From contig NIVC01000536.1 of assembly GCA_002269645.1 (NCBI GenBank), forward strand, positions 281,875 to 345,874: DNA of 64,000 nucleotides. The letters are read 5' to 3'. Below, piece after piece: positions 1-64,000 of the stretch. The notes under the pieces were generated by a model. It searched no databases, had not been told where the DNA came from, and saw only the letters and a program-made list of their open reading frames with translations. This DNA is from Macrostomum lignano (taxonomy: Eukaryota). The translations under genes and the position numbers were made by a program. Each line of letters begins with the position of its first letter. Positions within the stretch are counted from its first letter, which is position 1.

Positions 1-240
1 TGAACCTGCGCTTAAACACACACAGACAGAGGAAAAGGGGGAGCGGAAGGCAGAGTGGGGTGATAGGTTTTTCACTTATTTTCCTATTTTTCCTTTTTCC
101 GTCATTCTCTCTCTCTCAGTATTTTTCAATTCACGAAGGCCTTCAAAACGCGAGAGGTCAGGTCAAGCGGGGTCCAAAATATTGTAGATTTGCGAGCTGC
201 CTGAATGGAGTTGCTTAGTGTAGTGCATAACTGACTGACC

Positions 241-1788
241 GAGCCCCTCCTGACACCCCAATCTCAAGAGGCTCACCTGACACCCCAATCTCAAGAGCCC
301 CTCCTGACACCCCAACCTCATGAGCCCCTCCTGACACCCCAACCTCAAGAGCCCCTCCTGACACCCCAACCTCAAGAGCCCCTCCTGACACCCCAACCTC
401 AAGAGCCCCTCCTGACACCCCAACCTCAAGAGCCCCTCCTGACACCCCAATCTCAAAAGCCCCTCCTGACACAACAACCTCAAGAGCCCCTCCTGACACC
501 CCAACCTCAAGAGCCCCTCCTGACACCCCAACCTCAAGAGCCCCTCCTGACACCCCAATCTCAAAAGCCCCTCCTGACACAACAACCTCAAGAGCCCCTC
601 CTGACACCCCAACCTCAAGAGCCCCTCCTGACACCCCAACCTCAACAGCCCCTCCTGACACAACAACCTCAAGAGCCCCTCCTGATACCCCAAACTCAAG
701 AGCCCCTCCTGACACCCCAACCTCAAGAGCCCCTCCTGACACCCCAACCTCAACAGCCCCTCCTGACACAACAACCTCAAGAGCCCCTCCTGATACCCCA
801 AACTCAAGAGCCCCTCCTGACACCCCAACCTCAAGAGCCCCTCCTGACACCCCAATCTCAAAAGCCCCTCCTGACACAACAACCTCAAGAGCCCCTCCTG
901 ACACCCCAACCTCAAGAGCCCCTCCTGACACCCCAACCTCAAGAGCCCCTCCTGACACCCCAATCTCAAAAGCCCCTCCTGACACAACAACCTCAAGAGC
1001 CCCTCCTGACACCCCAACCTCAAGAGCCCCTCCTGACACCCCAACCTCAAGAGCCCCTCCTGACACCCCAACCTCAACAGCCCCTCCTGACACAACAACC
1101 TCAAGAGCCCCTCCTGATACCCCAAACTCAAGAGCCCCTCCTGACACCCCAACCTCAAGAGCCCCTCCTGACACCCCCAAGCTCAAAAGCCCGTCCTGAC
1201 ACCCCCAACCTCAAGAGCCCCTCCTGACACCCTAACCTCAAGAGCCCCTCCTGACACCCCAACCTCAAGAGCCCCTCCTGACACACCAATCTCAAAAGCC
1301 CCTCCTGACACCCCAACCTCAAGAGCCCCTCCTGACACCCCAACCTCAAGAGCCCCTCCTGACACCCCAACCTCAACAGCCCCTCCTGACACAACAACCT
1401 CAAGAGCCCCTCCTGATACCCTAAACTCAAAAGCCCCTCCTGACAACCCAACCTCAAGAGCCCCTCCTGACACCCCCAAGCTCAAAAGCCCGTCCTGACA
1501 CCCCCAACCTCAAGAGCCCCTCCTGACACCCCAATCTCAAGAACCCCTCCTGACACCCCAACCTCAAAAGCCCCTCCTGACACCCTAACCTCAAGAGCCC
1601 CTCCTGACACCCCAACTTCAAGAGCCCCTCCTGACACCCCAACCTCAAGAGCCTCTCCTGACACCCCCAACCTCAAAAGACCCTCCTGACACTCCCAACC
1701 TCAAAAGACCCTTCTGACACTCCCAACCTCAAGAGCCCCTCCTGACACCCCAATCTCAAAAGCCCCTCCTGACACCCTAACCTCAGAG
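241..1788. repeat. 27-bp minisatellite (GAGCCCCTCCTGACACCCCAACCTCAA)n
   Basis: Direct inspection; source of the spurious LLRLGCQEG ORFs. Confidence 0.95.
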
Positions 1789-1808
1789 CAGAACCAAAGG
1801 CCACTCAC

Positions 1809-3665
1809 TCGCTGTCGCTGGCGCAGGGAAAGGCCAGCATGCCGAACTGCTCAGCCACCGCCAGAGACATCAGCTTGGCAACGTGCAGCTCGTCAGCCAG
1901 ATTGGTGACTTGGACAACACTGACGGCCCGGCTGGTGCACACGCTATCCGGCACGCTCAGGTGCTCGGTGTTGGCCACGAACACCTGCGAGCTGAGCAGC
2001 AGCAATGAGTCGAATGTCCGATCGCGCTCTCGGGCAGTCTCAGCCAGGGAATAGTTTAACAGGCCGTGCAGCGTAGCCCGAATATCGCTGCTGATTGGAA
2101 ATTGATCCTCGAGGTTCCAGACTTCTACTAGAAGCAGGGAGACGGCAACCCGGGTTGGGGCGAAGTATTTCCCCATCAGGTTGGTGAGCCGGCCGCTCAG
2201 CAACTGGGATCTGTCCATTGTCCGGTCGAGACTGGAGAACTGCGGAGTGGGATAAAGATCCAAAAAAATGAATTTTTTGGATTTACTGAGGTCAAGAGCT
2301 TTCTCGACTGTGGAAGGGTCAACTGACCCCCTTTTAGTTGGAGCTTTCTACAACTCAATTGTGGGAGGGTCAACTGACTCCCTTTTAGTTGGAGCTTTCT
2401 CGACTGTGGGAGGGTCAACTGACCCCCTTTTAGTTGGAGCTTTCTACAACTCAATTGTGGGAGAGTCAACTGACAACTGACCCCCTTTTAGTTGTAGCTT
2501 TCTCGACTGTGGGAGGGTCAACTGACCCCCTTTTAGTTGTAGCTTTCTCGACTGTGGGAGGGTCAACTGACCCCCTTTTAGTTGGAGCTTTCTACAACTC
2601 AATTGTGGGAGGGTCAACTGACAACTGACCCCCTTTTAGTTGTAGCTTTCTCGACTGTGGGAGGGTCAACTGACCCCCTTTTTAGCTGTAGCTGTCTCGA
2701 CTGTTGGGGGTCAACTGACCCCCTTGCTGTTGTTGCTTTCTTGAATGTAAGATGGTCAACTGACCCCCTTTTAGTTGTAACTTTCTTGGCTGTGGGAGGG
2801 TCAACTGACCCCCTTTTAGCTGTTGCATTCTACAACTAAATTGTGGGAGGGTCAACTGACAACTGACCCCCTTTTAGTTGTAGCTTTCTCGACTGTGGGA
2901 GGGTCAACTGACCCCCTTTTTAGCTGTAGCTGTCTCGACTGTTGGGGGTCAACTGACCCCCTTGCTGTTGTTGCTTTTTTGAATGTAAGATGGTCAACTG
3001 ACCCCCTTTTAGTTGTAACTTTCTTGGCTGTGGGAGGGTCAACTGACCCCCTTTTAGCTGTTGCATTCTACAACTCAATTGTGGGAGGGTCAACTGACCC
3101 CCTTTTAGCTGTTGCTTTCTACAACTCAATTGTGGGAGGGTCAACTGACCCCCTCAGGGTTGCAGCTGTCTCTATTGAAGGAGCAACTAATATCAAGCAC
3201 TGCCTCACCAGCTGGTGGTCCACAATGATTCCAAGCCGCAGTTTGAAATCCTTGGGCGGTATCTGGCCAGGCTGCCAGCCGAGCTTGAGCCGGTCCAGAA
3301 TCTGCTCGGGCACAATCCTGGGCTCACTGAGAGCGGTGAATGAAGTGTAGAAAATCTGCACATTGGGATCCCGGGTGATGTTCTGATTCAATCGCGGATC
3401 AGCCAGGCCGTAGCGCATCACAAAATACGGCTTGTAGGGCCGGCACTGGGTGCACAGAACTGGCAGGATGACGTACTCCAAGCCCTGATAGGTGAAGTAG
3501 CCGTGCATGATTTTATTGCACAGGTCAACATAAGCTGAGCCTTGGTAACGGCCGTGCTGCTTCACTCGGCCAGTGTAATAGCAGTGCGGCATGCTGCCTG
3601 AGACCATGATGCTGCTGCGGACTCGCCAGTGGCGCACTTGGAATTTGTCCGAGATGTCCAGCACC
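1809..3665 (-). CDS. ADAM/reprolysin (M12B) family protein, partial (prodomain plus degenerate metalloprotease domain); probably non-catalytic, ADAM11/22/23 / UNC-71 / mind-meld-like
   Basis: Two exons, 3665-3209 and 2239-1809, with canonical AG/GT ends, join in phase 0 as ...LGIIVDHQL|FSSLDRT... They contain the prodomain motif HCYYTGRV, the reprolysin start LGIIVDH and SLLLVEVW. AKLMSLAVAEQFGM aligns ungapped to the AxTMAHELGHNLGM zinc motif. The 5' and 3' exons were not identified. Confidence 0.8.
2296..3153. repeat. ~41-52-bp intronic minisatellite with the palindromic core GGGTCAACTGACCC
   Basis: Roughly 18 degenerate units filling the ADAM intron. Confidence 0.9.
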
Positions 3666-3692
3666 CTGGAGTAAGGAATAGATAGCAAAATA

Positions 3693-3833
3693 GGTAAACA
3701 GCCAGAGTAACTGGAATGCCTTTATAAGGCCTAATGCCTCGCCAGCTTAGTAGTGTAAAAAATTGTCTGCAGGTAAACAGCGAGAGTAACGCGCTTGTTG
3801 TTACCCTATCAGATGCTTCGTCATCTTATTAGA
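3693..3833 (+). repeat. Two 28S-rDNA-like bipartite units (3693-3754, 3772-3833)
   Basis: Unit A: GGTAAACAGCCAGAGTAACTGG-17 nt-TAATGCCTCGCCAGCTTAGTAGT. Unit B: GGTAAACAGCGAGAGTAACGCG-17 nt-AGATGCTTCGTCATCTTATTAGA. Blocks match the conserved eukaryotic LSU sequence at 17-19 of 22-23 positions. Confidence 0.75.
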
Positions 3834-4271
3834 CGAGTTTATTTCAAGGTCGGCAATTTTAAGTTTTTAACGAAACGAAGAGAAGCTGAAGTGGAATTGG
3901 AACTTAAGAGAAAGCTTCCTTCAGTAAGTAATTAGTAGTTTTAAGTACCGTTTCTAGATTTTGATTTGAGCAATTAGGAAAAGGGGCCATAGGAAAAGTC
4001 GCTAGCTGTGAGTCACCCAATTCGCATATAAAAGCCATTGAAAGAAGCACTAAGAAAAAAGTCTAGGGTCAAATTACCAGCTGGATGTTCCCCGCTTCGA
4101 TTCACCCAGAACTGAACAGGTACCCCCCCCCCCCAATTAAATAAGAAAACACTTTCATTTTGCCTTAACAGTGTAAATAATTGGCTACACTAAACCACTA
4201 TAATGAGGCTGCGGTTGCAAATATTTAATTATGCACGAAGCCGAATCAGACAATAAAGTTGATCTCTTTAT

Positions 4272-4724
<453 letters not shown>

Positions 4725-5651
4725 CGTAGATGGCTAGTGACCAGTATATTATAGTTAGAGTCCATATATGTTATTTAGGGTATTAGAAAAAAAGGTGATC
4801 AAAAACCGAGTGCAGTGCAGTTGCGAGTGGACTTAGATAATAGAGGGAAACCATAGTTGCCAAGGGATTTCTATTAATCATTCCTTTAATCCCACTCTCT
4901 TTAATTTGGCTGCCGATTAAATGGGACTGGATGCGGGATGATAGAAACGTTGCCATAGTATCAATTTAATCAAGATTAATAATAATAGGCTGTATACATA
5001 CAGGGGACTCGGTATTGCAGTAGCGCGCTTATCAACATACTGCATCTCTTAAATTTTATAAGCCAACTTGCCAGTATAGGAAAGTCTCAAATCAAAGGGC
5101 AAGGAAGGCCAGGATGACTCAAGAGCTGGCGCCTCCACAGTTTGAGAAACAAAGAACTAAGAAGAATTCGATGAGTAATATTACAGTTTTTATTCTACTT
5201 CTAGACTGAACTCTGTCATTCAAGTTCGATGCAAGCGGGAAATCTGGGAGGGGGGGGGGTGGGGCAGAACGTACAGATGCGTCCCTTGGCCCCCATCAAG
5301 GACAAGCGGGCAGACCGTTTCTGTTCAACCGCAGAATTTTGTCTGGGGTCTCCGGGTCTGAAGGCGTCTGGGGAAGAAGGAGATTATCAAGTCAGGCTGC
5401 GTCCTGCCCAGTCCAGGGTTCGCAATAAAGAATAAAGATTTTCCACTGAGCGAGCAACTCTTTATCCAGGGCCTCCGGGGCTTAGCGTATTTCTATAGCA
5501 TATTAAATAATCTATAAAGAGAAGTTTAAAAACTTTTAAAGCTACTCGTATTACAACTTTGTCTTCTTATTACTACAATGATGCCTGAAAATTGTCGTAT
5601 CTAGACCTACACTGGAAGTGATTCGAGGGAAAACTTCTTTCTTGGACCCGG

Positions 5652-5713
<62 letters not shown>

Positions 5714-6384
5714 GGCAGACAGAGATAGACGGATAGATAGATAGATATAGACAGTCTTCAGAAATCTGTAGATTTTTGCGCATCCCCTGTGTGCAACTTT
5801 CCAATTCATGAATTTATTACTTTTGAACAGAATTTTATATTGAATTGGCATTTGTTTATTCGCCAAAACACAGATATTGCAGGTGCGCAGGTGGATTCGC
5901 ACAGCTTAATGATTTACCAAATACCAGAGGCCTCTCGGAGTCAAGATAATATACGGTGAATATAAATGAGGAAAATGGCAAAAAGATACTAAACCAAAAC
6001 TCCCGACTGGAAAGTAAATTATCCGAAGTCTAAAGTGCAGCATAACAACGCGTGCGCATATTGGACTACGTGCTAGCAACTAGACCAAATAGACCGCAAT
6101 GTGTCTGATAGAGAAAATATAGATTATCACTGTTTATGCACAGTCGTGCAGGAGTGAATGTGGGAGGAAATGCCCCGAGTGGCTTTCAGTTAAGAGGGGG
6201 GCTGCCAGCGAAAAGCCGGCAGGCTGTTTGCCACCGCAAAAGTCGCTCCCATCCAATCCTAACAGTTACCAAAATAGCTAAACCGTATACACAGATACAC
6301 AGGAACTGAGGAACCAGTGGTTTCAGTGAAGAAAAGTTTTTTGTGGTTCAGGCATTTAGGCTTAAGAATCAGATATGGTACTTC

Positions 6385-7058
6385 AGGAGTGGAGAAACTT
6401 CAGGAGTGGGGAAGCTTCAGGAGTGGAGAAGCTTCAGGAGTGGAAAATCTTCGGGAGTAGGGGAGGCTTCAGGAGTGGGGGAGGCTTCAGGAGTGGGGAA
6501 GCTTCAGGAGTGGAAAATCTTCGGGAGTAGGGGAGGCTTCAGGAGTGGGGAAGCGAAGCTTCAGGAGTGGGGAAGCTTCAGGAGTGGGGAAGCTTCAGGA
6601 GTGGAGAAGCTTCAGGAGTGGGGAAGCTTCAGGAGTGGAGAAGCTTCAGGAGTGGGGAAGCTTCAGGAGTGGAGAAGCTTCAGGTGTGGGGAAGCTTCAG
6701 GAGTGGAGAAGCTTCAGGAGTGGAGAAGCTTCAGGAGTGGAAAATCTTCGGGAGTAGGGGAGGCTTCAGGAGTGGGGGAGGCTTCAGGAGTGGGGAAGCT
6801 TCAGGAGTGGAAAATCTTCGGGAGTAGGGGAGGCTTCAGGAGTGGGGAAGCGAAGCTTCAGGAGTGGGGAAGCTTCAGGAGTGGGGAAGCTTCAGGAGTG
6901 GGGAAGCTTCAGGAGTGGAGAAGCTTCAGGAGTGGGGAAGCTTCAGGAGTGGAGAAGCTTCAGGAGTGGGGAAGCTTCAGGAGTGGAGAAGCTTCAGGTG
7001 TGGGGAAGCTTCAGGAGTGGAGAAGCTTCAGGAGTGGAGAAGCTTCAGGTGTGGGGGA
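6385..7058. repeat. ~18-bp minisatellite (GAAGCTTCAGGAGTGGRG)n with higher-order structure
   Basis: Direct inspection. Confidence 0.92.
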
Positions 7059-8170
7059 AGCAAACTAGGACCCTATAAACCGCTCATATAATGAATGCCA
7101 TTGGAAAAAATTCAGAAACCTAAAGAAACAGAAACAAAAACCACTCGACAGATAGGAAGTCAAAGGGAAAAAGGTAAAAATGGAAAAAAATCGATAGAAA
7201 AGCAAGCAAGGGAAGTGATGCAGTCCTCTTTATTAAAAATTAGATCAATTTGCGAGTTAACACGCTAGCCACAGATTCTCCGAGCGCCCGGATAGGAAGT
7301 TGACTTTACTTCATGCCCATTGCCAGCTCACACTGCTGCTGCTGCATGCGTCCGGGGCATCAAACAGTTCCGTCAACAACAGAAAAGCATTAGCATTAGC
7401 ACGGTAATAATGTATATTCCCCCCACATATATTCTGCTTAGAGAAAAGGCCCAGACAGAAGGTGCTTTAGTGACGACTGACGAGATGAGAACGCTTGCCG
7501 CTTCAAAGCTTCCGTTATAATATAGTATGACTCACGCTCAGCCTCCCAGCACACTGGGACAGCGAGGGACAGAAAGAGAGATTGACTTCGTGTCCGTCAG
7601 GCCGCGCCACGAAAAGCTTGCCAAATCCAATGCCAAGTCAGTAGAGAAGAAAAGATTATAAATTGACTAGAAACTCATATTTAGGCAGATCGGAAAGCTT
7701 GCCTCGACAAAAATAGCGACCAAGGACCAACGCGGGTTCTCTATGACAGAAACCACATCGGACAGAGAACGGAAACTGATAGTTAATAGCATATCAACAG
7801 ACAGAACCAGAACCAACGCGCAGTCCTGATCCCCCTGACTACGAGTATTCGACGAAATTGTATCCCAGTAATTAGCCATACGCTGGGGTATTTATCCCGT
7901 CAGTCAGAAACTGACTGCGGTCTGTCAACTGGCCGCGTCACTGTCGATTTTCAAACACTTGCTCGTTCGCTGCCGAAATCCCCAATCAAAATCTGACTTT
8001 CGCCTCTGGATAAGTTTTGGGTCGAAATTCGCGTTCGAGTAGGTTCTGCCTTGGGACAAAAAACGATTATAAAATTGCCTAACACATTTAAAATTATGCC
8101 ACGAACAAAAACACTCGGAGTCCTGCTGTCCAACATCAACAAATCGTTTGTTTGGAGTGGCGCAAATGTA

Positions 8171-8819
8171 CGAGGGCCATCACGAGACCCAACAGACTGA
8201 CATCACATCAAGAAGTTGATTTTTCACAGGGATTCAAAATAGGATGCAATGAATTCAATGCCAATGGTTCGTTCCCAGAAGAAGTCGGACGATCTCGTTA
8301 AAGAGCTCTTCAGGCATTGATACCGGCGACATCAGGGCCTCCGTGAGAATTCGGTGGATGCTGGATGAAGGAATTTCACTAAGTTCTGCCATTTTTTCGG
8401 ACGTCCATCGGGGATCAATTTCCAGCAAACCACAGATTAGCTCAAGGTCGCTCTCGGTCCGCACTTTTCTGGGTCTCCCAGATCTCGGCTCGTCCAGGGT
8501 CGAAGTGCAGCCGCTCTTGAACCGATCCTATCATTTGCACACAGCGCGCTGGCACAGTGAATTTTTGCCGTACGCATCTACAAGCTGCCGTTGGACTTGG
8601 GCAGCTGGCGTTCCTCGCAGCCATTCAGTTTTAATGTAACACCGCTGCTTGTTCTGTGGGTATCTCCTAACACCGCGACGTCGGCCGAGGAGGGAAATCT
8701 CAAGTGCGCAGGAAATGATTGCTTCTAGCCGCAGGTCAGCTGTGGTGACAGTTGCAGCCACTAGAGCGATGTCTGTGGTTGAAATCGATCGATTGCACGA
8801 ACTTTTGGGATGCCCCTCG
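8171..8819 (-). mobile_element. Internally deleted mariner (Tc1/mariner) transposon
   Basis: TA duplications at 8169-8170 and 8820-8821 and imperfect TIRs starting CGAGGG. Minus-strand fragments QRCYIKTEWLRGTPAAQVQRQLVDAYG and DPRWTSEKMAELSEIPSSSIHRILTEAL resemble the mariner N-terminal HTH and are fused directly to a C-terminus-like SMPEELFNEI. The catalytic domain is missing. Confidence 0.8.
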
Positions 8820-9164
8820 TACAAGTAGGTCTGGACTGGCCATCATACACGGAATATGTGTTCGTGTGCGCTTTTGACAGCATAAATTTGTTGCCACGAG
8901 GCTGGCTTATACGCGGCCTCGTAAATGCATCCAACGATCTTATCGAAGTTTTCCACTCTAAGAGAGAATTCAGGATGCCGACTTTACAGTCGGGCAGGTT
9001 AATAGCATTAGCCAAGATATGCGAGCTGCTAATTGCAAGAGTGCCGCTGACAGCGGGACAGGAAAAGTGAATATCACTGTAGTGCGGTGGAGCGGTTGGA
9101 GATAAAACTGAGTTACAATGCTAGTTAGGCCTGACCAAGCTTGCACGGCGAGTCAGTGGCGATT

Positions 9165-9797
9165 CTTTAATGCGAGAGTCAGCGGCGATTATTTTATGTA
9201 AGAGTCAGCGGTGATTATTTTATGTAAGAGTCAGTGGCGATTCTTTAATTCGAGTCAGTGGCGATTCTTTAATTCGAGTCAGTGGCGATTCTTTAATTCG
9301 AGTCAGTGGCGATTCTTTAATTCGAGTCAGTGGCGATTCTTTATTGCGAGTCAGGGGCGATTCTTTAATGCGAGAGTCAGCGGCGATTCTTTAATTCGAG
9401 TCAGTGGCGATTCTTTAATTCGAGTCAGTGGCGATTCTTTAATTCGAGTCAGTGGCGATTCTTTAATTCGAGTCAGTGGCGATTCTTTATTGCGAGTCAG
9501 GGGCGATTCTTTAATGCGAGAGTCAGCGGCGATTCTTTAATTCGAGTCAGTGGCGATTCTTTAATTCGAGTCAGTGGCGATTCTTTAATTCGAGTCAGTG
9601 GCGATTCTTTAATTCGAGTCAGTGGCGATTCTTTATTGCGAGTCAGGGGCGATTCTTTAATGCGAGAGTCAGCGGCGATTCTTTAATTCGAGTCAGTGGC
9701 GATTCTTTATTGCGAGTCAGCGGCGATTCTTTAATGCGAGAGTCAGCGGCGATTCTTTAATGCGAGAGTCAGCGGCGATTCTTTAATGCAAGTCAGC
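9165..9797. repeat. 23-25-bp minisatellite (GAGTCAGTGGCGATTCTTTAATTC)n
   Basis: Direct inspection. Confidence 0.92.
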
Positions 9798-10919
9798 GAC
9801 GATTCTTTAATGCAAGTCAATTTAAATAAGTCTCTTTTGATGGTGGTTTGAACCCTTTTACGATTCGTAAAAAGGCAACAAGGAAAGCAAGTATTCAGAC
9901 CCAGACTGGTCAGAAGCGATGATCAGTGGCGGCGAGAGTGGCCATCCCTGTTCTGTGCAGATTCAGTGGAGGAACTTTCCCAAGAGAGGACAACGGCATT
10001 GTTGTTCTGTCTAATTTTATAAACTTTTCTCTTTAAAAAACTTGACAGCTGGCTGGCTAAATAAACACTATTCTATTATTGATTCCCGCAGGATATCGTT
10101 GATACGGCTCGTATCTCTATAAAAATATGCATAAAAGTTCTTCACCGTTCTTCATAAAGCCGCAGCCAGCCAGCACCCGCTGGGCCTTATCAGCGGAGCT
10201 GTCAATTAAACCCCGGACCAAAGCAAAGTCGTCCAAAGAAAATCAGAAGAAACCTCTGCGGCAGCGGCCAACGTAGATTCTATATGCGCGCAATCCATTT
10301 CAATATAACTACTAAGAAATTTCATTAAGAACAGTCCATTAGTAAGATACTTATCATCGGCCCGTAGCGTTTGCCAGGAAAATAAAGCCTGAAGATGAAG
10401 TCACAGATTTGCGCTTCAATAATCCTTCGGAGAGAGAGAGGGAGAGGTGAGAGAGAGAGAGAGAAGACGGATTTTTAGCCGTTGTTAATTTTTTACAGTC
10501 TTTTCACCTTGCCATTCGTTTTCTAGCCGAGCCAAACCTTACCAAGCCGATCCCGCATTTCGTGTCCCAGTTTCAAACTCTCTTCATCAATTCTCGCCTG
10601 GAACGAGTACCTGCATAGCCTGCCAGTCCGCTTAAGGAATCTTCGCAATTTCTCTCTTTCTTTCTTACGTGTGCTACGCGGAGATTCCGCAGCCGCCTTC
10701 CTGCAGCTACCAGTTGTTAGCTGAAGTTTTCGTTTTTCTTTTCCGTGAACCGCCTCCCCTTCCCGCGGCGCGCACCTGCGCTGCTTGACCCCCACCTCGC
10801 CTGCTTATCCGCATCTCCTCTCTCTGCCTCGTATCTCTCCTCTCAGGCTGCGATGCGCACCCTATTGAACTCTGCCTACGCCTGCTACCTCTCCCCTCAA
10901 ACTCCCTCGCCCGCTCTCC

Positions 10920-11340
10920 TCTGCTTAGTCTTCCTATCTACCTCTCTTATCTCCCTCACCCTCTCCACATCTACCTCCCTTAGCTCCTTCGCCCTCTCCA
11001 CATCTACCCCTCTTATCTCCCTCGACCTCTCCCTATCTACCTCCCTCTCTTATCTTCCTCGCCCCCCCTCTATTTACACTTTCTCTTATCTCCCTCACCC
11101 TCTCCACATCTACCTCCCTCTCATCTCCCTCACCCTCTCCACATCTACCTTCCTCTCTTATCTTCCTCGCCCCCCTCTATTTACACTTTCTCTTATCTCC
11201 CTCACCCTCTCCACACCTACCTCCCTCTCTTATCTTCCTCACCCTCTCCACATGTACCTCTTTTATCTCCCTCGCCCTCTCTCTCTATTTACTTTCTCTC
11301 TTATCTCCCTCACCCTCTCCTCTACCCCGGGGCTACTACC
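10920..11340. repeat. CT-rich degenerate tandem repeat
   Basis: Repeated CTCTCTTATCTCCCTCACCCTCTCCACATCTAC. Confidence 0.8.
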
Positions 11341-11892
11341 TCACCTATCCTAATTAGTCCTCTTCTATCTCTGCAGGTCAATCTTATCTCCCATTCTCAA
11401 TCCCTTGTAAGTAAAACTTGGCATCTTGAAAAGTGAAAACAATTAGTAAAGCGCATTACGTCATACAATTGATTTTTCTACCTGCCTTTATTAATTCATT
11501 CATCACTTGGCTTTGGTTAGGTCAGGATTATCGCCTACCAAATGTGTGTGTATGCATACTGATGTATATATATACACTGAAGCGCTGATATCAAATTACC
11601 GAAACCGCAGCTGATGGTAGCCAACAATCAATGCCTGTCTGGGCCGACTGTCCGTCATCGCAAGACCCCCCCCACCAGAGTTTGAAGGAGTTTCTACATT
11701 CTACATGGAAACCCTAGCCGCCATGGCGCTCTCTCCCACGGAAACAGGGAAATGAGGGACCAGATTTGCATCAACAAGCCGTCCAATATTGAATTACATT
11801 TAAGTAGATTTTGACCGCTTCCAGTCTGTGAGGATTAAGACAACTCCTCTGTCAGGCTGTCCTCACCTGACCAAATCCCGAAGTAATCTGGA

Positions 11893-12724
11893 CACCCTCC
11901 TCAGACAGCACAATCCTGAGAATCTCACCCTCCTCAGACACCAACAATCCTGAGAATCTCACCCTCCTCAGACACCAACAATCCTGAGAATCTCACCCTC
12001 CTCAGACAGCAACAATCCTGAGAATCTCACCCTCCTCAGACACCAACAATCCTGAGAATCTCACCCTCCTCAGACAGCACAATCCTGAGAATCTCACCCT
12101 CCTCAGACACCAACAATCCTGAGAATCTCACCCTCCTCAGACACCAACAATCCTGAGAATCTCACCCTCCTCAGACACCAACAATCCTGAGAATCTCACC
12201 CTCCTCAGACAGCAACAATTCTGAGAATCTCACCCTCCTCAGACAGCAACAATTCTGAGAATCTCACCCTCCTCAGACAGCACAATCCTGATAATCTCAC
12301 CCTCCTCAGACAGCACAATCCAGAGAAGCTCACCCTCCTCAGACAGCAACAATCCTGAGAATCTCACCCTCCTCAGACAGCAACAATTCTGAGAATCTCA
12401 CCCTCCTCAGACAGCACAATCCTGACAATCTCACCCTCCTCAGACAGCACAATCCTGAGAATCTCACCCTCCTCAGACACCAACAATCCTGAGAATCTCA
12501 CCCCCCTCAGACAGCACAATCCTGAGAATCTCACCCTCCTCAGACAGCAACAATCCTGAGAATCTCACCCTCCTCAGACACCAACAATCCTGAGAATCTC
12601 ACCCTCCTCAGACAGCAACAATCCTGAAATCTCACCCTCATCAGACAAGACAATCCTGAGAATCTCACCCTCTCCAGACAGCAACAATCCTGAGAATCTC
12701 ACCCTCCTCATACAATACAATCCT
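11893..12724. repeat. 31-32-bp minisatellite (CTGAGAATCTCACCCTCCTCAGACAGCAACAATC)n
   Basis: Direct inspection. Confidence 0.92.
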
Positions 12725-12912
12725 AAAGACAGACATCAAGCAATTCGTGCAATTAAAAAAAACCGTTGCTATCCAAATAAGTGCTCGCTCACCGGGCCTT
12801 TTCCAATTCGAATAGCAGCGGCTCGGCCTCGCTGGTTCTGTAGAGACTCACTGACAGCGACTTTGTGTAGGGCGCGAAAGCCTTGATGGGTGAAAATAAA
12901 GGAAAACGACGC

Positions 12913-13081
12913 ATGACGAAGCATAGCTAGTCATTCCAGTTACCCTATTCTACTAATTAGATGACGAGGCACTCATTAATATATCAATGTACAGTTACTC
13001 CTGCAGTTTACCCCATCCACTAATAATATGACGAAGCATCTGAAACTAAAACAGGAAGTATAGTTACTCCCGCCGTTTACT
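12913..13081 (-). repeat. Head-to-tail array of three 28S-rDNA-like bipartite units
   Basis: Units 13081-13019 (blocks 21/22 and 19/23 to 28S, 18-nt spacer), 13012-12952 (19/22 and 21/23, 16-nt spacer) and 12945-12913 (internally shortened), with 6-nt linkers GGATGG and AGAATA. Confidence 0.85.
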
Positions 13082-13394
13082 CACATAATTTGAATTGAAA
13101 ACGCATCTCTCGAGCATGGTAGGACCTCCGGGCGAAGATCGGCAAATCGCGTAGGACAAAGTAAATAAATTGTAATTCACTAGCTTAGCATTGGCTGGAT
13201 TGAGCAGGGCGGTGGCAATGTCCGGGCCAAGCTGCTCAGAGGTGACGCAGAGCGGCCAGCGGCGACATTCGAAATGGAAAGTCTCCGGCGGCTGAGACGC
13301 AGAGCTTTCATTTTTCGTCGGTTCGGCTGAGCGTTGGCGAAGTAATAGGGATGAAATAATAAATATTTTTAATAATAGAAACTTCAAAACTTTC

Positions 13395-13513
13395 AGATGA
13401 CGAGGGCACATATACCTAAGATATTTACCTAATCGACTAATAAGATACGGAAGCATTTATAACTTCAATAAAGTGCATAGTTTCTCCAACCGTTTACCCT
13501 ATCTACTAATAAG
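13395..13513 (-). repeat. Second array of 28S-rDNA-like bipartite units
   Basis: Remnant CTTATTAGT (13513-13505), linker AGATAG, full unit 13498-13436 (19/22 and 18/23, 18-nt spacer), linker CGATTA, and a shortened unit 13429-13395. Confidence 0.75.
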
Positions 13514-13522
13514 TTTTAGGGT

Positions 13523-13762
13523 GGCGCCAGCACCAGAGGCGCCAGCACCAGAGGCGCCAGCACCAGAGGCGCCAGCACCAGAGGCGCCAGCACCAGAGGC
13601 GCCAGCACCAGAGGCGCCAGCACCAGAGGCGCCAGCACCAGAGGCGCCAGCACCAGAGGCGCCAGCACCAGAGGCGCCAGCACCAGAGGCGCCAGCACCA
13701 GAGGCGCCAGCACCAGAGGCGCCAGCACCAGAGGCGCCAGCACCAGAGGCGCCAGCACCAGA
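13523..13762. repeat. Perfect 15-bp repeat (GGCGCCAGCACCAGA) x16
   Basis: 240 bp with no mismatches. Confidence 0.97.
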
Positions 13763-14929
13763 AGCTATTATTACTATTCCAAAGTTCAATATTGCTTGCA
13801 TATGCCGTACAGTAGCACTTGCCCACTTTAAAACCGGGGCTAAAGTCAGAGGGGGGTCGGATACGGTGAGAATGGTCTCATTCTCATTGTCTTACTTGGC
13901 AGCCTGCCTGTCTCCCTCGCCTCATAGTAAAAGAGCAGGCAGAGCAGACTGACAACAGACTGACAATATACACTTCCTAAACAGTGGAAGCAGTCGCAAA
14001 CAAGCACTTGGCAAGTTTTTATACTCTAAAAGCAAAGAATAATAGATATTATAAGCTTACCTCGACAGGCACACGCCAGCAATAGCAGAAATACTTGAAA
14101 CGGCAGCAGAAGCAGCAACGCACTGCTTTGCTTTCGGTTGACAATAATTTGATTATGATTATTACTGCAGCTCATAGCTGAGCGGAAACACCAACTATCA
14201 GTTGAAGATCTTTAACAGACGACTGTAAAGAATATAATTATGAGTAGGCATGACAACAGTCCAGTTCTGCATAAATAAATACTCGCACCATAATATCTTA
14301 ATTGCAGTCTGCAGTCAGCAGCCACACCAAATTCCGAGATCCAGAGGCTTATAAGATTAGTTCGCCACTGTTGTTATTGTTGGCAGGAGAGGGATAAGGG
14401 ATAATTCTCCTGACCAATTGAAGTATTCCCTCCTGCCTGCCCGCCCCACAAGTCTGAGTCACTGCTTCTATTAGAGTGGGAGAGCGCGGGGTAAGCGAGA
14501 GGCGCAGGAAACCCAGGGGGAGAGGGGAAGAGAGGTAAGCATTGGACAGTGCAGAACTTTTCACACGGCGATTGGGGCTGGCCTTGACAGGACAGGAGAG
14601 AGAAGAGGACAGGAGAAAAAGATGCCGGGTGTTGCCATACAAGGTAGCTTTTTTGGGATTCTTAGTGGCGGGCGCCGCCCATTCAGTCATTAGCTAAGGG
14701 GGGAGGGAAGCTATGGATGATGACGCGTGTACAGGAGAGACTGATGCACCCCACCCCTCATGACGCGGCTGATTAAAGCACTCGGGGCTGAGGGAATTAG
14801 AGGGGTGTGAAACGTATGGAAATCTGACTTTCTAGTGAGAAAACTGTGGCCTGTGGGTTTAGTCACCTTTAGAATGAGACCAAGTTCTTATAAGATTGGT
14901 TCAGCTAAAAATAATTTTACCTGGGGTTA

Positions 14930-15215
14930 AATATTTAATCCCTCAGGTGAGATTGCAGCTCCAATTTAATCCCTCAGATGAGATTTGTAGCTCCACTTTA
15001 ACCCCTCAGATGAGATTGTAGCTCCAATTAACCCCTCAGGTGAGATTGTAGTTCCAATTTAACCCCTCAGGTGAGATTTTAGCTCCAATTTAACCCCTCA
15101 GGTGAGATTTGTAGCTCCAATTTAACCCCTCAGATGAGATTGTAGCTCCAATTTAACGCCTCAGGTGAGATTGTAGCTCCAATTTAACCCCACAGAGATG
15201 AGATTGTAGCTCCAA
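14930..15215. repeat. ~31-bp minisatellite (AACCCCTCAGRTGAGATTGTAGCTCCAATTT)n
   Basis: Direct inspection. Confidence 0.9.
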
Positions 15216-15999
15216 GACGAGATTCAAGCTTTTAAAGTGGCGTTCCTTTCACTGGTTTTGTTGGAAATTTTGCAAAAAGAAAATAGCTCCATGGGCCATG
15301 TAAGGGATTTTGCTAGGTATTCCACAGTCTACGAGTAGCTGAGGCTCTCTCAGGTAGAAACAAGGCACCAACCAACAGCGTCTGGCTAGACATGGCGCTC
15401 CCACTTCATTTACTCCGACAGATCCCAATTTGCCGGCCGGTGGTGGGGGAGGAAAAGCGAAGAAGACCGCTGCACCAGGGAGGGAAAATGCACGAAAGCG
15501 GGCAAGAAGCAAGCAAATTGGTTTTGGCTTTGCTGGGACTAAAAGAAACTCTGGCGTAGGGGAAGGAGCAGGCAGGAGCGGTCAGTGGCTGTGCTGGTGC
15601 TGCGGCCCTCCAATCTGATAGTGTAATGCCTTAATGCTAAGCCAGCCAGCAATCTGGAATAGCCGGCATGGTTAAGGAGACGGGGAGAGGGGGGTTGGGA
15701 AAGATGGAGAAGAAAAGGAGGCAAAGGATGGGCGATAAGGTCAGCTGGGGAGCCGGGCACACGAAGCAATGGCAGGTTTGCGTCATGCGAGCTTGATGGA
15801 TTGGGGGGGGGGCATCAGGCCAGCGAACAAGTTGAAGAGGAGCCGAGGGGTTCGATTTGAAGCAAGTGGAAGAGGAGGCACCGGATCGCCTCTTGCTGGC
15901 GGGGTCTCCTGGGAGCAGAAAACGATGCAACTTATCCTAGCTTGGCGGTCAAGCTGGGTAATTAAATTTGAGAAATTAGGTATGGCTACACTTTCCATG

Positions 16000-18600
16000 T
16001 TGGATTGAATGTTTATATGAAGGCTTTATTGTCAATGCTTATAGGGGGAATTGCTAAGATGCCAAGGCTGATAAGGGGAATTGTTGAGAGGTCAGAAAGT
16101 TTTTATTCCATTTATTATTGCCTACCCAACAAGGGGGCACTGATTGCTAGTTTATGACTAAAATATAAACAAGTATTTTCAGGAGGGTTGCAAAAATTTT
16201 GGCATAATACTTTTATTGATATATTGTCCTATAACTAACAATGAGGCAATCTTATCCATTCCATTGAGTCTAAAGTTATACAAGTATATAAATATTATAT
16301 ATATAAGCAGACACTCATATACATATTCACACTGGCCTTGAAATTTGAGCCACTAGTCTCTATGACTTAAAGGTTGGCGCTAAAAGGTATTAATCATATA
16401 TGTCCCAATTTTTAAACAAAATTCCCAAATTAATATGAATTGTATAGAATCATACTAGGGAGTCCCATGTTTATTGCTTAGCTAACTTTGCGCTCAAGAA
16501 AAGAATAATAATGGTCTCTTTTATCTATTCAATAATTTTAAAAGTGCATAGCAAAATAAATAACATAATTTATATATAGGAAATCACAACATAATTCACT
16601 AGTTGGCCATATTTTTGTATAATACAGTTTCCATACAAAAAATAGGAAATCAAGTTGAGCTTTTTGCCTTTGAGATAAAAAATTAAGAGATATAAAAAAT
16701 ATGCATTCCCAATCTATTTAATTACTACCTTATTCAATATTTAATAAGAACCATATATATAAGTCTATTTCAATAAATATATAGGTCAAACTTATTTAAA
16801 ATCATTTTAAACTTGTTTTAAGAATTGGACACATTATACAAGGTAATTTTCATAGAGAATTAAGATCATTCCATGAGAAATAGAGGCTAAAAATAGAAAA
16901 TCTTTACATTATAGTTGAACTAACAGAGCTATTGAAAATATAGTTTTTTAAAGAAATATCTATACATAAAAGCCTATTCATGAATCCCATGAATTAAATT
17001 GCTAAAAATATGAGTTTTATAGGATTTTTGTCTAAAATTAGCTAAAAAACAAGGCTAATTTTTAAGTGATCACAAGATTTCAGTTGATGATTAACTAACT
17101 AATTAACTTACAAAGATGAACACCAATTTTTGCCAAGCCATTTTTACAAAACAAAGACTAGTGCTTAAATTAAGATTTATTGGACATGGCAATAGTCAGT
17201 ATCTGCTTTCCATTACCTATTGCATTGGAGTGTCAATGGTCAATTTAAGCTAATATAGATAATGAATTCTGATTTCTTATGATTGATATTTGAAACTGTG
17301 GCTCTCAGAACAATAGTGCATCATTTTATAGGTTGCCAAGTTTGATAATAGTTTGGAATCTGACACATTTATAAAGCCAAGCCAAAGCTGCTAGTTGCCA
17401 ATAGAAAAGAAGCACTACATGTGCTAATTGTAGATGAGGCTTTCTCATTTTGGGACTACTTGATAAGACCATATCTACCTAAGTGACAAGAAACAATGTT
17501 TAACTACAGACTTAGCAGAGCAAAAAATGACTGAAAAGGCATTTAGGATTCTTATACAAAAGTAGAAATTTTTTAATAGCCAATTTAGCTAAGTCCAACA
17601 ATAGTTATACAAGTGATAAAAGCAGTATGCTACTTAATTTTGTGCATATAAACAAGGTTTATTCCCATAATAGTGTCATTGCTAAAGAATTTTCATCACA
17701 ATAGCTTAAGTACCTTAGTTACTAGGAACATTATGGGCTAATATGGCAATGTTTCCCATTTGGCAAAGGAAATACAAGCCAGATCCACTGAATATTTCAT
17801 ACTGGAAAAGGGCACTTCATCTTGGCAAATGCAAAGCATTCATTGTGAATAAGAATATTTTGGCTATTAATGTTAATATTATGAACTGACCCTAATTAGA
17901 TAGCTGATGGAGCATTTTGGTTTATAAAGCCATCTAACCTGATGATAAAAGTAGAATAGAATAAAAGATTTTGCTATATGCTTAGGTACAACCTAGTCCT
18001 AGGGATTCACCTGGCCATTTTATTGGCAATACAAGATTTATAAGTCACTATTAGATAGAATATTAGTGATATTAGACTGCTCTCAGTCTATTGTATTAGA
18101 AATTGTATTAGCCAATAGAAATAATTAGATAATTCCCAAGGTTGCACATGTATGTTTTGCTAATAAGACATGACAATAAGCTCTGAGTTGGAGTATGATA
18201 TATGGGTTGACATAGCCTAATAGATATATTTTTTATGTGCCAGTATTAGATCAGGAAAATCATACTTGATAGTAATATAGGCCTAACCTGGGTAATGATA
18301 GCTTATAAAGCTATGGCTTGAGATGTTGGTACCAGGGTAGAAGAGGATCAAACATCACTTTCCCAGGGACACTTGCCCTAGATAAAGAATTGGTAGCTTT
18401 GGTTGTAGTCTAATGGCAATGTCCCCCTTATTCTAATTCTAACTATGGCCAAGGAGTTTTAAATTTAGGGACTGTTTAATTAAAGTAGTTCTAATACATC
18501 ATATAGCCAAACAAAAGAGTAAATTTAAAATCACTCAAAGCAAATAATATTTTTGGTGCCAAAATGTATTATGTATACAATGTAATAATGATATATAAAT
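16000..18600. other. AT-rich, almost CpG-free block (probable mutationally decayed mobile-element fossil)
   Basis: Only 2 CpG counted by eye in 16021-18600, versus abundant CpG in the flanks. No intact ORF. Confidence 0.6.
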
Positions 18601-18604
18601 AATG

Positions 18605-19032
18605 GGCAATCCTGAAGATTCCCACGTTTAATTATTTTACACATTTTTATGCACATTTCAGCCACGGAATTATGGCAGGATGACTTCCAGCACCCCAGAC
18701 AATTGTGGATCCTCAAGTGGTTGAAGAGACCATTCACTGCATTTCCGTGACCCAAATAACCTAGACACTTACACAAATATGGTCGAGGGCATGTGGGCCC
18801 ACTGCAAGGCCAAATTCCAGGCCATGCATGGGACTTTGGATGCCCTTTTCGGCACATATCTACAAGAGTTCATGTGGCGCTGGGCCTTCCCAGACCATCA
18901 GTTTGGCAATATCCTATACTGGATTGGACACTATTACCCATGCCAGTAGTTTAACACTGACAGACTTTTTTGATTGGATTGCTTTAATTCCGTAAAATAA
19001 TTAAACGCGGGAATCTTCACTTCAGGATTGCC
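18605..19032 (+). mobile_element. Non-autonomous Merlin (IS1016/ISXO2-like) DNA transposon, 428 bp
   Basis: TIRs GGCAATCCTGAAG(TGAAG)ATTCCCRCGTTTAATTATTTTAC at 18605-18640 and 18992-19032. 8-bp TSD AAATAATG/GAATAATG. The internal frame DHSLHFRDPNNLDTYTNMVEGMWAHCKAKFQAMHGT..TYLQEFMWR matches the ISXO2-like transposase C-terminus (HS..F.DP...HTN.IEG.W...K....G....YL.EF.WR). Confidence 0.88.
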
Positions 19033-19209
19033 GAATAATGAAGTTAAATGAACTATATAATGATAGTTTTTTTGTTCACAAAAATACCAAAAGCTAAAAA
19101 ACTTTTAGGAAATAACTTTTTGAATTGTTTGATAAAACCCATTGCAGTTTTGGTTTATTTTGACATTTTATCTCTTAGAAATTGCAATTTAGGTTTAAAA
19201 AAATAAATA

Positions 19210-19604
19210 CGAAGAGCTTGCATGCACGGCAGCTGTTCACGTAAGCTCAGAATTGCGTGCATGGCGGCTATCTACCTAGTGCTTTATTTGCATGTATGCA
19301 GCCATCCACCTAGTGTTGTAATTGCGTGCATGGCAGCCGGCAATTGGCCAAGACTGGGGCCCTTAAATCCACGCATTGGCATTGGCAACCCTAATTAAAA
19401 AATATTTTGACTATATTGTTTTATAATGTTTTATCCCCCATACACCATGGACTGCAAATGTAATCTTAATTCATTGTTTTTTTTGTTACCTTGAATATTA
19501 ATTCGAATAGTATATGACTTACTGTATAAGCCTATAAGATATAGCTCTGCTGTGCACGCAATTCTGAGCTTACGCGAACGGCGGCCGTGCACGCAAGCTC
19601 TTCG
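19210..19604. mobile_element. MITE with ~55-bp TIRs and 9-bp TSD (Mutator-like by TSD length)
   Basis: TIRs begin CGAAGAGCTTGCRTGCACGGC...GTAAGCTCAGAATTGCGTGCA. An exact direct repeat AAATAAATA lies at 19201-19209 and 19605-19613. No ORF. Confidence 0.8.
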
Positions 19605-20550
19605 AAATAAATATAGTACAGATTTCTTGTATAGTTATATATATGCAATAAAACTTTGAACAACGTCTTTCATTGCAAAAATACAGAATTAACCATTTAA
19701 AAAATAATATTCATTTGAATTGGGAAGTAACACACAATCTTTGAAAAGGTGTTAAAAGGGAAATAACCATTTATATCCTGAGATTCTCAGTGAGAAACTT
19801 TGTGAGTTATTTCAAAAATAGTACTTTTGTTCTATACTATTAAATTAATTTGAATTAAGTTACTAAGCAAAAATTGATAGACGCTTTTATTAACAAAACA
19901 ATAAGGAAACAGCTTTGTTCAGAGGTGGCTTTGAGATGAATCAATCAATTAATAGAGATGCAAATGCAAATATTGATACTAGTGTTAGTCATCATCGAGT
20001 TCTAAAAATTAAATAATGGCGATAAAGCATTCAAAGAACAGAAACTTGAGATACAAGCTTATTATCAAAACAGATAAGAAATCTAAGTATAATGCTTTAA
20101 TACTGGCTACTGAGCCTGCATTTCAAATAAAGTTCACAAAACTGACTGCAGCTTATGTCTGTTAGTTATAACTATCACAAAATCACCACGGAGAAATCCC
20201 GTTCACATTAACTCTATCCGTTTAATGAGATGCTGAATATGATCCTTCGGCTGTTAAGTTATTTTTATTTAAAATTAAGTGCTTTAAAGATTATATCGTT
20301 ACTCAGATTTGCGTCTCATAATGTGTTTTATATACGGTTTGAGTGACGCGAGCAGGCTGAGTTTTCTTTGCGAGGATCTCAGTTTACCATAGACTTTCTT
20401 TTCAGAACATAATGAGAATGTAATAAATCTTAGATCATTTTCATGTTTATTTGTCCTGACAACTGTGATCAAATTCTGGCTGATTCTATAGAGAAAGACC
20501 AATACGCGCATAGAGAATAGTGTATTGTACTTTGTGGCTATTGGTGTAAA

Positions 20551-22186
20551 ATGGACGAAGGGCTTTTTCAGAACGTGCCCGAGGCACGTTTGCGAAGAAT
20601 TTTTGGACGCAGCTGCGGTCCCAGCAACTCTGGACTGACCGATGCAACAGCCGCCACAGCCAGTTCTGTCTCTAACGACACTAGCAAACTGCCAGCCACA
20701 CCATCGGAGGCTGCGACTGCGGACAAAATTGATCCGCTATTCCCATCACTGGACAAAGAGCTGCCGCAAGTTCGCAAGTCAACGACGCTATTCCGGCCTT
20801 CCTGGGATCCGCGCGAGCGCTGGCGCCAACTGCGTCCCAGCCAACCGTATTACGCGCCCCCGGAGAGCGACTTGCCGGCTCAATTCCGATACGAAGATTT
20901 GTCAATTTACGAGAAGTCGGAAACCATGGACATTCACGAGGACCGGCTGCTGAGATGGTTGCACGAACGGTTTGAGAGCAGCCTGGAGTTCAAGGCGGCT
21001 GCTGGCGATACAAACTTCCTTAATATCACCGGAAAGCAGGCAATCAAGCAGCAGGTCTTCACTGAGCTGCAGGTAAATTTTTCTGTACTGAGGGGTTGTC
21101 ATGGAGTTTACACTGTGACTGGTAGACACTGCATGGTATTGAGGTCACTTTATCGAATTACTTTTGCACCTCATCGTTAATCTTGGCATCAAGTAGCTCA
21201 CAGCTTCCTCTTAATTTCTTTCAATGCCAATTTGCAAAGTTTAGCTTAGTTTGTCATTCACTGGAAGACCATTTATTCACTAAAGTACATGCGCGAGTGT
21301 AATCATTCCTTTCACAAAAAATCTCAATGAAAGATTCTAGATGAGCAGCTGTCGGACCTCGGCTTGGACAGCGCGAATCCTGCGCTCATTGAGCGCCGCA
21401 GGCAGCTGGTTGAGCAGCAGCGAAAACCTCAGCAGGCGCCGCCGGTGTCACCCTCCAGCGGTCAGGGCACCAGCCAAAGTTCCAGACTGTCCTCGGCGAC
21501 CGTGTCAACGACAACTGCGGTGTCAGCATCGACTGCTACCGCTGCCGCTGCCGCCTGTGAGAATTCCCTCGTGTGATAAAGTGGACACCCCATGTGATGA
21601 AGTGGACACCCCATGTGTGATGAAGTGGACACCCCGTGTGATAAAGTGGACACCCCATGTGATGAAGTGGACATCCCGTGTGAAAAAAGGGGACACCCCG
21701 TGTGATAAAGTGGACACTCCAAACCCCCATCTCAAACTCCTTCCTCCAGCCGCCTCCATCAAGCTGTCTCCGCTGGACGAGCTCAACATGGAATTCGAGG
21801 AGGACGAAGATTTCGGCGCATTCGTCAGTCCCAGCCTCGCCGGCCGCGGCACGCAGACGACCCAGACGGTGGTGACGGTGCACGAGGCCGCCTGGCAGCA
21901 GCAGCCGCTGGAGCAGCCGGCCCGACGACCGAGGAAGCACCGCCACCTGGCCGTCAACTTTGCCGCCGGAGACGAGGCGACGGGCAGCGGCGGTGGCAGC
22001 GGCGGTGGCAGCGACACCATCGAGTGTGAGGTGGACATTCGGCCGAGCAGTTCTGACCGGCCAGCAGCAGCTCGAGGGCGCGGCCATCGGGTGCAGCATT
22101 TCGGCGACGCGGCGAGCCTTGAAAGCGGAGACTTTGCCAGCAAGAAGCCTTCGGGGCATCGGAACACCGCCGAGGAGTCCGTCTGA
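20551..22186 (+). CDS. Uncharacterised 393-aa protein, 3 exons, largely low-complexity or disordered
   Basis: Exons 20551-21072 (ATG; donor GTAAAT), 21334-21556 (donor GTGAGA) and 21750-22186 (acceptor ttcctccag; TGA). Phases are consistent (0, 1) and composition is GC-rich and coding-like. The exon-2 acceptor has a weak pyrimidine tract. No recognisable domain. Confidence 0.65.
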
Positions 22187-22309
22187 GCTGCCTGTCGCTA
22201 GAATTGAAACCGCTTCTGTCGTTTCTGGTTTCAGAAGTAAGACTACAGTCCTTTGCGAGCCGTGTGACTTTGTGTCTGTATGCTTTTATGCTTGTATATA
22301 ACTATTTGC

Positions 22310-23510
22310 CTGTGTTTGTCTTTTCTGTCTGATGTCTGTTTGTAGCTTTCTACTTGTCTGTATCTGTCTGTTTTCTGTGTATCTGTCTGTTTTGTCTGTA
22401 TCTGTCTGTTTTCTGTGTATCTGTCTGTTTTGTCTGTATCTGTCTGTTTTCTGTGTATCTGTCTGTTTTGTCTGTATCTGTCTGTTTTGTCTGTATCTGT
22501 CTGTTTTGTCTGTATCTGTCTGTTTTGTCTGTATCTGTCTGTTTTGTCTGTATCTGTCTGATGTCTGTTGGTAGCTTTCTACTTGTCTGTATCTGTCTGA
22601 TTTCTGTGTATCTGTCTGTTTTGTCTGTATCTGTCTGATGTCTGTTTGTAGCTTTCTACTTGTGTGTATCTGTCTGTTTTCTGTGTATCTGTCTGTTTTG
22701 TCTGTATCTGTCTGTTTTGTCTGTATCTGTCTGATGTCTGTTGGTGGCTTTCTACTTGTCTGTATCTGTCTGTTTTCTGTGTATCTGTCTGTTTTGTCTG
22801 TATCTGTCTGTTTTGTCTGTATCTGTCTGTTTTGTCTGTATCTGTCTGATGTCTGTTGGTAGCTTTCTACTTGTGTGTATCTGTCTGTTTTCTGTGTATC
22901 TGTCTGTTTTGTCTGTATCTGTCTGATGTCTGTTTGTAGCTTTCTACTTGGGTGTATCTGTCTGTTTTCTGTGTATCTGTCTGTTTTGTCTGTATCTGTC
23001 TGATGTCTGTTTGTAGCTTTCTACTTGTGTGTATCTGTCTGTTTTCTGTGTATCTGTCTGTTTTGTCTGTATCTGTCTGATGTCTGTTTGTAGCTTTCTA
23101 CTTGTGTGTATCTGTCTGTTTTCTGTGTATCTGTCTACTTTGTCTGTATCTGTCTGTTTTGTCTGCATCTGTCTGTTTTGTCTGTATCTGTCTGTTTTTT
23201 CTGTACCTGTCTGTTTTGTCTGTATCTGTCTGTACCTATCTGCATCTGTCTGTACCTATCTGTATCTGTCTGTACCTATCTGTATCTGTCTGTACCTATC
23301 CGTATCTGTTTGTGTCTGTCTGTATCTGTCTGTATCTGTCTTCATCTGTCTGTCTGTATGTCTGTTTTGACTGCATCTGTCTGTATCTTCTGTATCTGTC
23401 TGTACATGTATTTTCTGTATCTGTCTGTATCTTCTGTATCTGTCTGTATTTTCTGCATCTGTCTGCTTTGTCTGTATCTGTCTTCATCTGTCTGTCTGTA
23501 TGTCTGTTTT
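22310..23510. repeat. Compound TCTG-derived satellite
   Basis: Repeated TGTATCTGTCTGTTTTG units. Confidence 0.9.
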
Positions 23511-24019
23511 GTTTATTTCGTAGTCGTCTACTTGTCTGTGTCCACCAGTCTTTCTGTGTCTACAAGCCTGTTTTTCTGAGTGTCTCTACCCGTACCTGTC
23601 AGTTTAGCTGTAGTGGTCAACAACCTGTTTGCCAGCCAGTTGCAGATCCCAGGAAAAACCCTAACCCAGACAGTCGCCCCCAGCTAGTTTACTAAAGTGC
23701 CTCATTCACCTTACTCAACCTTAAATGACCTGTACTCAGAATTCTCACACATGCAAAAAAAAATATTTACTATTTAATTGCATCATTAACTCCTGCCCAT
23801 GTTATTGTGCTTTGCTCTCTCATATCTACCAGGCATTCTGTAACTGTATTTAGCAGCCACTAATGCACAGGGATTTGCTTCTAACATTTCACTTAAACAA
23901 AGTAAACTCGTTCAAAATCAAAAAGTTGCGTCACATCGATTTATAAAAATTGTTTATACAGAGGCTCTGACCCTCCAGTGAACCCTAAAACAGAATTGTA
24001 ATCTCTGACACATCTATAA

Positions 24020-24490
24020 AGACCCTGACACACACCTGTAATGACTCTGACACAAGACCCTGACACATCCTGTGATGACCCTGACACACACCTGTGATGA
24101 CCCTGAAACACGATGTAATGACCCTGACACACACCTGTGATGACCCTGAAACACACCTGTGATGACCCTGACACACACCTGTGATGACCCTGACACACAC
24201 CTGTAATGACCCTGACACACACCTGTGATGACCCTGACACACACCTGTAATGACCCTGACACACACCTGTAATGACCCTGACACACACCTGTGATGACCC
24301 TGACACACACCTGTGATGACCCTGACGCACACCTGTGATGACCCTGACACGCACCTGTAATGACCCTGACACACCTGTAATGACTCTGACATACGACTCT
24401 GACACATCCTGTAATGACCCTGACACACACCTGTGATGACCCTGACACACACCTGTGATGACCCTGACACACACCTGTAATGACTCTGAC
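24020..24490. repeat. ~22-bp minisatellite (GACCCTGACACACACCTGTRAT)n
   Basis: Direct inspection. Confidence 0.9.
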
Positions 24491-25149
24491 AAAGACCTAA
24501 TATTAACATAACGTCCCGACCCTTAAATTGGCAATCCAATAAAATCTATAATTAAACTTCGTCACACATTTTCGTATTATACTGTACTGAAATGCCTACT
24601 AACAGTAGACCAGTAGAAAATTGTATTTTAGAAACATTTGCAACGCGCTTTTGAATTTTGTACTGCGGTAGCTTAGTTTGAGGTCACTCCGAGGACACAA
24701 AGGGTAAATGAATTTTCTGTTTCAGCGTTGTGACCTCAAAATTTAATTGAGTTGCACTAGAAGCTTTGGACAGAAATATTGTCGCATTATTATTTCTAAA
24801 ACTTTTATTCCTAAAGCTCTAGAGATTTGGGAAGAAGACTAATAAAAGCACGGTGTTGGGCCATCTTTTTGGTGAAACTGTGCTCAAAATAACTTGATTA
24901 TTGAGCTTGATATTATCTAGCCACTACCTATTAGTGATCTAGAAGCATTCAAGCACTTAGATCGTGTGCCCTGCTGCTAGCTGGGTGCATCTGAGGTGAA
25001 GTTCACTGCATCCCTCAGCTTGTAGGATGCACGGTTGGTTAAGAAAACTAAAGCTTTGATAAACTCAAGCGTATGACAGCAAATTCGGTTGCATATGCGT
25101 CGAAGAAGATCTTATCTAACTTGTTTTTTTCATAGCTTAATGCGGCTGG

Positions 25150-25455
25150 GATGGCGCCTCTGCACCTGCCAGCATCTCTGATGAAGGCGCCACTGCAACC
25201 TACCATAATATCTGATGATGGCGCCTTTGCTGCACCTGCCAGCATCTCTGATGAAGGCGCCTTTGCTGCACCTGCTAGCATCTCTGATAAAGGTGCCTTT
25301 GCTGCACCTGCCAGAATCTCTGGTGAAGGCGCTTCTGCCACCTGCCAGAATCTCTGGTGAAGGCGCCTCTGCTACCTACCAGCATCTCTGATGAAGGCGC
25401 CTCTGCCACCTGCCAGAATCTCTGATGAAGGCGCCCCAGCACCTGCTGGCGCCTA
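25150..25455. repeat. ~36-bp degenerate minisatellite
   Basis: Repeated GAAGGCGCC..TGCTGCACCTGCCAGCATCTCTGAT. Confidence 0.85.
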
Positions 25456-25994
25456 ACAACTCAATTATGTAAATTGATTTATATGAGGTTATAAAAGAAT
25501 TAAATTTTTTTTTATGTTTTAATCACACAACAGACAATGCAAGGCTAGACATAGCTTGGGACCGCAAATACTGTTTAAAGAAGCAGCCAGGCATGCTGTG
25601 GCACGTTTCAACTTTTTAAGTCGAGAATAGATGAGAAACGCAGAGGGGGAGAGGCGCTGAGGTGAGAACATTTCATGTTACTTCCCACTGAATAGCATAC
25701 GGCTGCCGCGATGCCCGGCACAAGTGCAAAATTCAGTCTCAATTTGCATTTACGAAGGTAGGGTTTAAGAATACCGTATATTCATTTTAGTGCACCGACA
25801 CCGCTGAGTCATGGTCAGACTGCTTTTAATAGTTGGCCCTCAGGTTGGCCCACAGTGCCCCTGTTGCCGGCTGTGTGGGTGGGGACTGCAAATTTGAGCA
25901 CCCAATTAAAATTCCAGCAAAGTTTATTGTGATGAGGAGTAAGGTATTATGATATCTCAGCCTCTTCTAAATGGCTGGCTCACTCTTGTTTGAA

Positions 25995-26229
<235 letters not shown>

Positions 26230-26782
26230 GTCCGGTCTCCTTCTCCGGACCTCGCTGTCCTCAGTTGAACTGAGCGCTCGGCGCGAGTGAACACCGAGAA
26301 TGAGCGAGGCGAGGAGAATGATTCCCGACAGACATGCTCAGATAGATTGGTCCAACTACTCATCATTCCTTCAAGCTTCATAAGATAATCCTGGCCCTTT
26401 CTTGCACGCGGCAGAAGAGGCTGGGCCGGGCCGGCCTGTGACCTCAGATGAACCCGTCAAGGGAGGAGCCGCCCTGCAGTTTCCTGGACTAAGAGAAAGT
26501 GAAACGGGTCGCGCGAGTTCGGGTTCAACCGAGGACAAAGAGGGGAAGGGCTTGTCCGCTCTTTCACGCAGCTCCGATACTCTCCTCCCCCGCCGGCTTT
26601 TCTGGGGATATAAAACTGGGAACCGATGGGGCTCCTGACTTCCCCCGGCCTGACTTGCCAAATTTGGGCGACACAGGGGATCGCTCTGTGCGGCACTGAA
26701 CTCAACTCCAAGCCGGAAGTTTGGCGTGGACAAAATGAAATTCTTCATTGCCTCATCAGTGCGGCAGCTGTGAGTTTTCCAT

Positions 26783-26823
<41 letters not shown>

Positions 26824-28634
26824 GATAGATAGATAGATAGATAGATAGATATATAGATAGATAGATAGACAGATAGATAGACATGGATAAGCAGAGCAAA
26901 AGACTCAAGCCCAAGCAAGCCTCCAGCAAAGCACGCGGCCACTCGCGCAGCCATAAAAGGACTTGCCATTCGGCAGCTGTCAGTTTACTACGTGCATGGC
27001 CGCCCGCGCCTCGCACGCACTGGCTGACTGACGCAGGCTGACGCCAATGCAATGCAAACTGGATCTGGCCAGCCACCCCTTCCCACAGTCTATGTGAAGC
27101 AGCGGTGCGCCTAAATTTAACTTTAGTTGGGGAGGCTCTTGGTAGCTGCAGTTCGCAAACATGGGGAGGGGGGGGACTGCGGCACCCCCGCGGTGACCCT
27201 CCCAGCTGACGCACTTGAGGCGTGCAGCCTGGCAAGGCGTTTTGCGTTGTCATTGACAACGGAACAAGAGAAGGGCGGGGGGTGAGCCAGCTTGCCAAAA
27301 TAAGAGAAGAATCATGCATTGGGCATTCCCTGCCCCAGCCAATTGTGTCAGTCCGCGCCTCTAATTTTCTTCCTCGAAGCATATTTAAGCGCGCCAGTTG
27401 CTGCCAACTTTCGGGCGGCTGCACTGAGCTGGGCTTTTAACCGTCAGCCCTTGCAATCTGCCCAACTGTCAGATTAACAACAAACTCAATTATTAGGAGC
27501 CGCTGGTAGGTTTTTTATTAAAACTCAATTATTATTTTACCTGTCCTTATAGTTCATTATTACTCTGTCGTAATTTTCGGGTAATGCCTGCTCGATGACA
27601 AAGCTTGATCCGTGCCGCTTGTCACCGGGTGGTCATTCATCCGCAGGCGGCAGACTGCGCATCCACCCGCCCTCGCTTACCCTATGGCTTAACTATGGCC
27701 TGACTATGGCCTGACTATAGCCTGACTATGGCCTGACTATGGCCTGACTATAGCCTGACTATGGCCTGACTATGGCCTGTCTATGGCCTGACTATAGCCT
27801 GAGTGTGTGTGAACTATGGCTTTTTTCGGCCTATCTGTAGCCTTTCTGTGGTATTTCAATTGCTTTTCTGTGGCTTCTCTCTGGCTTCTCTACCGCATTT
27901 CTTTGGCCTCTATGCTCTATACAACTTCTTCTTTTTGGCTTGACTGTCCTGACTGACTGACTGGCCTGGCAAATGACCTGAATGATGACAAATAAATAAA
28001 ACGGGGCTCTCTGTCACCTGATTTCGGCCTCTCCATGGCTATCCAAACGTCCCGGCCTTGCCCTTAAAAGACTCTTTGAAATCGTGGAATTTTGAGTCCA
28101 TGCCGACCATGCGCGTCACTCAAAATGGGCGTGCTCTACCAACGATGCGGCCTCAGAAACCAACTCTCCAACCTCTGCCCCTGCCGACCCTGCTTGCCCA
28201 CCCCCACCCAATCCTCACATTGCTTACAGACCGCCCCCACGTGACAGCCTTGTGGAATGGGCAGAGGGTTTCTATTTATAGAATGCTGCGAGCTGCTCGC
28301 GTCAATGCCCCCCACTTGGCCATGCACACCGGAGAGTACACGAAAGGCCATGCTGGGTGCTTGAAAAGGGGCAGTTATCCTCGTTGGGGAATTTCCCATA
28401 CGGGACGGGAATTAGCTATGTCACGTGTTGTACGGTCACGCCTGCAGCTTTGAGATTGGGGAGAGGTTTCTGGAAAAGACGCAGGTGAAACTGACGTACG
28501 TGTAATTTTGTTCGATTGTGAATTTTTAACTGCTTCAGTTTGCCGCCTGATTGTTTAAATTTGAGTTGCGAATGCTGACAAACGGGAAGATTATTATAGA
28601 TTACTTAACTCGCGGAGCAAGCAGGCCACTGAGG

Positions 28635-29515
28635 AGGTCACTCTCCCCAGAATGGAGCACTGCTACACGTCATTCTCCCCAGAATGGAGCACTGCTGCAC
28701 GTCACTCTCCTCAGAATGGAGCACTGCTACACGTCACTCTCCTCAGAATGGAGCACTGCTACACGTCACTCTCCCCAGAATGGAGCTCTGCTGCACGTCA
28801 CTCTCCTCAGAATGGAGCACTGCTGCACGTCACTCTCCTCAGAATGGAGCACTGCTGCACGTCACTCTCCTCAGAATGGAGCTCTGCTGCACGTCACTCT
28901 CCTCAGAATGGAGCTCTGCTGCACGACACTCTCCTCAGAATAAAGCACTGCTACACGTCACTCTCCTCAGAATGGAGCACTGCTGCACGTCACTCTCCTC
29001 AGAATGGAGCTCTGCTGCACGTCACTCTCCTCAGAATGGAGCTCTGCTGCACGACACTCTCCTCAGAATAAAGCACTGCTACACGTCACTCTCCTCAGAA
29101 TGGAGCTCTGCTACATGTCACTCTCCTCAGAATAAAGCACTCCTACACGTCACTCTCCTCAGAATGGAGCACTGCTACATGTCACTCTCCTCAGAATGGA
29201 GCACTGTATAGTCACTCTCCTCAGACTGGAGCACTGTATAGTCACTCTCCTCAGAATGGAGCACTGCTACATGTCACTCTCCTCAGAATGGAGCACTGCT
29301 ACATGTCACTCTCCTCAGAATGGAGCACTGCTACATGTCACTCTCCTCAGAATGGAGCACTGCTACATGTCACTCTCCTCAGAATGGAGCACTGCTACAT
29401 GTCACTCTCCTCAGAATTGAGCACTGTTACAGGTCACTCTCCTCAGAATGGAGCTCCGCTACGCGTCACTCTCCCCAGAATGGAGCACTGTATAGTCACT
29501 CTGACTCTCCTCAGA
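28635..29515. repeat. 32-bp minisatellite (CACTCTCCTCAGAATGGAGCACTGCTRCAYGT)n
   Basis: Direct inspection. Confidence 0.93.
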
Positions 29516-30125
29516 ATGTTCACTCCACTCAGCATGCAAGAAAAGGCACATTTGTAAGCAAGAAATAGACCAGGTTACCCATAAAATTTTAGCCCTAAGC
29601 CCGCAATTAAATTCAGTAAAATATAAAAAAGTCCATTTCAAAGGTCCATTGGGTACTTGGTCTGAGACTAGCAGGCAGCCAATGCAGAGCTTAGGGGAAC
29701 AAAACTTGCGCACCAAGATGGCGGTGGGCGGCTTAGTGTCTGCGGTCTGGTCTACGATAGTAATAAATTGAAATATTCCTACTAAAGTACTGCTTTGCGC
29801 TGCGGCGTTGGCTTTTCAGGCTGCGCTATTTAGCGGGAGAGACAGTGCGACTGCACCAATACCGTAGCATGCACTGGGCACCATTCATCCCAAGATCAAA
29901 TGCGTTTCTACCGATATAAAAATTTCCCCCAAAGAGATTCAACTTGACTTTTAGTTTATGTGCCGACTCTCTTTCTTCTCCGTCGTTGATCGCTTCACCG
30001 AACCGAGTCCGCTGCGCAGATCCGGGCATTTCCTGTGCGCCGCTCCACTCCGGAGCTGCCTTGGGTCTCGGGAATTGGAGTTGGGGAGCTTCCGTGCCTC
30101 TGCACCCGTGCGATTTGATGAAGAG

Positions 30126-30514
<389 letters not shown>

Positions 30515-30671
30515 ATTTGCCGCACCTTTCTTGTACTTCAGAATAGGGAGTTTACGAACAGAAGTAAAATATTTAAGTAAGATTGATTTCGTTGTCAATG
30601 GAATTTAATTTATCATTTCCTGGAAATCAGAACACCGAATGGCATCCGATCAGTTCTCAACAGTTCGCAAG

Positions 30672-33600
30672 TCAAGCCTTCCTCAAGCCTTCAATCATTC
30701 TCGAGGCCCTGAACGCCATCTGGGACCAGTGAGTCCGCAGCGCCCGCGTCACCCCGACCCGGTGGGCTGCACAGGCCGCGCACACGGAGGCGGCGACTGC
30801 GGCAGCGCACAGCAGACGGCCGAGGACCCGGTCCTGCCAGCGCCGGTCCGTGATGGCCCGGCTGTACGGAGTGCGGCTGAAGGTCACCTGCGAGCGCGTT
30901 GGGTGGCGGTCAGCTTGTCAATCAACTGCTGATAGGGGAGGATCAAGTTATCAATCTACTATCAATATCAAAAGCAACGTCAGTCAACGAGGGGAAGTCA
31001 GAGGCACCGGAGCTCACCATGGTGTACAGCGGGACCCAGTGGTTGGGCAGCAGCCAGTTCAGCGCGTTGTCCAGCTTCTTGCGCAACAGAAATGTCACGG
31101 AATTCACTGATTGGCGCATCTGTTGGCAGATTTATGGCATGATTTATGACACTTGCATCTGATTTGCGTGTACAGACCTGGATAAAGTGATAATGAAATT
31201 GAAAATATTGTGGAGTGAATAGAGGATTAATTGCGAGATGATGGGAGTGACGAGATGATGTGAGTGACGCGATGATGGGAGTGACTTAATGAAAGAGTGA
31301 CGAGATAATGGGAGTGCCGAGATAAAAGAGTGACGAGATAATGGGAGTGCCGAGATAAAAGAGTGACGAGATGATACTAGTGATGAGAAGAGAAGAATGA
31401 CGAGATCAAGTGATGAGATGATTCGAGTGACAATTTGAAAGAGTGACAAGATGAAAGAGTGACGATAAAAAAGAGTGACGAGATGATGAGAATGACAAGT
31501 CGAAAGAGTGACGAGAAGGTGAAGGTGACGAGATGATGAGAGTGACAAGATGAAAGAGTGACGAGAAGGTGAGAGTGACGAGATGGTGAGAGTGACAAGA
31601 TGAAAGAGTGACGAGAAGGTGAGAGTGACGAGATGGTGAGAGTGACAAGATGAAAGAGTGACGAGAAGGTGAGAGTGACGAAATGGTGTGAGTGCCGAGA
31701 TGATGTAGAGTGCAGCAGACATCGGGAAACCAATTTGCAAGAAAAAGACAAGCAAACACGGGGAGAGTTGTTTATCAATATTTGGGTGTGGAGGTTTTCT
31801 CGCCCTCACTGGCACATCGTGGCCAGCCCTGCACAGCAGTGCATTCTGGGGTGCAGGCCCCAAGGCTGACTGTCAATCTGTTAAAAAACCACGTGCCTGT
31901 TTTGCTGTTCTCTAGTGCGGCTCCTCCTTAGCTTTGGCTGGAAATTATTTTTTGATGCTAGTATAGCATGTTCGCAACACTCTACTTGTTTGGGTAGAAA
32001 GTAAGACATTTTTCGATAAAATCTATATGACAAAGAAATACATTGAAAAAGACTCCGAACCTCGATGTAGTTATACAGAGCCAGGTCCACGATGGCGTGC
32101 GCGTCTTCTACCCGCGAATTGGTGAAAGCCGGAAGCACCTTGCCTGCAGGAAAAAGGCAATCTGTTGGTTAAATCATTGGTATAGGGCTAGGCATTATGG
32201 ATATAGTTCATCTCTTGTTGCAGACTTTTGTCTATGGTAGCAAGGCCTCGTGAACTCACCAAAGTCATGGCCGAACTGCTGCATCAAATCGTCCAGTATG
32301 ATGCAGTCCTCGAAGCCCTAATTAACAATTATTAAGATAATTGGTACGATATAATTAACTTTGAAAGCCAAGGATGACATGCTCAGAGACAAAAACTGAA
32401 GCAAAATACCGCTAGACCCTTCATCAATCATGCGTGTTCCTTTGGAGGCCTGAAGTTTTCAGATTTTCAGCACTAAATTCTCAATATGCAACCGACAGCT
32501 CAGCCGCAGCTATTGCGCGGTGCATCTGAAGGCTGTCTACGGCTGCTGGCACCCATTTTACAGCTGGGTGAACTGAAGTAATGCAGAGTTAAGTGTCTTG
32601 CTCAAGGACACAAATTGCTCCGAGTGGGATCAGGAATCGAACCCCCGACCTTTAAGTCGTGAGTCTGATGCTCTTATAACCACTACTAGGCTGCAACCCA
32701 TGCAGCCCTGATGGTGGGATAGTAGGAATTTAAATTTTGTGCTCAGGGTGTCGCAACCGCAATGGATTTTTTTGGTGTTTTTGGGATCCAGAGCCAGAGA
32801 TTCTACATAATAAATTCCTACATTATTTTGGAAATCGGTCTTGTTAGCACTCAACTTTGCGCCACAGGCACTCAATTTGGCACCGCAGGTACCAATTTTG
32901 GCGCCGCAGGCACTCATTTTGGCACCGCAGGCACCCATTTTGGCCCTTCAGGCACTCAATTTAGCACCGCAGGCACTCAATTTAGCACCGCAGGCACTCA
33001 ATTTAGCACCGCAGGCACTCAATTTGGCGCCGCAGGCACCTATTTTGGCACCGCAGGCACTCAATTTAGCACCGCAGGCACTCAATTTGGCGCCGCAGGC
33101 TCCTATTTTGGCACCGCAGGCACTCAATTTAGCACCGCAGGCACTCAATTTAGCACCGCAGGCACTCAATTTAGCACCGCAGGCACTCAATTTAGCACCG
33201 CAGGCACTCAATTTAGCACGGCAGGCACTCAATTTGGCGCCGCAGGCACCTATTTTGGCGCCGCAGGCACTCATTTTGGCGCTCCAAAGCAGAATAATTG
33301 ATTTGCATAACGGGTCACAAGGTGGGGTGGGACAAAGCATTGCCATGCCTCCTCATAGCTTTTACGAGAGTAGCGGCCTCCCTGCTTGAGCAGTCCCTGG
33401 AGGCGGTCTTCTTACACAGTTCATGCCTTGGCCATAGAACGGCACCATTGCGTGGGCGGCATCGCCAATAATCAGCATCTTGTCGTTCAGGTGATACGGC
33501 TGGCACTGTAAGTTTTGTTGCAGCGTATTGAATTGTTTTACCAATAGTAGGTAATAGTAGGGATGCTTAAAAAATGCCTATGGACATTGAATTACTACTA

Positions 33601-36600
33601 ATAGTAGGCATAAAGAGAATCTTACTCGAATTGAAACCAGAGGCAGCGCTTTCAAACTTAAAATCGTGTCAACGACTGTTTTCCTGCAAAATTTGAGCGG
33701 CGATTTAAAAACTGGATTCGTAAATTGCTACTTTTCAGTAGAAGCGATAGAAAATTAATTACTTTATGCTGTAAGAAGCTGTAATTTACTTGCTAGGGCT
33801 TTTACTGATGGGGTATTGCTCTGAGAGCGTATTGCCCTTGTCAGGGTTATTACTCTGAGAGATTGCTTTTGTTAGGGTATTGCTTTGAGAGGGTCTAGCT
33901 TTTGTCAGGGTAATTGCTCTGACAGGGCATTGGTCTGAAATGGAATTTCTGCCATATCATGTCGCGAGTTACTACATAAAACTTGACTTAAATCCGTGAC
34001 CAGCAATAAAGCCGACTAAAAATCCCACAGGAAAAGTCTGCAGCTTCACTGGCCGCCTCATTCACGTAAGTAAGCTGCTATAGACTAGGGGATCCCATTA
34101 GATATCTGACACTCTTCGCAGCGAGCTCGCGACCTCACCGCCCTCTGATCTCTAAGCGCTTTTTCCTCCTCTCTGCCCGCCCCTGGGGCGCATTTTTATT
34201 TCTAAACTATACAGTGTATAAGAGCGTAGGTCTAGAGTCGGGGAAAGGAATCTTAGTTCATCGTGATAGAGCTTTCATCTGCGTAGTTGTATAGTTAAGC
34301 AGAAATAATTATTAGAATGAGTGCAGTGTATATACAGGTCAGTATATTTTTCGAGTACTGCAGCTATGCAATTTGCATTCCCCTTCTAAGGAACTCGACT
34401 GGACTGCTCGCCCTTCATGCCTTAGGCTAAATTTCTGGACACAGTCGAGTTTCTTGACATGGGATTAAGACAAGAAGTCAAGATTTTTTGGGATATATGA
34501 AGCAGAGTAATAGCATTCCCTGACCATAGGGCATGTAGTTTGGGACATATCAACGAAGGTACGAGTATCTGATTATACGAGCGCAGTGTATTGATGTGTG
34601 GAATGGATATTCGGTGATTCTATGGGGTGGTGGGTGTGCGGTTGGGCCTGCGAGAGAGCTTTATCAGCGGAGCTATGGGGTGGTGGGTGTGCGGTTGGAC
34701 CTGCGAGGGAGCTTTATCAGCTGAGCTATGGGATGGTGGGTGTGCGGTTGGGCCTGCGAGAGAGCTTTATCAGCGGAGCTATGGGGTGGTGGGTGTGCGG
34801 TTGGACCTGCGAGGGAGCTTTATCAGCTGAGCTATGGGGTGGTGGGTGCGCGGTTGGGCCTGCGAGAGAGCTTTATCAGCTGAGCTATGGGGTGGTGGGT
34901 GTGCGGTTGCGCCTGCGAGGGAGCTTTATCAGCTCAGCTATGGGGTGGGTCTGGGATCGGGAACCAATAGTTATCGTAGCAGAGGCCGTTAGGCAATGGA
35001 AATATTTCTGTTAAAATACCAAGTGTCATTAAAATAAAGCCTGGATTCTCACTCGCCCAGCAGCTCAAGTGCATCGGGAAATGTGTCCCGATAGAACTTG
35101 ACAACAGCTTCCGGTGATTTCAACTGGTCAAACAATTCGAACGGCATAAACATGGTGCCAGTGAAGCTGCCATCTAGATTGGGCAGGGCGATTAGCATGA
35201 ACTGGTTGCGTGGCCAGATGTGCAGATAGTTAGTAGCCATGCAGTGGCCTCCCGACTCGCTCGGCGGGAAGGCGATCTCCATGTAACCGTGTTCGATGTA
35301 CCTCTGCTCGTAGTCGAAGCGGCAGTGTCGCATCATGGACTTGCGCACCGCCGAGAAGGCGCCGTCGCAGCCAACGATGAGGTCGTAGGTTCGCTTCACG
35401 GTTGAGTCATCGCTGTGGTAATTGAGAGATTTTAATGCTTTGGGTTTATCTTGTCAACTAAACCAAATTGCAAAAGAACTTAAACACAGACGAAATTTCC
35501 CTTCAACATTAGCCGTATTCCAAACAATGATCCCGAAAATTATTCGCAGAAGAATCAGGACAAGGATCCGGACAAGGAAAATGGAAGGATCCGGACAAGG
35601 AACATGGAAGGATCCGGACAAGGAACATGGAAGGATCCGGACAAGGAACATGGAAGGATTCGGACAAGGAACATGGAAGGATTCGGACAAGGAACATGGA
35701 AGGATTCGGACAAGGAACATGGAAGGATCCGGACAAGGAACATGGAAGAATTCGGACAAGGAACATGGAAGGATCCGGACAAGGAACATGGAAGGATCCG
35801 GACAAGGAACATGGAAGGATCCGGACAAGGAACATGGAAGGATCCGGACAAGGAACATGGAAGGATCCGGACAAGGAACATGGAAGGATCCGGACAAGGA
35901 ACATGGAAGGATCCGGACAAGGAACATGGAAGGAGCCGGACAAGGAACATGGAAGGATCCGGACAAGGAACATGGAAGGATCCGGACAAGGAACATGGAA
36001 GGATTCGGACAAGGAACATGGAAGGATCCGGACAAGGAACATGGAAGGATCCGGACAAGGAAAATGGAAGGATTCGGACAAGGAACATGGAAGGATCCGG
36101 ACAAGGAACATGGAAGGATCCGGACAAGGAACATGGAAGGATCCGGACAAGGAACATGGAAGGATTCGGACAAGGAACATGGAAGGATCCGGACAAGGAA
36201 CATGAAAGGATCCGGACAAGGAAAAGGGAAGGATCCGGACAAGGAACATGAAAGGATCCGGACAAGGAACATGGAAGGATCCGGACAAGGAACATGGAAG
36301 GATTCGGACAAGGAAAATGGAAGGATTCGGACAAGGAACATGGAAGGATTCGGACAAGGAAAATGGAAGGATTCGGACAAGGAACATTAAAGGATCCGGA
36401 CAAGGAAAATGGAAGGATCCGGACAAGGAACATGAAAGGATCCGGACAAGGAACATGGAAGGATTCGGACAAGGAACATGGAAGGATCCGGACAAGGAAC
36501 ATGGAAGGATTCGGACAAGGAACATGGAAGGATCCGGACAAGGAACATGGAAGGATCCGGACAAGGAACATGGAAGGATTCGGACAAGGAACATGGAAGG

Positions 36601-39600
36601 ATTCGGACAAGGAACATGGAAGGATCCGGACAAGGAACATGGAAGGATTCGGACAAGGAACATGGAAGGATTCGGACAAGGAACATGGAAGGATTCGGAC
36701 AAGGAACATGGAAGGATCCGGACAAGGAACATGGAAGGATCCGGACAAGGAACATGGAAGGATCCGGACAAGGAACATGGAAGGATCCGGACAAGGAACA
36801 TGGAAGGATCCGGACAAGGAACATGAAAGGATCCGGACAAGGAACATGGAAGGATCCGGACAAGGAACATGGAAGGATTCGGACAAGGAACATGGAAGGA
36901 TTCGGACAAGGAACATGGAAGGATCCGGACAAGGAACATGGAAGGATCCGGACAAGGAACATGGAAGGATCCGGACAAGGAACATGGAAGGATCCGGACA
37001 AGGAACATGGAAGGATCCGGACAAGGAACATGGAAGGATCCGGACAAGGAACATGGAAGGATCCGGACAAGGAACATGGAAGGATTCGGACAAGGAACAT
37101 GGAAGGATCCGGACAAGGAACATGGAAGGATTCGGACAAGGAACATGGAAGGATTCGGACAAGGAACATGGAAGGATCCGGACAAGGAACATGGAAGGAT
37201 CCGGACAAGGAACATGGAAGGATCCGGACAAGGAACATGGAAGGATCCGGACAAGGAACATGGAAGGATCCGGACAAGGAACATGTAAGGATCCGGACAA
37301 GGAACATGGAAGGATCCGGACAAGGAACATGTAAGGATTCGGACAAGGAACATGAAAGGATCCGGACAAGGAACATGGAAGGAGCCGGACAAGGAACATG
37401 GAAGGATTCGGACAAGGAACATGGAAGGATTCGGACAAGGACATGGAAGGATCCGGACAAGGAACATGGAAGGATCCGGACAAGGAACATGTAAGGATCC
37501 GGACAAGGAACATGTAAGGATCCGGACAAGGAACATGGAAGGATCCGGACAAGGAACATGGAAGGAGCCGGACAAGGAACATGGAAGGAGCCGGACAAGG
37601 AACATGGAAGGATCCGGACAAGGAACATGGAAGGATCCGGACAAGGAACATGGAAGGATCCGGACAAGGAACATGGAAGGATCCGGACAAGGAACATGGA
37701 AGGATCCGGACAAGGAACATGGAAGGATCCGGACAAGGACATGGAAGGATCCGGACAAGGAACATGGAAGGATCAGGACAAGGAACATGGAAGGATCAGG
37801 ACAAGGAACATGTAAGGATCCGGACAAGGAACATGGAAGGATCCGGACAAGGAACATGGAAGGATCCGGACAAGGAACATGGAAGGATTCGGACAAGGAA
37901 CATGGAAGGATCCGGACAAGGAACATGGAAGGATCCGGACAAGGAACATGGAAGGAGCCGGACAAGGAACATGGAAGGATCCGGACAAGGAACATGGAAG
38001 GATCCGGACAAGGAACATGGAAGGATCCGGACAAGGAACATGGAAGGATCCGGACAAGGAACATGGAAGGATTCGGACAAGGAACATGGAAGGATCCGGA
38101 CAAGGAACATGGAAGGAGCCGGACAAGGAACATGGAAGGATCCGGACAAGGAACATGGAAGGATCCGGACAAGGAACATGGAAGGATCCGGACAAGGAAC
38201 ATGGAAGGATCCGGACAAGGAACATGGAAGGAGCCGGACAAGGAACATGGAAGGATCCGGACAAGGAACATGGAAGGATCCGGACAAGGACATGGAAGGA
38301 TCCGGACAAGGAACATGGAAGGATCAGGACAAGGAACATGTAAGGATCCGGACAAGGAACATGTAAGGATCCGGACAAGGAACATGGAAGGATCCGGACA
38401 AGGAACATGGAAGGATCCGGACAAGGAACATGGAAGGATTCGGACAAGGAACATGGAAGGATTCGGACAAGGAACATGGAAGGATCCGGACAAGGAACAT
38501 GGAAGGATCCGGACAAGGAACATGGAAGGAGCCGGACAAGGAACATGGAAGGATCCGGACAAGGAACATGGAAGGAGCCGGACAAGGAACATGGAAGGAT
38601 CCGGACAAGGAACATGGAAGGATCCGGACAAGGAACATGGAAGGATTCGGACAAGGAACATGGAAGGATCCGGACAAGGAACATGGAAGGAGCCGGACAA
38701 GGAACATGGAAGGATCCGGACAAGGAACATGGAAGGATCCGGACAAGGAACATGGAAGGATCCGGACAAGGAACATGGAAGGATCCGGACAAGGAACATG
38801 GAAGGATCCGGACAAGGAACATGGAAGGAGCCGGACAAGGAACATGGAAGGATCCGGACAAGGAACATGGAAGGATTCGGACAAGGAACATGGAAGGATT
38901 CGGACAAGGAACATGGAAGGATCCGGACAAGGAACATGGAAGGATTCGGACAAGGAACATGGAAGGATTCGGACAAGGAACATGGAAGGATTCGGACAAG
39001 GAACATGGAAGGATCCGGACAAAATGTCAGTGCAGTCGAATTTTCGCTCAAACCCGTCAACTTCTCTATTTTTGGCAATTTTACAAACATCTCCGCCCTC
39101 TTGACTGAATCAATTCTGACACATGACGGCCCAGAGAAGACTTAAAGGGTTTCATCGCAATACACTTGACCTCTGAGTAATGCACCGCAGAGTTACAACG
39201 GATTTCTTCTTTCTACTCCTCTACTGCCGTCTCCACAGCACGGTGGCCTCTTCACCTAAGCCGGGCTCTTCCTGCCTGCCTCTAGAGAACTTGCAGCTGC
39301 GTCAGCTTCTTCTGCGCAAAGCTAAAGCAGAAAAAAGCTAACAGAAAACCATTCAATAGTAGCCAATTTTTTTCTAAAGCCTTTCAACTATCTTTTTGAC
39401 ATCGCGTCGCACAACCAGCGCTGAGGAAATTCCGCTCATTACGCTGACAAGAGCGCCCATACTGTACGCAGGTGCGAGCTCACACACTCGCTCACAAAGG
39501 GTGTACAATGGCCCTGACTTTCAAATGGTCAGTCATGTACAGTCTCTGTGCCTTGGGGGCCGGTCCCCATGAGCGTGAATCTCACAACAAACCCCCAGGT

Positions 39601-42600
39601 GAATTTTCGTGCACACGAGCCCCAAATGAATTGGGCCGCGCATCGAATCGAATGAGGGGTCGTGGCGCTTCTGCTTCAGATGCCCAAAGCAGTTCTAGTC
39701 GTGGGCAAAATCATAGCTCTATAGGGTTTTTTTATTCCTTTACCTCAGCTCTGGGCGGGTTGCAGCAGCTCCCATCCCCTGACCCTCTCTCTGCCCCACC
39801 CATGATTAGTATTAGTGCAAATACCGCCTGCACTTCTAGCCACAAATATCAGTGCCTTGGAAATTTGGCAACTGCCTGGGTCTGAGAAGGTTTCACTGAT
39901 TTGGTTTAGAAACAAATTCTCGAATGCACTGAAGTGATGGGCGGGCATCATTCAGAAGAAATACGAGTATCTGTTTTCCCAGAGGGGGAATTAGCAGAAG
40001 CGCCCTATTAGTCCGCTATTAGCTGGATACCTGTGGACTCTCTATGTGTGAAGCACCATAATCAGGGTAGAGGACAGCCCTCTCAATTTCTCTCCAAACC
40101 TTTTGCTCCGCGGTCTCGTCCATTCAAGCATTTCATGCAGTAAAATCCCCTGTTTAAAATTGCGAGCTCATAAAACTATTGGTTGGTCAAGCTGGTCACT
40201 TGAATTATCAAAATTGTTTGAGGTGAGCGGCTTTGAAATTTGCTCTCCAGCTCTCTGTCTCTGACCAAAATGCAGTGAAACTTGCGATAAAAAAAACAAA
40301 AAATACGTCTATTTGTGTGCTCAGGCCTGGAAAAGCATTCCAGGACCACAATTGAAGCATTCCAGGACTGCTAAATTAAGCATTCCAGGACCACAATTGA
40401 AGCATTCCAGGACTGCTAAATCAAGCATTCCAGGACCACTAAATTAAGCATTCCAGGACTGCTAAATCAAGCATTCCAGGACTGCTAAATTAAGCATTCC
40501 AGGACCACAATTGAAGCATTCCAGGACCACTAAATTAAGCATTCCAGGACCACTAAATTAAGCATTCCAGGACCACTAAATTAAGCATTCCAGGACCACT
40601 AAATTAAGCATTCCAGGACCACTAAATCAAGCATTCCAGGACCACTAAATTAAGCATTCCAGGACCACTAAATTAAGCATTCCAGGACCACTAAATTAAG
40701 CATTCCAGGACCACTAAATTAAGCATTCCAGGACCACTAAATTAAGCATTCCAGGACCACTAAATTAAGCATTCCAGGACCACTAAATTAAGCATTCCAG
40801 GACCACTAAATTAAGCATTCCAGGACCACTAAATTAAGCATTCCAGGACCACTAAATCAAGCATTCCAGGACCACTAAATTAAGCATTCCAGGACCACTA
40901 AATTAAGCATTCCAGGACCACTAAATTAAGCATTCCAGGACCACTAAATCAAGCATTCCAGGACCACTAAATCAAGCATTCCAGGACCACTAAATTAAGC
41001 ATTCCAGGACCACTAAATTAAGCATTCCAGGACCACTAAATCAAGCATTCCAGGACCACTAAATCAAGCATTCCAGGACCACTAAATCAAGCATTCCAGG
41101 ACCACTAAATTAAGCATTCCAGGACCACTAAATTAAGCATTCCAGGACTGCTAAAAGCATTCCAGAAACACTGGATCTATTTAATCCGTTTAATTGGTGT
41201 TTCAAAAAATGCTCAATGGTGTCGGGAAAATTTTCCTCAATTTCGAGGAAGCAAAGGCAATACGAGATATTGGGAGTGCCGGCTGCTAGGTCTACAAACA
41301 GCAGTTACAGCAAGGGCTCCATAACACCCAGATACTTGTATCAGCGGGAAAAGGTCACAGTAAATATTCAACACAATCATAAAATCGAATAGTGGGACAC
41401 TAAAACCTATAGTGCCGGCCCCCTGCTGTCCTTATCAATAAATAAATTACTCAGACAGAGGCAGTGGCGGCACAGTCGAGTTCCGTGCATGGAAACGGAA
41501 GCCGGTGCCAGATTGACTTGCCTTCTGCATTCGGGGGGGGGGTCGGTCGAACTCGCACACAACCCGAGCAGAGACAGGGCAATTGCAACAGGTCGTGGTA
41601 TTTCAAGCAGGTGTTATCAACAACTTCTTATCTAATATCTTGGTTTAAAACCATGCATTTGCACACGCGTGAGACAGTTTGAAGTGGTTAAAATGCTGTT
41701 TAGTAATTAGGAAAAACTATGATATAAAATGAATAAGCTTGAAACTTCATCCACTATTACATTGCAGTTGCCAACTGGAATCTGATAGATAGTGAAGTTA
41801 ATTTAGTCTGTCAGTCAATATAATAATGTGCACTTTTACAGATAAGTTAATAATTACCACATCATTTCTTGTTATTATCATTTAGAACATCTCTGATAGC
41901 AAGCCAAAGTAATCCCAAGTAAAAAGCCCTTCAAATTTCGATTTACAAATCCTCATTCTATTTTAGTTTCGATTAACTGATCACCGAGTACGAGCCCGTC
42001 ATGAATCTACCCTGAAAACTATGCAGTGTATACATGTAAAGAACTGAAGACTACTGCCATTATTGTTATTGCAAATCAAACCAGCATTCCACAAATTATG
42101 AAAGAACTCACGTAGAGAAAACAGTTTCTCCAGTAGTTGGATCGCAGGAGACCAATTTATGGCCAAAGTGAATCGTGATATTAGGCTGCGACTCCACCTC
42201 TGTCAGCAACACTCCGTTGAGTCCCATGCGATCGACGCTCATGATAAACTGCCCGGTACGACCGTATGGAATCGGGCGAGTTTTTCCATCCAAAGAATGG
42301 ATCATACGAGCATGCATTGGTATGCCGGATTTCGTAACCTTTTCCCGAAGTCCTACTCTCTCGAGTGCCTCCAAGCCACGATGCGAGAGGGCTAGGTTTA
42401 TGCTGCGACCAAGCACAGTTGCATCTGCTCTGAAATCTTGGCGCATCTCAAATAGGTCGACATTGTATCCACGCTTTGCAATAAAGCATGCACACAGACT
42501 TCCTACCTAAAGTTTAAATGTTAGAATGCGTTTTCAATTTTGTAAATTTATTGATTAGTTTGCATGTACACTAAAACTGTATTGTTTGCCTATAGAAATA

Positions 42601-42681
42601 CATGATGTAGCACTAAGTAGAAAAATATTATCTTACCAATCCACCACCAACAATGCAAACATTTTTTCTTTCTGCTTCCAT
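30672..42681 (-). CDS. KMO: Kynurenine 3-monooxygenase (FAD-dependent), 9 exons, ~468 aa
   Basis: Exons 42681-42637, 42506-42112, 35412-35053, 33683-33626, 33505-33416, 32317-32260, 32143-32061, 31119-31018 and 30887-30672, all GT-AG and phase-consistent. Motifs: IVGGGLVGS (FAD binding), [81 protein letters not shown], and a hydrophobic C-terminal anchor. Confidence 0.95.
32487..32698 (-). mobile_element. tRNA-derived CORE-type SINE in a KMO intron
   Basis: A-box-like TAGTAGTGG and B-box GGTTCGATTCC, followed by TGTGTCCTTGAGCAAGACACTTAACTCTG..CAGTTCACCCAGCTGTAAATGGG (MIR/CORE-like). The 3' tail is shared with the copy at 55740. Confidence 0.7.
32850..33285. repeat. 21-bp minisatellite (GCACCGCAGGCACTCAATTTA)n in a KMO intron
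   Basis: Direct inspection. Confidence 0.92.
34617..34950. repeat. ~54-bp tandem repeat in a KMO intron
   Basis: Repeated GCTATGGGGTGGTGGGTGTGCGGTTGGRCCTGCGAGRGAGCTTTATCAG. Confidence 0.88.
35556..39022. repeat. 23-bp satellite (GGAAGGATCCGGACAAGGAACAT)n, ~150 copies, KMO intron 2
   Basis: 3.47-kb array; source of the 1193-aa and other spurious ORFs. Confidence 0.97.
40331..41165. repeat. 23-bp minisatellite (AGCATTCCAGGACCACTAAATTA)n, KMO intron 2
   Basis: Direct inspection. Confidence 0.95.
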
Positions 42682-43306
42682 TTAGGGGAGACTGTTTTGT
42701 AGCTGATAGGCTGTGCTGTGCTGAATTTTTGCTGTGCTCGATATTAAAATTAAAAAAGATCTTCAGGACTTCAGTCTTTAGGCTTCAAGCCCGCGCATTT
42801 CATTGAAAATGCATAATTTGTTAGCGTGCGGTACTAAACTGTATAACAAATCTATAGCAGTCTGTCAACACAGGGATAATTTTAAACGCTGTATTTTTAC
42901 TTAGAAATGTTGTAAGTCAATCATTTTTTAGAATCCATTGAAAAGATATTTTTTAGTTTATTTCCATAAAAGTATTTAAAAGCACTGTGCGATAGCGTAC
43001 TCTAGTTCGATCGCCAATTAAGAGCTCGAGCCGCGGCCCACTACATCCATTGTAATTTGGAGCACCATTTCTGCCTGGTTATTCGAAGTACCTTCTAAGC
43101 AATAAAAACAAACATCTCGCCTTTCATCAGTCTCTTCTTTGTCTACACATTGTTCTATACATTTAATTAAGACTTACTTAATCCCCCAGCATCACTAGGC
43201 CTAGCCGCCTAGGCCTACTACAACAAGTGTCTAGTAAATCAGTATAGCTAGTGTTGCCAAAATTTTAAAGTGAAAATTACATGTTATAATATAATCAGTT
43301 TTTGCT
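42682..43306. promoter_or_regulatory. Putative bidirectional promoter region, KMO/DPY30
   Basis: Divergent start codons 625 bp apart, with locally CpG-richer patches at ~42790-42840 and ~42990-43050. Depends on the inferred DPY30 exon 1. Confidence 0.45.
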
Positions 43307-46300
43307 ATGGAAAATTCATCTGGTAAGTTTACATTGAAAATTTCTGTGAAAGATGTTTATGAAGGGTGCCAATCATTTTGTCTAGGCTATCTGCCAACAC
43401 AGGCAATAGTTTGTCTAGACCTAATGTCGTAATGAGCAGACAAAAAGTTTTCTCTTTTTAAAACTGTTCGTCTGCTAGGAAATGAGGTTGGGAATGAGGA
43501 ATGAGGAAGGAACTGCCTAACAAGCTCTTTGTTCATATTGTTAAAATGCTGCACAGAGGTTGGTCTTGGTCTTTTCAAAAAATATGATGAACTTCACTAA
43601 TCAAAACTAGGCCTATGCAAAAGCAAAACCAATCAAACCAAAACTATTACTGGGCCTGCTAAGTGTAGCCGTGTATATTGTAGGCCTATATAGGATATTT
43701 AGGGTTAGGGCATTATATATAATGCAGCAAAGCTACAAATTCAATTAAATTTTAAAATCAGATGGATTTTAAAAAAATAAGTAATATGCTAATTTAACAA
43801 AATTGATACTACTTTTATTAGGTAAATAAAATGTTTTGTAGAATAATTATTTTATTTATTATGCATTACCATTAAAAACTAGGCTGGGTAGGCAGGTAGG
43901 CCTACCAAAAAGCAATCTAAGACTAAGGTATTAATTAAATTGCTAGGCACTAAAAAGCATAGAAACCATTTTAGAGAGAGAAAACATAGTATACAACAAT
44001 TTTAGATTTTAAATAACATTTATAGATGTCTTGCATCTATAATTAATAAATATAGAATTATTAAATAAATAAAAAAATGTTGATATTTTTAGCTTAGGAA
44101 AACTTTTAAAGAACATTTTTTTATCTAAAATCGAAAAACTAGTATTCTTTTTGGAATGTTTGAAATGTTATTTCAAATTCATCCTTTTGTTTCTATAGAA
44201 ATGCAACAACAGATCAAGAAAATTTCTCAAACTAAATTCTAGAATTAGATTATAGTTCTAGAACCAATTCTAAAAATGGAACAGGCAATATGAAAAGCTT
44301 TGGTAATTCTGGTTCTGGAATTAGTAATATGAAAAGACTTATTAAGATATGGCCAAACAAAAATACCTTTTTTGTCCAATATAACTTTAACACATTAAGC
44401 TTAAATTTATACATTTGATCATGGGTGGATATATATCTATCCATATAAAAATCAAAACTCTGTCTGTCTGTGTGTCTGTGGACAATTTTGATCGCTATGG
44501 ACTCCCAAACTGCTCAACCAAATTACACCAAACTTTACACCCACCCTAAACTTACTATAGAGAATGTCTTAGGCTACCTTAAAATTTCCTAGACTCAAGT
44601 CTTCCTACCTTAAAAGAACAAAAAACTGCTCAAAATGTGCGATTTTTTCACTAAATCCTCCATAGCGCCGCTCCACTTCTACCGATTCTCTTCAAATTTG
44701 ACATAGACAATCTTAAACTATTATGGTACAATCATGTAAAATTTTGAGTTTCAAAGTTAATCCTGAACGGTGTGCACTTTGTGCACTTTTAAAGTTAGGC
44801 TGCTTTTTTCAGCGTAGCAACCACCCCAACCTCTGCCTGCCTCTCTTTCCCAATCCCGATCTGGGCCCAGATGTGTAAAAGGGGTTTCAAAATTGACTAA
44901 CTTTCAGCTGCCATAAGTTTGCTCCACGTGAAGCAATTGACTTTAAACTTGACACAATTCTTCATTTACTCATTCTCTATCTAAATGTAAAGTTTCAACT
45001 CTGTAACTCAACCGAAAAAGAAACTGTAAGTATGTGAAGTTTGTCTGCTTTTTCTGTTGTTTGTGCCACTCACTCACTCATTCCCCCAGAGCCAGACCAA
45101 GGGTCAGGTGATAGGGCTGAATGTACATAGCAAATTTACAGTGTTTTGGAATAACTTTTTTATAGCCTTCTCTGCACCCCGAGAGTGGAGAGGCTACATT
45201 TAGCCATAACAGTTTAGTGAGAAATTCTAACCACTGTCCTCTGTATTGGCAACATACATGCGCAATCTCCAAAATTCGGTCGGCTGTGCGACTTAGTTTT
45301 AACAAAAATGCGACGTAGTTTTTGGCCAAAAATGCGACTTACATGTAAAAAAAACCTAAAGCAAAATTAACGCAACTTTGGGTAAACGGCAGGAGTAACT
45401 ATAACTGTAGAATTAAGGCGAAATGCCTCGTCAGCTACTTAGTACTACTACTTGGGTATTTTTCGGGTGGGAATTTTTGCGACTTCCTTGGTTGGCCGCC
45501 AAATCAGTCGGCCGGATCGGCCGACTGTTGCGCATGTATGATTGGCAAACTCTGCAGCAGTTTAACAGTGGATGGCAAATCAAGGCAATCCAGCATTGTT
45601 TGTAAAAGCGAAAGATTTATGAAAAGGCGATGCAATGCAATAAAACCCTACTAAATTAGTCACAGCCACACCATAAAATTTTAAGTTTCTCTTAAAAGTG
45701 CCTTGAAATTTAAATGGCCTCCTAAGAAATGCGTATTTCCTTGGTTGTTAGACTGATGCAGACTGCAGTGGAGCTGAAAATACACAAATTCCTTTCAGGA
45801 CTGCAAATTGGCAAGAAAGATGACATGATCAAAGCATGAGAACAGCCATGAGAGTACTACGTCCCACAAACTGGCTGTCCAAGCAGGAATGCGCAGACTT
45901 TTACCTCAAAGTCCAGAAAAGAATCCAGCTTATGGCTGAGGGGCAGTTGAGAGTGGGGAGAAGAAGGAATAGACTATCAGAAAAGAGAGGAGAGGTGGGA
46001 GAGGAAATAAGAGAAAAAATAAAAGATAATAGGAGAGATGAGGGAGTGAGGACGATGAGAGGAGAGAGTAGAGAGGAGAGAGTAGAGTAGCGAGTGGAGA
46101 AGAGAGAGTAGAGGAGCGAGTAGAGAGGAGAGAGTAGAGATGAGCGAGTAGAGAGGAGAGAGTAAAAGAGCGAGTAGAGAGGAGAGAGTAGAGAGTAGAG
46201 TAGCGAGTGGAGAAGAGAGAGTAGAGGAGCGAGTAGAGAGGAGAGAGTAGAGATGAGCGAGTAGAGAGGAGAGAGTAGAGGAGCGAGTAGAGACAAGAGA

Positions 46301-47841
46301 GAAGAGAAGAAAGATGGGAGAGGAGAGATGAGAGAGGGGGGAAGCAGAGAGAGAAGGGGGGAGCAGAGAGAGAGGGGGAAGCAGAGAGAGGGGGGGAAGC
46401 AGAGAGAGAGGGGGAAGCAGAGAGAGAGGGGGAAGCAGAGAGAAATGAAAAGAGATAAAAGAGAAGAGAAAGGAGAGAAAGGAGAGATCAGAGAGCAAAT
46501 AAAGACGAGAGAGAAGAGAGGTGAAGGAAAAGACGAGAGAAGAGTGGGAAGAGAGGAAAGAGAAAAAAAGAGAAAAGAAATGAGATAAAGAGAGATGAAA
46601 AAGAAGAGAAATGAGGGAAGATACGAGAGAAGAGGGGAGAGAGGAGAGAGGAAAAAGAGAAAAGAGGAGAGGAGAGAGAGGAGAGACGAGGGACGAGAAG
46701 GAAGAGAGGAAACAGAAGAGAAGATAGAAGTTTCAAAGTATCCAAGGGACGTAGGGAGAGTCAGAGGCAGAGGCCAGAGTTTGCCAATACATGTTTTAGA
46801 GTCAGACAGACATTAATTGCCTATTTAAAGTAAAAACACCCCCTCCCCTCCAGCCAACAATATCAATGTTTGCCTCAAATCCTAATTTTACGTGAATGTA
46901 CTCTATTTTGTTTACCTCAATCCTACTAACTATTAAGAAGTTTTTGTTTGAGTATGGGCTCAGATTTCAGAATACATGCAAAAATAGTGCCAGGGATTGG
47001 AATTCCCCGGGTTCAAATTCCGCGGGTTTCAACAGCTTGTACATATATAAAACTTGCTTAGGCCTATTGTAAAAGTATATAAGCATTAAACTAAATCTTT
47101 TATCTAAGATGCACCAAAACTGATAAGGGCTAGGCACCCTCTGTGTCCTCACCCCCTAAATCCACCCCTGACTTTTATATACAACAAAATAAAATTTAAA
47201 AAACATTAAAGTTTATTTAAAACATTGAAACATTTACTATCAACAATTAAAATAGATAAAGAAAGGTTCTGTAGCTGGCATGGAATTAGGCCTGGTGATA
47301 ACCTTTTTGACTCCTATCTAAGCAAGTTCCTTCTTTAACAAAGACTTTTACATATCTCAATTATTTTAGTCATTTATTTAATTTATCTTTCTAAAACGAC
47401 AATAATCCGACAGACGCTGCTGCTGTAGAAGTTGCCAAGCCAGCTGCTGATATTGAAACTGCTGTTGCTGCCGCTGCTGCCGTCCCGTCTGATCCAGCAG
47501 TGGCTGATGCCGCAGCTCCCTCAGCCGAGCCTACTGCAGCAGCTCCTGCTGCCGCCGCCGCCGCCGCTGCCACTGCCACTACCGTCGAGGAAGCGGCCGC
47601 TTCATCAGCTGGCCTGGCTGAGCCGGAGTCTGGCAGCGGAGACGCGGCCGGAGCCACCGCGGCCAAGCGGGCCCGAGTGGCGGTGCAGACGCTGCCTACG
47701 CGGGCCTACCTGGACCAGACGGTGGTCCCGGTGCTGCTGCAGGGCCTGTCAGTGCTGGCTAAAGAGCGGCCGCAGAATCCTATTGAGTATCTGGCCGCTT
47801 TCCTGCTGAAGAATAAGGACCAGTACAGCGGCGACAAGTGA
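43307..47841 (+). CDS. DPY30: Protein dpy-30 homolog (COMPASS subunit) with an Ala-rich N-terminal extension, ~147 aa
   Basis: Exon 47414-47841 encodes the Dpy-30 motif [42 protein letters not shown]. It has no in-frame ATG but has a phase-1 acceptor (ccgacag). A candidate first exon ATGGAAAATTCATCTG|GTAAGT at 43307-43322 matches the phase (MENSSD...). The domain call is strong; exon 1 is an inference. Confidence 0.85.
44436..45075 (+). mobile_element. Possible non-autonomous Helitron/HINE-like element
   Basis: Starts A|TC, then TATCCATATAAAAATC followed by a TCTG microsatellite, with repeated internal CAATT/CCGATT..AAAYTT motifs. No 3' hairpin-CTAG end was found, so the end coordinate is approximate. 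Confidence 0.35.
45381..45443 (+). repeat. Solitary 28S-rDNA-like bipartite unit in the inferred DPY30 intron
   Basis: GGTAAACGGCAGGAGTAACTAT (21/22) - AACTGTAGAATTAAGGCG (18 nt) - AAATGCCTCGTCAGCTACTTAGT (21/23). Confidence 0.85.
45960..46730. repeat. Purine-rich (GA) low-complexity tract
   Basis: Direct inspection. Confidence 0.85.
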
Positions 47842-48153
47842 CTGCAGCTGGCCTGGTTGTGCCCGATAGTTAACGCAGCGATTTATTATATTTTCTATTA
47901 ATTAAGTTCCACTTATCTCTGGTCTCCAGAGTTCTCAACTAATCCTATTGCTGTACTAATTATTTGCTATCAAATTCTCAATCCCATCCACTTTTGCTGG
48001 CTGCATTTCTCTCTGTAAGTCAATTACTGTCAATTTTTAAATAAATATAAACTTTTAGCACGCTACCGATAAAATCTAATATTCGTTATTCCTGAGTTGG
48101 CCAGGTTGACAAGTTGATTTGAGAAAGAAATAATTTTAATTTCTGCTTCCTCT

Positions 48154-48455
48154 GGCCGTAGCCCAGTGGTCTGGTGCGGCGCTCTGATGTGCCAGCAACC
48201 CAGGCTCGATTCCAAGTGCAGTCGCATTAATTTGGGGCTGAATTGGAGTCTCGGCTTGGCTCTGCTCGTGCAATTAACGCCCAGGCACAGTGAAGTGTAC
48301 ATGCCTAACGATAATATAAAGTTAGGGCCGCTGTACACTCCTGTGTGTGTGTGTGTCTGTGCGTATGACTGCGTACGTATCCGCGCACTTGTGTGCCTGC
48401 TCAGGGGAGTCTGCTGAAAATGGGCGGTAATGCCTCTCGCCGGTTGTGTGACAGT
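48154..48455 (+). mobile_element. tRNA-derived SINE-like repeat
   Basis: Head GGCCGTAGCCCAGTGGT...GGCTCGATTCC (A and B boxes). Segment 48316-48455 recurs at high identity, inverted, at 58843-58978. Whether head and body belong to one element is uncertain. Confidence 0.55.
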
Positions 48456-50514
48456 GTCGCTTAGACTGCGCCAGGGTGCACACAGCCCCCTGCCTGTTGT
48501 ATTTAACTAACTAAATAGCTTACATACCATAACGCTTCTTAGAAAGCAAACTTTTGAAGGCCTGTTTTACGGCACTTCTGAGGCTCGTAGGAATCATTAT
48601 TCAATACAAAATATTAATTGTGATCGGAAGCTCATCTTTTAATGCTAAAGGTAAATTTTTTATTTACGATGAAAAATGGATATATTAATAGAAGTAATTG
48701 AAGATGAGCATTCGATCTGCTTGCAATAAAATACTATCGCTATTACTGTGTTTAAGAAATTCAAATGTTACTACTTTAAGTATCTCGGCATGTCAATTTT
48801 TTTGCCCAGCCTTTAAAATACGATGTCCTCGGTGAATTTGGCTGTATAAGAAAAGCATTAATTTTCACTTGAGCAGCTCAATAATATTTGTAGGACAACA
48901 TACGAGTACATACATGTACAAGTGTGCCAATACAGTACGCTCACACGGTATGTACAGTGGCCCTGATTTTCTAGTCGTCACGCATGTACACACTCTCCTT
49001 GTCTTAGGAATGATTGAGCAGCATGCCTCCCATGGTCTCTAGCCGCGTAAGTACATGTAGAAGTCGCCAAATGAGGCCGAGGTGGAGGTGCACCCACAGA
49101 TACTAGAATAACTAGATGGGCCACTCAGCACATTTGCGTGCAAGCTACTTTCAGTTCAGTAGTAAGTTAAACTGAAGCATTCTAATGTAGCTCGTATTTT
49201 TTATAAACAAAGCTTATTTATTGGCACTTTCCCATCAAGCTTAAACCCCTCAACTCCACACAGAACCTCAACCCCTGCCCCGCCACCCAATTTTTATTGC
49301 CTTCCTCGCTTGTTCCAGCCTAAATCTGCCATGTACATTTCAGTGGCTAATGTACATTATTGCTGAACCAAGCTGTTTGTCTACAAGCTTTGATTCTAAA
49401 CTTATCAAAGTCATTTCAGCTGCCTTTATTCTTATAAAATAGCTTATGTATTCTTCATTGCTACTGAACTGAAAGTAGAAAGCTGTTTTTTTAAGTATAT
49501 ATGCCTGAATGGCCCATCTAGTTATTCTAGTATCTGTGGGTGCATGCACCAGGTGGCAGAGTGGTGCAGAGTTAACCACAGCTTTCAATTAGGACATGCA
49601 CTCGGCCAAGCTTGTCAGTTGAGACCCTTGCTGAGAGCAGGCGGTGTGCTGTTGCTCATAGAGACCGTTTCCGTGTTTGTATCTGGGATAGATCTGGCAC
49701 AGCACCCATAAGAATCTCTGTACTAGGCTGTTTTGCCTGCAGGCATCTCTTCTTCCAGGAGAAAGTCGGCAGCACCCAAGGCCGCCAGCCCGACCAAACT
49801 AAAGTACAAGTAGTGCTTCTCACACCAGCTCTCTCGTGCTCAATTGGTAGATCGGATGGGTTTCCATTCCAGGCAGCGTCTTTGGTTGGTAATTTTCTCT
49901 ATACGAGTTCTGACCGGGCAGATTGTTTTGAGGCTGGTAACTCGGACTTACTTGCCCGCTCCCTCTTTGTGTCACTCTGTCTATGTCGTTCCCTCTGCGC
50001 CACTCACTCGCTTATTTACTGCATCAGTTATTTAAACACATTATTAAAAAAAACTATTTGCCAATAAAAATTCAAATTTTCAACGGCTTTAAATGAATTC
50101 TACAGGCTTACTGAAAATTTACGTTCGCCTCAAACTGTCGCCGATCGTTTCACGTTTCAGTAGGACTTGCTCTTTTTTCCTTTGCTTTTTCTGGATATTA
50201 AATTTCTACCGTATAAAACTACTCGGCATTACTCGGCATTTTCCGAGCGCCATGGCCCTCCTGCCCTGACGTTTGTCGTTTAGCCAAAGACGCGCGCCTC
50301 TAAGCTTCGCCCACAATTTGTTTGAACAACTGCTGAACAGGCGGAATCCTCTGAGGAGCCATGGAGACTTCGGAAGAAAAATTTGTCAAACTGTCTTCCG
50401 CTAAATAAATACCGCGCAGCCGAGGCGGCTTTGTAAAAAGACCTCGCGCGGCTCTTCAAAAACAAGCAAAATTAACAAGACAATTTCAGCCGGACACCGC
50501 GTATCTCCAGGAAA

Positions 50515-51262
50515 ATGTCTTCGTCATGGACAGTCTCAATTCTGGTGGTGGCCACCGCTCTGGCGGTGCACCTGCTCGAGCCATCGGAAGCCCACTCGGT
50601 GAACAGAGTGCACAAAGTCTTTGCCTGTCAGCGGCCCATGCGGATGATCGCCTTCAAAAAGATCGGTGGCATCCCGAAGGTGGCCTTGCTGCAGTACAAA
50701 CTAATCGACGACCACTGCGAGAAAGTGCAGACGGTGCCTAGAAGCACAGATGAGTGAGTGCTCAAGCTTGAGTTGATGATTGAGTTGTAGCACCGATGAG
50801 TGAGTGCTCAAGCTTGAGTTAATGATTGAGTTGTAGCACGGATGAGTGAGTGCTCAGGCTTGAGTTGATGATTGAGTTGTAGCACCGATGAGTGAGTGCT
50901 CAGGCTTGAGTTGTTTTTCTGAAGACGAACGGAGCACTTTCATGAAAACTCGATCCCATACAGTAGAATCACTTCGATGCACGCGCATGGACAGATGAAT
51001 GACGCTACACTCGCAATCCGTGCACAGCCTTCTGCTCGCTTCTTTTTAAGTGTTAAAATCTTCCTTGCCGCACCCCCGCAGCTTCTATGTTACTCAAGAT
51101 TGCCGGCGGTGCGAGCGGAGCAGCAGCGGCCGATGGAGCTGCTCTAAGATCAGAGACCAGGCCGAGGGCGCGGACAAGAAGTCCAACTGCCGCAGCGTGC
51201 TTGGGCCCGACTGCAGGCCGTACCTGGTCAGCAAGAATGACGATGAAAAACCCTGCGTCTGA
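50515..51262 (+). CDS. Secreted cysteine-rich protein, beta-microseminoprotein (PSP94/MSMB)-like, 139 aa
   Basis: Exons 50515-50753 (donor GTGAGT, phase 2) and 51082-51262 (acceptor ccccgcag). Signal-peptide-like start MSSSWTVSILVVATALAVHLLEPSEA. The C-terminal pattern TQDCRRC..SC..DKKSNC..DCRPYLVSKNDDEKPCV parallels the PSP94 pattern TDNCETC..SCC..DKDNC..DCKYIVVEKKDPKKTCSV (recalled from memory). Confidence 0.7.
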
Positions 51263-51737
51263 GCACCCGGAGCTGACAGAATTTGGCGTGCGATGACCAT
51301 TTGATGAACAATATTTTATATTTTGATTTGGTGACAGGGCGTTCGATTTCCGATCAGCAATGCATGTACTATTATAACACCATTCAGTTTGCGCCAAAGA
51401 ACACTGATGATGGAACGGGTTCAATAAAGGTTCAAGGCTTGCGGCAACTGAACATGCCCGGTTTCGGATGCTTTTCTTGAGCACACTTTGAAGTACACTA
51501 ACTTTCACCCCAACCAAAAGTACATTCAACTCCAACCACCACTTCGAAAATACCAACAGACACGTAAATAGCAGTAATTTGCAGCAGTCTAATAGTGCAC
51601 AATAAGAACAGACAAATGATTTAATTTGTATACAGCTTATTAGTAATTTAATTAGATTCGATATGACAGAATGTATAAAACAAAAGATGAGAATGAAAGA
51701 ATTAACCCTGATCTAATAAACACCAGCCCTATACTAT

Positions 51738-51968
51738 TAAACCCTAACCTAAGCCCGTAAACCCTAACCTGAGCCCTTAAACCCTAACCTAAGCTCTTAA
51801 ACCCTAACCTAAGCTCTTAAACCCTAACCTAAGCTCTTAAACCCTAACCTAAGCTCTTAAACCCTAACCTGAACCCTTAAACCCTAACCTAAGCCCTTAA
51901 ACCCTAACCTAAGCCCGTTAACCCTAACCTAAGCCCTTAAACCCTAACCTAAGCCCGTAAACCCTAGC
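51738..51968. repeat. 19-20-bp telomere-like minisatellite (AAACCCTAACCTAAGCYCTT)n
   Basis: Each unit contains CCCTAA and CCTAA. Confidence 0.85.
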
Positions 51969-52021
51969 CCTATCAAAAATGGCTACAGTGAAATGGCTGG
52001 CAATTAACTGGCGCGCTCCCC

Positions 52022-54094
52022 TCATTGTGGCAGCTGTTGAGTTCGCACAACAACAGTCTGAGCCACATCAAGCGGGCACAGCTGGCACAGTTCCGGCTCA
52101 TTCTCCTCTTGTTCCAGCGGCGCTGCATCCGGTTCCAGCTGGCACCGGCCGCTAGCCAGGTGTCGCCTGGCGGCCGACCTGGTCGCGAACAGTCTTGAAC
52201 AGCCGGCCGGGCACAGGTGAATTCGCTGTCCGACCAGGTGTCCGGCTACGTGCCGCCTGACGGCCAGATGATCGGCGAAGGTCCGCTGACAGAGGCAGCA
52301 GCGCCAGCAGGCGGCGGCGCAGTGCACCTCGGAGGCGAGATGGCGCAGCAACGGCGCCAAGTCGGAGTGAAAGGCGGCGGCAGGCGGCGGGCAGAGGCGG
52401 CAGCGCTGGAGGCGGACAGAGTCCGGGCCGGAGCTCAGAGTGATGGAGCTGGTGTGGCTGGCCAGCATGTGCTGCTGCAGCTCTGTGGGGCGCAGCGGAG
52501 GGGGGGGATGATGGAGGCAGAGTTATTGCGACTTCCCACTTTCGGAAGAAGTCGGGTCTTTTACTGAATGGAATTATTGAATTTCTCAGGAGGGAATCCG
52601 CGATTTTCCTTTGGGGAATTTTTCTGTCTCAGGGAGGGAATTCCTCCCTCTAAGAAGGGAGTTCTTAAGTTTTTTAGGACGGAATTTACAGCTCCTTAGG
52701 AGGGAATTCCCCACTTTCTCAGGAGGGAATCTTTTACTTTGTCAGGAGGGAATTCCCTACTTTGTAAGCAGGGAATTCCTCTGTCGCATGAGGGACATTT
52801 TGTGAGGGACATTTGAGAAATTTTCTCAAGAGGGGACTGTTCACTGTCTCATGAAAGAGTTGTTTACTTTCCCAGGAGGGAATTTTTGTTAACCCACTGC
52901 CTCAGGAAGGGAATTCCACACTTTAAGGAGGGAATTTACAGTTCCTTAGGATTAAATTCCTTATTTCTCAGGAGGGAATTCCTAACTTTCTCAGAAGGGA
53001 ATTCCTCACTGTCTTGTGAAGGAATTATTTACTTTCTAAGGAGGGAATCTATCAATTTCTCAAGGGGGAATTCCTTACTTTTTCAAGAGGGAATTCCTAA
53101 CTTTTTCAAGAGGGAATTCATCACTTTCTCAGGAGGGAATCCATCAATTTCTCAAGGGGGAATTCCTTACTTTTTCAAGAGGGAATTCGTCACTGTCGGA
53201 GAACTCAGACTTTATCAACTTGAATTACAAGCTCGCGAGACAGAGCCATTTCTCACCTTCAACAGACGGGAAGTCCAGTTGGCAGGCCAGACAGGCGCCG
53301 GCAACGACGCTGCAATGCGCGCTAATCAAATGGCGCCGGAGCGCCGACAATCCGAACATGGCGCGCTTGCAGACAAAGCAGCGCACGCCAGTCTGCTTGG
53401 TCGGCGCCAGACAGCGCGCAGTGGAGCCAGCGTGCTGCGCCAAGCCAGCCGGGGTGGCGAACCCGGTCAGACACCGGTGGCACCGGTGCGGCCGCCGGTC
53501 CGTGTGCTGCAGCTGGTGCTGGCGGAGCTGCCGTTCCAATCGGAATCGACGCAAACAGACCCGGCATTCCCAGAGACGACCGTCAGTAGCCGGCGGCATT
53601 CTTTTGGTTGCCATGGCAACCGAATTGGCCGAAGGATCCGACGAACCGGGCAGAGTCGCCTCGTGCAGAGCGGCGGCATGCTTTCGAAGGTGCTGCCGAG
53701 TTTTGAACAGCTTGCCGCAGGCCAGGCACTCGAACGGCCGGTCCAGGCCCGCCCGGGTGTGCCGCAGGCGGTGATGCTTCTGCAGGTTGTAGCGGTGGCG
53801 AAATGACCGGCCGCACTGCGGACAGCAGATCGACGGCTCATGGTCGGCGCCGGCGGTGTCGGCTGGGCTGGCGGCGGCGGCGACGGCCGATCGAAGGCGG
53901 ATGAGGGCGGGTGCCAGCGGCTGCGGCTGCGTCAGGGCGGCGTCCTGCTCGGCCTGCGGCAGGCCGGGCCACAGCAGCTGGCTGCCGTATTCGCCGAGGA
54001 GCTCCGGGCAGCAGTGGAGGGTGTCGAGGTGCACCGGTGCGGCGGACGAGCTGCCGCCAATTACAGCGCGCAGAGGCTGCGGATGAAGTGCCAT
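52022..54094 (-). CDS. C2H2 zinc-finger protein, ~9 fingers, 2 exons, ~432 aa
   Basis: Exons 54094-53257 and 52482-52022. Splicing (phase 1) completes a finger across the intron: CLACQLDFPSVE|ELQQHMLASH. Other fingers include CPQCGRSFRHRYNLQKHHRLRH, CLACGKLFKTRQHLRKHAAALH and CRVCLRRFRLERQLRQHQLQH, with the linker HTDRRPHRC. The start codon at 54094 is inferred. Confidence 0.88.
52590..53190. repeat. Degenerate GGAGGGAATTCC-based repeat in the ZNF intron
   Basis: Direct inspection. Confidence 0.75.
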
Positions 54095-54379
54095 AGCAAC
54101 AGAGAGAAAATATAAACAGAGCTTATCGAACGCGGGTGGTAATTTTGGTTGCCATAGCAACGGAAATTATTGAAAAAGCTTCCTATCTATAAATATTTTC
54201 TTCAGTTGTGGCTGCCATGGAGATTCGAATCGAGACAATTGTTAAAAAGTTTATTTAGTACCTTTTCGGGATTCTTTTCGTTGCTATGACAACAAAAAGT
54301 CGCTATAGATACGCTAAGAAAAAAGAGAAAGAAATGCGGTTGTTTCAGCTATGATTTTTAAATCTGTTGCCATGGAAAC
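54087..54379. promoter_or_regulatory. Cluster of RFX X-box motifs upstream of the zinc-finger gene
   Basis: GTTGCCATAGCAAC 54148-54161, GTTGCTATGACAAC 54280-54293, GTTGCCATGGAAAC 54366-54379, and AGTGCCATAGCAAC 54087-54100 (overlapping the inferred ATG). A perfect GTTGCCATGGCAAC lies inside the CDS at 53607-53620. Confidence 0.7.
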
Positions 54380-54688
54380 GCGTGTTACTACTATTCAAAT
54401 AAAAATATTAAACACAAATAAAGCCAGAATTCATCATCCTCTATATAAGACAGCACAAACAATATTATTCGCCGAAAACAGATTAATTTACAATGGCGAA
54501 CGATTAATACGACAGTGACACTGTAAACCTGGGATCTGGCATTCAGGGGGGTGGGGTGGGCGAGGGTACTTTTGAAAACATCACACAATAGCAATCCGGC
54601 CCGCTTACGGCTTCTACTCAGTTCTCTTGTCTTATCTTAAGTTTGTCGAGTTGACCCCTTCTGTAAAGCTAGCGCAATAATAGCCTTT

Positions 54689-55319
54689 AATGTAACGGAG
54701 CTTTTGTCTATGGTAGCACAGCGGCATTTAACTTGGTCCATACGCTCGTAGCTTAATTTGCAACTGCTGCGGAGTAGCAAGATCAGCCCCACAATTGTGG
54801 ACCATATGCTAGGCTGTCGAACGAATGCCATTGGCTTGTGATCGAAGCACTGAACAGAGGTGAACACCCTGCTGAATTTAAAAGATGGTTTACAGCATCC
54901 ATCAGCGCGTTGAAACCACTGCCGGCAGAGATCGTCTGCGAAGGGGTGGCAATCGCCAAGGCGAGAGCCTCAGTTCCAACTGCAACTCGATGCAGTTGAG
55001 ACGAACCCTTTGATGACGGTGCAGAAATGCAGCAGAAGTGAAGGAACAGCTCCAGTTGGTTATCAGATTTCGACCATCAGCAGAGCTCTGGAAAAGCGAC
55101 TCAAAATTGTCGATAGAGACGCTGACAATCCAGCGGTACGCAACAACCCGCAGACGGTTGCGAGAAAGCAGGAGTTTGCCGACTGGCTCACGAGCGTTTG
55201 GACCAAATTGATGCTTGTTGGACCAAATTGATGCTTGTTGGACCAAATTGATGCTTGTTGAACCAAATTAAATGCCGCTGTGCCAACCTTGCTACCATAG
55301 ACGAAAGCTCCATTACATT
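54689..55319 (+). mobile_element. Decayed Tc1/IS630-like element with TIRs and a frameshifted HTH fragment
   Basis: Inverted termini AATGTAAYGGAGCTTTYGTCTATGGTAGC..CACAGCGGCATTTAAYTTGGT at both ends. Internal peptide RRGGNRQ...VETNPLMTVQ...ISTISRALEKRL...RNNPQTVARKQEFADWL. A 20-bp tandem expansion (TGGACCAAATTGATGCTTGT) lies at ~55199-55262. Confidence 0.65.
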
Positions 55320-55519
55320 GGTAAGCCTATCTTGGATTAAATTTAATGCGCGCAGGCTCAAATGGGCTGCAAAAAGCTATATTAGTTTGATGATGGAGAA
55401 TTATATATGGGGGGCTACTAGAGCAAACTTGTACTTAGTAAAATTTACAATGTCAAACTAAGAGAACACAGCCAAATGTCAGGAGATGTATGCATATATA
55501 GTAAGGCGAGATAATCGCA

Positions 55520-55542
55520 TACGAGAGGGGCATCCCAAAAGT
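55520..55542 (+). mobile_element. Solo mariner TIR-like end
   Basis: TACGAGAGGGGCATCCCAAAAGT is nearly identical to the TIR at 8821-8800 (TACGAGGGGCATCCCAAAAGT). Confidence 0.45.
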
Positions 55543-55739
55543 CCGCTCAGTAACCACTGACTTTTACCATAGACGAATAATGAGAGAAGCGCACACCAAT
55601 ATTTTCATATGCAGAGTTTTATACACTCTAATTTTCAAAGACATAGCGCGATTTTGTTTTTTCACTCTTGTAAAAAAAGTTCTCGCGTGATTGCAGCCAA
55701 AGGATGCCAATTTGAAGGACTGCGGAGCCCTGTACAAGG

Positions 55740-55978
55740 GGTTGCAGCCTAGTGGTTAGGAGTCACTCACGACTGAAAGGAACTGAATTTGTGTCCTTGA
55801 GCAAGAAAGACAATTAACTCTGCATTGCTTCGGTTCACCCAGCTGTAAAATAGGTGCCAGCATTAGCTGGGGTAATTGAGGGTGTGTGTGGCGACCCCCC
55901 CTCCCAGTCCTTGGACTGAACAGCCGTTCGCAGTCTAGATGCGCCGCGCAAATAGCTGCGGCTGAACTGTCGGTTGCA
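55740..55978 (+). mobile_element. Second copy of the CORE-type SINE (B-box region deleted)
   Basis: Shares the head GGTTGCAGCCTAGTGGTT, the CORE-like block and the tail AGATGCRCCGCGCAA(A)TAGCTGCGGCTGARCTGTCGGTTGCA with 32487-32698. Confidence 0.65.
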
Positions 55979-56419
55979 AATCTAATTATCATTATTAGAG
56001 TTGTTTCCAGTTATTTTCAAAGAGTTACCAAACGGACTTTTGGTATGCCCTCGTAATTAAATAATTAGTAACTTATAGAAATTTCGAACAGGTTAAAATT
56101 TCAATTGCACGGTAGTGGAAATCAACAAATCAGAAATCAATTAATTAATTAATAGTTAATACCAAAGGTCATATATACACACGATGGGCCACTTATTAAC
56201 CGCTTATGTGGCCATAGAAACCAAAATGAAAAATTTTGCAACTCGAAAACACCTCGAAAAAATCAACTACTGAACTCAATTTCGTCAGTAGTCTCTGCAG
56301 TGCATGCATCATTCTTAGTTTGATTGAGTAGCTTTTTATTAAATTCATGAAAAGTTCAAAGTGGCCTATCTAGGGAATATAAGATCTATGGTTAATTCCG
56401 CTCTCTAATAGTATCCATA

Positions 56420-59400
56420 TTAGCCAACAGCAGCAGCGGCCGCTGGCTCAAAGCTGCAGATCACTGAGAACAGATTGCCGCCCAGCCTGTCAGCCAGCCA
56501 GGCATTTTTGAGCACAGCCAATTTCAGACAATCGCAGGAGAACTTGGCGTACAAATTGGTGTGCACAGCCCGGCCCATGCCTTCGATCACCACCAGGTCG
56601 ACTTGTTCCTGCCGGCAGGCGTCGGCAACTTCAACGCTGACGTAGCGCAGATCCAGACAGGGCGACGAGCTGCCTGTGCCAGCCAGGAGAAGCCGGCCGC
56701 TGCTCAGGGCGTCCGCGACGCGAGGCACAAAACTGCCAACACGCCGGATTAGGGCGCGCAGTTCGAATATGGTGACGTCATTCAGGGCCGGGCCGTGATT
56801 GGCTGCCAGAATTACCTGCAGCGTTAAAGGGAGATTGCTGCGGTAGAGCGGTTGATTTGTGAGGTAGATTGAAGACCGATAGATTGCTTTAGTAGAGTGG
56901 CGAGGTAGATAGCTGTGGAAGGCTGGTGAGGTAGATAGCTGTGGAAGGCTGGTGAGCTAGATAGCTGTGGTAGGCTGGTGAGGTAGATAGCTGTGGTAGG
57001 CTGGTGAGGTAGATTGAAGACCGATAGATTGCTTTAGTAGAGTGGCGAGGTAGATAGCTGTGGAAGGCTGGTGAGGTAGATAGCTGTGGAAGGCTGGTGA
57101 GGTAGATAGCTGTGAAAGGCTGGTGAGGTAGATAACTGTGGTAGGGTGGCGAGGTAGCTTAATGTGGTAGGGTTGCGAGGTAGCTTAATGTGGTAGGGTG
57201 GCGAGGTAGCTTAATGTGGTAGGGTGGTGAGGTAGCTTACTGTGGTAGGGTGGTGAGGTAACTTACTGTGGTAGGGTGGTGAGGTAACTTACTGTGGTAG
57301 GGTGGTGAGGTAGCTTACTGTGGTAGGGTGGTGAGGTAGCTTACTGTGGTAGGCTGGTGAGGTAGCTTACTGTGGTAGGGTGGTGAGGTAGCTTACTGTG
57401 GTAGGCTGGTGAGGTAGATAGCTGTGGCAGAGTAGGGCGGTAGTCAGGAAAAGTAGACAGGGCGGGTCTGTTGTAAAAACCTTGACTCCTCTATCCAACA
57501 GGTCGATGGCAAAGGGCAGCACTCCCAGCAGCAGGTCGCAGCCGCTGTTATCCACGAACACGATAGCGCAGGTGTACACCCCAGCCTTCAGTCGGCTGGT
57601 CCAAGCGTCCAGATCGTCAACAAGCCAGGGCCGGGGCTGCAGCTGCTCCATGGCTTCGTTCAGGCCAAATTGCTTGCCGTGCTCGGCCAATAGCTCGGCC
57701 ACTCGGCCGGCGCCCCAGTCGAACACGTTGCCGCCTAGCAACCCGCGGATTAGCGCGGCGGGCAAGTCGGCCGATGGCAGGCTGGCCAAGTGGCTCAGCC
57801 GGCTCTGCAGGCCATCGAGGGCCACTTCGTTCTCTTCGCGTTTCAACACCCAGAAGGGATCCGGGAAGCCGGACTCGCGCAGGCAGTGTTCCTGCGTTGC
57901 CGTGGGAATATTATTGGCGTCAGGATCTCAGCGCTTCACTTCTGACATTAACTCCATCCTTCCTAACGCTAGCCCAGGCTATTCTCCATCCACCCACTTC
58001 CCGAATCCCATTCTCCCACTCACCTCAAATCCCATTCTCCCATCCACTTCCCGAATCCCACTCTCCCACCCACTTCCCGAATCCCATTCTCCCACCCACT
58101 TCCCGAATCCCATTCTCCCACTCACCTCAAATCCCATTCTCCCATCCACTTCCCGAATCCCACTCTCCCACCCACTTCCCGAATCCCATTCTCCCACCCA
58201 CTTCCCGAATCCCATTCTCCCACCCACTTCCCGAATCCCATTCTCCCACCCACTTCCCGAATCCCATTCTCCCACCCACTTCCCGAATCCCATTCTCCCA
58301 CCCACTTCCCGAATCCCATTCTCCCATCTACTTCCCGAATCCCACTCTATCACCCGCACCCTCTAGATAGTCAGGCCCCACCTGCACATCCAGAATCCGC
58401 CGAACCGTGAGCTGCCCAAACGCCACGGGATTGGCTCGGGCCTCCTTAAAAAAGTTCTGATAGGCCAATCGGAAAGCTTCGCCGCGCTCCGTCGCGCTGG
58501 GACTGTCCGGCTGGCTGAGCACGGCGCGCTGCTGGTGCCGATCGATCGACGCTTCGAAGCAGTTCAGCCAGTACTCGCGGGCGGACAGGTCCTGAGATGG
58601 AGGCGGGTTCAGGCGGGCTGATTGAAATGCGGCCTGGAATTGCTGGCAAGACTGGCTGCTCGATCTACAGGTGTGGTCTGTAGGACTTGAGCACCTGTAA
58701 CTGTGTGGTCTGTAGGACTTGAGCACCTGTAACTGTGTGGTCTGTAGGACTTGAGCACCTGTAACTGTGTGGTCTTGAGCATCTGCATATAAAATTTGCA
58801 GCAACAGGTGGAACTACCTCACACTTGTATCTTTAAGGGAAATTGTCACGCAACCGGCGAGAGGCATTACTGCCCATTCTGCGGACTCCCCTGAGCAGGC
58901 ACACAAGCGCGCGGATACGTACGCAGTCTTACGCACAGGCACACACTCACACAGGAGTGTACAGCGTCCCTAACTTTACACTAGACTACGCCCCCCCCCC
59001 CAGCTACCTGGCTCAAATCCCAGGTGTCAGGCACATAATCCAGCCGGTCTCGCAGCAGAGGAAAATCCGTGAGCTCTTTCCGCTTGTCCAGTTCAAGAGC
59101 CGCCATGCCCTGCCAGCTGCCGACATCAAACGAACTGCTGGTGCACAGGTTCTCAGCCCAGGAGCCGGTTAAGACACCGATTCGCCTGTCCTTCTCCAGA
59201 CCGCGAACGAAAGCGCCGATGGCGCCCAGGTAGCCTTCGTGCCTTAGAAAATAGGCTTTGACGCTGCCTTGAGACCAGAAGTTCACGCCGTAGGTGAGAG
59301 TGCGCATCGTGAGCAGGTGGCCGCGTATGAAGAAGCCGGCAAATACAATTCGCCTGAGCTGGTGCCGGCTGGCGTAGAGAAATGCCAGCTGGCCAATGTT

Positions 59401-62328
59401 GTTGCTAACCGTGATCAGCAGGCTGCGGAGCAGGTCGGGCTTGGAGAACTCTTTGCAGTCGGCTCTGCAGGTTTTTAATTGTGCTTATTAGTGTATTGAT
59501 ATCGTCTGCCGGTATTCGGTCAAGGCCTGAATTGTCGGCACTGACTCAATGTGGGATTCTGAATTGTCCGCATTGACTCAGTGTGGGATTCCAAATTGTC
59601 CGCATTGACTCAGTGTGGGATTCCGAATTGTCCGCATTGACTCAGTGTGGGATTCCGAATTGTCCGCATTGACTCAGTGTGGGATTCCGAATTGTCCGCA
59701 TTGACTCAGTGTGGGATTCCGAATTGTCCGCATTGACTCAGTGTGGGATTCTGAATTGTCCGCATTGACTCAATGTGGGATTCTGAATTGTCCGCATTGA
59801 CTCAGTGTGGGATTCTGAATTGTCCGCACTGACTCAGTGTGGGATTCCGAATTGTCCGCACTGAACCAGTGGGATTCCGAATTGTCCGCACTGAACCAGT
59901 GGGATTCCGAATTGTCTGCACTGAACCAGTGGGATTCCGAATTGTCCGCACTGAACCAGTGGGATTCCGAATTGTCTGCACTGAACCAGTGGGATTCCGA
60001 ATTGTCCGCACTGAACCAGTGGGATTCCGAATTGTCTGCCGCAACTGTTCACAATAGAATCTGTTCAACTGCCAAATCAAGCTGCTCCACTCACTTGGAC
60101 GCCTTGCCAAAGGAAGACGCGATGATGTCGGCCGACAAGCCATGAACGCTGCTGGCGCTCTCACTGCCGTAGATGTCGCCAACCAGCATGTCAACGTTGC
60201 GGTGATCGCCTTGCGAGGCAATTTCAAGCAGTTCATCAAAGTCGGACGTGCCGGCCAGCAGGGAGCCGAGGCCCCAGAATGTGCCACCGCCAAGGGATGT
60301 ACCGCCGATTCGAGTGAATGTAGTCTCATTCTCCACCTGGTGACGAGTGGCAGGGATTCGAGCTGAAGCCGAATATGATCCCCATTGCCGATATAAGTCT
60401 AATCTCAGCTGGTACGCATTATATCCCAATCTAAACCACACGCCATTGATCCCAATCTGAATCCCATGCTATTGATCCCAATCTGAATCCCATGCTATTG
60501 ATCCCAATCCAAATTCCATGGTCCCAATCCCAACCTAAATCTCATGATCCCCAATCCCAACCTAAATCTCATGATCCCCAATCCTAACCTAAATCTCATG
60601 ATCCCCAATCCTAACCTAAATCCCATGATCCCCAATCCTAACCTAAATCCCATGATCCCCAATCCTAACCTAAATCCCATGATCCTAAATCCCATGATCC
60701 CGAATCTCAACCTAAATCCCATGATCCCAAATCCCAAGATCCCGAATCCCAACCTAAATCCCATGCTATTAATCCCAGCCCAAATCCTATGATCCAATAC
60801 AAACCCAAATCTCATAACAGAGCCTGCGCCATAAAAATTGACCTAGTAGATTGTATTCCCTATAAAAGCAGCAATCAAATGCGTTACCTTGAGCATAGAA
60901 ACCCCGGAGCCGATATTAACCAATAGGAACGGCTCCCCACCGTCCGACAGTTCATCGGCGAAGCAGCACGGCGGGCTGCTGTCGTGCTCATAAGAGAATA
61001 GCTCGCCAGGTATGTGCTTGAGCATGAAAGCGCAGCCTCTGACAAGGCAGGTCATCTCGTCCTCTTTCTCAACCACGCAGCCGAGCTTGGCCTCGATCGC
61101 CAATCTGTACTTGTGGGCGCCGCCGCCTGTGACGCGAAGCGGAGAATTTCTTAGGATCTCCAAGCCTCTGCCGTCAGAGCCCTGAGAAGGGGGTAGCGCT
61201 TAATTTGTTAGGCAATATTTTTATGATCAACTATGGGGATATCTAGCCAATTTGGGATATCTAGCCAATTTGGGATATCTAGCCAATTTGGGATACCTAG
61301 CCAATTTGGGATATCTAGCCAATTGGGGATATCTAGCCAATTTGGGATACCTAGCCAATTTGGGATACCTAGCCAATTTGGGATACCTAGCCAATTTGGG
61401 ATATCTAGCCAATTTGGGATATCTAGCCAATTGGGGATATCTAGCCAATTTAGGATATCTAGCCAATTTGGGATATCTAGCCAATTTGGGATATCTAGCC
61501 AATTTGGGATATCTAGCCAATTTGGGATATCTATCCAATTAGGGATATCTAACCTATTGGGGACATCTAGCCTATTGGGAATATCTAGCCTATGGGGGAT
61601 ATCTAGCGAATTAGGGATATCTATCCAATTAGGGATATCTAGCCATCTGTGGGACATCTAGCCAATTAGGGATATCTACCTAATTGGGGATATCTAGCCT
61701 ATGGGGGACATCTAGCCAATTAGGGATACCTACCTAATTGGGGATATCTAGCCTATGGGGGACATCTAGCCAATTAGGGATATCTACCTAATTGGGGATA
61801 TCTAGCCTATGGGGGACATCTAGCCAATTAGGGATATCTATCTACCTTATTGGGGATATCTAGCCTATGGGGGACATCTAGCCAATTAGGGATATCTACC
61901 TTATTGGGGATATCTAGCCTATGGGGGCATCTAGCCAATGGGAAATCCAGCAATATGATATAATGCCCACTAACTCGCTAGCGTGTAACCTAAACCAACA
62001 GGACTTAGTCTCAGCCACCAGTCCAGCTACTCACCTTCAGATTATCATAGATAAAGTCTAGGCAGTTCTCGAGCAGGCGAGTCTCAAATTTGATGAAATG
62101 CAAGCAGTCGGCCTCCTTCTCCAACTCCTGCGTGCTGTACAGATGAGAATCTGTATTCTCGTCGTAAACAACAAAGGTTTTCCGCCATTTTCTCTTGCTC
62201 TGATAGACAATCTTGGATAGGGAGCCACCAATATCGAGGGCAAATCGCTGAGCAGTTGGCAGGTCTCTGAGTACGTCAGCGCTCAGCTCGCTGATGGCAA
62301 TGCTTGAGCAGTACTCTGAAGTATTCAT
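56420..62328 (-). CDS. PANK4: Pantothenate kinase 4-type fusion (type II PanK plus DUF89/ARMT1-like phosphatase), 7 exons, ~767 aa
   Basis: Exons 62328-62035, 61181-60888, 60336-60095, 59464-59008, 58591-58382, 57891-57481 and 56815-56420, all GT-AG and phase-consistent. PanK motifs: [70 protein letters not shown]89 motifs: [33 protein letters not shown]. Confidence 0.93.
56870..57430. repeat. ~25-bp minisatellite in PANK4 intron 6
   Basis: (GGTGAGGTAGCTTACTGTGGTAGGG)n. Confidence 0.9.
57975..58350. repeat. ~24-26-bp minisatellite in PANK4 intron 5
   Basis: (CCCACTTCCCGAATCCCATTCTCCCA)n. Confidence 0.9.
58843..58978 (-). repeat. Dispersed repeat, copy of 48316-48455
   Basis: The reverse complement matches AAAGTTAGGG.CGCTGTACACTCCTGTG...CGTACGTATCCGCG...GCCTGCTCAGGGGAGTC...GTAATGCCTCTCGCCGGTTG. 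Confidence 0.75.
59545..60035. repeat. 30-bp minisatellite in PANK4 intron 3
   Basis: (GTGTGGGATTCCGAATTGTCCGCATTGACTCA)n. Confidence 0.92.
60440..60780. repeat. Minisatellite in PANK4 intron 2
   Basis: (AATCCCATGATCCCCAATCCTAACCTA)n. Confidence 0.88.
61237..61940. repeat. 18-bp minisatellite in PANK4 intron 1
   Basis: (GGGATATCTAGCCAATTT)n. Confidence 0.92.
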
Positions 62329-64000
62329 ACCAAAGACATTTGGCGAGAGAATTGGAATTAGGATGCTTATCTAATGTATACAGTAGAAACACATATAGAG
62401 GTCAGATAGGATCAACTTTTGGGACCAGGCAGTATCAGGATCCTATCCTACTTCTAATATTCACATAATAATAGACTGTTTACATTGTATAGACATAGCC
62501 TAAAATTATATCTACAACTACAGATTTACAACTTGAATAGCAAATTCATGTGTTTTGAATACTTTAATCCAAAGGGACAATACAGCTTTTGATTGTAAAA
62601 AATTATGCTTTTTATTTATAAATTAAAAATTTGTTACTTCTCAAAGAGCTAAGGCTAAAGTCACCTACCCTATGACATGATAAAGGAAAATTTCTATAAT
62701 CATTAAAATCAATACCTTACATGTATGTTATCAGACATATATGTGCAACTGCCATCTAACCTAGCCAATCTAGTTCCACCAGTGAACAAGCTGAGCCCGG
62801 CGCCGCCAAGGGCGGCGTCGGGTGAGAGCGAGAGAACCCGAGTAAAACATTTCTACCCATGGCAGCCGAAGGCCGACATGGGCTAGAAAGTATTTAGGAG
62901 TAAATAAGTTAGACTCCCATGCATTTTGAAATTTCACGTTTTTTCGCCAAAAAATGCTCCTGTTTTGCAACCACTGCACCGATTGAGTTGAGTGAGGTGT
63001 CAATAGATAGAAAACTTTAAAAACTATCGAATGAATATACTTTTAAGTGCATAGATTTTACTACTAAGCCCTAAATAAAGGGGAAAGACGATTTTTTCAA
63101 AAGTGCTTCTGGGAGATCTCAAAATTCTGGTACACCTTATGAGATACAGCTTCGACATCTGAGGATCAAAGTTGTCAAACTAAATTTCCTACAAAATGGT
63201 ATATGGCACTTTAATTTATTTTGGCATCTTTATGCAGTTTTGGTGGGTTTTTTGGGTAAAAAATGACCTTCATTTTATTATTTTGCCAATTTTTCCTATG
63301 AAGCTTTTGAGTTTGGGCCCCAAAGCAGTGCAGTTAGATGCGCAATGCAAATATCTACAAGTGTCTAAAGTTTTTGTTTCCCTGCAATTCTGCAGTGCTA
63401 AGAAAATCGACAAAAATTGATTTTTCAAAAAATCACAACTTTTGCATTATGCTCATTATAATTTTTAGAACATGGTGCGAATAAGCCGATTTTGAATTTC
63501 TATAGCATAGTTGCTGTACTATATTGGTTTAAATTGCTGCCGTCTGATTTTGCTGCTTTCAGGTTGAAAAATTGATCAGAAATTGATAATTTGTGATTTT
63601 GGCTGATTGGGTGCCAGAAAAATGGTGATTAAATTTTTAAAAGAACGGTAGATCAAATCCGGATACTGACCAAGTTTTTGAGTGTCTGCAACAAGTGCTC
63701 ATGTGTCAAAAGTGATTGGAAATCAATTAGAGTAGTGATTTTTTTAATATTTTGCTTGAAATCAGGCAAAAAACGCAATAGGACAGCAATATTTTAATGA
63801 CGCCTGATTTCCCACATAACAAGGCATATTTGTGTGCAGTTTCTAGAGATTCGGTTCATTGGGTAAAAAATTATCAATAAAAAACTGAAAACTTGACTTT
63901 TACTTTTATGTTAGTTCCGGGCTATTTAAACTGAAAATGGTAGGAATTTTGCACTGAAACCAATGCACAGTGTTCCATATAGTTAATTTAACAAATTTCT

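Follow-up and report, generated by a model that had tools for sequence, protein, structure and literature searches.

The window, which is the whole 64-kb stretch of DNA that was analysed, carries a 63-nt unit at three loci, six times in complete and three times in partial form. Each complete unit consists of two arms, block 1 and block 2, on either side of a centre, and all six are 61 to 63 nt long. Exons of KMO and PANK4 also lie in the window; their best protein matches reached 60-65% identity, and exact look-ups of window ORFs gave no match. The units and the inverted repeats around them are listed below.

12913-13513, minus strand: locus with the complete units u13498, u13081 and u13012 and three partial units
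13505-13513, minus strand: partial block 2, last 9 nt (CTTATTAGT); adjoins a 15-mer minisatellite (13523-13762) and is followed by linker AGATAG (13504-13499)
13436-13498, minus strand: u13498, complete, 63 nt; block 1 GGTAAACGGTTGGAGAAACTAT, centre GCACTTTATTGAAGTTAT (18 nt), block 2 AAATGCTTCCGTATCTTATTAGT
13389-13429, minus strand: p13429, partial; preceded by linker CGATTA (13435-13430); block 2 TGTGCCCTCGTCATCTGAAAGT
13019-13081, minus strand: u13081, complete, 63 nt; centre ACTTCCTGTTTTAGTTTC (18 nt), block 2 AGATGCTTCGTCATATTATTAGT; E = 6e-17
12952-13012, minus strand: u13012, complete, 61 nt; preceded by linker GGATGG (13018-13013); centre ACATTGATATATTAAT (16 nt)
12913-12945, minus strand: p12945, partial; preceded by linker AGAATA (12951-12946); sequence GGGTAACTGGAATGACTAGCTATGCTTCGTCAT
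3693-3833, plus strand: locus with two complete units and a 17-nt linker between them
3693-3754, plus strand: u3693, complete, 62 nt; centre AATGCCTTTATAAGGCC; followed by the 17-nt linker (3755-3771)
3772-3833, plus strand: u3772, complete, 62 nt; centre CTTGTTGTTACCCTATC
45381-45443, plus strand: locus with the single complete unit u45381, 63 nt; centre AACTGTAGAATTAAGGCG; best match to genuine 28S, E = 6e-10
45246-45549, no strand assigned: inverted-repeat segment of 304 bp with repeats of about 21 nt (TTGGCAACATACATGCGCAA / TTGCGCATGTATGATTGGCAA); z = -4.4
12800-12813 / 13267-13280, no strand assigned: 14-nt inverted repeat, 93% complementary, around cluster B (13081-12913); weak evidence

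The locus at 12913-13513 had been described in a sequence-only reading as one array of head-to-tail units. Every string quoted there was reproduced when the minus strand was extracted by coordinate, and the units, centres and 6-nt linkers were recovered as described, but the locus is not a single array. It consists of two short clusters, 13513-13389 and 13081-12913, with about 307 bp of unrelated sequence between them, and three of its units are partial or deleted. The 6-nt linkers (AGATAG, CGATTA, GGATGG and AGAATA) are all different, and the tandem period is 69 bp where they join units. In p13429, block 1 is mostly deleted, with GGTAAA left, and the middle TATCTTAGGTATA resembles the 28S core CTTAAGGTA (p = 0.01). 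In p12945, block 1 has an internal deletion and the core is mostly deleted; its resemblance to the 28S core is weak (p = 0.16). After u45381, at about 45454, a possible decayed start of block 1 (GGGTATTTTTCGGGTGGGA) was noticed by eye.

A 130-aa ORF (13064-13456) spans one cluster into the next and had no Pfam match. The units themselves were rejected as coding sequence: they share no consistent frame, and the 69-nt period equals 23 codons but stops occur in most units. Apart from Fumble, ARMT1-like, C2H2 zinc-finger families, Reprolysin and HTH_32, a Pfam scan of 113 ORFs of the window found nothing; no R2 element was present, and no ORF encoded a reverse transcriptase or endonuclease.

Origin of the unit from 28S rDNA

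A profile HMM was built from 16 genuine 28S genes, with 1760 positions and about 900 nt on each side of the site. In the window it matched the units alone, at model positions 829-893 at every locus, with a best E value of 6e-10. A published 84-nt R2 target oligonucleotide (bioRxiv 10.1101/2024.11.11.623112) includes the 63 nt of the unit, which runs from -35 to +28 in R2 coordinates. Together, the oligonucleotide and the HMM bear out the earlier assignment of the blocks to the 28S segment that carries the R2, I-PpoI and Pokey site. Block 1 of u13081 equals 28S at 21 of 22 positions, and block 2 of u13012 at 21 of 23. When up to 3 mismatches were allowed, block 1 was matched four times and block 2 twice in the window, against 0.00 expected in either case. 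With the limit raised to 6 mismatches, the count was exactly six for each block, every block 1 being paired with a block 2 at 16-18 nt, and shuffled sequences gave 0-1. No orphan or strongly decayed arm was present in the window even at 6 mismatches.

The 28S homology is confined to the unit. The 30 nt on each side of the units had no 28S similarity (p = 0.5-1.0), and an apparently longer homology upstream of u13081 and u45381 (AATTCAA..., with a CpG-decayed GCGCGG by eye) was rejected by shuffle alignment (p = 0.7). A 28S gene or rDNA pseudogene was likewise rejected, given that homology ends sharply at both unit ends and that the core is not conserved like its flanks.

The copies had been proposed to be one amplified family, not independent rDNA scraps, and this is upheld by the same unit ends at three loci and by shared derived variants. 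The non-28S variant AGATGCTTCG is common to u13081 and u3772, and GTAACTGGAATG to u3693 and the partial unit at 12945, as had been reported. A GGA insertion (AACTGGAATG) is also common to p12945 and u3693, which lie at different loci. The arm types are mosaic: u3693 and u3772 share block 1 changes, and u3772 and u13081 share block 2, which is identical at 21 of 23 positions between them. A 63-bp piece of 28S has become a repeat unit that is scattered in ordinary chromosomal DNA as singles and as head-to-tail arrays of two to three units.

The flanks do not extend this common identity, as no flank is shared by the three loci. The unit u45381 lies near the middle of the inverted-repeat segment 45246-45549, which has TGCGACTTA-type direct repeats inside and may be a MITE-like carrier of this unit. 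The inverted-repeat pairs at u45381 and at cluster B are mutually unrelated and recur nowhere else in the window, and the locus 3693-3833 has no flanking inverted repeats. The genome has an extreme tendency towards tandem arrays and minisatellites.

No family members were found in JGI metagenomes or IMG/VR, and the array-junction pattern had no match in viral contigs. A metagenome pattern that excluded canonical 28S returned 16 loci, every one of which was genuine 28S with one variant base. The arrangement is not described in the literature searched, a search that lay outside the repeat libraries Repbase and Dfam.

Conserved arms, degenerate centre and the R2 target site

The possibility raised along with the sequence-only reading, that the centre is no more variable than the blocks, was tested and does not hold for the units of the window. 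Identity to 28S was 230/270 (85%) in the arms; in the centre it was 52/108 even under the gapped alignment most favourable to it (Fisher p = 6e-13), and the contrast was seen in all six complete units. Units compared in pairs agreed at 75-78% of arm positions but at 37% of centre positions, where the null was 32%. In the genuine 28S genes the core CTCTCTTAAGGTAGCC is conserved in 16 of 16, with centre and arms equally conserved among distantly related eukaryotes. CpG decay was rejected as the cause of the arm differences; CpG-type transitions account for 5 of 40 arm changes.

The earlier claim that only the 18-nt centre had been replaced needs to be revised. The degenerate zone runs from about -16 to +8 (about 24 bp), extending 3 nt into the end of block 1 and 3 nt into the start of block 2. 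Its edges are sharp, with no grading away from the cut. The centres retain faint similarity to 28S (p = 0.02) and to each other (p = 0.014), which fits a complete 28S core that diverged, decayed or was repeatedly damaged and was not cleanly swapped once. One pair of centres from different loci is identical at 11 of 17 positions (ungapped, by eye). The alignments of u45381 and u3693, also read by eye, imply offsetting 3-nt insertions and deletions, and the centre of u45381 retains TTAAGG with a 3-nt shift and without the T at +1. The centres of neighbouring units of one array are unrelated. Templated insertions from local flanks were not detected in the centres (summed p = 0.48), and the centres had no match elsewhere in the window.

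The R2 target site has been resolved into an upstream motif (RUM) and a cleavage motif (RASIN) (Wilkinson et al. 2023; PMC10499050). The consensus reads A-31 WWW GC NNN A-22 for the former and T-6 T N A N N T+1 for the latter, and the spacing between the two tolerates only +1. R2Bm did not cut a substrate in which the upstream motif was present and the cleavage motif missing, and its first-strand cleavage did not require +6..+37 (PMC10499050). R2Bm protects about -40..+20, a footprint of about 60 bp to which the unit (-35..+28) comes close, and its ZF1-Myb footprints lie at -37..-25, -21..-15, +8..+15 and +17..+20 (Lee et al. 2024; PMC11204384).

The arms of the units coincide with the DNA contacted by R2, that is, the upstream motif (-34..-22) and the ZF1-Myb footprints (-37..-15 and +8..+20), in a numbering and by rules that come from R2Bm (silkworm) and related R2 proteins and may not transfer to the host. 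By the R2Bm rules, A-31, G-27, C-26 and A-22 are all kept in five of the six complete units; u13498 is the only one with a critical upstream-motif base altered (C-26 to T). Of the 10 changes in the upstream motif, nine affect W or N positions (-28, -25 or -24), and those at -28 are all G to A or T (3/3). The CpG observed/expected ratio of the genome is 0.65, and -28 and -25 are each the G of a CpG, so hypermutable sites could produce a pattern that looks like R2Bm tolerance. None of the six complete units combines TTNANNT at -6 or -5 with an unbroken upstream motif. TTNANNT is at -5 in u13498, where the upstream motif is broken, at -4 in u13081 and at -10 in u13012, and three units have none; as a motif it carries little weight in AT-rich DNA, where chance alone would be expected to leave it missing from any one position. 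The conservation of block 2 contrasts with the finding that first-strand cleavage by R2Bm proceeds without +6..+37.

Candidate explanations

The units are tentatively read as R2-type target sites that are ectopic and disarmed and that keep their arms as half-sites for a protein, an explanation that is favoured here while falling short of probable. The arms would be recognised as two half-sites by an R2-type or other 28S-site-specific DNA-binding protein, and such recognition would explain the persistence of the arms and of the distance between them. Any copy whose core was intact would have been lost through nicking, invasion or error-prone repair, and the surviving copies would be bindable but uncuttable, serving as inert landing pads or decoys. 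By the R2Bm numbering, the zone that lost the cleavage motif is the approximately 24 bp that R2 melts and nicks. The most likely way of spreading would be as cargo of non-autonomous mobile DNA, combined with local tandem duplication. From their sequence, the copies look like uncuttable landing pads (n = 6 complete units). The earlier suggestion of bipartite binding sites or decoys for an R2-like protein gains indirect support from the footprint fit, the upstream bases in five of six units and the lack of a permitted cleavage motif. The R2 reading draws on the discrete unit ends, the contrast between arms and centre, the pairing of the arms at a held distance and the lack of a competing RNA signal. 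Counting against it are the lack of an R2 element, reverse transcriptase or endonuclease ORF in the window, the small number of complete units, the possible CpG hot spots, the conserved block 2 and the absence of templated insertions from the centres. Selection on thousands of separate decoys is hard to justify, and a few source copies may be constrained instead. It is distinctly unlikely that the family is maintained as cleavage-proof R2 landing pads, whether these titrate or tether the R2 machinery off rDNA, as host defence by target mimicry, or belong to an R2 parasite that borrows its DNA-binding specificity.

A possible, though doubtful, alternative is that a 63-bp fragment of 28S was once captured by a non-autonomous mobile element or mobile minisatellite and now forms one of its internal modules. 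The arms would then be needed by the element's own propagation machinery, or reflect a few selected source copies, while the centre drifts; R2 would be uninvolved and the likeness to 28S would be ancestry. The same unit ends at three loci within 64 kb and on both strands, the derived variants shared across loci and the mosaic arm types all agree with this, as do the MITE-like layout around u45381 with its inverted repeats of about 21 nt, the 14-nt inverted repeat enclosing cluster B, the tendency of the genome to form tandem arrays and the existence of transposable elements with rDNA-derived modules (PMC10946416). However, the three loci have no common flank, the two inverted-repeat pairs are unrelated and no transposase or reverse transcriptase is encoded nearby among the window ORFs. 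A mobile module also gives no reason why the conserved parts are the R2 contacts and the decayed part is the nick site. A further rival is pure endonuclease scarring, in which the arms are unconstrained and an R2-type or I-PpoI-like homing enzyme plus error-prone repair scrambled the cut zone, an explanation regarded as unlikely. The degenerate zone at -16..+8 surrounds the R2 nick and includes the whole 15-bp I-PpoI site, adjacent units of one array have unrelated centres, and p13429, which has lost the upstream motif, keeps a piece of the 28S core (p = 0.01), as p12945 does weakly (p = 0.16). Nevertheless, random insertions and deletions would not hold the length to 61-63 nt, the edges of the zone are sharp and there is no signal of local templated insertion. 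One or two changes would suffice to stop cutting, yet the entire zone is near random; and with arms that are about 15% diverged the units would need to be fairly young, yet the centre is saturated.

Transcribed arrays in which the 28S-identical arms, or their 28S-complementary counterparts on the other strand, act as RNA are improbable, be it as a snoRNA sponge (H69-H71), as an antisense regulator of 28S or as guide-like RNAs with variable cores. Long arms (22-23 nt) that are conserved in sequence and not in structure are what hybridisation would lead one to expect, and T-runs follow several arrays (by eye). Against this, RNAalifold gave a consensus fold of -0.68 kcal/mol for the sense strand and 0 for the antisense strand with no covariation, and Rfam had no match at gathering score, with only noise at E <= 10. 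The absence of structure on either strand agrees with the earlier view that the units are no folded rRNA mimic, and together with the lack of an Rfam match or a spacer match in the window it gives no support to the guide-like RNAs that had been suggested. Usable C/D or H/ACA boxes were not seen by eye, a TTTT in one centre would terminate Pol III, and hybridisation does not require fixed spacing. The remaining explanation, neutral rDNA debris, is very improbable and has already been largely refuted here. It holds that old 28S scraps were duplicated locally and that the contrast between arms and centre is an accident of few founders or of detection. Dispersed rDNA fragments are common in eukaryotic genomes (PMC10946416), and finding the units via their arms biases toward conserved arms. 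Such debris does not fit the same unit ends at three loci without further 28S homology, the contrast in all six units (p = 6e-13) or the lack of orphan or strongly decayed arms at 6 mismatches, and the centres are too unlike each other for a single founder with a replaced core.

Several known classes were also rejected. For a SINE, ARAGORN found no tRNA-like head, no A/B boxes and no tail were seen by eye, and the units are tandem. A box C/D or H/ACA snoRNA had no Rfam snoRNA match and no usable box arrangement by eye; in one unit ATGACGA and CTGA lie just 5 nt from each other, and the other units lack them (by eye). A CRISPR-like guide array was dismissed on account of the two different 28S arms, the lack of spacer matches and nuclease ORFs in the window and the eukaryotic host.

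Relation to known systems

Site-specific retrotransposition has its model in R2 elements, which are also being developed into gene-insertion tools, so natural DNA that binds but resists R2 would matter to both fields. If the arms are kept as half-sites, the units would be the first case in nature of amplified target-site mimics that an rDNA-specific retrotransposon cannot cut. They would then bear on the coexistence of host and R2 and offer a natural set of variants showing which target positions matter. If they are merely an uncatalogued mobile-element module, they would still be a new kind of rDNA-derived repeat, of modest interest.

The units share with the native R2 target site the same 63 nt (-35..+28), the upstream motif in five of six and arms that coincide with the R2 footprints (PMC10499050, PMC11204384). 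They differ from it in that they lie outside rDNA, as a 63-bp module in head-to-tail order, with the cleavage motif destroyed and no R2 inserted or nearby. The off-target RUM-RASIN-like sites of Bombyx are also non-rDNA and also satisfy part of the R2 recognition code (PMC10499050). Those sites are chance look-alikes with limited 28S similarity in which the cleavage motif is present, whereas the units are amplified 28S descendants without it.

A piece of an rRNA gene inside a dispersed repeat is likewise found in SINE28 (28S), Pokey/mPok (IGS repeats), 5S-derived SINEs and the Cassandra/Ajax TRIMs (reviewed in PMC10946416). In these elements, however, the rDNA provides a promoter or makes up a large fragment, and its decay is uniform (PMC10946416); an R2 site whose arms are preserved around a scrambled core is not among them, nor are tandem units of 69 bp. 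The CRISPR arrays of prokaryotes have a superficial likeness only, in that constant segments alternate with variable ones of near-fixed length. The units differ from them in having two different 28S arms instead of one repeat, 1-3 units, and no spacer targets or associated genes.

SIDEs, which are non-autonomous derivatives of R2, reportedly keep both of its ends and hundreds of bp, and lie in rDNA at exact R2 junctions. They have the same 28S flanks as the units, with the upstream arm on the left and the downstream arm on the right. Unlike SIDEs, the units have 16-18 unrelated nt in place of -13..+5, and the precise 3' junction (TAGCC) is absent. According to Eickbush and Eickbush (2012; PMC3414825), SIDEs arise from full-length R2 by internal deletion, and the 5' end of R2 encodes a ribozyme while its 3' end binds the R2 protein. 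In bdelloid rotifers, tandem duplication of a defined 28S segment can reportedly be produced by a site-specific rDNA element, R9. Unlike the units, the 28S target-site duplication of R9 is reported to be 126 bp long, to lie in rDNA and to flank the element.

Clusters and boundaries of the 28S-like units

The strings quoted in the sequence-only reading were all recovered by reading the minus strand of 12500-14000 and by extraction by coordinate. The span 12913-13513, which had been described as a single array, consists of two short clusters with about 307 bp of unrelated DNA between them. Beyond this span, self-comparison of the window and a profile made from the units detected three more complete units, on the strand opposite to the clusters.

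Units in the window (block 1, centre, block 2; complete units are named u and partial units p, by start coordinate)
13513-13389, minus strand, cluster A: last 9 nt of block 2, AGATAG, u13498, CGATTA, p13429
u13498, cluster A, minus strand: complete, 63 nt, between linkers AGATAG and CGATTA
p13429, cluster A, minus strand: 41 nt, most of block 1 gone
13081-12913, minus strand, cluster B: u13081, GGATGG, u13012, AGAATA, p12945
p12945, cluster B, minus strand: 33 nt, internal deletions
3693-3754, plus strand, u3693: complete unit
3772-3833, plus strand, u3772: complete unit
45381-45443, plus strand, u45381: complete unit

The complete units (n = 6) are 61 to 63 nt long, and the linker between u3693 and u3772 is 17 nt, compared with 6 nt in clusters A and B. 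At six or fewer mismatches, exactly six copies of block 1 and six of block 2 were present in the 64 kb (0 to 1 in shuffled sequence; 0.00 block matches expected by chance at three mismatches). The copies were paired in every case, 16 to 18 nt apart, and no orphan arm (unpaired block) was found in the 64 kb at this threshold. The family pattern is drawn from six complete copies in one 64-kb window.

The assignment of the blocks to 28S was confirmed by both the R2 target oligonucleotide, which holds GGTAAACGGCGGGAGTAACTAT-GACTCTCTTAAGGTAGCC-AAATGCCTCGTCATCTAATTAGT (bioRxiv 10.1101/2024.11.11.623112), and a profile from genuine 28S genes. A metagenome scan aimed at family members gave 16 matches, all genuine 28S genes from diverse eukaryotes, from which the profile (1760 positions) was built; no further family members were found in JGI metagenomes or IMG/VR. 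Matches of the profile to the window were confined to model positions 829-893, corresponding to the 63-nt unit (best E-value, 6e-10), and 28S similarity was absent from the 30-nt flanks of the units. The units therefore have sharp ends, the same at all three loci, which excludes both unrelated scraps of rDNA and complete pseudogenes that have decayed.

The units are of the same general kind as rDNA-derived dispersed repeats, in a variant form. SINE28 is the sole 28S-derived transposable element listed, beside 5S- and IGS-derived modules, in a 2024 review (PMC10946416). Amplified target-site mimics are undescribed in the R2 surveys, structural papers and literature searched, and the family may already be catalogued in a repeat library such as Repbase or Dfam.

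Divergence of arms and centre

The arms matched 28S at 230 of 270 positions (85%) and the centres at 52 of 108 in the most generous gapped alignment (Fisher p = 6e-13 for the contrast). Between units, identity was 75 to 78% in the arms and 37% in the centres (null, 32%), whereas in genuine 28S genes centre and arms are equally conserved. The degenerate zone covers about 24 nt with sharp edges; it comprises the centre together with three columns at the end of block 1 and three at the start of block 2.

The clean replacement of the centre proposed earlier was not borne out, as 28S traces persist there, and the centre is better described as decayed or scrambled. Similarity of the centres is faint both with the 28S core (p = 0.02) and among themselves (p = 0.014). 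TTAAGG is still present in u45381, displaced by 3 nt, CTTAGGTA is retained in p13429 (28S core resemblance, p = 0.01), and a GGA insertion is common to u3693 and p12945. The units u13081 and u3772, from different loci, are identical at 11 of 17 centre positions in an ungapped reading and at 21 of 23 positions of block 2. Such traces and shared variants indicate that the ancestral unit had a complete 28S core; since then the core has diverged much more quickly than the arms, and has done so separately in different lineages. A neutral history cannot yield 85% versus about 40 to 48% identity inside one 63-nt stretch in six units, indicating that either the arms were constrained or the core was preferentially hit; neutral debris is extremely unlikely.

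R2 target rules and competing explanations

In R2 numbering, which counts from the nick, the unit spans -35 to +28, with block 1 at -35 to -14 and block 2 at +6 to +28. The full-length protein of the silkworm element, R2Bm, protects about -40 to +20, and the footprints of ZF1-Myb modules lie at -37 to -25, -21 to -15, -2 to +6, +8 to +15 and +17 to +20 (PMC11204384). The upstream motif is at -34 to -22 (consensus A-31 WWW GC NNN A-22), and the cleavage motif is T-6 T N A N N T+1; only +1 is tolerated in their spacing, and a substrate with the upstream motif and without the cleavage motif is uncut (Wilkinson et al., PMC10499050). The fit of the units to these data is limited by block 2, a region dispensable for first-strand nicking by R2Bm.

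By R2Bm rules, all four critical upstream-motif bases are kept in five of the six units. Nine of ten upstream-motif changes fall at -28, -25 or -24, positions tolerated by R2Bm, and in all three changes at -28 the G has given way to one of the preferred bases, A or T; this fit is weakened because -28 and -25 are CpG guanines and the genome is CpG-depleted. In none of the six units is an intact upstream motif accompanied by TTNANNT at -6 or -5, an absence of limited weight for so weak a motif in AT-rich DNA. The units should be bound yet uncut, as predicted by silkworm rules, which may not be those of the host.

Constraint on two half-sites is suggested by the conserved spacing, by the sharp edges and by the agreement with the upstream motif position by position. 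The better-kept 28S core in the unit without the upstream motif hints at motif-dependent damage, and pure endonuclease scarring, with damage to the core as the whole account, is unlikely. Either route, constraint on the arms or preferential core damage, would imply that a 28S-site-specific protein of R2 type acted on ectopic copies of the target. We tentatively favor the explanation that the units are disarmed copies of this kind, bindable but uncleavable; a role as natural R2 decoys is quite unlikely. The interpretation in the sequence-only reading thus stood in part: sites or decoys for an R2-like protein remain the best available of its proposals, given the retained upstream-motif bases and the lack of a usable cleavage motif. 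Its guide-like RNAs were unsupported, since neither strand of the units gave a consensus RNA fold, no Rfam family matched, and the centres had no match in the rest of the window; an RNA-level role is very unlikely. No tRNA-like gene was found.

In the main rival to disarmed target copies, the units would be modules of a non-autonomous mobile element, its source copies keeping the arms for reasons unrelated to R2. Two loci sit between inverted repeats, but the two pairs are unrelated sequences and nothing else, including any flank, is common to the three loci; this explanation is somewhat unlikely. Pfam matches among the 113 ORFs scanned in the window included neither a reverse transcriptase nor an endonuclease, nor a complete transposase.

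Genes and other repeats in the window

35052-35453 and 42111-42506, minus strand: kynurenine 3-monooxygenase (KMO), two large exons
56423-62370, minus strand: PANK4-type gene, about seven exons, Fumble and ARMT1-like domains
53225-54160, minus strand: C2H2 zinc-finger ORF, 311 aa
52025-52522, minus strand: cysteine/histidine-rich zinc-finger-like ORF, recognized by eye, upstream of the 311-aa ORF
About 8250-8850, minus strand: fossil mariner/Tc1-type transposase N-terminus, motif ...DEPRSGRPRK...

The best database identity of the KMO exons was about 60% (fishes, hagfish, scallop); about 2.9 kb separate the N-terminal exon from u45381, which is upstream of it. The PANK4-type exons are unusually long (roughly 120 to 190 aa; best identity among retrieved sequences, 65%). 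A Pfam HTH_32 match was attributed by eye to the mariner/Tc1-type fossil. One of the 113 ORFs matched Reprolysin (M12B metalloprotease; E = 1e-11); no HExxH motif occurs among the window ORFs, so the match is probably a non-catalytic part of an ADAM/ADAMTS-type exon. A 130-aa ORF (13064-13456, minus strand) without a Pfam match runs from within block 2 of u13498 to a TAA in block 1 of u13081, and the arrays repeat every 69 nt, a length of exactly 23 codons; each of these is probably a coincidence.

The unit u45381 is near the middle of a segment with inverted repeats of about 21 nt (45246-45266 and 45528-45549; fold z = -4.4), and cluster B is near the middle of one with 14-nt inverted repeats, 93% complementary (12800-12813 and 13267-13280). 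To the left of u45381, its segment has three tandem TGCGAC(T/G)TA...AAAAA repeats (45287-45354) and, to the right, one TGCGACTT (about 45476-45483), resembling subterminal repeats of DNA transposons.

Minisatellites are extraordinarily dense, with more than 40 distinct arrays of period 11 to 53 nt in 64 kb (for example, 241-1789, 11893-12714, 13523-13762, 35562-39022 and 40333-41155). One 23-mer array (150 copies) extends over 3.4 kb between the two KMO exons, a perfect 15-mer array (16 copies) adjoins cluster A, and an array of the 20-mer TTAAACCCTAACCTAAGCCC (11.5 copies, 51737-51966) includes the telomere-like CCCTAA. Only three interspersed families were detectable in the window: the 28S units, a 147-bp repeat and a SINE-like repeat. 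The 147-bp repeat, with (TG)n, is present at 48317-48463 and 58834-58978 on opposite strands (90% identical). The tRNA-derived SINE-like repeat has two copies, 32484-32616 and 55786-55981, on opposite strands and 84 to 90% identical, with a B box (reverse strand, GGTTCGATTCC) and CCTTGAGCAAGACACTTAAC...CAGCTGTAAAATGGG, which we take to be a CORE/MIR-like segment.
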